From assembly GCA_030141605.1 (NCBI GenBank), contig JAQGDQ010000041.1, positions 682,001 to 746,000 of the forward strand: a stretch of 64,000 nucleotides of DNA, written 5' to 3'. This DNA comes from Tubiluchus corallicola. Taxonomy: Eukaryota > Animalia > Priapulida. The position numbers and the translations under genes are program-made. Below are positions 1 through 64,000 of the stretch, in pieces. Below the pieces are notes generated by a model. It was not told the origin of the DNA and made no database searches. It saw only the letters and a list, made by a program, of their open reading frames with translations. Within the stretch, counting starts at the first letter, position 1. Every line of letters begins with the position of its first letter.

Positions 1-3000
1 ACTGAGGATTAAAATCCACTCCAGCTATCCAATCAGTATGACCTTGTCCAGACATGATCAATTTGGCTGTTGAAAGTGACCACAATCTCCACTGCTTATC
101 GTCACTCACACTAGCTAATATTTCTTGAGCTGGATGTAGTACTAATCTACAATTGAAAAAATATCATTCATTCACAATGTTAACTCACTTTGTCATTAGA
201 AACAAGCTAAGTATCTAGGCATACTTATGCCTTTACTCTGTTAAACAATTTTAAACAACCTTTTTGTTTATGCATACAATTTACCAACATTCAACTTTAA
301 ATTTGAAAAAAAAGATCTAATACTAACATACCCGCTAACAGCCATTGAATGAGCTTCAATAGTAGTCTTCAATTTAAAAACATATTTCTCATCCAGTTTT
401 GGGCCAGGTTTTACATCCTTATGAAGATATGGGTTTGCTCCTACATCACTGGGAAAATCAATTTCCTACAAAGTAGGTATTTTACATTTTTAACATTACG
501 CTAATTTGACTTTATTGTTTGTTTAATGAAATACGCATGGCTCATTCTGAACAAGAGAATACATGTGCTTCACAGCAGGAAATGCATCATTAGTAGCATG
601 TACTGCACTTATACTAGCCACGTATTGTACTTTCAAGCTACAAGCTGTTTGGGTGCTCAGCGATAAAAAGTAAGTTACAGCAAAATGAACAGATTTATCG
701 GTAAGTTTCCCACGAAATGTAGCTAGCTGGTCCTATTATACACTGCATCAAAGGGACTATCCAATCAACGGTAGTTCAAACCTATGCCTTCTTGTTCTCC
801 CAAAGTATGAAGATTTGCATAACAACGAGTAAAACCATGTACATGTTGTTTCCAGTTCTTCCTGATGACTCCCATTCAAAAAGTAAACCACAAGTGAGAA
901 ACAGTTAGATGAGGTACTTTAGTTTACACTGAATTGTCAAAAATAGTGAAGCCTTTGGAGCACTAACCATGCAGACATAGATCAGCAGATACCATAACAC
1001 CATTAATAGATGAGTTTGCCAAAAAGTGGAAAAGTTACTACCATCTCAGCTGAGCACTCTTAACACAATGGCCAAAGTAATTTACCTATACAATGAGAAC
1101 AAAGTCATTTTTCAAAAGTAAATCAATTACCTGTACAGGAACTGCTTCTTGCTTTGTTAGAGTAACAGTTTCAGCACTTTTTCGTGCAACAGGTTCCACT
1201 TGAACAGGTTTTTCAGGAACACCTAAATCATGTAAAAATATTATTATATATTACAACAAAAATATATTAATGAACAGTCAGGTGTAGCATATGCTTAATG
1301 CCTTTGCAGGCATCTATCAACTTCTTACTTATGATTCTTGCTAGTTATAATTATCATAATCATTATATAGCAAGCTTTGCACCATGATATTATGTATTTG
1401 TATGAGAGTAATTTTTAAGTCAATTTTCAATTTTCAAGCTGTTACCTGTTATATTTTGACAGCAAATATGATTCGTATCAAACACATTCCTTATCACCTT
1501 ACACAATAAATTACACACTCAATTAAAGATTTATCTAACTATGTTAAGAACTGCAAACATTGAAATTCTTTATTTTTCAAAGTTTTTAACATTTTAAATT
1601 GTAAAACTTTTAATTTTTTTGTCAGCATTTGTCAGTTATGAATTTTCAAAGTTTGTACTGTGTAGGCAGTAGTAAAATGACAGGCATCATTTTCGGATAA
1701 TTTTTTGGAACCCGACATTACGTGCAGTGTCAGCGCTTAATATTTTATGGAATTGTGTTAATACCAAGGGAATTGGGTTTGGAATTGGTTTTTGACTTTT
1801 CATGGTGAGAGACAGTATCATAAATCTGTAGCGCAAAAAGTTATTTCCGTGAACAGCACTTTAAGTGGTCTTGCTGAACATTTTACAGTCAGATAATAAC
1901 ACATATTAAACTCAGAAGTTTAGGAGGGATATGAATTGGCACAGGTATATGTGGCTGGGAGTCAGAGGGAATTGGCTGCCTTCTCAGGGCAAAGGAATTA
2001 TATATTTTCAGGACAAAAGCCTGATATTTTCAAGCTATAAAATTCTATTTTAAAATTTCAAAATTATAGGATTTCAGTATTCAAAAGTTGCTTACACACT
2101 GCACAACCTCTTATTACTGGCTGCAATTAAAGTGTTTCCTGTGTGGCAAGTTGCTTTTAACTTTTATTGATTTTAATAATAATACCTACTATGAAATTTA
2201 GTTTACTAAATTTCATAAATCGTTTATACACTTTTTAATTGGCACATGCTCATCAATGTACTGATAAGGTTACAGAGTTGTTTGCAAAAAGGAAACATAG
2301 ACCTATCAAGTTATTATTTCCTCACACTTTGTACATTTTATTTTTTTGACAGCTTTGTTAATCAACATCCTATATAATTAAATGGGTTATTAATAAATTG
2401 CACTTATTTGGAAATCACATATTTCGGAGACTAAGGCTACTTAGAAAATTCCTTCTGCACCTTTTCTGAAACTTCCTTCGTACGCCTATGTGAATTGGTA
2501 ATCTATCATCATGTTGCCTGTATTGTAATGACAGCCATCAATTTTAGTAATTTGCTTTATTTGAAAGAAAAATAACTAACCTATACCAACAGGTTTGGCT
2601 CCGTGAACAGTAACTTGTATGCCCGTTACTTGCTCTACGACTTTATTCAACTCCATCTGTAATTCTGTTTTCTCTCTCATGGCAGACTCGTAACGTTTCT
2701 GCAGTTCTTTTAATGACGGCTCATAAGCATCACACTGCTTTTGCAGCCTAAAGAATAACAGCCTACTTAAGAAAGATGAGAAAAAGGTTTAACAATTCAG
2801 CAGCACAAACACAACTAACCTGATGTGAACGTTTTGAAAATGTTAAACACAATTTTCATTTGCAAAATCCAAAATTCTTACCGTGGTGTCACCACTTGCA
2901 ATAACTAGCTTACTACCCCTAAACGACCAACTAAATTGTTAGCAAAACGGTGCTTTTAGTTAACAGTTTGAAGTTTAACTATGCCTTCACTCGTTATAGT

Positions 3001-6000
3001 TTTCTACATTTGCATGGTTTCAACTGCATTCACGTAAAACCATACATTACATTAGTACTTACTTCCACATTATTGTAAATAATTTACTTGTTGCAAATAT
3101 TTTACGCAAGGTGTAGGGCTTGTGTTGTTATGTAATATATACGCTTTGACTAAAATGATATGTGCATACTTTTCTTACTTTTTAGATAAATTAATCAAAT
3201 GTAACTTTCAGTTTTTGTTCTCATCTGTCGCAAATAGTCAACCACAGTGCTTTACATCACAGCTGTGCCGTTTCAGTTGAACTCCAGCCAGTCATTTCTA
3301 CAGTTGACCTAGCCGGTAAAAAACCCCATTTTTGTCGTGCCAGCCGCTCAGTTATGGGAGTCGAGCTAGCTGACATTTTTGCCGGTTGCAAAGATTTTCA
3401 CTATTATGATAATCACGTGACGTTGCAAATCACTGGTTGAAATATGGCAAAAGCATTGCGGATTTGCGGTCAGATTGTACGTGTGCTGGTAGAGATACTA
3501 AACTTTAGAAATTTTTGAACGAAACGAGAAAGCATCATGGTTAATTCAAAATTAAATACACGTATGGGATCATTTTGGTGTTTTGGTATTGATTCGTCGG
3601 TAATCAAGAGAAGCCTGCCCAATTGTTGATTTAAATTATATTTGCAATAAATCCACTGGCTGCTTTTTTATAATAATAAAAAATTGATCTATAATGCTTT
3701 TTATTACATTTTTTTATACATCAGCATAATTAAATTTCCCCACAATTTAATAGTTAACTAACAATTTACCATTTATTTAGTTAACAACAATTTGTAGCTT
3801 TAGCTGACTCAGCTGATTTTTTCTTTAAGCCAACTCAGCTAAAAAGGCAGTCAACCTCAGCTGAGCTACTTGATTTACTGAGTCAGCTGATGTAGTAGCA
3901 ACTGACTCAGCTTCAACCTCTATTTATCATAACCATTTTTACAAGGCCTAAGACTATATTGAAATTAAAATAACCGTAACCTTGCAGTTAAAGTAAATTT
4001 GCTCTTATCATCAAAACATGTACAACTACAAAAAATCAGCACCTTTGCATTTCAACAGTTAGTTTCTCTTTCTCTTGTTCAAGACGCTTATGATGCATAC
4101 GATGATAATCTCTCTCCTTTCTTAGCTTAATACATTCTTCTTGAGCTTTTCTAAAAAATAACACAGTTATTTATCGATTACACAAGTTTAAGAATATCTT
4201 ATAAAAGTAGAATTGTTAGCAATAAAATTTCTATAGTATTCTGCTATAGAAATAATACAAGTGAAAAATTACTTTGCTCATTAGTAACTAATTATAATTG
4301 TTAGTATGACAGCATTAAGGAAGTGTGTTAGTGGTGTGTTGTTAGCCATTCTCTTCCTCAGAAAACATTGACCAAATTACAGTCAAATAAAAAACAATCT
4401 TGAGAATAAGCAAGAGTAAAAACTTAGCAATAAATATTGGCCAAAAGGATCCTTAACTCAGCAACATCAATATTTTACCTGAGTTGATCATTGCAAGAAA
4501 AACAAACAGCTGATGGAAGTCTGCATGACCACTGGCAATATTGTTAAAATATTTAATTCCACAAGTGATATATGTTCATTGATCCAACTTTAATACATTT
4601 AGCATAAAAAACGAAATAAATATAAACAATTTTGGGCAGCAAACAATAACATACTGGCAAGCTAACTGTTGTTGCTGACGATGACGATTTACTTGAACAA
4701 GCTCATCCTGTAAGAGTTCCATTTGCACATAGCCATTGGGGACAAAGTCCAAGTCTGCAGGTCGGATTATTCCATTGTATTTCAACTCATACCTGTCAAA
4801 AAATATACTTTGTACACAAAATTTTATGTAGATTGGAAAATACTGCTAATGAATATTGAAAGCATGAGCTTCCTGTGGATATTCTGGATGCAATACAAGT
4901 AGTAAAAATAGACTTCTACAAAAATTAAAAAAGTTTAAATAATATTGTTAATTTTTGCATAATAATGTTTAGTTTTGCAAAAAACTAGGGCTTTTTGCAC
5001 TCTTAATATGACACCAAAATAATTTAGCTTGTACATAACCACTCATGCTGGAAGGCATTCAAAGTTTTATTCATATTGACTCTTTTCAAGAAGTTACGAA
5101 TAAAATCTTCCACCACTTCTGGTTGTTTGGCAGCATGCCTTGCCTCTAGCTAAAAAATAAAAAATAAAAAGTAATAAGTTGATTTTATTAATGTGTGAAA
5201 CATTTAGCAAAATCAGAAAGTAGTAAGTAAATAATAAACAAGAAAGAAATAGCAGAATCTACCTGAAATATTAATGCACAAGTAACTACTTTACCTTTAT
5301 ACTATTTTCACAGTTTACGGGAATTTACACTGTGTAGTCTAAATGCAGAATTCTGTATTACTATTCAAACCGCAGAGCCAAGTAACAGAAAATGTGAAGT
5401 ACAATATAAAATTATTTGAGCAACATAATCAGAGTAGCGCCAATACCAACTGAGAATCTAGACTAGAAGAAAGCTGATGCGGTGAGTCTATTTGCTTCTC
5501 TTTCATTCTAATTAAAAGCAATAAACTGTAACTATAGCTAAGAATTAAAATGTGGAAAACAGGTCATGTTGTTAGGTAATGGTTTTTAATGCTGTTGTTT
5601 GTAGCCTGGGAGAATTATTATCATCAGATTAACTAACAAATTTCTGGAGTTTCTGAGCTTAATTCCTCTAATAAATGAGATGTGCAGTGAGAAAATTCAT
5701 TGAATAGCTCTTACTAGCCTATAGTACACTTAAAATTAGGCTAGTGAAGTCACAAAGATGAAAAGGCTGCAAAGTGAGAATGAAAACAGCTATGAATTAC
5801 TACATATTTTACCAGCTTTGTACAACATTGCAAGAATATATGGATATTGTAAATTAAAATAAACAGTTAAGCAATTTTCATCGTGGCACTTAATTCAACA
5901 GAATTTATAATATATGGATAAAATTATTATTGGTAATTAGAGATTAAAGCATACAAATATTAATAATCGTTAAAATAATTTACTTACGGAAACTAATTCG

Positions 6001-6523
6001 TTGTCAGTCTGACAACCAACACTGATTTTTTCTTCTTCAAGGTCAAATGGATCTGAAAAAGAAACATTTTTATTACAAAGATTGAGGAACAAAACATCTT
6101 TAATTGGGATCAAAATTTAAATGAAAAATATGCTTAGTCAAAGCAAGTTTGGTTCAGAAATTCTGCACACTATAAGATAAAACAATAAAACAGCTGAAAG
6201 ATTGCATAACTAGATTATAAAAACAAAAGTTTTTCAAACATGTACTATCCTGCAGAATTTACATTACATTTGAATGGTGCTGCATTGATATCTTTGAGTC
6301 TTTCGACGCAGTCACTAACAAGTTTACTAGTTTACTAAAAGTTCCTTGCAAAAGCAATGCAAAATTTATATTTATGATGTACATTACCTCCAGCACCATT
6401 AAACTGGCCCCAGTTATCATAGTTTTCTATAATGCTATCATCCCGATCTTCTTTAAAACTGACAACAGAACTTGGTGCTGTAGAACATATCGAAGCATGA
6501 ACTTCTGGTCTACCATCAGCCAT
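1..6523 (-). CDS. SPAG16: Sperm-associated antigen 16 / PF20 axonemal central-pair WD40 protein, 5' part (continues beyond the left edge)
   Basis: Phase-consistent GT-AG exons: 6523-6388, 6052-5988, 5149-5040, 4792-4655, 4150-4043, 2747-2581, 1222-1131, 465-332, 146-<1. The translation contains PEVVEDFIRNFLKRVNMNKTLNAFQHEWYEL, KLRKERDYHRMHHKRLEQEK and YEPSLKELQKRYESAM, plus WD40 repeats (AHSMAVSG...ASVSDDKQWRLW, GHTDWIAGVDF). These match SPAG16 as I recall it. Confidence 0.9.
3245..3904. mobile_element. MITE-like element in a SPAG16 intron
   Basis: Imperfect terminal inverted repeats cagtgctttacatcacagctg (3245) and cagctgatgtagtagcaactg (ending 3904), with many internal (t)cagct(ga) motifs near both ends. 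Confidence 0.45.
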
Positions 6524-8029
6524 TCTTGTAATTATGTTACCAGTCACATTTATATTTCTATGTAAAAATAGAGATTTTTGTGAAAATCTAATTAGGAAAT
6601 AAAAATTCAAGCACAAACCTGTCAAGTAAAGCATACATGAGGATTTCCATTTACAACTAAAAGAACGTCAAAATCTTATGTTTTCAAATTAATTTCATTT
6701 ATTTTTTTAATTTGTTTATGAATTTTGTTTGTTGATGCATTATTTAAATTGTTTAGCTTCCTCAGCAGTATGAAGCACTCCTTAAGTGTCTTTGGCTGCA
6801 CTCGGGAGAGTTTCATAAAATTTGTTAAAGCTGAGTCGAAGAGTCAGAATAATTTTGATTGCACATGTGACATAATATAATTTGTTAAACAGTTACCATC
6901 TAAGAGAACAAAAAATTATTAAAAACTGCAAGGAAATTGAGAGTTATAATATTTCTCCTAGGTTGAGTGGCCGAGTATAATTTTCGGACTGTAACCAAGC
7001 AATCTTGAGGAATGCAGCACCTACCACCACCAAGGCATATACTCTGCATGTTACTCATTGTTTGTGTGTTACATCCTTATACTGCTATTGTTGTAAATGT
7101 AAGTTGCTAAATAACAGTTAGTGCTAATGTGGTCTGTTAAATGAGCAAAAGTAAATAAATGCTGTCTTTTTAAATGGTGTCTTTAGTTCCAAAGCATAAA
7201 CTTTTTATTTATTTGTGGCATTAAACTACTAAATTTATGTGGTTCATTACTGGATTGAAATACTTTCTTGTTAGCTACCCATAAAACATTTTATTATACA
7301 GAAAATTTGGTAATCCCGAATCCGAAACTATTCACCTCCACAATCCCTCCCCCAAACTGGCTATCTTACAGGTATCAAGGAAAATTACTTCCACAAGGTG
7401 GTCACCCTATATGCACCTTTTTTATGTGTTCCACAGACCTGGACTGGCCTTTAAACCCATGCCTTCAGATGTACTTTTGAGATTTACGGCCTTTTGACCT
7501 TTTTCACAACTGACTTCTTTTCATGGGTTAACAAAAAAATTCTGAAAGTATTTAAGCATGTTTACCCATGCTGGAAATTACAACGCATGGGGTATGGCAC
7601 AAGATTTTGTATTTACCGCTTAGTATAAAGTTATTTTACAAAGATCATTTAAATTATTTTTAGCATAAAGTCTTTTGCTATAAAAACCTATGAAAAAAAG
7701 CAGATGCAACTTTAAAATAATTTGATTAGCATTCGTGTTTTATTCTCACAAAGCACTTGTATAAGTTCTTTGACAACAATATGCACTACTACAGGCCACT
7801 CCTTAGTGTCTTTAGTTCTACTTGGCAAAGTTTGGGTCGTATGTTATAAAGAGAAATCATGAAGCAACATGTTTTACTCCAGTTAATGATATATAGGGAG
7901 AAGAATAACTGGTCGAATACATGCTGTTATTTTTCAGTTGAACCTAGATGCAATACGTCTCCAAGGCACAACACCAACGATTTTCTGCTCCCTCGTGGTC
8001 GCACGGGTGCATATCGCATAAAAACATAC

Positions 8030-8190
8030 ATAAATCTCGATTAAATAAAGACAAATTAGTAAAAGACCATTTTAACTCAAGAAAAACTCTAACCAATACT
8101 CCAAAACAGAAAATTTCAAGTTATTCCAGGTCCTTCGGGTGCTCGGCCAATCCGTCGGCGCGCTAGAACCAGTTGCTACGATAAACAAAG
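8030..8190 (-). promoter_or_regulatory. Putative SPAG16 promoter / non-coding first exon with an RFX X-box-like motif
   Basis: CpG-rich patch at 8128-8165 with CCAAT near 8147. GTTGCTACGATAAAC at 8172-8186 resembles an X-box with one good half-site. There is a minus-strand donor GTATGT near 8029, and the ATG-containing exon begins at an acceptor near 6557, which implies an upstream UTR exon. Confidence 0.35.
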
Positions 8191-9133
8191 TAATTTGTGT
8201 CATCTGTTGGCAAGAAAAGTCATCAACGCTTATATCGGTAGCACAGATTTAGATGTGACTTTTCAGAGCTCTTTTCCATTCTGACATTTTGTCATTTTTG
8301 TATGTAGTATTCGGTCGAAATTCAAATCTATGCTATATTTTTTGCTATCAGCTTTATTTCATACACTCATCCGTATTAATTATTAGATTGTATTTCTTAA
8401 TTATTGCCTTGTTTGCTGGTCTATTTTTATCAGGTATTAACAGATTTCTGAGAATCATCATTTTTTGTAGTCAGTTTTTTGTATAATGGGCTAAATTCCA
8501 GATCTATTTTATTCCCCAATACAGTGTTGTTTTTACTAGATTTAATATGGTCCCAGATTAAAATGATTTAATAAAATCATTTTCTTTGTGGTTTTTCCAG
8601 GTTTCCCAGTTAGCTGCTTAATAGAATAAAATGTTGTTAGTACTCGTATACTTTTAATTTAATCTTAATAGCATATTGTCTAACCTTGCCTTCACTCGCA
8701 ATGCAGTTAATATAAGATAACATGAATTTATTTTCCCATGCACGATCCTCGATTGACTATCAGATTCTCAAAGTTGTTTTTTATATTTATCCAGTTTCCC
8801 AGATACTATTATACTTATGGACTTCTTTTTTCTCCTTTTTAAGTTTTTCTTTTAATTCAGGTAGTTTCATTTTGTTTTTAGTAAAATTATGTCTTACATA
8901 CTGTGTTTTCTCAACGAATTTAAGTCATTCGCTTTAGTGTTTTCATTGCCGATCTATAATTTCTATTAAATTTTACTTTTTAACAGTCGCAAACTGTGAC
9001 ATACGCAAGAATTCGATTGCGCGGTTCGAGTTATACGTAGTTTTTTGAAATTTATAAAACTTTTGAAAAAGCATACTCTTTAGAAACCGTTTATTATTAT
9101 TTTTTTGTTCTTAAGATAAAAAGAATTAACTAA

Positions 9134-9285
9134 CCGATAATGTAATAAAAAGAACTAACGCATAATGTAAGACCCCAAAAGCATAATGTGATAACCCAAA
9201 GTTTAAACTATACTGTAACACCACAAAACCGTATAATGTAATAACAAAAATTTTAACCGAAAATGTAATCACATAAAGTAATAAC
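9134..9285. repeat. Degenerate tandem repeat with an (c)ataatgtaa core
   Basis: About 7 copies of ataatgtaa-like units spaced about 20-26 nt apart; probably the subterminal array of a non-autonomous transposon. Confidence 0.5.
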
Positions 9286-9618
9286 TAGCTGAATTAATAT
9301 TGCGTGGTTATAAGTGCTTTGGAAATACGTGGGAATGGCGCGTTTCTTTACCCTGTTTGGAAGGGTGACAGTGTTCATTCCTAATGCTCATGCATCAGCT
9401 ACTGCTTGGGACTATAGGCAGCTGCTTAAATTTATTCCTTTGTAAAATATACAATTTTATAAAAGTAGGAAGCTTTTAAGCTCACCCTCTAATTATATCA
9501 TTAAAGCACTTACGCTATAATATACAGGCAGCACTGCTAGACCGGAATGGTTGTGAATTTAATCGTAATCATGTTTTTTTGTACTTTGCAACAATGATAT
9601 AATGTGTTGAAGTAGCCC

Positions 9619-9688
9619 TTTGTCCGTGGTGGTCCTTTGACTAGTAATCTTTTGTCTGGTGGTTCCTTGACCTGCAGTCTTTTGTCCT
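9619..9688. repeat. Short 30-nt tandem repeat
   Basis: tttgtcc/tggtggt..c.ttgac units, about 2.3 copies. Confidence 0.5.
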
Positions 9689-11387
9689 TTAACTGCCCAT
9701 CGTACCACAGCTGCGTAGAATCAATGCAACTTTGATAGTAAAAACTACCGTAGGAAGACTATGCATAATCTATGCACCAAAAATCTTCTTGTTATAAGGT
9801 AGATTACACCTCTTGTTATAAGGTTATAAGGTAGAAAAAAAGGTTGACAGTCATAGTAGAAAGGAAGTGATAAACGCTGCGTTATTTCTGCGTAGCCTTT
9901 TCTGTATATGGTAGTACAGTATGTGTTAAGTTGATTTTTGTGTATGGTAGATTTAACGTAGTATTTTAGTGTACTTCTACGGTAGAAATAACGTAGCATT
10001 AACCGTTTCCTCCCCTTTTGTCTCTACCTTAGGTGGAATTTAGAAAATTGACTCTTATGAAGAGAGCATGATCACAGGAACTTCTACTGCTGACTGCTCT
10101 GCACACTTCTACAAACTGTTTTTACCGTATCTTGGTCACATTTTATGTAAGTTTATTGCCGTGCAAATAATGAAATTGAGTGAGGAAAAATATATAGTTC
10201 GTTCATTTTTTCTATCTGCAGGCATGCGGACGCATCAATAGTTAAATGGTAAAAAGGATTAATATAATAGCTGGCCAAATGTATCAAGATTATCATATAA
10301 ACTATTCTTCCAAAATCAGTAAATTTTTCTCTGTGAAATTAGACTGCATAGAGAATTTCTAGATATGCATGTTTTTTCTTTTTTTTGCTGGCTAGTAAAA
10401 TGCTAGTGTAAAGTTGGCAGATCAAACCAATTTGCAAAGTAGACGTCATTAAGAAGTTCAAATTAACTTAATTTTTTGATGAATTCGTGCGATTTTATGC
10501 ACTACACGTCGTCTTCTGAGTCTATGCGGTCGTGAAGAAACAGTTGAAAAAAATCAGTCAACTAGCTATTGGAATTTCAGTTTTATCTTGACAACTACTT
10601 CCGTACAAAGTCTGAGTGAAAATTCTACAGGCATTATATTCAGTTTACGCCTATAGTTATTGATTAAGAAAAGAAATAAATCCACGCTTCGGAAATCGGA
10701 TGCTGCATTTCGCTCCTGTTTCTAAGTAAATAGTTCCGTTCAAAACTAGAATTATATGCCATCATGTGGAGCTATTGTCTAGGGCTTTAGGCTGAAACTG
10801 CATACTATATATTTATACGATACCAGTATTCTTGAAAATTTTATTATCGGCAACAATGTTTGCAACAATTATTACAAGTATGCCTCAAAATTAGCAAAGA
10901 ATCTTAACATTACATACAAAATCTAAATACTTTCACTTAATATCTCAATCCTTCAAATAAGCAAGAAAAAATAAACTAAATCCGTTTAATTAAGTTCAAA
11001 ATAATAATGTTAATTTATTATCACTCCAGTAACTGCAATATTCACACAATTAAACTTTCATCGTTCCATATAAGTACATCAAGGTATTGTAAGGAAGTGT
11101 AAAAGTTATAAAAGCACTTCATGATGGTGATATATTTCCATTTCATAATGTCAGTATTATAGTAATGCCAGTGTCTATAGACGTGATGCTGTTATAGCCT
11201 GCATTTTTCTTAGGAAAGTGTACAATCTCTCACAATAACGTTTCAGGCTTATTAGTGCACCCTAATACAAGCAGAATTTATGCTACCTTATCACTTATTA
11301 CATGTATCACTCTTAGCAAAGCTTTACTTTTTGCTAATAAATATTATTAAAAGTAGTATATTGATAGCAAAGTGAATTAGACACACA

Positions 11388-14300
11388 TCAAGGAGCAGGA
11401 GGCACAGCTTCTTCGTCATCTACTGGTACAGGAACATCTAAATTGTCGATTCTGTACTGCGTCATGGCCTCTTCCTCTGAAAAGGAAACACGGGATGAGT
11501 CATTCTTTGATTTGTTATAAATACAAACTTATGAGAAGAGTTACAGGCTATTTACAGAAAATTTTCTGGTGGTGAAGAAGTGAAAAATACGAAATATTAT
11601 TTAAACACACCATTTTAATTTCAAGATTATTTATCAATTAACCCTAGTGAAAGAATGAACCATTAATTGACCAAAAAGAAGAAAATGCCAAAAATCTAGG
11701 AGTAAAGGCGCCATTCAGACTAATGAGTTCTCTGCTTGTACTTGAATCAGCCAGGGATTCTGGGACTCTTTGAATGACAAGCCGAACATCCTTGACCACT
11801 AAATTTAACAGCCTGCTGACAACAGAGAGAGCGAGAACAAGTGAACAATAAGAGGTTTGTACTCCCCTTTCACATTGCATAGTTTGTTACTTTTAAAGTA
11901 ATTAATAGTTTGGTCTGATAATATCCCTTACAGACCCAAACATTGTTGAAAAGGCATTTCATAACTTAGCCTTTATAGAAAGTTTATATTTTTATTTATT
12001 AAAGCCCTATTTGACAGCTAGAATAATTGTAAAGTACTCGTTTTAATACGTGTAGGATTTTTTTTATCAGCCAATGTCTATTGAATAACTGTGTAAATGT
12101 TATCAGGTTATAATTTCACCATAAAATTACGTTCATTTCACAGTGGAATGTTACATTTACCACATGTTAGCTTTATATTACATAAATGTAATTAGATCTA
12201 GTCACTATAAAATGTAGGGAAAAATTAAGTGCAGTTTACTCACCAGTGTTATAATAAGAATAAACTCGAGCTGGACTATCTTTTAAGTTATCTACAATAA
12301 ATACTCTATTTGCATGCACTCTTGCGCAGGCGTCTCCATCATTAGGAATCTGCAAATTAAGTAAATAGTTAAATAGTAAACAGTAAAAACTTAGTGAAAA
12401 GGCACTGCCATATTACTGACTATCTATGACAAAACTTTATATTTCAGTCATGCTATTTACTAAAATCATCAGTAAAGCCTTGTACTCAGTAACTACAGTA
12501 ACTAGCTGGAAAAATGCTGGTATTAGCTTCATGAAGTGTTCCTATGTTTTCCTTTTTCCTTCCAATTTTCTGACTCGTTTACCCAAGTTTCATTCTGGAA
12601 ATCTGTCAAACATACCTGATTATAATAAATATTGACTGCACTGCCTTCGTCAGCAGACTCGACTCTTTGTAAATCTCTTAACCGCGTCAAATCGTTGAGC
12701 TGATCTTCATCAACTTTAAAGCCAGACGGCAACTGAATTTCTGCCACAGACATACCACTTGGACCATCATTCAGATATCTATGAAAAAGATTCAGTTACG
12801 TGAAAACGGTTGTAAGTAGAACAACTAAACTTTAAAAAACAATAAGGAATAAAACTTTAATGTAATCAGCTCTCTATAAAGAACAAAACAATAACTAACC
12901 TATAGTATCTTGAAAGAGTACAATAAATAAAAAATGTTCACACAATAATTTAACAATAACAGTCCTTACCTGGAACAAATTTCTACAACTATAATATTTT
13001 CATCTGGACTCCACCCTTTTGATGATATATTATACGCTGGTGGTAAATCATCTACAATTTCATTGTATTGCCATGACACCTGCACTAAACTGGTACCAGT
13101 TCCAGAAGCTGTGAAAGAAACTGTTTGCTCGGGACTGCCAACCTAAAGTGAGTGCACAATTGTTAATCCCATGTGTAGCATTCATCTATTAAATCATCAC
13201 TGAATAGAAGTTTTTACACAAAAACTATAGGCAAAAATGTTAGATGATTTCAATTTACTTACCACCCACTCTTGTAGTAAGTCAGCATTTTCTGCATTGA
13301 CAACAAATTTATTATGAATAGGCCCGGCAGTAATATCTATCTCGATGTCTGTGTCTGGTGACTGTGTTTTTTCTCCAAACTCAGACAGAGCTTGTAAACC
13401 AATTATTGTATCCTAGAGAAAATTCAAAAAATCAAATTAGCAGAATTTGTAACTATAAGACTGCATAGACTGCTGTTTTATATTAACACAGGGCACCATA
13501 ATGCATTAATTAAAACAACATACTACTGTTTAACTTACTACAAAATACACCCATAAAAGAGTGTCCATAGAAGGTACAAACTACATTAAAACATCAGGTT
13601 AATTTTGGCTATCTGTATCTTAAAATATACTATCCGCATTGCATATTGAGAAATGTGTGTTAGCTTTCCAGTACACATCTTCTAGTAGACTAAGTAGCCC
13701 ATTCTATTACATAATACATATGCATACCTGTGTTGAAGAAAATCCACCCAAAGAATTCCTCTGGCTAACTAACCATTTCATAACTGGAATAGCGTCCACT
13801 AGATTATCATTGGCTAAGTACGTGAGGAGACCATAAGCAGTCATCTCAATATCCACAGACTTGTGATTGTGGTATAAGTAATAACTAGATGGCTTTTCCT
13901 CTTCTTGTGGGTTCATCCAGTACTTCTTATCATCTGTGTGAAATAAAGTTTAGCGCTAGTATACAAACACGGTAACTTATTTTCGGCCAAGTTGTTTGTG
14001 TTTATTCTTGAGAACTGTTTAAAGCAAAAGCTAATACTTGCCTATCTATGCCCATTTTAATGTCTAGATAGAGAGCATTAATAAAAAGGACTGATGCCCT
14101 CACACAAAGCCACTGTGATTAAAAATTTGTTTTGAGTTTTTGACCTTGTGAACTTGGGCTTCAACCTTTTAAACCAAAAAGCAATTGGTCTTCAGGTCTT
14201 GCTCAGACCTATCCCTGTCAAGTTTGGTTATTATAATTTCACCAGTTTTGATTTCATTATAACAAAGTTGTACAGATAGACACATAGACTCAACTAATAA

Positions 14301-17300
14301 TTAATCGCCTTATTCATGACCAATTAATTTAATAATCCTCTTATCTGCAAATCAGAGTGAAAACCAGAACTAGTCTACATAAAAGAAATTTATCTAGTAA
14401 ACTGCTTATTACGCTATGAGCTCTGGAACATACCGTCAGTTATGGCAAGGTCGCCAAATTTCCTTTGTGTAATAGTAGCCATTTCATGATCCATTAATGT
14501 AAATGCATAATTCACAAGCGCTAAATCATATGGTGTTTCCAATGTGTCCACCTTTGAAGCTAAATAGTCAGCAGCCCTTCTGATTGCGTCTTTAAGACCA
14601 GAAACGTCTATCTTGGCAATACCCTATACAATTGAATTTAAATTGTGATTTGATAGTGAAAAGGAAATCTTTCATACTTGTTGTATATAAGGTACATTCA
14701 ATTACAAGATAAACTAATGTGCAACTTCATTAAAATAACATTTGCAGATGCAGTTAATTATACGATTAAAAAGTTACCTCATCTTGCATGTTTTTATCAA
14801 CTTCTAACAATGATATAAGAGTGTATGCAGAAAGAGCAATTCCTTCGCTAGCTTGCCCCTATAACAAAAATGGTATCAACATTATACAAAAACCGAAAAA
14901 TGACATATGTAAAAGCAGAAGTTACTCCATACTAAGAACCACTGCACTTTCTTTCAGAATTGTATATTCTGTCAACAGAGTTTGAAGTTTTTTGATATGG
15001 AAGCCTGGTGCCAAATAGCTTGCTGGCAGCACATATTCACTCAGAGAGCAAACTATATTTACGTATATTACCTGCATTTCTTTGTGTATCACACGACCTC
15101 CCACTTCCTTAAATGCTCCATCTGCTTGCTGATGTCTAACCAGCCATGATACTGTTCTGGTCATAACTTTAGGATCAATGAAGAGATACTTGTCAGCTTG
15201 AGAGAACGATTTAGCAACAAATGCTGTCAACCTAAGAAAATAAAAATGGTTCTGGAACACCCACTTTCAGTGTAACACTACTCTTATTTGTTAAAAAGCA
15301 TGTGTTAACTACAGTAAGGCTAACTATTAAAAAATGCTATTCGATGAGCACACGTACATAGCACCAATTTTAACATCAGCGGAAATAGGAGAAATCAGCA
15401 ATTCAAACTAATTCTGATGACTGTTCTGTAGAACAGAAATAGGAGATCATGAGAATTTCAAATATTATCTGGTCAAATAATAAACTTCATTGTCAGCATT
15501 ATAACCTGTTATGTAATTTTAACTCATTTCTATTTTCGAATTGTCATTTTGCAGTTCAAAGAAATGCAAGGCATGTTATTGCTAAATCTTTTAGTAACAT
15601 TGGTACTCAACTATCTCTATAATGCAAACAACCTATAATATTATGAACCTTATTATACATCTGGTGTTTATCTGCAAAATGTCCAAACCTGTGGTACATT
15701 TAACATAATGGTAAGCCTTCTTGTAATAATCAGACTTTCCTGGGCTTTCCTCACATAGAGTGAATTTTGCACATTATTCTTAGCTTTAAACAAGATATAA
15801 AGTTTCACGAAACAATGTAAAGAATCATCAAGCCTTTGTTTTTGTTTGCACTTACCATACGCTTCCATAATCATCACTATTACCAAATGCACTAAATGAT
15901 CCATCTTCTCTTTGGTATTTAAGCTCCCGTTGATACCCTTTAAAAACGCAATATTATTTGTAAATGAATGCAACTAATTCTCTTAGCGAGTTATAGCATT
16001 AAGTAAATCGAATAATAAACAAAAACAAAAATTTTGAACAAGCTAAGTGATAACTCAAAACAATGTGTGCTACTCTTAGCCATTATAAGAAATAATGTTA
16101 AAACCTACGTGTGCTAAAAACTGGACAAATCTTAATAGCTTACCTATATCCATAAATTGTTTGGTTTTAGTTTGAATATCAGGAGTGTACTCATCAACAG
16201 CTACGAGGTAATTGGACACGAAAATATTGGGAGCAAACAAGACCATATTCTGTTCACCACATCCTGTCGGCATACGAATCAACCTGTCCAAATTCTTTAT
16301 TGAAGGTCCCATCAAATCTCCTATAACGGATACTTCCAATCGCTCAGAACCTTCAATGATGTCAACAAACCATGGTATTGTAGTCCTAACTTTGACATTA
16401 TCTTCCTGTGTGAGATCTACAAAGTGAGCTTTATTGAAATAGCGAGTGACTCCCTCAGGCTGAAATGAAAAAGCTGATTCTTTATTCTGATCAAGATTAA
16501 CTGATGTGAACTGCGTTGTCTACGTATTAACACTAACTATACCAACAAATCCGAATAAAAATCAAAATAAGAACTAGATTGTACCTTCACTCGAAGATTC
16601 TTTCTAACAGCGTCAGCCGCTGTTTCAGTTTGTCCGCTAATTTTCAGTGATATTTCTCCAATAACTAGAGGTTTGATTCCAAATAAAACAGCAGTTGGTT
16701 CTCCGGCTGGTGCCTACATAAATATTATCACACATTAATAGCCATTTGACACATTTATAGTACACATATCAATTTTAACTTCAATGAGATACTAGACATA
16801 CCAAATAATGTTAAGAACGTTACATAAATACCTTTTATAACGTGTACAGTACCTTGATTGTTTTGCTTCTGCTGTCGAACTTGGCAGAGCTGGGCACACC
16901 AACGTGTTCAAACGTTTCCCCACCACCGCCTAGTGTCAGGAAAACGTTTGTGTCATGATTTAGGTAGTTAAAGACCAGAACTCTGATAAAGACGTCCTCA
17001 CCACGAATAACAGAGTAAGGAAGGTCTAGTTGAACGAAAAATGGTCTTGATACTGTAATCTAAAATATATAAAAATGATATTTTAACCGAATTAAATCGC
17101 AACCAGTTTTTTGTTTGTTCTAAACCGAATCAGAATCAAATACCTCAATTTACATAAGGATAATTTCGTTTTCCTCGTGTACTAATTGCTAATTGGGCAG
17201 CCGGGTAGGCTCTAGAACTTAAAATATCAATTTGGTACCCAAAATTCTTTAAAATATAAGGTACTTCATTAGTCTTTTTTCTCGCAACTGGTTTATTCTT

Positions 17301-20300
17301 GAAATTACTGTCTATGATATATATATATATATATAGTGTTACGAAGGCGAAATGCCCTTTATTATCTTCCCCCTATACACGCCCCCCCCCCCTAGTATAT
17401 GGACGCTATAGCCAGTCTAACATTCGCCGGTTTCGTACACATGGGAGCAGTTGCGTGAAGAGACGCAAAGAGCTTCCTGATCTGCTATCGTCTCAAAGAA
17501 GGGGAACAACGGTGCTACGTTAGTTGGTGCAGTCCTTACGAGCCTGCGGACCTACTCCAGCCATCTGGTTGAGGAACACCCACCTTGCAAGGGAGACGCA
17601 CGTACACGAACCCCAGGAGTCTCCAGACCGCTTTCTGAATCTGGCCGGGACAGAGCCAGCTCTCCGAGCCTCAACTACAGTCATTTCTTAATTCTTTTTG
17701 TTTAAAAAAATTTGACACAAGCCTTTTTCGTAAGCGTTATGCTCTTAAAATGGCAAAAACGTTTTAGGCATAACAGACATTTTATACTCCCGTAAAACTT
17801 GTAAATCCTGCGTGCTTCATTCTGGTTCGAGGCCGAACCATTTTCTGTAGAGGACGGCAGTGTTACGAAAGCGAAATGCCCTTTATTTTCGACCCTCCCC
17901 CTCTACATTGTGATGGTTTCATTCATTACGAAGCCATTGCATATCAGCGTTTCATAACAGCTATAAAGTAGCCGGTATGGAATGGCCTCGTCGGTTCAAT
18001 GATACACACACATGTATTTACATCCATATAGTGGATACACATAAAGCATACATATAGGCAGTAATTTCAAGAATAAACCAGTTGCGAGAAAAAAGACCAT
18101 AAACTCTGTAATGAGAGTAAAGTGCCTTACGTTTTAAAGGATTTTGGGTATATATATATGATGTGTATATGCGAATGTTAAAACTAATTTTTGGGTTATT
18201 CACGAAGTAACTCTATAATGTCATCAACACTATGATGTTGTTGTCATCTTCGGTCTTCTTGTTGTTCGTGCAATGACGTCGCAATAGAGTTACTCTGTAT
18301 TTTAATTTTTTGCAAAAAAACTGATCCTTGCCAACACTACATGGTGTTCTGAATAACGTATCCAGGCAGTTGGACAGTAAAATCATCAATAAGCGAATAA
18401 TCCGATGCCTCGTATTCTTGACTAGTTTTACATGTTTAGCCATTAATTATTTTTAAGATAAAACTATATACAAATAAATGGCGAATTTATTTTGAACTCA
18501 GTTATTGCAATTAGTAATAAACGCACCTTAGCTGTTTCTTCTCCAATTCCCAAGCCATACGTATCGCTTATAGCAAATGCACTAGCAATCCATGACGTAA
18601 TTGTATCCGGAACGTTTGTGCTGATTTCTGTAGAGCCGTCAGAGCTAAGAAGTCATAAAAATAACTATTATTGTTGAAAGTAGCACCACTAGTAATTTGT
18701 TAACAATTGTCGTATTTTGTAAAATCACGAAAAATTAAAAAAGCTTCTTCTTAAATTTTGACGTGTCTATCAAGATTTAATTAAATTCATGTTAAAAGCA
18801 AAAACTTTAGTATGTGCTTTTTTCGAAAACACGATAAACATAAACATGAATTGGCATTTGACGTACGTAACCAGACACAAATTCGTCATGCTAAATTATA
18901 ATTAGAGCATTCAAAAGTTATAATTTGTATGTATCACAATGCAATAATTTTTCCAGTAGTTGAAACAGACAATGTGATGTGTTAGTAAGGAAGCCAAAAC
19001 GATATCTACTATTAGCAATTAAATAGAGATAGTTTAGAAACTGTGCGTTGTTAGTGTGCTAACCAAGCCGAAGCTAGATTAATAGAACACAGATGAACTT
19101 AACAGCTTAACTAAAGCACCGCAAATTTTAATTAGTTTTAGGTTTCGTTAAGTATGTAAGAGAGAGAGAGCCACCCAAGACTATACTAAATAACCGCATA
19201 CACGGGTGCATGAAGAAGGTAGAAACAGCCAATTGTTCATTTTTGTCAGTACTACACTGGTGTATTAATAGTCTTGTTTTAAGAAATAGTTCCTGCAAGT
19301 AAGATTGTATGTAATGACTCTGCCTGAATTCCACCTTTAGCGAACATTATCATAATACGTGTACTGAAAACCGCTTGTTCCATATTGAATAGAACTACAC
19401 ACATCTACGGAGATTACAAAATCACCAAAATTGATGTTAACTCGTCAATAACTACCCAGCATCTGTTTCAGTCCAGAGCCACGTTTCTGGAAAATTGCTT
19501 CGCGTCTGTTTTGGTTTCAGCAACTGCTTTGGTTTACTTTCAGAAACAAAAACATCAATTTGACCAAGTGCATCACTACCAAAAGCACCAAGAGAAATAT
19601 CCGATAGTGGCGCAAAAGCGAATTCCGGTTGAAAGTCAAAGTCAAATTCAAAGTCAAATTCTGGTCCAATTTCTTCAGGAATACCTGGAAACGAAGATAT
19701 CGCGATAATTCAATCTCACTTACCGAGCACCTTCCCATCCCAAGTTTTTAATTCTCTCCTGTGTTTGAAAGTGTTTACTTTCTTATAATATAATTACCCA
19801 GATTTGTTTCAGTCCAAATATACGTTTCTGGAAAATCATGGCGAGTCTGTTTAGGTTTCAGGAAATGTTCTGGTTTATTTTTGGATTTTTTACGTAGGCC
19901 TATGCTGTCAGAGAAAGCAAACGTACAGGCAAAAGGCTGAGGCGCAGCGGCAAAACTTGCAGCTACAACAGTAAATTCCGGTTCGAACTCCTCAACCTCA
20001 AGTATTGAGTATAAAATATCTGGTTCGGTGAACGCTCTTCGGTGAGCGGTGAACAAGTAAAAGAACGCTCTTGGAATCAATTAGTCTTGCACTGCATGGT
20101 CTGCACCGGTCTCATTTTACCCCACTTTCTGATATACCTCTATTCCCGAGAGACTGACGGGTGCATTTTTTTTAGATGATTCGTAAATTTAATGCATGGC
20201 GAGAATTTCACCAAGGCGGCTAAGATTTTGGGAGAGCGGTTTCGAGTTTGCTTTGCTGTCACTTCTGCAGCGCATCCTTAAACTCATTTAGTCCACAAGC

Positions 20301-23300
20301 AGCCTGCAAGAAAAACGTGCAATTCACAGTGACCCGGGGTCCGTGTCTCCGTTTACAGTTCCCGTTTACATCTAGGTAATATAATCGAGGATTCTGCCCA
20401 AAATTATAAAGAGTAAATTTACATCTCGGAATGTCCGAAAACAAATACATTTTGTTTGAATCATTCAGTCTCACTTATAGGGCCATTTTAATATGCTAGT
20501 TTTACAACCCATGGATGCGTTTTGATTCTGATAGATATACTGCTTACCCAGCTTTTGTATCAATCCAAAGCCAACTTTTGGGAAAGTTGCTTCGATTTTG
20601 TCTTGGTTTCACTAACTGGTTTGAATCACTTTTAGTGAATCTTTAGACTGCGCTATATGAGCAAAAGCCAGAACGCGAGGCCGTGGCGCTTTCCTAAAGG
20701 TGGCTGGAAGTAAAAAAGACCTGCTGCAGTATTTCAAGGTGAACCTAACCCGCATTTCTTCTTATTTCTCTTTGAATTTTCTGATGAAAATGGAAGCGTG
20801 ACACTGGATATTTCGTGGGAACAAAATTTCCTGAACTAGAAGCAATGATCTAAATTACTTATCCAAAATCCATATTTTGCATAAAATTAATAACAATTAC
20901 CTTTGTACTACCAAACGTGGCCTTTGCTTTGGCTTCCCTAAATGCTTTATCAGTTTATGATTTCAAAAACCAAGCATGGCCACGCGTGAAATCTGGTACC
21001 ATTTGTAGGATTGCAAGACATTTACTATGGATTTAAATGTAAATGCCACATGCATACATTTGAAGCAGGGTTTGCTCATCTCAAAAGTTTGTAAGAGTAA
21101 TTCTAGTCAACTCATATAGCTCGACGAACACGGTCTTTATTCAAATATCATTGATATATCGATCTATTTCAGACTTTTCCGGCACGTTTTTGGGCCAATC
21201 TCATGGATTCAAAATGAAGGTGGTAGGAGGGAACGAAGTGCAAACGAGTCTAAATTAAATAAACAGAGCTCTCCAATCCAGTTCCAATTCTTTAAAGAAA
21301 ACTTCGCAGGCAAAATATTATTAAGCTTTTGTAAAAAAGTTTTGTGAAATGTGTTCTCGCCTGGAGGCCGTCTTTACAAAAAAATCTGACCAGTTGTTGA
21401 CTTCAGCAAATCAGCAGGTAATAGAACATAAATCTCATAATAATACAATTGTATTCATGTTTATCATTCAATACATGCACATGGAACAATATTTGAGAGG
21501 TGGAGCATGTTTTTATCAGAGACTTTAGCGCAAGGCTTAACTTCACTTTTCATTAAAAGAACACTCTCTACTTCAACGAAGATTTCACCAAATCTGTACG
21601 AAGCATGACGTAAAATCTGTTTTAAACTTGTGTACGCCACGTGAAATCTAAAACTTTACAGAGTAATTGGTGCAGGCTCATGCAGACACGATTCCTTTAT
21701 GGAGGATTCTGAAGAACAATGTATTTACGCTTCTTTGGGTATGTGAAAAAATGTTAAAGAGGAAGAAAAGGTAATTTTATAGTATATCCCAGAAAACTTT
21801 CTATACAAAGTTATGTTACTCAGCATTACTTTCACCTGCTTGAAAGACGTATGGTTACTGGAAGAAAATTCTTAGTTATTCAAAGTAAAACGTCCTGACT
21901 CATCTTCCCAGTTCGCACCACTGACTCGCTAAAACGCATATTATTAGCATCACTGAGAAAATAAAGTAGGCCTAATTTAAACTCTTGCGTGGTTAGTTAA
22001 GTGTTCACTAGGAATACTTTGATTATTTTTTCGAAGTTTACTCAATGTTAACTAAACTTCTTTCAAACGATTTACGTTAAAATGCCCGACGATCGTCCTA
22101 AGAGTTTAAAATTTCAAGTTTTATGTAGTGTTGCTACTAATACAAGCTGTGGGCGTATTACGGCAGTACGTAAGTGATACAAAATTTCAAGACAAATTTT
22201 TAGCTTCATGTAAGTAAACGGTTTTCTTGTTCTTTAGTTTATCTACCCCACACGTTCATGTACCAAAAGTCAAATTTCTGAAAAGCTTTTTGCAGAAATT
22301 TTGGTTTCAGTGAATTGTTTCGAGTTCGAGGTGGAGAGACAGAAAAAACCTCTGTCATGCTGACGCTCGAAACAGAATCAGCAGACTCTTCAAGACAACT
22401 ATTAATATATTATAAATCATAAGAGGGATCCATTGTCAATCACACAGAAACTAATCATATTTATGCGGCAGTAGGTAAAAAAAATCAATAAGCGTTTAGT
22501 GATATTTTAACTGATCATAGGAAACGGGGGCAAAACCATGACGATCGCGATATTACGAATGTAGGAACTACACAAGCTTAAGTAATTTTGCGCGCACTTT
22601 CTTAAACAATGACCGTTGGTCTTTAAACAAGGAAAACGTGTTGCAAAACAGAAAGATCGCGTAGCCGTTAGTAACTTTCGTTAGGTGGCTGTAATTTAAA
22701 TAAATTCCACTGGTTGCCAAATCACAATCGCATGGCTAAATAAAAATTGTGATGCGATCAACGTAGTTATAAATGTACTTAAATACTTGTAGGTATATGA
22801 AACATTCGCTGTTTTGACTAACCAAAATTTGTTTTTTAATCTACGAGTGCGGGTTATACTGGAATCGGATATTTTTTACTAGTTTCACTTGACGTTTTAT
22901 CGAAGTTGTTTCAAAGCTGGCCAATGCAGTGCTTGGTTATTTGGAAGATATTAGGAGAAATTGTTTAAATGAGCAAGAGGAAGTAGATTTTGATGAGTCT
23001 GAGCAGTGTGAAAAAGCAGCAACTAAATTGTAACCGAAACTAAAAAGGATCGTGTAACAGTGTCTGTTTCAAAATCACTGGTCAAATTACGTTTAAATAA
23101 GTGAAATAAATAGTGACGCAAATCTTTGCTACTACGTTTCTTCCACCTACCCCACAAAGGTATTGAGCCAGAGCAGCGTTTCAGGAAAATCTGTTCTAAT
23201 CTTCTTTGGGCGCTGTAAATCTTTGCCAGTTTGTGGCTGGTCAAATGGATTCTGCGCAGTAGTAGGGAAAAATGTTGTTGTAGTAGGAAATGGCCGACGG

Positions 23301-26300
23301 GTAGCAGTAAAAGTAGTGCGTCTATCTAGCGAAAAATAATCCCAGTCTCTGGTAGCTGCCTCTGCAAAACGTTATTGTTTTGTAAATGGACGTTTTTATT
23401 GGAATGCCTAACGATCTAGAGATATAAACGTGCTAAAAGTAAGCTGTTCAATGAATAACAAGCTGTGCAAACATAGCAGCTGCTAACAAGAAACTTGAAC
23501 GCGCCAAATCTCGGGCAGTAGACTGTAGTGCCATTTCTTCGCCGCTAGGTTTAAGATCTAGTTTCTTTGTACAACTTCTGTTATATTAGAAGTGACTGTA
23601 CTAATAATGACGTTTTTTGCAATATGTGCAAGGAACAAGCTGCACAATAATGCTCGGCATAATACTAAAATTTAAAGGCACAAATGCATGCAAGTAATTA
23701 ACATAAGTAGGTTAATCAGCATGATATGTAATGACAGTTCACAACAAAACACTCAGCTAAGTTAGTACCTAAATGCATCTGCAAAACACATTACTTAAGT
23801 ATAACTTGAAGTTCAGAAAGCCATTCGGTACATGCAAATCAACACACAACACTCTTCTCACCCAGACTCAGTGTCAATCCACAACCAGGATTCGGGGAAG
23901 TCCTTGCGCACTTTCTTTATGGGGACAACTTTCTTGTTGCTAGCACTCTCGGTTCTTGCGCCTTTAAAAGCACGAGCAACGGCTACACCAGCACCAGGCG
24001 CTGGCCTTTGAGCCATAAGCGGACGTTCAAAAATAGGCTGGATCGCGTGGTCAAAGTAAAAAATAGGAGGGTGTAGTTCTGAAACAGAATATGTTGGCAA
24101 CAACAATTTTTCAAGCTTTAAATTTAATGCTAAAATAGTAGTAACATCTATTCGTTGTCTCCTGGAGCACCAATCGCTTCCTCATAATTCAAAAGTTGGC
24201 TAATGGAAAGATAGAAAAATTAGCATGGTGTCAAAAATCAACTTCGTGTTCAGGCTGCGCATGAAATTTAATGAGCACTTCATCTTTTTGCTTCGGAAAA
24301 TTCTAGGTATTAATAAATTTAATAGAATTTGGTACTCGGAAAGCGGGTACCCAGCACTCAACAAGCAGGGCCTACACGATGTGTATGGTTGTGGGAGCCC
24401 CGGCACAAACTTATGGAGCCTTTGAGCCGAGGTAGGTATGACAGACAAAACCGTCCTGAAGCAATGTTGCCAAGGGCCATTCATCCATTTACTGACTAAG
24501 CTCACGTTTGTTTATCTTTGGTTGCTAAGTACCATCTAGTGAGCTAAAATTAAACTAAACAAAATACATTTTTATTAATCTGATTTAATAAATTAATTAT
24601 AACAGCTGAATTGTGTGATTACACTATTGTCTCTCATTAATTTAAAAGACATAAATTGAAAACATAATTTCATTCAATAATATAAAAATCGGTTTTGTCA
24701 AGGTAAAAACTTGATATTGTCAACGAATGTGTCGATGTTATGAAGACAAAGTTTGTAATGTCAAGGTAGAAAATTGATATTGTCAATATAAAGGTCCGAA
24801 AATTGGAAAGTGATTTTTTCATATCATCACCTAATACTCTTCGGCACAAAACTGCACTCTATCACTAGTATTGAAAATGCCAATTTAACGAGTTTAGCGC
24901 GTAGTGTCAAATGCATTTTGAAGTTTATATTTGTATGACTTGAGATATTTGTTGACGTTAATGTTAAAATGATAATTAGTGTTAACCATAGTTTTTGCGC
25001 TCTAACTTCACAATATTAAAGTCCACAAATTCTTTTTCCGCAAAATGCCTAAATGTTAGCTACGGGTCCTACAAATGGCAACTAAATGTAGCTGCGCATA
25101 AGTGCACCATGTTTCATTTAGGATTTGGCAATCTCATCTTCAGTATTTTCTTGATGGCACCCCTCCCCTTACCCATAGTAACAAATGTAATGACTTGGGT
25201 GTTACAGTATCGTCCGATTTGAAATTCTCGACACAGTGTAAAACCATAGTTTCTAAAGCACTTCGTATGGTAAATATGATTTTTAGGGTGTTTCTACACT
25301 AAAAACAAAACTGCACTGTTGACTGCTTATAAAGCTTATGTGCGTCCCTTGTTGGAGTACTGCTCGTCAGTGTGGTCCCCGTTAGTGCCGTCAGTTTAAT
25401 TATGTTTCTTATTTAGACAGACCTGTCAGAACTAGAATTGCAGCCAGTCGAATTAAGACGCATTGTCTGTGATCTTAAGATGGTATACAAAATTTGTCAT
25501 AAAATAGTGGGTTTAAGTTTTGATGATTTTTTCAAGAATGCTTCAAAAAACACTCACTAAAAGACTAGCTAATGTTAATTTACTGCCCTATTGCAACTTT
25601 ATCCGGAACATGTAACATTGTCATTGGCGTAATTGGCTCTCTCCGAATCGTATTATTGTATAAAACGTGTTGTATATGGTATATAATTCATATTTAGGTA
25701 CATTTATTAGGAGCTTTTTAATGAGAGATATTAAATTTTAGGGAATTGTTCTATTTTTGTGCATCTTTTTATGTCTTATAGGATCAGCGTAAGTGCGCAT
25801 GCGCCTACTTATTCTTTCTTTTATACAATTTTACTATATGTATAAATGTCAAAATAAATAAATAAATAATGTATCAGAGAGGCCAACAAACATAACACGC
25901 ATACACATAGATTACAGACTAAGTTACTTAAAGAGATTTAGTATTTTCAAAGATTTGGAAGGAATTTCCATGAACTATAGCCCGACTGAGAATTTTTGCC
26001 CGGGAAGACAGATTAGTGTGAAATATAAAACCAGTCAGGAAAAAACCTTTGTCGACAAAACGACGATAATTTTGATCACAAGAACTACCGCTAAACTATA
26101 AACATGATCTTACAAGACACAAAAGAAGACTGACGAGGGGCACGAAAACCCAAGAAGAGAAGGGATTTACTTTGAAGCATAAACCAAGTTAAACCTATGT
26201 GGTGCAAAGATTCGGAGGCGGCGACTAGCACTTCTAATTTACGTCTGTGTATAAAGCGAAATCCAATCATTTAGTCAAGAAAATGCTGCACTCTAAATAG

Positions 26301-29300
26301 AACAAACCTTATGTTTTCGATCAGGACTAGCAGGATATATCTCGCACGCTTTAGCTAAATTCGAACTCGAATCACTATAGAGCATGCCTAAAACCATGCG
26401 CATGCAGCATAGCTTTACTATTCTCTACATCTGAGGCTCTATGGAATATATGCAAACAAGATAAATACGTCCTCTCACCCAGCCGTAGTGTCAAGCCACA
26501 GCCAAGATTCTGGAAAGTTCTTACGCACTTTCTTTATAGAGGCAATTTGGGTAGTAGAACTAACAATGTCAGGTTTTTTGTCGACGGGAGGACCAACTGG
26601 ACCTCCAGCAGGACCTGGCCGTCCTAGGTCTTGAAATGCGATGCCCACTCTCCATCTAATGCCAGGTAGCGCATCGGGACTAGGAGGGCCAGGCAATTCT
26701 TTAAAGTAATAGGGAAGCGGAATGTCTGAAACAAAACATTACTGGATCTTTAGTTAATATTGCAGTAGTTGAGGAGTACGGCTTCCAACAATAATGCACA
26801 ATTGTTCGTTTAAAACTGTTTTAATCGATTTTGGTTTAGATATCGTGTTTTCATGCAATAATTGATGGGATTTATATACAGGTCTCATATACAGGTATAC
26901 TCATTGAAATTGAAAAGTGAACTAGTAAATCATCTTCAACATTTATACACGGGAAGTGATTCTATGATGATGATGATGACCCGTTTTAGCAAATTTATTT
27001 TAGCATCACTACCCTACTGTGCAGTTTTTATTTACTACGGGTAAACCTATCACTTATTTCATTCCCATACAAGGTTATACGCCCAGAGATACCTGACCTA
27101 AGTTGGTTTTTATTTTTCGTTTTCCTCCTTTAGTCCTCTTCACTGATGTTGATGGCTGAAAAAAAGATTACACTGATGGCTGAAACTCAGTGTAACTGAG
27201 TGAAAGTTTAAGTTTTTCATTGCGTAAGAAGCATTTATCATTTGGTAAACCCCCAATTTCTGTGCACCATACGCGCATGAGAATCGGATTTTCTCAGCTA
27301 AACTATGACCTTTTCTCTAAAGGCTGTAAAGATAATAAGTGTCATCCAGTATTGTCGATTTGAGTCTGTTGAGCACTTCTTCTTGCACTGCCCATTGTAT
27401 CAGCAAACTAGGGTTGTTATGTTTGATAAACTGAACGAAATACTGCTACCTGAAAACCTTAATATGGCTGTCTTGTTATGAACTGTTGAAGTTGTTATAG
27501 TTTGGAAAAGATGAATTTAATTATGTTGTTAACTGTAAAATATTCTAATGTATACATAACTTTATATTTCGTACTAAGCGCTTTCAGTAGCTTTTTTCTG
27601 ATATGAAATGCGTCAGTCTTAAATATTCGTAAATTAATATTTCTTAACTGTCATTTGGTACTAATAGCTAATGTAATCTTGTAGTGAAACTTGTTAAGCT
27701 TGTGTTGATAGAGTCAATGCTTACTGTAAATGTTTTTCTTAATAGTGTATATATTTTGTTGTGGTGAGGATCCTGAATCATGTTTTTTTAAACTGTCTGA
27801 TTCAATCCTATAATAAATTATGTTTAAGCTAAATTGTAACGAGTTAAAATTTTTTAGCGAGTTAAAATTTGTATATATATAATCTCAGGAACAGGAAGCT
27901 TCTGTCAACACAGAATGGAATCCAGCATTTTCCCTTGGCTGTTGCAAAGTTTCAACGGAGACAAGATTCTGTAAAATGTTTCGTACTTTCAACAATCGCT
28001 AAGGGAAGTTTTCTTGTTAGCGCGAAGATATTACTGCTGGCCCGGGATTCATCGCAGCAGTGAGGTTAGGCTTATGATACATTGATACATGATAGAAAGC
28101 GTCCAGCGTCTGGCTGCTCGCTTCCAGCGTTCAGCGTTCACTGGGTAATATTAATAATGTGCAGTAATTGAGAGCGTCTTAACAACATCCCTCACTGTTT
28201 GGTATGGCGCTACCACGCAGGGAGATCGCAATGCTCTTAATCTAGTTGTTAAATTATAGGAATTGAACAGCTATGAGTGAACAGCAATCTATGGCATACG
28301 AGGAAGAATGAGAACATACAAGTATTCCAACTTTCATCATCAAATATGCTATTATTATTAATAATATTATTATTATTATTATAAAGTGCCGAGAAAACGT
28401 AAAAAGCGTTGGAAGTTTACAAAGCATAATTATTTAAAACGCTCCGAACGTATTTCTGCAGGTATACATGTTTTTAAAGCATAATTGTTTATTGTAACTC
28501 ATCAGTAAAAAGTTTTTATTTAACTTGGTTTTAATAGACTTTACACTTTAACTTTAACTAATAGGTTTCAATATTTGCATGATGTTACTAGCCACTATGG
28601 TTTTTGTTTGCTGATTTGTTTGCATGCTTATTTTCCATTTGTTTGTTTATGAATTTATGATGAAGTATAATCTCAGGGCGCAAAGTTTGTCGCTTATCAG
28701 TGAATCACTTGAATTATATTATTTGTTAAAAAGTGTGCTAGATAAGAATAAATATCCCAAGAATTTAAAGAATTCGAAATTTGAAGGAAAAAGCGAAAAT
28801 CCATGGCCCTACAATTTGTGGTTTTTAGGTGTCTATTTTGACCCCATAGTTTTGACTGACAAATTAGCGCCTGCTTGTCTCGTTATCCAGTGACAATTAA
28901 TCTGTGTTAGAAAAGCAACCACCACCACCACCGGTCATGTTAGTTTAAATTTCTAAATAGCAATAATTGCGGTGCTTATTCTGGCTAGCAGAAGGCTGAA
29001 CCTGCAAAGTGAGGTGCGAGCTTCTCACCTTGCTGTTGTATCGACCCACAGCCAAGATTCTGGGAAGTTTTTTCGTATTTTCTTTATTGGGGCAAGTTTT
29101 CCTGGTACTGAAGATGTTTCTGTAGCCACTTTTGGAACCTGTGAACTGGGACCTGAACCTGCGAACGAGAAGGCTAACTGCGGCAAGGCACCCCCATCAG
29201 CAGCACCGAAAAATAATTCTCTCCGAAATATAGGCCATATAGGACGTTCAGGGATCTCTGAAATAGGTTTAGAAAATGAATAATTTAATAAAAATTTATT

Positions 29301-32300
29301 CTAACCAAACCCGATTAAATAAAACACCGGATCCAATGTACATATTTGGTTTCGGGAGAAATAATGGTTAGTACCACAATTGCAGTAACCTTTGATGCAA
29401 TAATAATTTGCTGAACTGCAATTATCCGAACCGCCACCAAAAACAATTTTAACTTTATAGGAATATATATATATATATACGTGTGAACTGTATAAAAATA
29501 ATGAAAATATCGTTTTTTGCTAGATTATATACGAGCTGGCGCTTTTTAGTGGGGAAGCATTTGCCGAATAAACGCACTTTTCTCACTCAAACGGCAAATG
29601 GCAACAGAAGCTACAATGAGACCGTGTCTCTGTCTCCTTTAAAATGTAGTCTACATCCAAAGTTTTAAAAAAGGCTATACCTACCTCTGTATAGGTAAGT
29701 ATCGGTCACAACAGCCAGTTTCGCCTCCCTGAATGTCTCGTAAGCGTCAGAACTGCTGTACCAGTGCCATGGATACAGGATAAAGCTGCGTTTCTTTCTC
29801 TCAGCACGTATGGGGGGACCTCCAGAACGGAGAAAAGGCACAGGCAGACTATCATCGTCGTCAAAGCCATATCCTCTTACGTCATCCAAAACCTGAATCG
29901 AAAAAGAAAATTATTATTAGACGACGGGTTTTTACCAGTAATTACTATATTAGATCTAATCATTATTAGAACGTGTAGCAAATTACAAAAGATGCATTTC
30001 TGTAGACATACTTGATAACTTTGACATAAGATAACTGTTAATAGAGTTTTCAGCCTTTGTCTCACTTGGCCGACAAAGGATTACAACAGACATCCGTGTT
30101 CCCTCTCCTTTTCTCTGATTTACACAGACATTTTATATCAAAGTTATCAGGGACAGAAGTGCAAAGTTTTCTCTAAGTTTTTTCCAAAGCTGCTTTTACG
30201 TGGAGTTTTCGACAGGGATTGCCTTTTCTTCAATTATATAAACTTTAACCAAATTAAGAAGAATATCAATATACATATATAAAGCTTAACTACTTTGCCA
30301 TGGTAGATTATAGACATAGCATTTTTACTACACGTCGTTGCTGCTTGTCAACTTTATTCCGTATATTACATGTATAACCCTTTACAACTAGCAATTCTGA
30401 AGACTCGTTTCGGCTAATTTTTCTAAAACGTCTTTTGAATTTCGAAAAATGATCACAAACTCACCGAATCTGCTGTGATATCATTTCCACCACGTAGTAA
30501 CAAAACTGACTGATCAACTGCCAGTATGCCAATAAAGGACCAAGGTGCTGTGGTGATGTGCAATTTTACTTTGTCTCCTGGCTCAGCCGATTCTTTGTTA
30601 AACCGCAATGCAACCTGCGAATAAGAGACAGCCGTTGATTTGCAATCTCGACAGTGGATTGGGCAAAGGCGGAGAATGTAAAATCCACTTAGTGAATATA
30701 TTACATTTTCCAGCAATGGCATGGCTCTTAATAATTCTAATGCCTATTTTTCGAAATAAGTGCCATCATAGATTACTGAAGGTAGGGCGGTAGGGACATA
30801 GCGCCAAATTATATTTTCTGTAATACAATCCATATAAAGAGAAAATATAACAATTACCTGAAGGGGAAGAAAAGGTAATTTTACCGTATGCCCCAAAGAA
30901 CTTTCCATGCAAACTTATATTACTTAGCATGATGCTCACCTCTGTTTGAAAAACCCATGTAATTGGAAAAGAATATTCTTAATTCTAAAACAAAACCACA
31001 TAATTGTTCATACTTACAATATAAAGTAATTTAAACTTTTGCTTAGTTTGGGAAGAATGTGCTACATATGCGCTGATTATTTTTTAAAACTTTGCGCACT
31101 GTTATCTAAACTTGTTCAAACGACTTACAGTTAAAATGGCTGTGCTTAACAGTCCCCGCAGGTATCTAAATTTACAAGTTTTTCAACGTTATTGCTAATG
31201 CATGCTCTGTATGCAATAAGACCGCATGTAAGTGATACAAAATTTTAAGACGAATTTGCTCAGCTTTATTTATGAAGAGCTTTTTCTTTTGCTTTAACTA
31301 TTACACGGACTAACTCATCAACGTGAATATTAATTTATTACCTATAGTCCTATATCTTCATTTCTGATGGTTGACAGATGGCAGCACTTGTGCCTCTGCC
31401 AAGGAAAATGACGATAAGAGAAGTGGTAAAGAATTAAAAATGGTATCAAGTGTGCTAATGCTAAGTGTGATTTTTCTAATTGCTATTAATAACAATATTC
31501 TTTTCAACTAACCTGGTTGTCAAATCCACCCTGAACTTCAAAGTTAGTTGCATCAGTTATCACCTCTCCACTTCTGTGTATGTAATAAACAAGCATTCTT
31601 GAGCGAGGAGCCATGGCATTGTTTATCTCAATATTGAACTCTTGCTCATTATTTCCCATTGGTACGTAGCCATTGTCTTCAATGTTTCCACGTGATATAA
31701 CCTAACAAAAGGGTTTGTACTTGAAAATGGGCAAGAAGTTCCTCAGATTTAGACAGAAAATTTCAGAGACTGGTAATCGTAATAAAAGAAGAAACAAGAC
31801 AGAATAAAAAGAAATTCGTTCGCTCTCCGTTTTGTCTTCATTTATTCATATATTTATTCATTTACTCATTCATTTCATTATTCTGTCATTCATTTGGCTG
31901 GCCAGTAAGTCAGCCAGTCAGTCGGTTATGCTTTTATTCATTTGTTTTTGTTTATTCACTCACTCGGTCATTTGTTGCTGATTTGTCAATCACTCATTTC
32001 TCACTCATGAGGAATTATTCACTCATTCACTAACGTTTTCACCTTTCTCACCCCATAATTCACAGTGCACCTGCTTATTTTCTGGGCGAGCCCACTAATT
32101 AATCCTTGCTTACCAATTAATTACTTCATTTATTTATTCCGTTATTTGTATCATTAGTTGATTGGTTTTAGACCTGCTATTTAGATTCTTTTATGGAAAA
32201 CTTTCGTTTTAGCTATATAGTTTCCACAAAAATTATCAGAAGGTATGAAATGCGCAAAAAAGTTGAAAACCTACCTGATAATATACTCCGTCGATCACAT

Positions 32301-35300
32301 CTGTTGATTCTACAAGAAAAGTGGCTTGGTCTCCAGCCTGTTGAAAAGAACATTTCTAGTTACATTTCTTATGTTTTGGACAAGATAAAAAATTCACACC
32401 GCAAAGTCAAGTATTTTTATCCATCTTGATAACACAAATGAAATCTCTACTTACCACTAGATCTGCACTCCTTAATCCAACTTGAACAAAAGCTTTCACA
32501 CCAGCTTTATATTCCGACGCACTCTTCCCGGCAGTACTGTCGCCAGTTGATTGAGTATATTTGGCCTAAAAATTACAAAGCAGTGTTTAGTTTTTTCTAA
32601 ATTTAAAATTTTATTAAAATAGACGTAGCAAAAAGTGTAAAAGTATACAATTCTTTGTATAATTAACATGTTCTTCAGATGAAGGAAAAGCAAATTGCAA
32701 CGTAACAATTAATTTTTTTGCGACTGTCACTTTCTCATTTACAGTACTATGCAGAACATGGCTAAAAATTGTGCAGAGAATTAAACCCAGATTCTTTAAA
32801 ATTTCTTACGGCAAAGTTAAGACTTCCATAAATCAACGAAGGAACTTCTACTTGAACCACAACGCGTCCATCAGCTGGTATTGTGTAAGTTTCAATCTTA
32901 CGTTTTGGAAATCTGTGTCTGCTATCCCAACTATAACAAATGAAAAAACAACATCGTTACTGAAGTGGTAAATATTATTTATTATTGCTACCTTTTAAAT
33001 TTTTTAAATAAGTTAACTGTCGTGCGAAAATTTTATATAAGTGCAATCAGTAAAATTCATCATTTGAATAAAGGGTTTTTCACAAAAGCTTGAACAACTG
33101 ATTAAGTGCGCCAACTTTTTTATTTATTTCAACAACTGAAATTGCAAGCTCAAACCCTGTTTCCTGAAGACTGCAAAGTAACAACAACAGCGATACAGCT
33201 ATAGTGTATACAATTTCTATTACAAGCAAAATAAGCTTTTTTAAGGGACGAAAAAAGTTGCAACAAAGAAAGTAAGTTTAATATAAACAGTAAGCCACAG
33301 GCCCATAGCAGTAACTTTTAGACATAATTGGTGTTTATCTTTAATTCTAATTCTACCTTGGCCAATCTGGATTAGCATCTGGATTTTTTTCATCCCATCT
33401 ATAAGTGAGTTCTACTTCTTGAGCATCTGAATCCAACAGCGGCGACCCATCTTGACGTTCAAACGTTATCTAGAAAACAAATTCCTTTATTCTCTAGGAA
33501 ATTAAGAATAATTATAGTTTTCGCAAGCTGTCTTGATAATAAGCATAAAGCGTATCGTAGTAATAAGTACTGAAGTAGAGAAATTGGTTTCGAAAGTTAT
33601 GCATACCACAGCGAAATAAGGTAGCCCGGGCTTGTAGTAATCAGGTCCTTGAAACGTCATTTTCACTGGATGCTGGTACTTGCTCACGTAAGCTTCACCT
33701 GTCAGCTCAACACCAGTTGCCTCCTCGGTCACAATGGCTTCTATTTTTACTCTTCTACCATCTCCAATAATTGACAGGACATTAAAAGTAAAAGTTGCTT
33801 CTCCGTCAATCTGAAAATTCGTAACTGGTTACAACAAGCGTTAGTGCGAATACAAAAATCTATGTTTCAAATAAAATGAGGTATACTATGCTCAACATTT
33901 GGTCACTTTGGTTTTCTTTATTGTTGACAGGTGTACGTATTAACATTTTTACCTGGATAGTTTTTGCGACTATTTTTCTCTCACCATCTAAAAGAGAAAC
34001 CACGGCTTTACCTTTTACTGGACCACCGTGGGTATATCTGAAAAAAGTTAAAAACTGAGTGCTGTTTACACTGAAATCCTATCAATTCATTTTCACTGTT
34101 AAAATTTCCATGTTTGATCGCAAGGAATTACTTTTCACTAAATAATTTTCATGTTTAAAGAATGCAGATGCAGATCTTACTTCATCATTATTAAATTACA
34201 AGCATTTGAAGCAAATAGAATTTTGTTGTTATCGCATAAGGTAAACTAGCCGCTTACCTTGCTCTGACAACACCAGAAAGTTCAAAACTGTCTCCGACTA
34301 AGAACGAGGGAAGATCAACTTTAACTTCAAATCGTGGTAGAACTGAAAAAAGAATAAATTATACTTATTGATTTTTCACCCAATTCATTTTGTAGCTGAT
34401 TAAACTAACAACGTTTCAGCCAAATTGATCGGTTTACTTACGGTAAGATCTAAAACACCAAAGTCATTATTTTGATGGATTCTACTCATTATTCAAAGTT
34501 ATTGTTAATTTTTGGGATTCGGTTATTTGACTTCGGTGATTAAACATCACCGCAAAACGAGCAAAACACAAAAGTTATTTATGCTGGGAGTTCGTAAAAT
34601 TTTGGAAGGCAAAAAACTTACCATATTCTTCGACTTCAAAGTTCTTTGAGGCTTCCTCTCCCTGCATTTGTGAAACAAAAAAAGAGTTTATTTTATACTA
34701 CTCATGTTAGTAAATAGACAATTTTGTTGTCAGCAGGTTAGACTTTATATATGACTTCCATTCTAAGTGTCTGACTGATGAAAGAGCTATTTTAAGAAAA
34801 ACCAGTAAACTACTTACATCAGAGTTAACAGTGATTTTCCACGTGCCGAAAACAGGCTGATCACTTAACATGAAATCCAATGTGGCAACACCTGAACAAA
34901 ACAGGAAAATTTAAAGAACGATAATTTCATGTTTTTTTTTACTGTTACGGTACGGTTTATCATTAAAGTTTGACTCATTCATTACTGCTAGGATGGGCGT
35001 ACGGGCCTATTTTTCGAAGGAGGGCTGAGCCGTTTTCGCTCGAAAAATACAGCACCAACCCGAAAAAAACGCATGCCAACTTCGAGTCGGGAATTGGTCA
35101 ATTGAACCCCATGATCAAAAAATACCCGAATTTCGGGCACTTCATTTGGCGTCATGGAGATATTTCGAGATTTCCTTTTATGAAAAATGTTTTTCATCAT
35201 TTGGCCGGCGCCCGAAAAATTTGGTGATTGCCCGAATCCGGGAGGGGAATGCAGCCCCCAGCCCATACGCATATGACTGCTAGCCTGAGCGAAATGGCAA

Positions 35301-38300
35301 ATTTTTTGATTTACTGATACCTGATCGAGCTTTTGCCAAATGTATAACCAAATTGGTTTATGAAGTTTTTTGACTTGTAACTTGAATGAGAGAGAGAAAT
35401 CGCTGAATAGCTCGCCTGCAAAGTTAAGCAACACCAAGCCGGGATAATAAAAGATGTATAAAAACTGACAAAACGGGCATATGCCTCACGTACTACAGAT
35501 GTCTTGGTGAGGGGGTAGGTGTACACATACGAACATGGCTAAGCTGCCTCTGCCATAATGCAGTAAAAATAATTTGTTCTATTGAGCGAGCATGCTTACC
35601 ATTCACTGTAGCTAAACCGTTCCACTCCACCATTTTATTTCCATTTGAATCTTTAATGTCAACATCTAATGTCCCTCTGTATGGCCTTAGGTAAGGGTTA
35701 ACTGTAATAGCTCTAAACTGAACTGCAAATTTAATCAAAAAGTTTATAGAATAACTGTAGTTGTATTAAGAATGCAATAAACACCATAGAAAACGATCAA
35801 TGGCTAATTACTATTTACCACTAAGTTACAAACAATTTAAAAAATATATCCACGTATGTGGATAACTTCTCCTAACAAAGTTCCTTAGAAAAATTTGTAA
35901 AGCCCTATAGCCGCATATGAGCCTAAATTATGTATTTCTAGCTATTGTAAATAATAGTCTAGCGACGTGCACGGGGGAGTGCTACGGAGCTTGAAATAAA
36001 AAAGGATTTTGACAGAAGAAAATGAGCAATTGGTTTACACTATACATTTAGAATGCTAAATCACTATGCAAAAAGTTTGAACAATAGGAACCCTCTGGTT
36101 TCCTTTTGTAGGTACCCCCAAAATTGTGGATGTAGGCAAAAATAGTGCAGGAAAAGATATTACAGCGACTAGGACACAGAACCACATTACAGCGTCATTA
36201 TTATCTATTCACATCTTGCCATTTTACCGGATCCAACAAACTATGTATTGAATTACTCCGTCTACAATACAGGTACACAATCGGTACGTTTCTGAAAGCT
36301 CTTATGCTAACCTAAACGTACTGTTCTTCTCAATGATATTATATCTTGTTTATTGTATCTTTTTCACACGGGATATAAGCCTTTATTATGATCTCGAGAT
36401 CTACTGTTTAGTTCAAAGGTTTTGTTTAACCTTTTATTGGTATATAAAACAGTTTTGAGGGTAGGGTGGGGTATACGATCTCTTTGAGGCATTAAGCCAG
36501 TGTATCTAATTCTGCTTATGGGAACTCACTGTCCTAGGAAAATTAATGATCTTTTGCTCATTGGAATAGCAGCTGCTGCAAGAGCCGACAGCTGAGCACT
36601 TTCACTTTTCAACAGCACAGAAACAACTCCCAAAATAACTCTCCAGGGAAGTAAAAGTACCTCCCTGGGACTCTGTAAAATCATAAACTGTTGAATGGCA
36701 AGAATGTGGACTATATTCATTCGCCATTCTATTCAGCCTATTGGCCAAATTTAGTATAAAACTTCTGGGTCGAGTTCTTTTAATTATAAATCATCCATTA
36801 TTAAGAAATAAGTACATCGTGTGTTAATTTTTGTACGTACCTTTATCAGACGGTTTGTAAGTTGCTTTGTCTGTCTGTATGAAAACGGACCTTCCCTTCG
36901 AATTGTAATCTAAATCGGTTGTATTATAAAAGCCAAATCCTTCGCCTACTGAAACTGTTCCCCTTCCTTCCACTTCTAATAAATAACTGCCCGGTGTCAA
37001 ATCATTTGGAAGCTAAAATAAACAAGAGGGTATATCAAATACAAGTGTTACTTATTAAATTTAATTAACATAATTTACATAATTGAACAGCGTAGAAATA
37101 ACGCGAGTCGTTTTTACGGGCTATTTAAGCATATTTTGTGCATCTTTAAACACGATTACAATGTTATGTTTACTACAATAAACTTTGGCTGCATTATCTG
37201 CCTGAAAAACAAGTTACTAAAATTACGATATTGCAAGTTATTCTAAACGAGTGGGCCTAATTTAAGAATCAACTTTATTCCGTTTGAATAGCTAATTTCC
37301 AACGAGAATAATAAAACAAAGTTCAAATTGAAATAATTGGGCACGACAATCAAATCAAGAGAGTTGTAGGCATAACTTGTCTCTTCGTTTTACAAATTAG
37401 CCAGAAGAGCATTTGCCACACTTCTCAATTTAAGTAGGGTGATTTTCTGCATACAGTTTAATTAGTCATTTTGAGACGCCCTTGTAAAGCAATCATCTAT
37501 ACAAAGTACAAACTACGTACTCCAGCAATTAATACGTATATATTACGTACTGCACACTCTACACTCTAGCGAGCATACCTGTAACGAAACACTTCCGGGA
37601 ATTCCAGGATCAACTTCAAGTGTTTCTGAAGCAATGACGGCTCCAGGACTTGGCTTCTCCTCTTCCGCTTCTAAACATGGCAATAATGAAAATTTATTGT
37701 ATTGACCAAATTCGAAAATTGATGTTTCTAGTTTTCAAAGTATTATTGTATACCTAAATTAAATGGGACAACGTAAACTAATGTTTATGAAAGAAATTAA
37801 TAGCATCATAATTCCGAATTTTTAAATCTCTAAAATTTCTAAGCTGTTTATTTATGGGTAACGAATTATTACATTCTCTGAAAATAACACTGCCAAACTA
37901 TTGATATAAAAAGTCAAAGTCTTTGTTTAAACTAATTACGACTTTGTTTGGGCAGCGGCTTTCAATGTTTAGACTCAGGAAGTTATCAGTGACCAGTAGT
38001 TAAGTATAATAACCGTTACTATCGAGATACGAGCGAAACATGAGCTTAATGAGCTTACGCAAAGTGAATTGGCTGAAATTTATCATGAAATTTCTAAATT
38101 TCATATTGCCAGCATTTCAGCACTTGATTTCTTGAACAACTTACGCGATGTCTTGTCCCGCCCTGCTATTCCGAGTAAGAAATCTTCTATCTTTTTGTAT
38201 ATACTGACTGTCACTGTTACTTTAGACGTTACGGTGTCCAATATTGTCACAGCGGCGTTGTACGTCATACCAGGGCGTATAACTTGAGGTCCCACAATTA

Positions 38301-40365
38301 CGTAAGAACTGGAAATAAAAAAATGTGCAAGAAAACATTAGTTTTTATCCTGCGATGTCAATATTAATTAATCCTTTACACAAATTGACGAGGTGAATAA
38401 GCTGAGTGGAAATGGCGCGGCTGGGTGCTCATAGACTGTGATGACAAGCAATTCCGGCCCTGGCAAGTTAATGAATTGATGTCTGTTAGGATAATTGGTT
38501 CTGGGGATGTTACCGGTTGAAACTATATATCTGGTTAAAGAAGATGTATACACATTTGAACACATGCCTCGGCCAGTTCAGTATTATTTCTATTTAGAGC
38601 ACTGTCCTTGATGACTAGCAATGTTCCGGTGGAGCTCGCCACATCTATCTACATTAAACAGGCCCTGCCACTCAGTGTTGGATTCTGTCTTACAGGTTGC
38701 CGAAACGTGTAGAAAACAATCAAAGCTCGTATGTTTGTCTTTTTTAAAACCCTTGTACCGCGCACTTTAACTTGCATTTTAAACAGTTCAATTCATTTTA
38801 ATCAAACCTGTACTGTAGCTAATTTAAAAAACATATTTTCGTTTCTCTTCTTTTTATGCTTTCCTTTTTTTCTGGAAAAGTAGTGACATTTTCGGTGCGC
38901 TACCGACGCGAGATAATCGCTTGATTTTCTAGAATTGTCACTGCTTATGAACTTCTCGTAATGCCGCAAATACCGTAACACTAGTCTACAAGCGTCATAA
39001 TAGTCTGTAGTACTGTGCAGGACGCACACGACGCGAAATTTGTTTTTGTCGCGTATTAATATCTGAGTCTCTGAGACAATTTTATCAAGCAAATTTTGCT
39101 CGTCTGCCGGGTCGATAAATGCTGTTGATCAATTTTGTCGCACCCACATTTGCATTAAACGTGCTTAATTTTTGTCTCAGACGAACTCCTGTTTTCCTAT
39201 GCTAAAGCGGTACAGAAATTTGTGTTAGACAAAATCAGATCAGTAATCGCTTAGTCACATGTTATCTAATAATTGTTTTTTGTGGTTACCAATGACACAA
39301 TTGCTTCAACAAAAGTTGCCATATGATTAATGTGTATTAACAATGTTTTTAAAATAAATTTCGGTGGTTACTAGCTGACCAGCCGTTTATAGCACCATCT
39401 CAGTAAATTTACTGTAATATTACATCGTTAATGATATTTGTACGACTTGTCAAATGAGACATTTAATAAAGTCTAATTCATATGCAATAGTGGCGTAAAA
39501 CATTAATACTCGGCATTGGTGTAATTATAATTATAAATATGAAACATGGTATGGGAATGCAAATAGTGCGTTACAGATACAGAATCTTGCCATAAATTAT
39601 AAATTAAAACAAAATAAAATTAACAACAAATAAATTAGCCAATTTTCAAACAACTAAAATGCTGTAATAGGATATACTGATATGTAGTATTATTTTTGTA
39701 CAGAAGGACAAGTCTGTTTTGAAACGACCGAATTAGAATTTTTATTTGCACAAAGAACTGAAAGCTATATTTTTATCCAGGTTTTATTCAATTTAGTCAA
39801 ACATACGCTCAGCTGGACTTAACTGGAAAACATTTTAGTTCTGAAAATCTACATCCTGCTACACAGTATGCCATTATTTGTTTTGTAATAAACGGTAAAG
39901 TTGTCCTTGAGCATTGAAATGCAGAACTATTATCCACTCAAGGCTGTTTCTTGCTTTCTCTCTCTACACAAAGAAATCATGAACTTGACTTTTAACCTAT
40001 TCATGCAGGCAGTGGACTCACTGTGAAATATTACTTTTGTTTAAAAATGGCTAGGTCTTGCACAAAACATAGACGCACCCAGCAACAATTTAGGTATTTG
40101 TCTAAAAAGTTTATAAAAATGTTATCATTTCATTTTTTTCTTGTATTTTGCTTTTATATTTTAATTACCGTTCCATGTTTAAATCATCAAATCTAAACAA
40201 AGAAAAGACTGTTCTGCTAAACAACCTAACATAATCGTTAAAACTCTTGAGACTAACCAGTAGATTGAATAACAAAAGAGTAACTTACTTATCAGCCGAA
40301 GTTTCACGACATGTCAAACAAACAATTGCTATCAGAAACAAGTGGAAAACGCGAATTCTTGCCAT
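11388..40365 (-). CDS. Thioester-containing protein (iTEP / CD109-like, alpha-2-macroglobulin family), 32 exons with a mutually exclusive exon 18; about 1,489 aa with exon A
   Basis: Exons: 40365-40289 (signal peptide [24 protein letters not shown]), 38308-38145, 37670-37579, 37012-36841 ([12 protein letters not shown]), 35722-35600, 34891-34818, 34661-34622, 34342-34258 (EEYVLPRFEV), 34037-33953, 33810-33607, 33469-33357, 32930-32810, 32565-32455, 32337-32275, 31701-31513, 30614-30465 (AVDQSVLLL), 29892-29685 (RKKR), [variable exon 18], 18644-18527 (VPDTITSW), 17059-16853 ([16 protein letters not shown]), 16713-16585, 16459-16144 (PTGCGEQNM), 15937-15856 (DGSFSAFG), 15231-15072 (WLTAFV...VIHKEMQ), 14858-14778, 14623-14434, 13933-13728 (GGFSSTQ), 13412-13263, 13142-12970, 12778-12616, 12349-12244, 11476-11388 (stop). 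All junctions are GT-AG and in phase; total 4470 nt. Confidence 0.95.
16250..16264 (-). other. Thioester motif GCGEQ codons
   Basis: GGA TGT GGT GAA CAG within [17 protein letters not shown]. Confidence 0.97.
17335..18010 (+). mobile_element. LTR-like / retroelement remnant with a duplicated 5' end
   Basis: 29-nt direct repeat agtgttacgaa(g/a)gcgaaatgccctttatt at 17335-17363 and 17859-17887 (28/29 identical, TGTTAC start). The interior is GC-rich and the element sits next to a (TA)n tract. Confidence 0.45.
19081..19126 (-). promoter_or_regulatory. Putative intronic docking site for RNA-pairing-controlled exon choice
   Basis: Transcript sequence AUUUGCGGUGCUUUAGUUAAGCUGUUAAGUUCAUCUGUGUUCUAUU is complementary to short elements downstream of exons A (28967-28977), B (26341-26359), C (23748-23782), D (22925-22939) and E (21984-22007). 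Confidence 0.6.
19456..19684 (-). CDS. TEP variable exon 18H, intact, last in the array (not in the ORF track)
   Basis: tttccag acceptor, GG|GTAGTT donor; 229 nt, phase 1 to 2. [77 protein letters not shown]. Confidence 0.92.
19798..20019 (-). CDS. TEP variable exon 18G, open frame but anomalous phase-1 donor (borderline or decaying)
   Basis: [75 protein letters not shown]|GTAATT; 222 nt. It has one G fewer at the donor than its siblings and a weak acceptor with a small local duplication. Confidence 0.55.
20212..20393 (-). pseudogene. Pseudo-exon relic between F and G
   Basis: Minus-strand GTG ACA GCA AAG CAA ACT CGA AAC CGC TCT CCC AAA ATC reads [13 protein letters not shown], compared with [13 protein letters not shown] in exon H. 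It is flanked by a gcag acceptor and a GTG donor-like site, and is frameshifted. Confidence 0.55.
20548..20780 (-). pseudogene. Pseudo-exon 18F
   Basis: The 3' part reads [31 protein letters not shown]|GTAAGC with a good phase-2 donor. An in-frame TAA lies just upstream and the 5' part has stops and frameshifts (233 nt, wrong phase). Confidence 0.85.
21757..22236 (+). repeat. Dispersed repeat, copy 1 (homologous to 30860-31296)
   Basis: Collinear shared blocks ggaagaaaaggtaatttta, tgattatttttt, ttcaaacga.ttac.gttaaaatg and gtaagtgatacaaaattt.aagac. Confidence 0.8.
22247..22398 (-). pseudogene. Pseudo-exon 18E
   Basis: Reads ...[15 protein letters not shown], then a frameshift, then [14 protein letters not shown]|GTAGAT. 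This is a decayed LKPKxxRxxFPETWLW with TGG changed to TGA; the phase-2 donor is retained. Confidence 0.72.
23151..23361 (-). CDS. TEP variable exon 18D, intact (not in the ORF track)
   Basis: ttttgcag acceptor, GG|GTAGGT donor; 211 nt, phase 1 to 2. [71 protein letters not shown]. Confidence 0.88.
23862..24078 (-). CDS. TEP variable exon 18C, intact
   Basis: tttcag acceptor, GG|GTGAGA donor; 217 nt, phase 1 to 2. [73 protein letters not shown]. Confidence 0.93.
25070..25870 (+). mobile_element. 5'-truncated CR1-like LINE remnant inside the variable-exon array
   Basis: Disrupted RT C-terminal peptides [44 protein letters not shown] and [21 protein letters not shown]; ends in (aaat)n at 25852-25870. 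Confidence 0.85.
26479..26725 (-). CDS. TEP variable exon 18B, intact
   Basis: tttcag acceptor, GG|GTGAGA donor; 247 nt, phase 1 to 2. [83 protein letters not shown]. Confidence 0.93.
27330..27815 (+). mobile_element. LINE 3'-end remnant
   Basis: [23 protein letters not shown] resembles the C-terminal zinc-knuckle tail of LINE ORF2 and is followed by an AT-rich 3' tail. Confidence 0.5.
27932..28070 (-). pseudogene. Pseudo-exon A' (decayed paralog of exon 18A)
   Basis: Minus-strand AAAGTACGAAA-CATTTTACAGAATCTTGTCTCCG aligns with exon A AAAATACGAAAAAACTTCCCAGAATCTTGGCTGTG, reading [11 protein letters not shown] with a 1-nt deletion. No GT donor remains. Boundaries are approximate. Confidence 0.7.
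28160..28380 (+). mobile_element. L2/Rex1-type LINE fragment
   Basis: [31 protein letters not shown] is typical of the post-RT region of this LINE group; ends in (tat)n. Confidence 0.7.
29029..29257 (-). CDS. TEP variable (bait-region) exon 18A, intact
   Basis: ttcag acceptor, AG|GTGAGA donor; 229 nt, phase 1 to 2. [77 protein letters not shown]. Confidence 0.93.
30860..31296 (+). repeat. Dispersed repeat, copy 2 (homologous to 21757-22236)
   Basis: Same collinear blocks in the same orientation, in TEP intron 15. Confidence 0.8.
31840..32165. repeat. Degenerate (TCAT/TCAC/TCAG)n microsatellite-like tract
   Basis: Runs of ttca/attc/cagt tetramers in TEP intron 14. Confidence 0.6.
34992..35275. 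mobile_element. hAT-type MITE with a perfect 8-bp target-site duplication
   Basis: TSD ACTGCTAG at 34984-34991 and 35276-35283; imperfect TIRs gatgggcgtacggg / cccatacgcatatg; GC-rich interior. Confidence 0.8.
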
Positions 40366-40435
40366 ATTTATCAATTTCAGTAGTCACTAATAAAACAGCA
40401 TACAGACTTCTTAAACACAGAGTATTTTAGTGTAT

Positions 40436-40443
40436 CTTTTATA
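40436..40443 (-). promoter_or_regulatory. TATA box of the TEP gene
   Basis: TATAAAAG on the minus strand about 75 nt upstream of the ATG at 40365, with a CpG-richer patch at 40460-40600 further upstream. Confidence 0.55.
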
Positions 40444-41639
40444 CATAAAACATATATATAATACTGCGGGACTCTGCAAAGCACGAGTTGATCTTATAGC
40501 ACCAGGCCCGGATCCGATCATCCGTAACCGAACCGGAACCACAAATGTTCACGTATCTCATCGGTCGCGATGCTAGTTTCTAAGAAGCAGTCACGACGCA
40601 AATAACTTTGGTTTTACTAGCCACTAGGCAGTAAGCAATGGACTGTGCGTGCATCTTTTGAATGAGGCTAAGTCTTTTCCTACAGAACGTGCCAGGCGTC
40701 AAATGACGTTATTGACAAACAAGAATAGGATGTTAATAATAATATGTATCTCTATCCCGGTTAAACGTGAACCGAATCAAACCTGCATTTGTGGCTAGAC
40801 CAAACTTCCTGTTCTTTGCTGGTGAACTGCGAGCGATGCAGTTCATAGCTAGATTTAATAATAGCACAGTTACAACCTATTCCGTTTTAAAATACTATCA
40901 GCAAATGAACAAATTCTATTTGCTACGTTATGAATGCTATGAAATTATGCTTGATTTTGCTCTTTTAAGTGCAATTATTATATCTCTTAAAAAGACAACT
41001 TTTTAACAGAGAAAAGAAAAATTTAACTAAACTAAACTATTATGTTGGTCCTTTCAGGCAAATTTATCGTTTTACAGTCATTTTGACAATGTTTCAACAA
41101 TGGTGTTGATGTCAAGTTACATTACACAGAACGAATGCAAATTCGCCAAATCTTGTTTCAAACAAACTGAATTGATTGGTTGATTGGTCGTTCATTAACT
41201 GCATGTAGGCACAACAGTATTACGACGAAAACGCTTTTACACGAGCGCTAGTGTTGTGGATCTCAGAGTGAGAACCCCTTACGCTGATTTTTTTTATTTC
41301 ATTGTTAGGCATCGAGTTTTAATTTATATTAATTCGCAAATGCAGAGGACTAGAGTCGCGAGTAAGTAACTGGGGTGGCTGCAGGTCAAAGCACAACCGG
41401 AAAAAGAATCACCCCACACCAGTGGATGTGCTGACAGCAGCTTTAGTGAAATGCGACAGTCCAAGGGATCAAGAACCCTGGGCATCGGTCAGTTTTTCGA
41501 TTTCCTCCTACGGCTTTGAGTTAAATACATTGTTTTTAATAAGTGTTTATGTAATGTGGGTAGATGTGAATCTGGTCCTTTAATAAGGTGGGATTCTTTA
41601 ACAAACCGAAATAGGAGACAAAATGCATAAGCACTGAAT

Positions 41640-42810
41640 AACTCCAACTTACAACATTACTGCAACCTTTGATTAACCAACAAAATAAAATAGATAAGAT
41701 AATTACGTTTGCTAAATTTAGAGATCATGCCACTCCTTCTTATGCTAAACTCAGTTTACTCAAATTGTCTGACATATATAAATTAGAACATGCTAAATTT
41801 GTGTTTAAATTTGAACAACAAATGCTTCCTGGCCTATACGCAAATTGTTTTACCCCTGTTTCTAATATTCGTACACATTATACTAGGTCTGTTGCAAATC
41901 ATTTTTATTATGTCGAACGTTTTAATACTTCACTGGGTCAAAATCACTAAATACCAGGGTGTAAAACTGTGGAGCTCGTTACCGTCTCATATCACAAACT
42001 CTGTTACCCTCAGTATATTAGCCATTAGATATAAAAGAGAATTATTGTCAGCTTATGTCATCAATTAAATGTTAATCAAGTCAGTTTTATTTTGACTTGT
42101 TTCATTTCGTTTCGTAGATTTTGTTATGCTTTCTTTATTAGCCAAACTAATGCATTCTATGCATGCCAACTGTTCTACATTTTTAATTTAGCCTTGAGCT
42201 ATTTTGAATTGTTTTGAATTGCTTCACTTGACAGATTTCAATTTTGTTTCCAAAATTATTTGTTTACTGTCCAAACTGAACATAATACACATATATTGAG
42301 CGGAATTATCATTTATCATTGTCAAATGTCCTGCCTTTTTTTTTATTAAGTCTTTATTTATTTTGAGTTATGTCATGTATAGGCTTTTTGACTTTCTTTT
42401 TGTTTTGCATTGTACTAGTACATATTGCACAAATTTGAGTTTTATGCAAGCATTTACTTTTACAATCACCGTCCTCATATACAACATGCTGCTTCTCAGA
42501 TGTCATGTTATATTACCATTATTATGCTATATCATCTAATTTTGTTTTTGCTTTACTTAATCGTCCCTTATAATATGGATAACTTTTGCATTCTTTTTCT
42601 TTATTACGCTAAAGTGAACTTTGTTGAAAAAATGTCTAAAATCAGTAGTGTTATAAATGAACTCTAATCCACCCATGGTATAACCAAAAGATGTATATGT
42701 GTCTAACGGCTGCTGGACAGTACTGTGTGCATAGGAGTCAAGTCCGTCGACTTGCACAAGGAGGTCCTTGACTTGTACTGTAGCATGTGCCTAAATTAAT
42801 AAGCAAATCA
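41640..42810 (+). mobile_element. L2/Crack-like LINE 3' remnant
   Basis: QNKIDKIITFAKFRDHATPSYAKLSLLKLSDIYKLE...HYTRS...KYQGVKLWSSLP (frameshifted) is the characteristic ORF2 C-terminus; a T-rich 3' UTR follows. The right boundary is approximate. Confidence 0.75.
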
Positions 42811-44550
42811 AAACTTGTTTCTGAAATCTTTTGACTAAAATAAGAGTTAAATATGAACGAGAAACCCCAAGGAAACTTATATACAATAATGCATTTTTAT
42901 CAGCGATTCATGGCGATAGTAGGTATATAGTAGTCGGTATTTAATTGTACTTAAAAGGTAATAATGTTAGGTTACGTTACGTTTCTTTGTTATTCTTAAT
43001 ATTGGGCTAAAATCGTGACTGAGTCACTGAACTGTACTAATTATACGTAGCTCAAAGTCACGTTGATGTACGTAGTTAGTAACTAGGTCATAAAGTGCCT
43101 CAGTCTGTTGGCGACTAACTTGCAAAAGTGACTTATACACTGCAGTTATAACATTTAATGTTTTTTATTCGTAAATAGATCCGCTAATTAATACCAATTA
43201 CGCTGGTATTAATTAATAACATGAGACAAAAGTACCGACACATCACCAACTAAGATCGTCCAATTATAGGCTGAGTAGGTGTATCATGTAGTCGTCCCAG
43301 AGTAGCCGTCTACATCTGGCCGAGACTGGAACCTAAAATTCGTCCTCCATGAAGAGATAGTTTACATTGATACAAAAAATGCGCGTGTGGTAAAAAAATA
43401 AATCTATACAGACATATGTAAATGTATACAGACATTTATACCCGCGCACCAATTGTTACAGGCACCTTTTGAGCAGACGTCCTAAACAAAACGATCTTTA
43501 TGACATTTCACTTTATCTGCGGGAATGAATCACTTGGGATATTGAAAAACATTCCCAAGTGTTCTCGTCAGTTTTACGTCATTCAAATTATCCTGCTATC
43601 ACATATGGTGCTATATCGTTCAAAACAGCAAGGAGTGGGCCTAGAATAATTGTCACACGAGTAATGTAAAATAGGCTATTGTACAAAACAAGTAAGTTCT
43701 TTTAACCATAGTATGTGATCATTGTAATATGTGTAATAATATGTGGCACTATGTGCTTATTATTCCAAAAATAAATCTGTTTGGTTTTGTAGAAAAATAC
43801 TAGTTGATGAAAACATAGTTTTTACCAACTAGGATAAGTTAACACATTAAGTTTTGTGTTTTTTGTGTTTTTTAATGCAAATGCATTTTAAATAGCATTC
43901 GGTCAGCCAATACATTTTTGCTGCCCCATCGGTCAAACAGAAACCATATTTAACCATATATAGATCATTAAGCCGATTAAGACCATCAAGCCCATCCAAC
44001 ACATCGATCCTTCGATTTGTTATTGTTCCTTTGCAAACAAGTTTCCCTCCATTTGACCCTCAAAAATACAAATCATTTTTACCAGGATACTTGAATCCTT
44101 CAGTAATAACCGCACGAAGAGCAATAATGGCAAGCACGAGCGCAAGAATTATTAAATGAAAAAGAAACATCTGTGGTTCACTGAGACAACCAACTAAAGG
44201 ATTATGGGCCTATGGGAATAATCGACATAGTAATGGACTAATCAAAAAGTCTACTGGGCGGCGGTCTGAGTGATCAATTCAGTATATTTTATAGAGCGCA
44301 CCCCGTCCCCGTTTTTGCGACGTTTCTTGAAAAACGCATTTCGATCGAATTGGTCTGCGCATATATCTGGGTACAGTTGGAAAACCTGCGCGCCGCACAT
44401 TATTGTCAAAACTTAAAACCATCTGCACACAGCATTCAAGAGGAGAGAGAGAAAATAATTAAAAGTTTGGGGTAAAAGCACGTTCATGTTGTACAAGTTA
44501 AGAAAATCGCTTGGATTTGGTGCTTAGGTTAAAACTTTTGAGCAGTCACC

Positions 44551-45578
44551 ATGACATGGAACTTCACAAGGAACTCAAGCAATACGTATACGACGACAGA
44601 ATTAGACACATTTTGTCATGCGAAATTTTTTTATGTAATTATCTCTTCTCTCCTATTTTTGTTTGGCGTCATTGGAAATATCATCAACATTCGTGTGCTG
44701 TGGCACTCCAACAGACTCCGAGAACTCAGCTACAACTTCCTTCGATGGTTGGCCATTGCTGACTTCTTGGCTCTTAACTTTTGTTTCCATTTCATTCTGG
44801 CCATTAGTAGAGTGTTGCCGGGGACCATCCATCTGGCTAGGTACATTGCACATGCACTTTTTGGACTCTTCGGCTGGTTCACATTTTCCAGTAATTTTTT
44901 AATTGTGTCTTTGACGCTTGATCGCTATCTCGCCGTGTCTTATCCTATGCACGCGAAGACCTTTCGGACTTGGAAGGGCGTTACTGTTGGCATCTGGACG
45001 TGCTTTGTGTGGGCGTTCGTCATCGAACTGCCCGATTTTATCAACAGGAGAATTGAGGAAGCAACGGAACACCAAGCAAACACCACAGTCTACACATGGA
45101 CCTGGAACGATGAAGTTACCCGGACGTCCGTTTACTCGGCATACCCTTGGATAAGGTCCATTTTCGGACAAATTCTACCGGAAGTGTGCGTCATAATAAC
45201 AAATCCGTTGATCATACAAGCTCATCGCCAAGTACTGGCGAGAAGACGTCTTATGAAACTCACGGCAATCCAACGAAAAGCCGCCCTTGAAGAAAAGCGT
45301 CTCTTTACGCTCCTCATAACTGTGTCAGCGGTTTTCATTTTGTGCACAATCCCTAATACAATACTGGGCATCATTACAAGAATGGGAGATGATAGCCTTC
45401 TTGTGGACGTAAGATTCAGCACTTTTCGTATCTGGCAACTATCATATTAATGGTAAATCATGCTGTGAATTTCTATGCATACAGCCTTGCCAGTTCGGTT
45501 TTCCGGCAAAGTTTGAAAGAAGTTTTATCTCGAGATTTGCGGTGTAGCAGAAGACACGTAGAACCGCTACAGGCATGA
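44551..45578 (+). CDS. Intronless class A GPCR, FMRFamide/myosuppressin/sex-peptide-receptor-like; 1-nt frameshift before TM7 (pseudogene or assembly error)
   Basis: The 299-aa ORF has N-terminal N-glycosylation sites, TM1 GVIGNIINI, TM2 LAIADFL, TM3 LTLDRYLAV and TM6 FILCTIP. TM7/helix 8 (ILMVNHAVNFYAYSLASSVFRQSL) continues in the shifted frame from about 45435 to TGA at 45576-45578. Confidence 0.88.
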
Positions 45579-46514
45579 TTTGTGTGAACCAATGTCTTTT
45601 TATTTTTAACGTATCTAAAAGTAAAAGTATGTCTAAAGTATATAATGTTGTGTAGTTGACGTGAAAATGCAGCTTTATATCTGATCAAACACGTCGAGTA
45701 CATTGGTGTTCGACTGTACAAACTCTAAAGATGATTTTATTATAAAACTGGTAATAATTTAACCAAGCAATAATGATGCTATGAATGCATGTTCATCATT
45801 GTTCATGTCCTGCAGTGGCGACAACAGTTTATGTAGCACAATGATAATTATGGCAAACTGCGAAAAAGCAAAGCCATTATTTAATTTACAAAATAAAATG
45901 AAACAAAATAACCTATTTAAACTAGGCAGAAAATACTTTAGCATTAAGCCACATTTTACATATGGATCTAAAATAAACAAACACACAGACACAAAGACCT
46001 CCTCTGGTAGTCACAGATGTACACACATCCAGGATTAATTTTGCATATAAAGACGATATTTATTTTCGCTGAGTTCTAATAACAAAGCACTGTATTGCAC
46101 GCGGGGCAAAATAAGTCCAGATATCTACATGTACTGCAACAGGAGTTCAAGTGGACAAAGTCATTAAAATTGTGAAAAGGATATTAAATCGTTATTACAA
46201 TTCTGATGGGCTTAATAATGAAGCCGTAAAAATTTCTTAGTCCCCAAAACGGTGAAATGTTAATTTATTATTTTTCAAAGTAAGCAACTGAACAAGGAAT
46301 TTGTTATAAATCGTTGTTCTGTCTATGTATCAATTGTTTTTAGTAATTTAAATAAGTTCTTTTGATTGCGATTCCAGTACGCGCACATGTCTTCTGCATA
46401 CTGTAAATAGGATTAAATGCAGAACAGCTGTATAAATATAAATTCAGTTTTTTTGCTCATGCTTATTTGTGAAATTATCTACATAAAAAATTTCCTGAAA
46501 ACTACAACCTCCCT

Positions 46515-47411
46515 CCGTGCCGGCTCTAGGTAGTTTGACGCCCCAAGTAAGTCAACCTCTATTCAACGGTCAACCTCTTTCCCACGGTTCCCACCACACG
46601 CGAAAATTAAATGTTTCTTGTATAATGTTGTAATTAAGTACAATGTTATCTGTGTGTTAGGCTTATACGTGTATTATGTGTACTAATTTAAGTGTAGCTT
46701 GTTACTTATGCTGGGGTTGGTTTAAATTGAATTCATGACGCCATTGTATGTACTGGTCTTCAGGAGCAATTGCATTTCTGTCACTTTCGGCTAGGTTCCC
46801 CCCAACCTTTTCATTAGAAGATTTTTTGAAACCATAAACTTCTGTTTTTCACGTACACGTCGATTTCACTTGTTTCACCACAATCACAACTATGACTCTG
46901 TTTTAGTTGCAAACACTTCCTGATCGATTCTTTTTGCTGTTCAACGTCCGCCAATTTTTTTACCTTTCGTTTCCTGTATTTCTCTCATGAAGACGTCGAT
47001 TCTTGTAGTTCATCTGCCATTATTAGATAAATGCCATTGCACATGTAAGAATTTTTTTCATTAAACGATAGATCAGCACTTCCATTGGTCTGCAGCTCTG
47101 TGCATATAATAGAAACTGGGTGCAAAAAGCAGAGAGACGCGTCAGTAACGTCTGAGTGAAGTGATTTAATCTTAGGAAACCAGATAAAGTAAAAGTACAA
47201 AGTATTTTGCTGGTTGAATACACGCCTCGATGAATCAAGAAAAATAACGCAAGCAGTTCGTTTCGTTTAATTTAAGTATTGTGCACATAAGGAATTACAT
47301 GTAAGCATACATTGTGAATTATTATTACTTATGCTAGACCTAAAAATTAAAGAATAATTACTTTCAGAATTGGGCGCCCTAGGTAACTGCCTAGTGGTAG
47401 AGCCGGCTTTG
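46515..47411. mobile_element. Possible non-autonomous DNA transposon
   Basis: Inverted termini gccggctctagg...gcccc at 46519 and gggcgccctagg...tagagccggc at about 47371-47407. No TSD seen. Confidence 0.35.
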
Positions 47412-47770
47412 GGCGTCTCTCTCGACTGAAGAACGTCAAAAGATATCATCTATCAGCAGCAAATTTATTACATGAATTCTTTTCCTTTGGACATTCCCAT
47501 CATCATCTTTATACTGTTCAACGCCTTATCTACCCAATGCATGGTCATGTTTTGCGAGGAAAATTTTGATCTATAATATTTTTATTGTAAGGCTCAAGAT
47601 GATAGTCGTTCTTGTCGTAAATTCAATGTAGAGACCCCTTTTTTTCATCCGCCTGCAGCTCATGTGTGGCCGTATTCTAGGAAAACACTTAGCATAATAT
47701 ATTTTAGAAACATATAGCTTAACATTTTAAACTGCACACTCAGTCACGCGCAAAATTCAGCTTTTTTACT

Positions 47771-47908
47771 ACGTTATGGCGCGTTCAGACGTAGAGACTT
47801 CTCTCTGAGAGCAAAGTTGCAACGGTTTGGCAACTTCTCTCGCAACTTGTGAACGGCTTGGCAACTTACCTCAGAGAGAAGTCTTTACGTCTGAACGCGC
47901 CATAACGT
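47771..47908. mobile_element. Short hairpin-forming MITE (PIF/Harbinger/Tourist-like)
   Basis: 39-bp arms acgttatggcgcgttcagacgta(g/a)agacttctctctgag, 38/39 complementary, around a 60-nt loop with repeated gcaactt motifs. Confidence 0.8.
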
Positions 47909-50280
47909 GACAAGTTGATAGAGTGATTGTATTTGAAATGACGTTTATACTACAGTAAATTTAATAAGCAGATATAACTTCTGCGTTTAGATTTGATTTT
48001 AGAAACTCATTCTCCATACATTTTACACCTCTACGCATACGTGAAAATATAACAGTGAACGACACCCTTAAGCATTCTTTCCGTCAGAGACAACGTTATC
48101 TTCCCCTTTTTATTTTCTTATTGTAATCAGGACATACATGCAAATCTCTGCATTCTAGCTCATTTTCTGGATATGATGAAGTAACGCCGACTAAACTTGT
48201 CTGCCGTCAGTAGAATTGAATTTAAACAGTTTATTACTACCATTAAACTTTTGTATATTTGGCATAGTTGATTTAACATTATATTCATAATTTGTATGAG
48301 GCTGTTTTTGACAACCTTATGGCAAACATACTAATGTGTTTAATTCACTTGATTCGTAGGCCACCCAGGCCTACCACGCTCCCAAACAAAAAAGAATATT
48401 TTGGACTTGCACACTTTAGTTGATAGTTACATTTAGAAACCTTTTGTATTTCAATGAATATTCTCCGAGCTTATATAAATCGTTCATCAGGTAGAAAACG
48501 ATTACTGCGAACAAATGGCATACCTAGTCTGAATGTTGGTGTGAATATCATTATCTCATACGAAAAGCTACTCGTCAACTCGATAAATATTTGTACAGGT
48601 GATGCTTATTGTAACTATTATTATTGCGGCTGTTCGAGTGAAATAGTGTAATAATTATTGATAGTTAAATATTTACTCGCTCAGAAAGGTGCGAAATAGA
48701 CTAAGGAGAAATAAATTCACAGTTCTTGACTGTGGCCTATACCATAAGAAATCGAACTTTTTGAGGACATGTAAATCAGTATCATAAGCTTCCCATTAAT
48801 AATTAGCACAAAACTTACAAAAATTTAGTATTGCAATACAACAAACGACTTCAATAAATAGATAGAAAACTTCAAAATTTTCTGCACTGCTTTTACATAC
48901 TTTGTTAATAGAAACAGCTAGTAATCCAAGAAATTACTGCTAACTTGATTCCTGCAGCTGAGGACAATAAAAAGACAAATGCGATTTATTGACATGAATA
49001 AACAAATTTGTGCAGTACAGTACAAACCAAAAAGCACACATTAAATAAATTTGTCCATTGTAAATATACAAATGTCATTGCTACAACAAAATTTAATTTT
49101 TCTAGTAACTCTCTAGACACTGCATTACTTCCATCCAATTAAGTATTTCTATCAACAAAAACCAGTGAAAATCACACAAATATTCACAGCCAACATAAAA
49201 ATGTAACACATTTTTCAAAAACATTTAAGTAGGCCGCAACACGATAAACACGCGTTTTTACAACATATCAACGTGTACAATTCCCTTACCTGTCAGTATT
49301 TTATATTGCAGAATAGGTCCCTAAACTTCATACTGAGACTGACGTACCATATGACAGCCATTGATAATGGCGTTCAGGTAGGCACAAAGTTTTTTTCAGC
49401 AAACAGCATATAAAAATGATTATAGAATAAATGTTAAATAAAATTACATATTGTCAAGTATTGTAATAATCATACCACATATTCATTGCATACCAGTATA
49501 CTTGTCATATGGATATCAATTGGTTATACATTTGCTTTCACCTGGGAGTCAGAGGCTTACCACTTATTCAAGAAGTTGATATATGTAATGTTTTCCGTAA
49601 GGAATTTAAAGGCAAAAACACAATTCATCATCGATAATCCTTATGACATAAGTTTAGTTTGTTGTATCCAGTTAGCATTTATTAAGTGTTACAGGATTAC
49701 ATTACTTACTTACTGACAAACATTCAATTTTTAATAAAGATTAGTTATGGATAGCTGTTGCCACTACTTAAACAAAAGCAGAATAGTTTTCCATATTTTG
49801 CTCCAAGTACGGTAAAAAGTATACCTTTTAACATCTATAATAATGCTAAACTGTTTCTGATAATTAAATAATAGCAAAAAATTTAATTACTGGCCAGAAA
49901 GCACATCCAGCAAGTGATGTTCAGCTAGAAGTGAACATAATTTTGTAATATTACAAATATACCATGAATGGGTTGTGCATGTTTACAGTGTTACTGTACA
50001 AAATGGAATGTGATACAGAGAAACTGGGCAAATTTAAATTTTAAATTTTAAACTCCAAGCTTACTGTTGCTGTGTCATCACGTGATTTCAAAACAAGTGT
50101 AATGAGTTAGACCTGAACTGAGATGTTCAACACCTACTTTTGTGCAATACATTTCTTGAGATGCAGGTGCAGTGTCCATCTAACAAGCGAATGGCGAAAT
50201 GTTTGTAACAGGGTGCAAACGTGAAACTAAACTTCCTTGGTAATAATTCTTTCACGTATGTCACTCTTAAAAACCAATTT

Positions 50281-51142
50281 CAGTCAAACCTATTTATATA
50301 GCCCAGTTTGAGACCGGAGGAAAGATTGCATTATAGCGAGTTTGGCGCTGTAAGGAAGTGTGTTAAATTTTGCCATAGACAAATCACAAAACAGTCAGAG
50401 GAGTGTACACGGATTAGAGTTCTTAATTTTTGCTCTAAAGGCTAATGGATTTAAAATAAAAATATTAAATTACTCATTTGTGAGTTAATGACTCGCTCAA
50501 AATCAGTCATCTTCATTAAGAACTTTTTACTTACATAATAAACATGTCCTATACTCAATTACATATATAAAAGACTGTAGGCCAACTGCTCTACTAAACA
50601 TGTCTGGTTGTAAAAAAAAGGTTAAGTCATAGCTACGAATTTCTTGCTGGAATTTGCTTGAAAAATTTCTAATACAATAAGTTTATTGATGAACAACATA
50701 ATAATAACACCCTCTTGCTGAAAAAAAATCCACGTGTTTTCTTGTCAGTTTCCGTTATAGATATGTGCCAGTAAGTGCTGCATTCATTGTGATTATACAA
50801 TGTATGGTAAGGCTTGCAAACAATTAAAACGTGATGTCATGCATTTTATTATACAACACATGACGTCTAGCCAGTGTCTACGACTTAGTCAAACAGGTAG
50901 TAGCCTCATAAGTGGGTATCATATCAAGAAGTCGCTGGCCTTAGTTGAGAAACTTGAGACTGCTAACAGTATTTCCCCAATGAACACATATATTAATTTG
51001 CCTGGCAGATGGCGGGTAAAGGGTGGCGATATAACAGGTTATTTTTATAGACAGTTGAATACAGCCATTTTATTCCTCGCCACGTTGCAGGCAGCAAATG
51101 AGTTTGGCAGTATAACGGGAGCATTATAACGAGGTTTGACTG
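50281..51142. mobile_element. Tc1/pogo(Tigger)-like MITE remnant
   Basis: TIRs cagtcaaacct (50281) and aggtttgactg (51132-51142), followed by TA on the right side only. Confidence 0.5.
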
Positions 51143-51293
51143 TATGCTCTGTTTCAACACTTTACATTTAAATTAAATTGAGCTATAGTTTAAAAATGGA
51201 CCCTGTTCCCTTTTAACCCTCTGTACATAGTGATAGCACTCACATTTAGAAAATAGCAAAATACGTTTGTATAACCTAAACTATAAACATATA

Positions 51294-53217
51294 TCAAGAA
51301 TTCTTTTCGTGTATTTTTCTTGAGCCTTTTGCCTCTGCATCAATCATGATAAGTGCAGTACCAACCAAAATAAGTGAAGCCCCAACAGCCCACAAGAAGC
51401 TCAATGGCTCGTTGAAGATTAACCATCCAAAAGCCGCCTGAAGTGAAGAAAATACTGTCAATTATATCGTTACATACATTTTAAAAATAATGGAATTACG
51501 TAACATACTTGTTACCATATTGTGATTAAAGCAACAATATTTTCTAAGTATATACCTGCAGAGGGAAACAGCTAAATCAGTCACATTACTAGAAAATCTG
51601 GCATAACTGAATCTATACACCATACACACCCAGCAAGCATGAAGTGCACAAACTTTTCATACAACTAAATGAAAGATGCAGTATATTTCAGCCAAATTAA
51701 ACCATTTTAAGCAAATAGTAAATATCTTATTAACACTATTTGCAAACTGTTTCAGTAAACACGTACACAAAATTTCTCACCGTAAAAAATAGATTGGCAG
51801 CAGTATTTGTTAATATTGCATGTATTGTGGTTTCACAGACACACAGCGCTTTTGTCAGGACAGTCCACATGATGGCATTCAGAATGAAAACCTGAATTAA
51901 GAACAGTATCCGTAAGTACAATGATACCTAAAACAAAAGCACAATTGTTATTGTTACTGTTATTATATTATTATTATTATGTGATTTGGCATTTAGAAGC
52001 TTCTCTGACAACCAAATTAATTTAAACTATGCTGTAAACATTATGAATTTGTGCAAGCAAGGTTTCGCCGACTGTGTACTTCGACAAGAAAAAGACAAAG
52101 TTTCACTAATATGGAGCACTAAGCTTGCCATGGGGACCGGTGTACAGACAGACGACTTCTGCCTGTCCTCGGGCAGATTTACCGGAGTTACCATGATGAT
52201 CAAAGTTAAATTTGCTTCCTGATTATTGATAAAAAACCTTTAACATTTTTTTTGTAGACATTGGAAAAAGATGTACAGCTTCTTTTTAAGAAATAGGTTC
52301 AAAATACTATACAGTGCATCAAAATCAGGTAAAAATGTGATGCTATTACTGAGTACTATGTCAGCAATCTTTCTAAAATCTATAATACAATCTAGGATGA
52401 ATTAAAAATAAATTATTAAAAGATTAAAAATCAAAATTTCTCCTAATAAAAAACTTATCTGCCAAGCTGACACTGTCTATATGTTTGCTTACTGTACTTA
52501 CTGGACTAGTGTCTTACTGGCACTTTATAGCCTTACGGGATACACTGGGAATCTTACTGTGTAATGACACAACATATTTAAATTACCGAGCAAAGAGCGT
52601 GACCAGGTTCCAAAGTTAGGGGGAGCAAACACATAAATAAGACGCCACGACACATAACACAATTACGTGTTTGTCTATGCCACAACAGACAGTATCAGCG
52701 TGTGACAAGAATGTATTATAATAATTAGATTTAGGGCAATTTGATCATTGCTTCGATTCAAAAATTTCATCATGCTCATTTAAAAACATAGGAGGCAGGT
52801 TGGTCAAATACACTAATAAGATAGGTTGTTTAAAGGCACCGAAAAATGTTCTTGGGGGGGGGAGCAGTTGCTCCCCCTTGCTCCCTTAGCTAAGCTACTG
52901 GACCGAGCATTCAAGCAAGGAAGAGTGTTGAAAGTTACTTAACCTTCACTTTGCAAATTCATTTAAACGTGTTTTAAAGTTTGCTAATTGTTCGTTGACT
53001 TTTCTTGACATGCTCCTGAGCTACATGCTAACAATTAATAACTCACAGTGCTGCAGTCCAGTGTAATGTACCCCAGTGATTCCTGCACTGACTCACACAT
53101 CCGTGGAGTCTCTTCACTTGCAGCTGCTAGTTTGGCACTAAGTGATGCTAATGCAGCAAACCATCCGGAAAGAGTAGCGTACCAAAAACCAAGATATGAT
53201 GTAGATGTTTTATGCAT
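51294..53217 (-). CDS. TMEM42: Transmembrane protein 42 (EamA/DMT-like), 3 exons, about 153 aa
   Basis: Exons 53217-53047, 51927-51781, 51437-51294, all phase 0. Contains GFWYATLSGWFAALASLSAKLA, NAIMWTVLTKAL, TNTAANLFFTAAFGWLIFNEPLSFLWAVGASLILVG. Confidence 0.88.
52592..52900. mobile_element. hAT-like MITE in TMEM42 intron 1
   Basis: Flanked by (t/g)accgagc, a 7/8 TSD; internal gggggagca...tgctccccc palindrome; ends in ctactg. Confidence 0.5.
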
Positions 53218-53819
53218 GACAGTAATGAAGCAACCAAGTAATGTAGAAAATTCATGCAAGTTTTAAAATAGTAAACACACTATAACTACTTCCACATAGC
53301 AACACTCAACAGTACTATTATCTTACCACTTCAGTAAATAAAATGTCAATTAAACACATTCTGCTGTCTTTGTATTCCAATCTTTCTGCGACACAGTTTT
53401 GGTAAATTTGTGCTGTTTTAGTAAATACTCTATACGAAACACATTCCAAAGATTGGCAAAGAGAAGCTAAGTTTGCAAAAAATGAATGGCTTTAGATTCT
53501 CACGGCTTATTCACAGCCGATATGTGAAACACGGTATCCACTGCCCAGCTTAAATAAAGCACAGTACGTTTCCATTATTTATCAATAAAAACAAAAACAC
53601 ATTAGGTATAGCTCAACAACACTGCATGTATAACTCCAGCATCCTCTCATTGTGAGAAACAGGAATCCTTCCTTGATTCGCACAAAATTCTAGTAACAGT
53701 CTACAGCACAAGAACTTCAGGGTGCAACCATGTTGTATCTCTGGTGCTGCCATCTGTAAGCACTTTCTTAAATAAAAGTGTAATTATAAGTTTTGCAGGA
53801 AGTAACTTGATAACGGATT

Positions 53820-56800
53820 TTACACGTGACGTCTTTTTGATTCTTTTTTCGTTTTTCTGGAATGTTTGTGTTTATGTTTTCTCTTTTTCTTCTTCTTCTT
53901 ACTACATGAATGAGCATTGCTAGAGTCTGAATGGTGCTCGGATTTTCGGCGCTTTCGCGATCTATGTTTACAATCATATTCACTATCTGAGTCACTGGAT
54001 GTTTTCTCTTCTAAAAGACTTTGCAGTTGCTTTATTCTTAAAAAAAATTAAAAATAATTTATAATACGTATTCTTTTAATATGCTTGTACTTCAGACAGC
54101 TGCATTCAGATGTATATACAACTGACTTCAAAGAGATAAACACAATGAGGCAGTAAAGCACATGAAACTACTCAGAAAGGAAATCACAAGACAGCCACCT
54201 GTTCATTTGCCAACCAACTGGTAGAGCATGGTGCAGGCTCGCAGCTATAAATTTTGAGTGAACTGTATGTGTTTCTATGTGTATATAATGCACGATCCGT
54301 AATGTGTGATGTGTGATCCATATTCATTCAAACATGTTCACAAGTCACTGTTGCCTAGGTAGTTCTAGCAAATTTTCAATCTCCAGTGACCATTTTCACT
54401 AAATGGCACCCTGATCTGGTGCATTTTGGTCATTTCAGGACCTACACACAATAATATTAAATTTCTTCCATTTGAGGGATGGAAGAAGCAGATAATTAAT
54501 TATGTTGTTCTGCATCTAGTTGTAGTTCTTTCACTAAGTAATGATATGCACCATAATGTTCTATTCCCTACAAAATGCAATCAGCCCAAAACCCACTCCT
54601 TCAAATTTTTCTTTCTACTAGTACAATGCCACCAATTTCACTCACCAAAATTTTGGAAGAGACATGGCTTCCAAAAGTTATTACTTTCATTTTTCAAAAA
54701 CAGCAATCAGACAGGGCAGAAAAAACACCATGAGCTTTGTTAATACACTTAACATTCATGGACATGTGGAAACAGCATATACATCACGCATTATGGATCA
54801 CGAGTCACCCTCTAAGCAAGCATGGAGTCCGACCTTAAAACTGTAATTAGAATCCAGTAGTCCTGAATACATAAAAATTGAATCTTTATAAAAATTGCAT
54901 TACACCTACTTCTCTTGTTTTCGAATTCTCTTGCTTTCAGTGACAAATTCAAACATAGGGTCTTCATGTGTCTAAAAATGTAAATTCATCATTAAAAAAC
55001 AATTAAGGTTTCTGATAAGCTACAGCAACATTTACTGTAATTATTTTAAAATTTAGCTATATTGATTAACAAAACACAAAATTTTACTATTTCATAATAT
55101 TACATAGGAGGCAACTAAATCTCTTACTTTACTTTTATTAGTTAAGCACCTGATTACATACTGGCAATAAAAAAAATACACTTACTAATGATTCCAATAC
55201 TAGTGAAGCAACACATTAAAAATAATTTATATAAATCCAAATGCATTGTAATAACTTACTGCTCTAAACATCTCTATCTTTTCGTTTCCACTAACAAACA
55301 TTGGGCATTCTTTATCACCTGTCCTGTGTCCATACTGCTTGCAACGCCAACCTGCAAAAACAAGTTTAATAAACACATTAAAAACATTACTGCAATAAAA
55401 GCAAAGAAATCAGTTTATAGAAAAAGCATCGGGCCCAAGTTATGAGAATTATATTACCTAGCAAGTTTACTATGATATGTAAACATAATTTGACTGCAAG
55501 CTGGGTATACTAAGCATAATAATTTTCTTGCAACAGTATATATATATATATTGATACAGTTAGATTTGCTTGTGAACTGTATGGACTTTTTACACAAAAT
55601 GTAATGTCTGCTTTTCACCGGATGTTACTAACACAAAATAATTTTATCTTCACATTATCATGATTATTCTATCATTAAAAGGTGGTTGTTAGATGACCTT
55701 TGGTTTTACCACCTTGCCTCTTTCTAACTACTACTGCACTGCAGTGTAATGGTAACGATACGTACAGATAAATATCAAATTGTTTTTATCATTATTGTAT
55801 CGATGGTATCTAAGAATATCATTATCATATCGAATTGGGGTGTATTGTTGCTTATCACTTGGCTATATAAGATCGCTTCACTTTGTTTTTCCATTTTTTT
55901 TTAGAATAAATATGCAAAAAAGTGGATGAAAAGAATTATTTAACATTATAGGGTTGTCAGACACTGAATGATTTTCTTGTATTTTTACCTGGCAATAATG
56001 GCTACTTTCATTCTGAATCATACTAACGTGCGGTTACCAAATATACTGTACCATATTTTTAGTTTCACATTACGATTACAGTCATGTGCAGCTTGCATAG
56101 ATAAATATTTTTCATGGTAGTAATAAATAATTATCAGAACCGTTTTACTTTTATTAGTGAAGGTTTAGAAATTTTTGCTGTCTGTAAGTACTGCAAATGA
56201 AAGTCCACGTATTACAGCTCAAGGATTATTATGGCTAAACATTTGAAGAGGCAAGCGTCAGTGACAATTATTATACATGTAGTTGGTATATGATTCACTC
56301 CATGTGCCTGGCTTCTTAATTATTACTGTGCAAGCAACAACGGTTGCTCTTTCTATGTCATTTACATAATCAGTTCGTATTTATGCGAAGTTCCTTCTCT
56401 GAGTTCCAGAAATTAAACCAAGCAGAGTCAAGCAATACCGAGAGCACATAAAAATATAATTATATGCTGACTGACTAACAGTGACAGATGTGGATTCGTG
56501 AAGTTAGCTCTTTTAGTAGTTGCCTATAATTGTGATGTGCATAGTACCATCATGTTTATCTAACTTAACAAATAATCTAAAGATTAAATGTGAACAGTGT
56601 GTTAAAAACATAAAATAATTATAGTTAGATATAATGCCTCTTTATTAGACATAAATACACAGAAAACTTGCATTTCATAACTAGCAGCCATTAAGTATAC
56701 AACACTTACTTTTTCTGTTGTTGCAATAATTGTCAGTATCATTTTTATCACTTAAAATAATTTATCGTATCGTCTAAAAATAGATTATCATTATCGTATC

Positions 56801-59011
56801 ATCAGAAAAAAATTATCGCATCGTATCGTTATCGTGTCGCCAAATTTGTATCATTTAACATCCCTACAGCACTGTGAAACAATCGTTTTGTGCAAGCATT
56901 TTTTGAATTGTATGAGGCTATCAAAGGCAATGAATGAACAGTGTGTCCTCACAAATTATATTCCAAACATTTTATATAGTCCATTAGACTCGCTTTCCAA
57001 TCTTTAAATACCTTGTAAGCCATTTATGCAGAACTATTATGTATTAGATGTTAATAAATTAAACATCCGAAAACTTTCTGCTCATGTTGCAGATACTTGA
57101 AACTTGAGAAAATCTAGAGAAATTTATGAAAAAAAATTTTCAAAAGAGAAATTAAAGATAAACCTGGTCCTATAGATAAACACAATCTGCCCAATTGTAA
57201 ACCAGAATCCAACATTACTTAATATTGACGTTTGTGTCAAGGATAGAACCTAGCTCATTATCAAGACTAAGCATTTAAGGTGAGTCACTGAACCAGCAAA
57301 GGTGTCATAGTCATGTTCACATGTTTAAACAAGACAGCTTTCCTGAAGCTGGTAAATGGTCAGAATCAGTATGACAAACTAAACTGCCCGCAATGAATAT
57401 TTTGAATCCCGGATTCACTGACCACTGACCATTGAGACGCATGCGTCATGACGAATGAGTTATACAGAATGTCACCTCATTGTTGCAACTTTAGCTAATT
57501 TCAAATACAAATAAAATTAAACATTAGCCTACATTTCATGACTTTTACTTCTTTGCCTAAAGGCATCCATAATCCCTTTTGTGGAGCATTTGCCAAAAAG
57601 TCTCGTGCGGCTTTGTTCTCTGGAAGATCTGGAATACAATCTTCTGGCTTTTCTTGCTCTTCCTTTATTAAAAAAAAACGATAAACTTTAGAAAACGTAG
57701 TGTCAACAATGAACAATCTGATCATTAATATTCACTTTTTGCGGCACTAATAGCCAATAAGAACAATAATATAGACAAATATCATCAATAATATAGTGAA
57801 ATGTCGTATATAACAAAATGTTGTTTCTTTGCATAACTCTAGTGATTTCGATATTTACTACTCACTGTACTAAAAAACAGAGATTACAATAAAAAAAGCA
57901 AAAAAAAACATGCAATGACTGATATCTTCATTGCTTTGGTCATTAGATAAGACAAATGACAAAATGACGCTTGTGAAAAGGTCTTAAGTATTTTCCCACT
58001 ATATATATTTATACATTCTCCACGTGAAATTAAAATCTATGAAGCAAAAGGTCAAGCCCATCCAGAACTAGGTTTAAAAAAGTTTACTTTAACAAACAAG
58101 CTATGTTTTGCAAAATATTATAGTTCTGTCAACTATTACACTACTTGAGAGATACTATAAGTTTACATAGGGCTGCTAAATAACAAAATTTTTTAGTAAT
58201 GGAAGTTTTTAACCTTTACCTGTATCAGTCCCGGTGGCGGTGCTTCATAGCTGTAATGGCAAATAATAAACTTATTAGATCCAATAACTGCTAAAGGGTC
58301 ATAAATTAATGAACAATGATGTTGTTAAGATGTAGTCTTCACTTATTCACAATTATCTCGCATAAAGTGTTGCAAATTCATCTGAAGTTCGATTGCAAAA
58401 AAATGTGCATGAGCTGCATTAATGCTGGTAATAATTTGCAGCAAGATGTACAGCAACAGTATTTTAATTAACCAAATGTATCACTGTAAAAAAACAAGCT
58501 TGAAAATGAACCACTTTTGTCAAGAAAGTTGTTCTTTAACTATTAAAAAGTCTATTGCTATTTATTTTGTGTAACATTATTATTAAATGTCTCTGTGTTT
58601 TCTTTTTCTCTCTCGCTCGTGAATGTATACAAACTAGTATGTTCTACATAATAAAGTCCACATTACAAATGTTTATATTGTAAAATAACATTGGCTCTGA
58701 TTGGAGCACAAGTTGGAGTGATGAAAGATACTGGCAGTTATAAGAATTTTTTCAGCTATTCACATGAATAAATTTAGTCATATGAAATAGATGTGGACTT
58801 CATAAATGGAAATTGAGCCAGTCAGGACTGAGTCGTCATGCATCAAATTATACATGCTATAGAAGTGTAATTCATTGCAGGTATAGGTTTAGCATGCCCT
58901 TAAGCAAAAAGGATGTGCTGATACTCCTGATGACTGCTGAGAAAGTTTAGATCGGGTATCACGAAAACATAAAAAGATGACAAAACACGACACACACACA
59001 CCACACATATA

Positions 59012-59048
<37 letters not shown>

Positions 59049-62000
59049 GTTTTCATGTACTATTGCCATTGTACAAGACAGATACTTACAACACATCAAA
59101 ATGCTTTAATGTATTCACAATCTCCTTTTGTTTTTTATCTTTTCTTCTGTCCTTTTTAGTTTTTCTTCTCTGCTTTTCACTTTTCTCATCATTACTGCTA
59201 CCCATAGTGTCTACTTCGGAATTTCTAGCAATTCAATACAATAGTATAATTATTCACAAAAAGTTCGATTATTAACAATTGCTCCAAAACTGTCTCATAC
59301 AACAAGTTAAGAGACAACTATAAAACATAAAACACGACTAGTTTGACGAAGTAGAAGCTGATTAAGCTATTGAATTGTCTTTTACTTATTGATACAAAGT
59401 TAGTATATAATGAAAAAAAGCAAAAAAATGTCAATTTGATATCATTAGTGAGCATAGGCGGATCCAGGAGGAAGTGCAGCTAGCACGTACTCCCCCCCCC
59501 ATTTATGCCAATTTCTGTTAAAATTATTTTGTTTCAAAATACATCCATGTTCAGAATACAGCATGTTGTTTGGTTCTGTATCTAACCGGGTATGTATGAC
59601 TATTTTCTTGTCAAGTCCGGAAAAAAGTAAGAAAATAAAAAGCGCGGCCGGACCAGCTTAGCACAGTCACAGTTTGAAAATCAGGCCCTATGAATATTAG
59701 TTAGAAATCTGACTTGAGGATTTGTTCTCAGTAGTGAGTCTTACGAAGAAACTTGTCGAAATTGAAAGAATGATTGGTGTCATGGCCCTGCTTATTTTGG
59801 ACTTAGATTGCAGGAAACCAGTTCCAAATTTTCAAAATCTTCCTGGGGAGGAGAACCCCCGCAGACCCCCTCTCGGCTCCCACCTTTAGCACTCGAGGCA
59901 TATACCAAATATTCTTTGACATTCGGGTGCCCCCTTTCAAAAAATTCTGGATCTGCCCCTGGTAACAACTCACACAGATGATGAATACAATAAATGTCTC
60001 AAAAACTTACAGATTATTATAGACAAAAAGTGGGAGATCAGCTACAAGTTATTTTGTCACATTTCAGCTTAAGTGGAACATTATAACTTCACTATTCCTG
60101 ACAGTGTTTGCTTGTGAGAATCATCTGCTAGAGAACATCTTTATTGTTCTGTGCTACATAAAGTCTTAACAATGGTATGGTCATTAAATTTCTTGTCGGT
60201 TATAAAGCATTTTGACGAGTTCACTTCTGACATTGCATAGTGACTGCTGAATAGGTTCATAAACTGTAGCTCCTAGCTAGATGACTGTGCAGGTGTAATC
60301 TAATTTTGTATATTCAAATTTTTATTAGTGGATAGAAGATGATCAACAAATTTTTGAGGACTATGATGCTAATATTAGTCTAATCGTGATTTAAACTAAG
60401 TAGGGTTAGAGGCTTAAACTACATTGTTGGATGATTTGTTCCACTCCTTGACCAACCGGATTAAAAATATTTCCTATTTTCTACTCCTGTTGTAAACTGT
60501 GCTCTTGTTAATCATTGCGTATAATCCTTAATCTTTACTGTGCAAGTGAATTTCAACAGCCACTCATGAGCAAGTAAACTTTGGCGTAAGGTCAGCTCGA
60601 CAAATGTTGTAGCTTTTGTTTGCTAGTTGCAATGTCGAAGATTACTAAAAGAACATTTAGCAGATTTTGTTCAAGGTAGGCTGCTGTCTTCCTTACATTG
60701 TAATATGTATTTCGAGTCATTTTCACTTGTCAGTTTCCATCCAGTTACCCCAGTGTAGGCCGCGAGAGACTAAAAAAGAGGAAAATTCACAAATATACAT
60801 TTATTGCAATAGCTCTTACTATATTACTGCAAGCGCATCTTATTAACAAATTTCAAAGAATTCGTAGTGCAGCTGTTGCAGCACCTTATAATCATTCATA
60901 ATCTTTCATAATAAATCTAGCTTCTTGAAGCACAACTATCATGAAGCCCTCAATCTCTCCTTAAAAAGATTTAAATTCGGTGCACTAACCATCCTTTCTG
61001 GCAAACTGTTTCACTTATTCGCTACACAGTTTGAAAAAAATAACTTTTACAATTAGATCTTGCATAAGGTTTAAACAGTTTCTTATCATTACAGCGAGTG
61101 GGCGTTAGAGGTGCAGCCTTAAATAGTGTATCACAGATAACGCGGTTGTCTCCATTTAGATACTTAAATATCTCATACATGTAAGCTGTTTCCCTTCTTT
61201 CAAGGAGTGACTGTGAACATATCTCAGGACGCAAATCAGCTGCATAACATAATCGCAGGCATCTTGAACTCTCTGCAATCTCCTACACTACACTAGAGTA
61301 TTCAAGTAATAAATTTGTAGAGAGTAAATACCTGCTTAGGATTCCAGTTAACAAAACATCTTTTAATCAATCCAATCAGCCAATTTGCTTTCTTGCATAT
61401 GTTGGTGATGTGTAGTAGGCTTCACATCATTAGATATAATTACACCAAGGTCCTTATGTTCTGACCATGTGGTAACTCATATGTTAACCTTGTAAACCAC
61501 TTGGTTTCAAATTTTCTGCATTATATAATGGACAATCTTCGATCTATATCCATGTTTGAAATCACTTGTCATGCCCCGCATACTGCCTTCTTGTTCCAAT
61601 ACCGGCCCACCTCAACTTGATGATTCGAGCCTCAACTTATATCACTTGTCATGTACTGCATCACCATGTTCTCCAGTGCCCTGTACTACAGTATACAGTG
61701 AAGCGGACATGGTGCTACAGTACACAGCGAAGTGATACAAGTGAAGGCAAGACGGTATGCGACCCCAGCGCGCTAGATACCGGTAAGTCCAGTAAACGCG
61801 AACGTACCAGGTATTGTTCCATTATACGGTTTCTACAATACGTCTGCTGCTTGAAGGTGGTGTGGCAGCTGTGGCCTATTCATGAATCACGTAACAGGCT
61901 AACTGCCAGTCACCGAAATATTGAGAAGCAAAAAAATCTTGAATAGAGCAACACATTTACCTATACCTTTTGTGGTTTTCTTCGTCCTTCTTCGCTCTGA

Positions 62001-62531
62001 AACACTATAAATAATAAAAAAGCAAAAACCGTAAGCCTTCTTTCACACTTGACGTTAACATTCATTTTTTAAAATACATTTTTATGTAAACTTGCAAAGA
62101 GGCTGCAAATGACAGTTCGCACTTAGTATTATCTTTGGCACTGTTAAAAACTACTCGGCATTCAAAGATTTCTTGGCTTGCTTGGTCACGTGCAGAAAAA
62201 TGTCCATAATAATTTGTACGTTTTAGTTTTTCTTCCGTTGTTGATAATTTTATAATAATTGCGACAAACTGTGAATTCGCAGGTTTTACAAATATATGCA
62301 AAGTATTTTGGAAAATTTGTGCTATTTTTCGTCATTATAAAAACTTTGCAACAACCCTTTTACATCTGAATTAGGCTTTTTGATAATACCGGCACAGTTG
62401 GGGTACACCCACTGAGATGCTTTTTACAAACTGTTAAAGGAAGACTAGAGAGTACCCGTTTTTACAGTAACACTACGTGGGACGCTTGCGCTTACTCGAC
62501 GCCCAGTGTGCCGCCTTGTTCTGGTCGCCAT
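53820..62531 (-). CDS. RP9: Retinitis pigmentosa 9 / PAP-1 splicing factor homolog, about 246 aa
   Basis: Exons 62531-62496 and 62004-61967 (both less certain), 59224-59090, 58250-58220, 57662-57533, 55351-55260, 54971-54910, 54036-53820. Contains LKHFDVFYEAPPPGLIQ, KPEDCIPDLPENKAARDFLANAPQKGLWMPLGKEVKVMKCWRCKQYGHRTGDKECP, HEDPM and a Lys/His-rich tail. An alternative Met (MGSSND) lies in exon 3. Confidence 0.92.
55742..56874. mobile_element. Non-autonomous hAT-like element in an RP9 intron
   Basis: Subterminal (tatcg/cgata) arrays at both ends; right terminus ...acatccctacagcactg, left terminus cagtgtaatggtaacgatac. Confidence 0.4.
58986..59049. repeat. (CA)n/(TA)n microsatellite
   Basis: Seen directly in the sequence. 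Confidence 0.9.
59453..59962. mobile_element. MITE with (c)aggggc.gatccag-type TIRs
   Basis: cataggcggatccagg at the left end and ctggatctgcccctg at the right end, with poly-C/G subterminal tracts. Confidence 0.65.
60900..61565 (-). mobile_element. CR1-like LINE remnant
   Basis: KDLGVII, LEYS, SLLERRETAYMYEIFKYLNG and TRCNDKKLFKPYARSNCKSYFF on the minus strand, disrupted. Confidence 0.8.
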
Positions 62532-63361
62532 GCACGGTTCCACCTTGCCGTGAAACATGAAAGGTCGTGGTCTAATGGGTGCGCAGTCAGTTTGGTACTG
62601 GTAATTTTGGTACGAGGAAATTTTGGTACACGCAAATTTTGTACAGAGTAAATATGGTACTAATGAAGTTTTGTTACACATTTTTGGTACAAGCAAATAT
62701 GGTACAAGGTAAAAGTGGTGCATACAAGTTTGGTACTAGGAAAGTTTAGTACTCGGAAAATATATTTCATATAACCTACTAGAACAAGTTACAGAGGCTC
62801 ACATTATTAAATTTCTTTCAATTTGTTTTTATTCGCATCTTTGTTTGTAAGTCTTTCGTTTATTATTTGTCATTGTTGTTATTTGTTTGTTTGTTTCTTG
62901 CTCATCCTTTTGTTGTGATTACTACCACCACCACCACCATCGTCATCATTATTGCTGTCATTGTTACATTTGTCATTTTGTTGCTGTTGCATTGTCATGG
63001 TTGTTGTTGCTGCTGTTGTTGTTGTTGTTGTTGCTGTTATTGTTGTTACTGCTGTTAATATTGTTAGCAATGAACATCATAATTATCATCACCGTTAGCA
63101 CGGTTACTGTTGTTGTTGTTGTGCCTATAAATAACGATAGATGATAATAGTAATAGTGATGCCAACGATGACGATAGTGATGATGATGATAATAATGATG
63201 ACAACAGTGATGCTTATGGCAAGGATAACACTGATGATGATGTTGACAGTGACAGTGATTATTACAACTCTAGAAAAAGTGAGAATGGCAGTACAATAGT
63301 TTCTGCTGGCACTACACTATATGGTGCATTTGTGGCACTTTTGATAGTTCCTATGATTTAA
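61699..63361 (+). CDS. Candidate 3' exons of an unannotated secreted/GPI-anchored protein antisense to the RP9 5' end
   Basis: Exon 61699-61782 (84 nt, phase 1 to 1, G|GTAAGT donor) reads VKRTWCYSTQRSDTSEGKTVCDPSALDT. It joins in phase to terminal exon 63141-63361, DDNSNSDANDDDSDDDD...YYNSRKSENGSTIVSAGTTLYGAFVALLIVPMI*. AATAAA at 63419-63424. No start exon was found. Confidence 0.4.
62590..62755. repeat. About 15-nt periodic repeat with a (t)ttggtac core
   Basis: About 11 degenerate copies, directly upstream of the RP9 promoter. Confidence 0.75.
62865..63125. repeat. Mixed trinucleotide low-complexity tract (GTT/CAC/CAT/GCT)
   Basis: Seen directly in the sequence; it explains the poly-C/T/L ORFs in the track. 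Confidence 0.9.
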
Positions 63362-64000
63362 ATTCAGTTCCCATTTTATGAAAACTTTATGCAGCTTTTA
63401 CGGAGCTTGGCTAGTGGTAATAAATAATATTCACTTTTCAAATTTGGCAAAACTTTCTTTTATTTATAACAAACCATGCCCTATATAAGACTAGACTGTA
63501 TAGTGCAGTGGTCGTTTTTCTGCGGGTGATGGAGTTTCTATCAATTAAATCAATCCTTGTTAATAAAAGTTAATACGCATTCATAGACAATAATAAATAT
63601 TTTATTATTGCTCCGTGCTGTGAATAATCTTTTAAATTTTAAAATAATATATCTGCGATATTGGTACTTTTTCTGAAGGCTTATAAATGTAGGGGTCATG
63701 GTAAGGTTGGTACTACTGAAAGGGGTCACGTACTTGAAAAGTTTGGTATATACAACTGGTATAGTGTAATGGAAAAATATACAAAGAATTCTCAAATGTA
63801 CCTACATGGATGGGATAATCACGGATAGAATTTTAGCTGCCACGCACTATTAATTATTATGTTTTATGAACTTTTTAATAAACCAGACTTCCCTAGTGCC
63901 AGGTTTCCTCTTTACTGAATAAACTTCTTTATTATCTAGTTGAAACAATTATTTTATACTGAGATATAGAAATGCTTTCTTTTTCGTTTAGTAGCAAATT

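Follow-up and report, generated by a model that had tools for sequence, protein, structure and literature searches.

Competition between RNA pairings for one docking site downstream of an exon cluster has been described for a number of insect genes, namely 14-3-3 zeta, Mhc, MRP1 and the exon 4 and exon 9 clusters of Dscam (PMC6071210, PMC4691838, PMC8042237). Mutually exclusive exons also encode the bait region of several thioester proteins (TEPs), with five such exons in Drosophila Tep2, six in Chlamys farreri TEP and 12 in Biomphalaria TEP2 (PMC7016707). According to the same source, the induction pattern of the scallop isoforms depends on the pathogen, and up to 12 such isoforms are found in the schistosome snail host. 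Our literature searches found no account of how one TEP bait exon is chosen. In PMC6071210, TepII is placed among the clusters of at least three exons and not among the genes with reported competing structures. Indeed, the initial annotation of the present locus knew of no docking mechanism for a TEP or A2M gene, and our literature searches likewise found no RNA-pairing mechanism for TEP genes, though dock surveys or their supplements might mention Tep2.

Judged from its sequence, the minus-strand gene in the window (the whole analysed stretch of Tubiluchus corallicola DNA, 64,000 nt) is a CD109/iTEP-like thioester gene with eight tandem bait-region exons, A to H (Table 1). The A2M-family domain order and the GCGEQ motif are as in iTEP/CD109-like proteins, and Pfam matches to A2M_BRD, A2M and TED_complement were obtained in three of the six TEP exons scanned. 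The best-scoring protein was an oyster CD109-like protein (42% over 549 aa). The protein search gave no close relative, the best identities being about 60% with only part of the query covered, and a quick tree of 24 rows placed the protein outside the A2M group (support 99), yet in no well-supported group. Constant exon U encodes a basic stretch, RKKR, which we take to be a furin-type site.

A reading-frame check at the exon borders separated exons A, B, C, D and H, which are in frame, from E, F and G, which are frameshifted. The intact exons each have a length of 1 mod 3, the same phases and a common 3' motif. The decay of exon E is not an assembly error, because a contig of run X2 is identical over 22172-23438. 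Between 19509 and 22191 run X2 has one additional base, so F or G may be intact in it. Near their donors the introns after B and C are alike, as are those after F and G. TGCATG motifs, presumably of the RBFOX type, occur after B (26406) and after C (23836 and 23692).

Table 1. Exons, putative docking site and candidate selector sites of the TEP gene (positions in the window)
Feature	Position	Strand	Basis and remarks
Constant exon U, before array	29685..29892	-	AG/GT borders, open frame; ends in phase 1; joined to A in a run X6 contig
Variable exon A, 229 nt, in frame	29029..29257	-	Borders and frame; run X6 joint 29029 -> 18644
Variable exon B, 247 nt, in frame	26479..26725	-	Borders and frame
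Variable exon C, 217 nt, in frame	23862..24078	-	Borders and frame; spliced to D in one run X6 contig
Variable exon D, 211 nt, in frame	23151..23361	-	Borders and frame; whole exon within a run X6 contig
Decayed exon E, 105 nt, out of frame	22247..22351	-	Borders and frame; poor acceptor
Exon F, 156 nt	20548..20703	-	Borders and frame; short of frame by one base in the window
Exon G, 222 nt	19798..20019	-	Borders and frame; short of frame by one base in the window
Last variable exon H, 229 nt, in frame	19456..19684	-	Borders and frame
Constant exon after array, phase 2	18527..18644	-	Domain scan (Pfam A2M); run X6 joint
Thioester exon, GCGEQ	16142..16459	-	Motif and domain scan (Pfam TED_complement)
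Putative docking core, common to all seven selectors	19108..19125	-	Free-dock statistics; no listed change in second haplotype
3' half of 46-nt dock	19081..19107	-	Pairs with second patches of B and C; five changes in second haplotype
Candidate selector A	28967..28990	-	11 perfect bp with core (28977-28967); 9 bp (28990-28982) with second arm at about 19070-19057
Candidate selector B	26341..26442	-	Two collinear patches: 26442-26428 (dock 3' half), 26359-26341 (core)
Candidate selector C, two patches	23748..23783	-	Weakest candidate; equalled by 21% of random tiles
Private partner after D	23061..23083	-	21 bp (12 consecutive perfect) with last-intron 18977-18952, -26.8 kcal/mol; no competition for core
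Candidate selector D	22925..22939	-	Duplex and cofold scans; alignment of a diverged run X5 contig runs from 23096 to 22925 and ends there
Site after E	21984..22007	-	Inside interspersed repeat 21757-22236; second repeat copy 30861-31296
Candidate selector F	20263..20296	-	Absent from initial annotation; rank 2/7388 50-nt windows, rank 3/7123 in accessibility cofold
Candidate selector G	19699..19720	-	Absent from initial annotation; 15-36 nt before H acceptor; shuffled cores equally good 9/1000

Splicing of the array could be followed in contigs of run X6, a run that is tentatively taken to be RNA and whose sequence departs by about 8% from the window. One contig contains U, A and the constant exon, and its joint between the last two skips 10,384 nt with GT..AG ends at a depth of 639; this is the sole full skip junction in the X6 contigs, and it lends no support to the initial suggestion that H would be the default exon. 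A second contig joins C to D at a depth of 128. B, F, G and H are without coverage in these contigs, which thus have no bearing on the use of those exons. The Dscam-like exon choice put forward initially is therefore borne out as far as the same-phase array and the direct splicing of A to the constant exon are concerned, whereas exclusivity is not strict, because C and D are found together. In test joins, C plus D led to a stop at aa 154 and the skipping of all variable exons to a stop at aa 94. Given the 1 mod 3 length of the intact exons, transcripts that include none or two of them have early stops and would probably be removed by NMD, which, considering these reading frames, is likely to act as a back-up to the switch proposed below.

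The pairings originally named for exons A to E are present at their minus-strand coordinates, and the 46-nt dock (19126-19081) begins 330 nt past the H donor. The selectors lie at +52 (A), +120 (B, with a second patch at +37), +79/+101 (C), +212 (D) and +240 nt (E) from their own donors. RNAduplex energies against the 46 nt were -19.2 (A), -18.7 (B), -15.0 (B, second patch), -17.6 (D), -18.6 (E) and, for the two C patches, -13.0 and -9.9 kcal/mol. Selector A is the strongest partner of the dock (rank 1/7123 windows, -19.7 kcal/mol, in cofolding with accessibility); its 11 perfect base pairs were confirmed, and the 11-mer has only two exact occurrences in the 64 kb, namely the pairing sites. 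In the case of B, the count of 13 Watson-Crick pairs, six G-U pairs and one bulge is correct by hand, where RNAduplex draws 17 bp, and the region from 26443 ranks first of 7388 among 50-nt windows.

The dock is probably smaller than was supposed. The main A-E sites do overlap on 19125-19108, but the second patch of B and the 8-mer of C pair outside this core, with the 3' half. Moreover, the second haplotype has five changes in the middle of the 46 nt and no listed change in the core, so that the dock core comes to about 18 nt rather than the whole segment. The invariance of the core is not significant in itself (142/457 shifts were equally unchanged); for A, B, C, D and G, binding in the second haplotype is equal or stronger. 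A two-arm dock for all selectors was rejected, being the lowest-energy structure for A only and not for B, D, E and G. Local folding of the dock region was ordinary (z -0.85 and 0.51), and an Rfam identity was discarded, the single match of 22.8 bits being below the cut-off of 87. A metagenome scan yielded five loci, none with a bait-exon array, and coverage in the diverged run X5 stops short of the dock.

On balance, we are inclined to regard 19125-19108 as a real downstream-dock competing RNA switch that helps to pick the exon joined to the next constant exon. By analogy with 14-3-3, Mhc, MRP1 and Dscam exon 4/9, a selector that pairs would loop out all later exons and would shorten the distance between its donor and the constant acceptor from as much as 10.4 kb to about 560-780 nt. 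The core could accommodate only a single selector, and an exon would be used more often the more strongly its selector pairs (in the order A, D, F, B). Exons upstream of the chosen one would not be silenced by the switch alone, and because the C selector is also the weakest, the C-D product could be explained in this way. The predicted outcome is a set of TEP isoforms identical except for the protease-exposed region that precedes the thioester chain.

The joint pattern was evaluated by choosing the dock freely in the last intron and taking the mean or the worst duplex over the post-donor regions, in bounded windows. Under this free choice the seven post-donor regions all settled on 19125 (p 0.003-0.07, depending on the null and the window size), and the result survives the omission of any one exon (7/7). 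For A-G, p was 0.005 (mean) and 0.0013 (worst-of) against random 280-nt tiles, 14/299 (mean) and 7/299 (worst-of) other real 771-nt blocks were as good, and none of 2867 G/U-matched windows reached the mean. The window at 19125-19128 is the best on the sense strand at every size from 16 to 40 nt, with p 0.03-0.07 for sizes besides 24, several sizes having been tried. In addition, the array regions average -16.4 kcal/mol, compared with -12.0 for those that follow 15 constitutive donors located by eye. An upstream dock of the Dscam exon 6 type was rejected (p 0.54 mean, 0.33 worst-of, at one window size). A p of 0.034 was obtained in one of the nine antisense controls, so the nulls may be lenient. 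Taken together, the post-donor regions match the shared site better than expected by chance, with moderate statistics.

This result depends on which exons are included. A shuffled-intron control speaks more strongly for the site when A-G are taken together (1/316 as good) than for A-D alone (19/316). For A-D, p was 0.02-0.43 overall and 0.018-0.30 by window size, and 88/299 (mean) or 129/299 (worst-of) other real blocks did as well. The sites after F and G had been overlooked, and the two together fit the same core better than all but 3/1000 shuffled docks and 3.7% of random tile pairs; they are equalled by 157/299 real blocks if any site in the block may be the dock. Selection on the selectors of E, F and G is doubtful, because these exons are out of frame and because the E site lies in a repeat. 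The counterpart of the E site in the other repeat copy binds the dock at -3.3 versus -12.3 kcal/mol for the E site.

Taken singly, the sites give a different picture. The forecast that the best partners of the dock would sit just after exons A-E came true for A and for the second patch of B, which rank 3rd and 19th among separate sites in a comparison of 14,787 26-nt pre-mRNA windows, but neither the main B site nor any of the C, D and E sites reaches the top 25. B, C, D, E and G are individually equalled by 9-21% of random tiles, so that A (and F) alone are conspicuous. The named sites are missing from the top 22 of a G-U-aware local alignment, and without G-U pairs only A and E appear. In cofolding of whole regions the core was occupied in five of the six regions A-F versus 50/224 random tiles, and B, C, E and F were unremarkable in their total binding. 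Except for that of A, the individual duplexes do not rise above background. Nor can the G-U compatibility of the deviations, first read as a sign of selection, carry much weight: the argument is partly circular, and 33/176 random best duplexes have at least 30% G-U pairs.

Accordingly, the strongest rival is a chance fit of a G/U-rich, promiscuous 18-mer, with splice-site competition and protein regulators choosing the exon and NMD removing products with zero, two or three exons. It accommodates the 1 mod 3 length of all intact exons, the early stops of the C+D and skip-all joins, the joining of C to D in run X6 and the TGCATG motifs after B and C. The core window is moreover the best partner of random tile pairs 9% of the time, and in the swap null there is no significance when only A-D are considered. 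We consider it a possible but somewhat unlikely explanation, since the seven-exon statistic gives p 0.003-0.05 in three different nulls, F and G match the same core although held out, and four-exon products would remain in frame, which is beyond NMD alone (cf. PMC6071210).

It is quite improbable that only some of the pairings are real, i.e. that A (20 bp in two arms) and D (through its private stem) shorten their own introns in an MRP1-like multi-stem arrangement and that a single shared dock has been over-read. A and D are the two exons spanned end to end by X6 contigs and the only ones that exceed the null mean by at least 1.5 sd in the whole-region cofold; A leads the accessibility ranking, and the D stem is equalled by 1% of tiles. 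However, the latter amounts to only about p 0.07 allowing for seven exons, and it is the worst-of-seven statistic, requiring all seven to fit, that is the most significant (p 0.0013; 1/316). Hardly credible is a functionless relic of tandem duplication, in which an ancestral stem-loop arm was copied with each exon and is decaying: the B/C and F/G introns are similar near their donors, matching sites remain after the frameshifted exons and a duplication origin of such patterns has been proposed (PMC6071210), but neutral relics should be lost, because the selectors lie at +52 to +264 in introns without other blastn likeness there.

If the competing switch at 19125-19108 is real, a secreted immune effector would be added to the few genes for which competing RNA structures are described, and the proposal that a stem arm is copied by exon duplication (PMC6071210) could be tested. 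The core and the seven named selectors provide the exact bases to mutate, together with a pattern to seek in Drosophila Tep2, oyster CD109 and Biomphalaria TEP2. A wider reading, which we offer as speculative and rather unlikely, is that a competing RNA code runs the bait-exon arrays of invertebrate TEP/CD109 genes, with a multi-part dock at the present locus (shared core, second arm for A, private stem for D), that it survives whole-exon gain or loss between haplotypes, and that it can be found in the TEP genes of oyster, scallop, snail and fly. The immune isoform repertoire would then vary by deletion and duplication without new splicing factors.

The type of mechanism is already known, and the present case would broaden it instead of founding another. 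As in the insect downstream-dock clusters, the exons are tandem duplicates and a site after the last exon is complementary, through one core, to a site after each earlier exon. Whereas the insect docks were found by cross-species conservation, with covariation and mutation tests, the dock proposed here comes from moderate sequence statistics in one species, and the case differs further in that the gene encodes a secreted thioester protein, that the frame is lost in three of the eight exons and that a two-exon product was observed. The variable region is the same as in the other TEP/CD109/A2M bait-exon genes; in fact, the oyster CD109-like isoforms differ in one block that ends in FPETWLW....G before SDG/RDG, and the border is the same here. 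In Dscam exon 6 selectors likewise compete for a single dock, with the opposite geometry of an upstream dock (PMC11802352, PMC6071210). Drosophila PGRP-LC is also an innate-immune gene in which competing RNA pairings choose the isoform, but there it is the 3' variable region of a receptor that is selected, and here an internal exon array of a secreted effector (PMC6191721).

A gene lying partly in the region on the minus strand encodes a thioester-containing protein (TEP), in which the Pfam domains A2M_BRD, A2M and TED_complement are each matched by single exons and the GCGEQ thioester motif is intact. It is most similar to CD109-like/TEP proteins of bivalves (~42% over 549 aa); a quick tree puts it outside the A2M group, with no firm placement. 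A bait-region exon is present eight times (A-H in transcript order) between the constant exon U and a second constant exon, each copy with an RxxFPExWLW-type motif at its end. The frame is open in exons A, B, C, D and H, whose length is 1 mod 3; that of E, F and G is 0 mod 3, and early stops result. The frameshift of E is confirmed by a contig of sequencing run X2, and an X2 contig spanning 19509-22191 holds one base more than the window. In both F and G a single base is missing from the frame, so that either the one or the other may be intact, the frameshift in the window then being an error or an allele. The array introns contain high-copy interspersed repeats (blastn; depth), and a single-ORF rhodopsin-family GPCR (Pfam 7tm_1, E 6e-23) lies elsewhere in the window. 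A metagenome locus (L002:5604-9623), intronless and with 67% G+C, encodes a thioester protein of eukaryote-like type and full length, which shares ~30% identity with bivalve TEP over 1400 aa; its origin is likely bacterial.

Features of the TEP locus and its surroundings (window positions)
Feature	Position	Strand	Remark
Constant exon U	29892-29685	minus	ends in phase 1
Constant exon after array	18644-18527	minus	phase 2
Proposed dock	19126-19081		last intron
Core of dock	19125-19108
Selector A	28967-28990
Selector B	26341-26442
Selector C	23748-23783
Selector D	22925-22939
E site	21984-22007
Selector F	20263-20296
Selector G	19699-19720		15-36 nt upstream of H acceptor
D private stem	23061-23083 with 18977-18952		21 bp, -26.8 kcal/mol
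Dock-like copy	19181-19198		75 nt upstream of core
Looser dock-like copy	19056-19075		downstream of core
Small hairpin, C(UUCG)G loop	19050-19080		immediately 3' of dock
TGCATG	26406		intron after B
TGCATG	23836, 23692		after C
Interspersed repeats	21757-22236, 30861-31296, ~25000-26100, ~27000-28400
GPCR	44542-45450	+	single ORF

Splicing of single exons across the array does occur. In X6, a presumed RNA run of the same species label that is ~92% alike to the window, one contig (depth 639) joins U to A and then runs from the A donor straight to the acceptor of the constant exon; the 10,384 nt passed over have GT..AG ends. In a second X6 contig (depth 128) the last 90 nt of C are spliced straight onto the whole of D. 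The A junction would fit the mutually exclusive choice put forward in the initial annotation, but the C-D contig indicates that exclusion is not strict, C being the exon with the weakest selector. These contigs give no sign that H is the default exon, as that annotation had supposed. In test joins, early stops arose when C was joined to D or when all variable exons were skipped.

The same annotation had proposed that a docking site in the last intron pairs with elements after exons A-E. All of these were found where it had placed them, and the main sites overlap the core throughout. We lean towards the view that the core acts as a downstream docking site, as is known, from the available text of PMC6071210, PMC4691838 and PMC8042237, for 14-3-3 zeta, Mhc, MRP1 and Dscam exon 4/9. 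Pairing of the core with the selector after a given exon would loop out every later exon and bring the donor of that exon near the constant acceptor, and the core would be occupied by one selector at a time. We infer a causal role of the core, a strength ranking, and removal by NMD of zero- and two-exon products.

We read the joint complementarity signal as real but moderate. In a dock-free test, each window of 24 nt in the last intron was scored for pairing with the stretch 3' of every donor, 280 nt long except for G (85-90 nt). The window at 19125 came out best for A-G (p 0.005 by the mean and 0.0013 by the worst-of score, against random tiles), and it remained so with any single exon omitted (7/7). 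The A-G result was equalled by one of 316 dinucleotide-shuffled introns, and its mean was reached by none of 2867 G/U-matched windows; with the post-donor regions fixed, 14 (mean) and 7 (worst-of) of 299 other real 771-nt blocks did as well as dock. Other window sizes from 16 to 40 nt chose the same site (p 0.03-0.07). Moreover, F and G, which the annotation had not used, fit the same core (3/1000 shuffled docks; 3.7% of random tile pairs), and A-G average -16.4 kcal/mol versus -12.0 for 15 constitutive donors placed by eye. In a whole-region cofold the core was occupied in 5/6 regions versus 50/224 tiles, the total binding of the B, C, E and F regions being ordinary. An upstream-dock model gave no signal in the array.

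A less probable alternative is that the fit is due to chance and that exons are chosen by splice-site competition together with NMD. The excess over shuffled controls that the annotation anticipated is present for seven exons jointly but weaker for A-D alone (p 0.018-0.30), which 19/316 shuffled introns and 88/299 real blocks equalled. F and G alone were equalled by 157/299 blocks if any site in the block may be the dock, and in one antisense control out of nine p was as low as 0.034. The argument from G-U compatibility is partly circular: random best duplexes average 22% G-U pairs, and at least 30% occur in 33/176 of them.

Improbable, in our judgement, is the view that only the stems of A and D are real, and that the complementarity is a duplication relic seems very remote.

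Among 14,787 pre-mRNA windows, A ranks 3 and the second patch of B 19, the remaining named sites lying outside the top 25; taken one by one, the sites are weak, with A the exception. When accessibility was included in the cofold (7123 windows), A ranked 1, the F site 3, D 12, E 19, B 22 and 24 and the G site 25; selector C as named was absent from the top 30. A second arm brings the pairing of selector A to 20 bp; this and the private stem of D suggest that the structure may have several parts. One contig of run X1 carries five changes within the last-intron arm of the D stem and is possibly the haplotype without D described below. The alignment of a diverged X5 contig runs to the last base of selector D and ends there, a weak hint; the dock lies outside the coverage of X5. 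Pairing at the G site, given its position before the H acceptor, could also mask H. The E site lies inside an interspersed repeat, although the second copy of that repeat in the window is a much poorer binder (-3.3 versus -12.3). Two dock-like copies flank the core, the upstream one 14/18 alike by eye, and the same selectors pair with both. The TGCATG motifs after B and C, among 20 on the whole minus strand, are of RBFOX type.

Contigs of X1 and X2 reveal a second haplotype or paralog, ~7% different across the last intron. Of the changes listed, five fall in the 46 nt of the proposed dock (19107, 19104, 19103, an insertion after 19102, 19096); the stretches 19128-19108 and 19095-19017 are free of listed changes. 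With the five changes, the dock binds A, B, C, D and G equally well or better, and E and F slightly worse. Core invariance is not significant (142/457 shifts equal); the core and its two copies jointly, segments picked post hoc, have no listed change (9/457 shifts equal). The hairpin block likewise has none listed. In X2, a DNA joint (26154 to 19538) whose depth is roughly that of one haplotype deletes C-G together with the 5' part of H; read by hand, it leaves a short in-frame H-type exon and retains the dock. The number of bait exons thus appears to differ between haplotypes or paralogs, depth being what links the joint to the second dock allele. With ~5 depth units at U, A and the constant exon, there may be additional copies of the gene.

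Bait-exon arrays have been described in fly, scallop and snail TEPs (available text of PMC7016707), and the array as such is therefore ordinary. Oyster CD109-like isoforms differ in one variable block, with the 3' border as in Tubiluchus; amphioxus A2M-like isoforms (P0159, P0156, P0013, P0149) have two neighbouring alternative bait-region blocks in 2 x 2 combinations. In line with the initial annotation, searches of paper text brought up no TEP, CD109 or A2M gene with a described pairing mechanism, though an earlier mention of Tep2 is possible. A term search of the available text of the 2024 review PMC11802352 and the PGRP-LC paper PMC6191721 gave no word starting with 'Tep'. In its available text, PMC6071210 proposes the same mechanism in other clusters and counts TepII among the large clusters, though not among the genes with reported structures. 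The type of mechanism is already known, and its extension to a TEP gene is, on balance, a plausible candidate. The Tubiluchus array, known here from sequence and contigs, would work like the downstream-dock clusters, as a candidate member of that group.

Follow-up and report, generated by a model that had tools for sequence, protein, structure and literature searches.

Tandem alternative exons that encode the variable region of a TEP are known from several animals, including the Drosophila Tep2 and mollusc genes that a preliminary description of the present locus had rightly named as parallels, with 12 copies in snail BgTEP2, six in scallop CfTEP and five in Drosophila Tep2 (PMC7016707). In Biomphalaria glabrata, BgTEP2 spreads its 12 alternative exons over 30 kb and BgCD109 has eight predicted ones; these are genes of 35–43 exons with a catalytic His, and their central variable-region exons vary in length and composition and are conserved at the C-terminal end (PMC7016707). 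The Chlamys farreri gene CfTEP has six mutually exclusive exons yielding seven isoforms (Zhang et al. 2009, as given in PMC7016707), with exon use that depends on sex and pathogen (PMC7016707); Drosophila Tep2 and its mosquito homologue have five exons (PMC7016707, PMC6071210) and show splicing shifts (PMC11765297); and homologous arrays vary by tissue (PMC7016707). The array architecture itself is therefore not new, having already been published with 5, 6, 8 and 12 exons. Alternative bait exons have reportedly also been found in a tick A2M, to judge from a reference title. As to function, plug retraction is the trigger of activation in the A2M family (PMC9156758), CD109 is a bait-triggered protease trap (PMC12927315) and, in engineered A2M, the protease that is inhibited depends on the sequence of the bait (PMC8267569). 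For CD109 and A2ML1, the available parts of the published descriptions present the bait as one sequence and do not mention an exon array.

The window (the whole 64,000-nt stretch of Tubiluchus corallicola DNA that was analysed) carries on its minus strand, as do all features given below, a gene of this kind that we modelled with about 32 exons, compared with 11–15 in the insect TEP genes covered by PMC7016707. The coding part of exon 1 (40289–40365) supplies a start codon and a predicted signal peptide with a hydrophobic N-terminus, and its phase-2 donor matches exon 2 in the model, at this point built from sequence only. Constitutive exons 2–16 (30465–38308) encode MG1 to the N-terminal half of MG6, with Pfam matches to MG3 and A2M_BRD, and exon 17 (29685–29892), the 17th of the model, encodes the linker region, with RKKR at aa 653 and a phase-1 donor at 29685. 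Beyond the array, exon 19 (18527–18644) starts at 18644 with a phase-2 acceptor and encodes the C-terminal half of MG6 (matching Pfam A2M from model position 12), and exons 20–31 (12244–17059) encode MG7, CUB, the thioester domain and MG8, including the GCGEQ thioester at aa 984 (exon 16459–16144) and, about 110 aa past it, a His at the catalytic position in VIHKEMQG. The last coding exon is uncertain: our best guess (11390–11476), outside the stretch with RNA contigs, would encode an acidic, Pro-rich tail with neither a C-terminal Cys stretch nor a GPI-like tail, and a profile search for a Cys-stretch exon gave no convincing match.

Of the 30 frames tested, 10 had Pfam matches, which follow one another as expected (MG scaffold, A2M_BRD, A2M, TED, receptor-binding). 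The thioester exon (E 1e-19) and the terminal part of exon A both had human CD109 (8s3o, 9fx2) and A2ML1 (7q1y) as their best PDB matches, and the protein has its bait, plug and thioester layout in common with these. A quick tree (28 rows, without C3 or Mcr rows) placed the protein on the CD109/TEP side of a branch and not with A2M (SH-aLRT 97). Domain matches, structural matches and tree thus agree with the earlier assignment of the variable segment to the bait/variable region of an A2M/TEP-type protein, and support its reading, from sequence comparison, as the bait/variable region together with the beginning of MG6's C-terminal half in a putative iTEP/CD109-type protein. The catalytic His also occurs in fish CD109 and oyster TEP, whereas the vertebrate A2ML1 rows have Asn. 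Complement C3 or Mcr identity, judged by a C345C domain, a Cys-rich anaphylatoxin, or an LDLa domain with a mutated thioester, was rejected, as the model has only five Cys, with none in the variable region, and an intact thioester. Unlike CD109, which carries a GPI anchor and a furin site ahead of MG8, the present model shows RKKR upstream of the bait and lacks a GPI tail. Compared with BgTEP2 and BgCD109, the locus packs five intact exons into 10 kb, beside decayed copies, its model lacks the C-terminal Cys stretch or GPI tail (the last exon being uncertain), one series inclusion is seen in it, and its protein fell outside the mollusc/brachiopod clade in the quick tree, where the scallop-type protein (Pecten P0128) was likewise not a close relative. 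In the databases searched, the closest TEP relative reached a best identity of 39% over the model, and a 50%-cluster search returned no close TEP relative. Other sequences used to place the animal were no more specific: an RP9 exon matched mites, myriapods, amphioxus and corals equally well, at 77–88%, a GPCR search yielded nothing at E 1e-10 from 1,597 candidates, and the Atlas offered just generic clusters of the rhodopsin family.

Between exons 17 and 19 lie five intact paralogous exons, A (29029–29257, 229 nt), B (26479–26725, 247 nt), C (23862–24078, 217 nt), D (23151–23361, 211 nt) and H (19456–19684, 229 nt), which together span about 10 kb. Their coordinates and properties were as first described: all five have AG/GT ends, are 3n+1 nt long and contain no stop when read from phase 1 to phase 2. 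Each copy opens with a divergent stretch of 50–60 aa and closes with the conserved end R-x-x-F-P-E-(S/T)-(W/L)-L-W, with 9–17 identities between copies in the last 20 aa; the motif R..FP[EK][ST].[LI]W matched seven times in the window and never in 100 codon-block shuffles, and the array holds seven copies with this exon-end motif. The N-terminal parts, said earlier to be unrelated, are so in nine of the ten pairs; the exception is A and C, which resemble each other weakly (shuffle fraction 0.01 of 300). Bait chemistry differs among exons, with H acidic and aromatic with few basic residues (12 acidic, 2 basic), D rich in Thr and Phe (13 Ser/Thr) and B rich in Pro and Gly (13 Pro). The R-x-x-F-P plug motif, present in all five exons, and a YVLP channel motif at aa 247 would be equivalent to Arg730–Pro734 and Tyr214–Pro217 of A2ML1, and every copy may keep the former because plug retraction triggers activation in the A2M family. 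Exon A has the highest splice scores of the array (acceptor 6.2, donor 8.5); those of B, C and H are at the lower end of what the constitutive exons show, with the H donor (2.1) below all 30 constitutive donors.

The earlier proposal that one exon restores the frame and that none or two shift it was borne out in every combination. Single inclusion of any of the five gives a stop-free frame of 1,483–1,495 aa with signal peptide, GCGEQ and catalytic-position His, whereas skipping all bait exons leads to a stop at codon 716 and all 26 multiple inclusions (every one of the 10 pairs, 10 triples and 5 quadruples, as well as the single quintuple) run into a stop within exon 19 at the latest. With C and D together, the reading frame closes 13 codons into D; an in-frame C+D product was rejected for this allele, as the sole frame that opens D stops within the last 90 nt of C. 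Since only one exon keeps the frame, each productive mRNA is likely to carry one bait loop.

Evidence on splicing came from one run of contigs, X2, which is RNA-like by the tool's guess and represents a diverged relative about 93% identical to this sequence. X2 joins exon 16 to exon 17, confirms seven joints between 14622 and 18527, and contains the 17-A-19 form (joint 18644/29029, depth 638.6, or about 639), the same contig reaching and covering exon 17. It also contains the last 90 nt of C spliced to D at the exact intron ends (23361/23862, depth 128) and D spliced to exon 19 (18644/23151), with C upstream in the only D-bearing contig. Among the X2 joints listed, none was 17-D, 17-C or C-19, and A was the only one of the five exons seen as a complete single inclusion; the zero depth over B and H and lack of cover on two decayed copies, E and G (see below), are not evidence of silence. 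The C-D-19 product is out of frame and, at a depth of 128 versus 639 for the A form, makes up no more than roughly one sixth of the array transcripts in X2, contig depth being a mean and no measure of a single junction. An artefact of shared exon ends was rejected as the source of the C-D joint (the ends of exon 17 and C are identical at 25 of 90 positions). The mutual exclusivity claimed earlier is thus supported in part, by the one-exon frame rule and by A, which is spliced singly, and weakened by C joined to D; the proposed check of junctions returned, beside 17-A-19, a mild form of the series inclusion that had been named as contrary to the claim. Nor is the count of at least five isoforms borne out, with A the only full single-exon product and D found only downstream of C in X2. 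The frame rule imposes exclusivity on the protein, but splicing itself is not strictly exclusive.

Strict exclusion might still be imposed by competing RNA structure, with a docking site and selectors, in which case the C-D contig would be a rare intermediate exaggerated by assembly-graph pruning. Docker–selector pairing, described for Dscam, Mhc and 14-3-3zeta, is the principal mechanism known where a cluster has more than two exons (PMC6071210); a mean contig depth cannot measure the junction; and of 10 duplexes between flanks and introns, 4 exceeded all eight shuffles in strength, although the coarser tiling of the shuffles favours the real sequence. However, the best duplexes, at −19 to −26 kcal/mol, are spread over different sites and indicate no single docking site, no inverted-repeat arm is shared among the 25 longest of 200 pairs, and the C-D joint lies at exact intron ends and does not stem from look-alike ends of exon 17 and C, so we hold strict exclusion of this kind to be unlikely. 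Two other controls were rejected: steric exclusion for A-B, B-C, C-D and D-E, where introns measure 500–2,447 nt (only the G-H intron, at 113 nt, is short), and U2/U12 incompatibility, all donors being GT and none having the U12 donor consensus, GTATCCTT.

Series inclusion could, conversely, be a regulated product, either a secreted N-terminal fragment of about 776 aa without the thioester domain or an off-switch acting through decay. The depth of up to one sixth of array transcripts and the early stop in D would fit such a role, but the form is known from one contig in one run, at a depth that is an upper bound, a fragment that lacks MG6's C-terminal half would probably not fold properly, and a stop 14 exons before the end makes a typical decay substrate; we consider a regulated function highly improbable.

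The array is larger than first described, in that it also includes E, G and two faint remnants. Decayed copy E (20548–20703, 156 nt, one base short of 3n+1; nhmmer E 1e-11) has usable splice sites and FPK in place of FPE. The doubtful copy G (19798–20019, 222 nt at the paralogous donor, again one base short of 3n+1) has an open frame but a poor acceptor, whose score of −2.1 is lower than that of any of the 30 constitutive ones; if the weak donor at 19779 were used instead, the exon would measure 241 nt and stay in frame. A faint remnant at 27948–27990, probably the 3′ end of an A/B/C-type exon (nhmmer E 0.069), was picked after the search and has a local score matched by 1.5% of 200 random windows, and a very weak possible remnant, F, at 20219–20263 (nhmmer E 0.97; repeat family D3) has a score equalled by 3.5–20% of random windows. 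A DNA-like run, X1, has a depth of about 1–3 in bins over E and G. Real decay is favoured over assembly error as the probable cause of the one-base losses in E and G, because none of the 31 constitutive exons carries a frameshift.

Decay of this kind raises the alternative that A is the sole working exon and that B, C, D and H are mostly dead duplicates, spliced as noise in a decaying array. The frameshifts in E and G and the presence of remnants would be expected from it, as would the restriction of productive junctions in X2 to A, with C and D appearing only together and out of frame, and the low splice scores of B, C and H, down to an H donor weaker than every constitutive one. Yet B, C, D and H, whose N-termini have diverged beyond recognition, have all kept open frames, 3n+1 lengths, the plug motif and AG/GT ends. 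In addition, the relative's indels preserve frame (+6 in A; a sum of −3 in D, leaving 208 nt), which points to selection on the reading frames of A and D, and homologous arrays are tissue-variable, so that one sample may miss forms (PMC7016707). We therefore regard wholesale death of the other four exons as very unlikely.

Our preferred reading, to which we assign a probability of roughly three in four, is that one CD109/insect-TEP-type gene holds five intact exon copies, uses one per productive mRNA and thereby likely presents a different protease-sensing bait each time. In its favour, the limits of the variable segment are near-identical in protein position to those in 11 annotated isoforms of Malaya genurostris and three of Drosophila novamexicana, the latter with Asn at the catalytic position where this protein has His. 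In insect Tep2 isoforms (P0127/P0266/P0268, Malaya), as here, the variable segment runs from just past the linker to a few residues past R-x-x-F-P-E-x-W. By analogy with A2ML1 and CD109, the divergent stretch would form the exposed bait, whose cleavage would pull the R-x-x-F-P plug from the MG2/MG3 channel and expose the GCGEQ thioester, which could then attach the protein to the protease or to a surface close by; the baits may accordingly differ in protease specificity. As the plug and the next MG6 strand share an exon with the bait, duplicates must keep both while the bait drifts freely. Splice-site strength probably biases a leaky choice towards A, and multi-exon products of the C+D type would be made, meet premature stops and probably be cleared by nonsense-mediated decay, with the array gaining copies by tandem duplication and losing them by decay (E, G and the remnants). 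The locus would add to the cases in which duplicated exons let a single thioester-protein gene vary its trigger loop, with five chemically distinct natural baits as a test set for the common assumption that alternative baits change protease specificity, and its decayed copies and C+D product bear on array turnover and on how exclusivity is enforced.

A bolder version holds that the spliceosome keeps no exclusivity at all, that exon choice is loose and series products sizeable, and that the 3n+1 rule and decay together enforce one bait, in a lineage outside molluscs and arthropods and in an array that is turning over. We judge this decidedly unlikely; if true, spliceosome-independent exclusivity would offer a tractable case for the birth and policing of multi-exon immune cassettes, and the same reading would hint that such arrays arose, or arose again, deeper than the protostome model groups.

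The array of alternative bait exons is a real feature of this gene. Its five intact members, A (29257-29029), B (26725-26479), C (24078-23862), D (23361-23151) and H (19684-19456), lie on the minus strand where the preliminary description had placed them, each flanked by AG and GT, with the claimed 3n+1 lengths (229, 247, 217, 211 and 229 nt, respectively) and an open phase 1 to 2 frame. The conserved exon end was likewise borne out, with 9-17 identities per pair across the last 20 amino acids of the five exons; a motif scan recovered seven copies of this end within the array, and the pattern R..FP[EK][ST].[LI]W occurred 7 times in the window versus 0 in total over 100 codon-block shuffles. 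The N-terminal parts, described as unrelated, were indistinguishable from shuffles in 9 of 10 pairs, but A and C were weakly similar.

The array is larger than the five exons first described, extending to copies E and G and two faint remnants, all on the minus strand. Copy E (20703-20548), which carries FPK, has usable splice sites and is 156 nt as assembled, one base short of 3n+1; copy G (20019-19798) has an open frame and a poor acceptor, and is assembled at 222 nt (also one base short) with the paralogous donor, or 241 nt and in frame at a weak donor (19779). The remnant near 27990-27948 (nhmmer E 0.069) scored against exon A at a level reached by 1.5% of 200 random windows, and that near 20263-20219 (nhmmer E 0.97) at a level reached by 3.5-20% of 200, both having been chosen post-search. 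Similarity between B (26447-26548) and C (23829-23931) runs ~30 nt past the donor into the intron, and a GTGAGA donor is common to A, B and C, with E, G and H forming a second subgroup; this pattern suggests two rounds of duplication. The array introns also hold a diverged duplication (21757-22236 and 30861-31296; 65% over 494 nt) and, at ~27200-28200, a high-copy repeat (depth >1,200 in X1, a DNA-like run), both probably mobile-element relics.

A gene model was built by profile and tblastn searches with homologues, followed by splice-site fitting. It places 17 exons, starting at 40365, ahead of a single alternative exon, and 14 after it, ending at 11390. With any one of A, B, C, D or H included, the model encodes an uninterrupted protein of 1,483-1,495 amino acids that carries a predicted signal peptide, the motif RKKR at 653, a variable segment at ~691-767 and GCGEQ at 984. 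The catalytic position is His, which fish CD109 and an oyster TEP also have, against Asn in the two A2ML1 rows compared. The claim that only a single exon preserves the frame held in both directions: skipping all alternative exons leads to a stop at codon 716, and each of the 26 possible sets of two to five exons meets a stop within exon 19 or earlier. The last exon, without an iTEP Cys stretch or GPI tail, is a guess. The gene has an unusual 3' end: the exon that fits best as the last (11390-11476, minus strand) encodes an acidic, Pro-rich tail without cysteines, and just upstream of it 11644-11926 (minus strand) contains open frames whose ends are Cys-containing or hydrophobic, possibly a terminal exon that is alternative or has decayed.

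The gene belongs to the A2M/TEP superfamily, as 10 of the 30 tested frames matched Pfam families (MG3, A2M_BRD, A2M, TED and receptor-binding domains) and the best PDB matches were human CD109, then A2M and A2ML1. In a quick tree of 28 proteins, without C3 or Mcr rows, the model fell on the iTEP/CD109 side (branch SH-aLRT 97) and outside the well-supported mollusc/brachiopod, arthropod and fish CD109 clades, with at most 39% identity to any tree protein; membership of the iTEP/CD109 branch is most likely. Two unnamed database proteins, P0121 (2,264 amino acids) and P0122 (1,894 amino acids), both contain two separate stretches similar to the thioester exon, so that they may be TEPs fused in tandem or gene models that were merged.

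No Pfam family was matched by any of six alternative exons tested; exon 19 aligns to the A2M model from position 12 onward, which places the opening residues of that model in the alternative exon. In native A2ML1 a disordered bait precedes a plug, Arg730-Pro734, which sits in a channel formed with the Tyr214-Pro217 stretch; once the bait is cut, withdrawal of this plug has been proposed to set off the conformational change (PMC9156758). In the protein modelled here, YVLP occurs at 247 and every alternative exon encodes R-x-x-F-P. Each alternative exon may thus be a complete trigger module, made up of a free bait, a constrained plug and the first strand of MG6; this would explain why the exons are half divergent and half conserved. 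Cleavage of its bait activates CD109, which is a monomeric trap (PMC12927315), and human A2M inhibits a different set of proteases when its bait is rewritten (PMC8267569). The predicted baits differ in make-up (12 acidic and 2 basic residues in H, 13 Ser/Thr in D and 13 Pro in B), which would be consistent with different protease sensitivities.

Exon use was assessed by aligning two runs to 14000-31000, of which X2, one sample from a diverged relative, was the only RNA-like set (its RNA status is a guess). X2 contigs were intron-free at ~93% identity (7 of 8 aligned records within 90-95%), and among the joints listed seven connected downstream exons, with CT..AC ends. In record 11 (depth 638.6), exon 16 is followed by exon 17, A and exon 19, with an exact A-19 joint; the 5' third of A was too diverged to align, and the ~235 letters from exon 17 to the exon 19 overlap equal 229+6, in frame. 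Record 10 (depth 128) joins the last 90 nt of C to the whole of D and then to exon 19, both joints at exact intron ends, with D at 208 nt (net -3). A look-alike artefact at the C-D joint was rejected, since the ends of exon 17 and of B match that of C at 25 and 61 of 90 letters, respectively. These two records wholly account for the binned X2 depths, with zero cover on B, E, G and H.

Two different exons, A (singly) and D, are therefore spliced to exon 19 in X2, and both have kept frame through indels in the diverged relative. Of the at least five isoforms proposed, single inclusion of A was seen; the other four do not appear among the X2 joints listed. Strict mutual exclusivity fails, as C and D occur in series before exon 19 in the only sample; in the window allele, C+D meets a stop 13 codons into D. 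Because depth is averaged over each contig and assembly can probably discard short low-depth branches (17-D, C-19), one sixth of array transcripts is an upper bound for C+D in series, and D or C may also be included singly.

Steric exclusion was rejected because the array introns (all GT-AG) are too long, G-H (113 nt) excepted. Duplex and inverted-repeat searches found no docking site, the best duplex sites not coinciding; 4 of 10 duplexes were stronger than every one of the 8 shuffles, which were tiled more coarsely than the real sequence. Exon A has both the strongest acceptor and the strongest donor in the array, and B, C and H score in the low tail of 30 constitutive sites. Decay is listed as one exclusivity mechanism in PMC6071210, where it is doubted for clusters of more than three exons, whose lengths can sum to a multiple of three; that objection fails here because any exon included after another is translated out of frame and reaches a stop. 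We prefer a reading in which exon choice is biased and leaky, with decay presumably acting as a backstop against series products.

Similar arrays are known: snail BgTEP2, where 12 mutually exclusive exons stand in tandem and keep their C-terminal residues, BgCD109 with eight predicted variants and, cited there, scallop CfTEP with six exons, Drosophila TEP2 with five and a shrimp A2M with six variants (PMC7016707); five exons in TepII (PMC6071210); shifts in Tep2 exon use (PMC11765297); and tick A2M bait variants, the topic of a paper cited by title in PMC2685406. In the mosquito Malaya genurostris (11 annotated isoforms) and D. novamexicana (3), the isoforms differ in the interval of the protein that also varies among the five here. 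The window array works like the Tep2 and BgTEP2 arrays and fits their structural definition, but departs from their never-together rule in the one RNA set, X2. To the picture of such arrays this gene adds decayed copies, a product with exons in series and a proposed role for the plug in the conserved exon end.

Elsewhere in the window, a single long frame at 44542-45450 (plus strand; 302 amino acids) encodes a rhodopsin-family GPCR (Pfam 7tm_1, E 6e-23), for which a word-based protein search found no relatives at E 1e-10. Downstream of the TEP gene, ~270-4850 (minus strand) holds exons of a coiled-coil and WD40 gene that we take to resemble SPAG16/PF20. An exon at 57531-57677 (minus strand) belongs to a homologue of retinitis pigmentosa 9 (RP9), with 77-88% identity to RP9 across many animals. 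A Lys/Ser/Arg/His-rich open frame of 75 amino acids at 53820-54047 (plus strand) is possibly an exon of a plus-strand nuclear protein gene, and 62900-63360 is a long, imperfect trinucleotide microsatellite.
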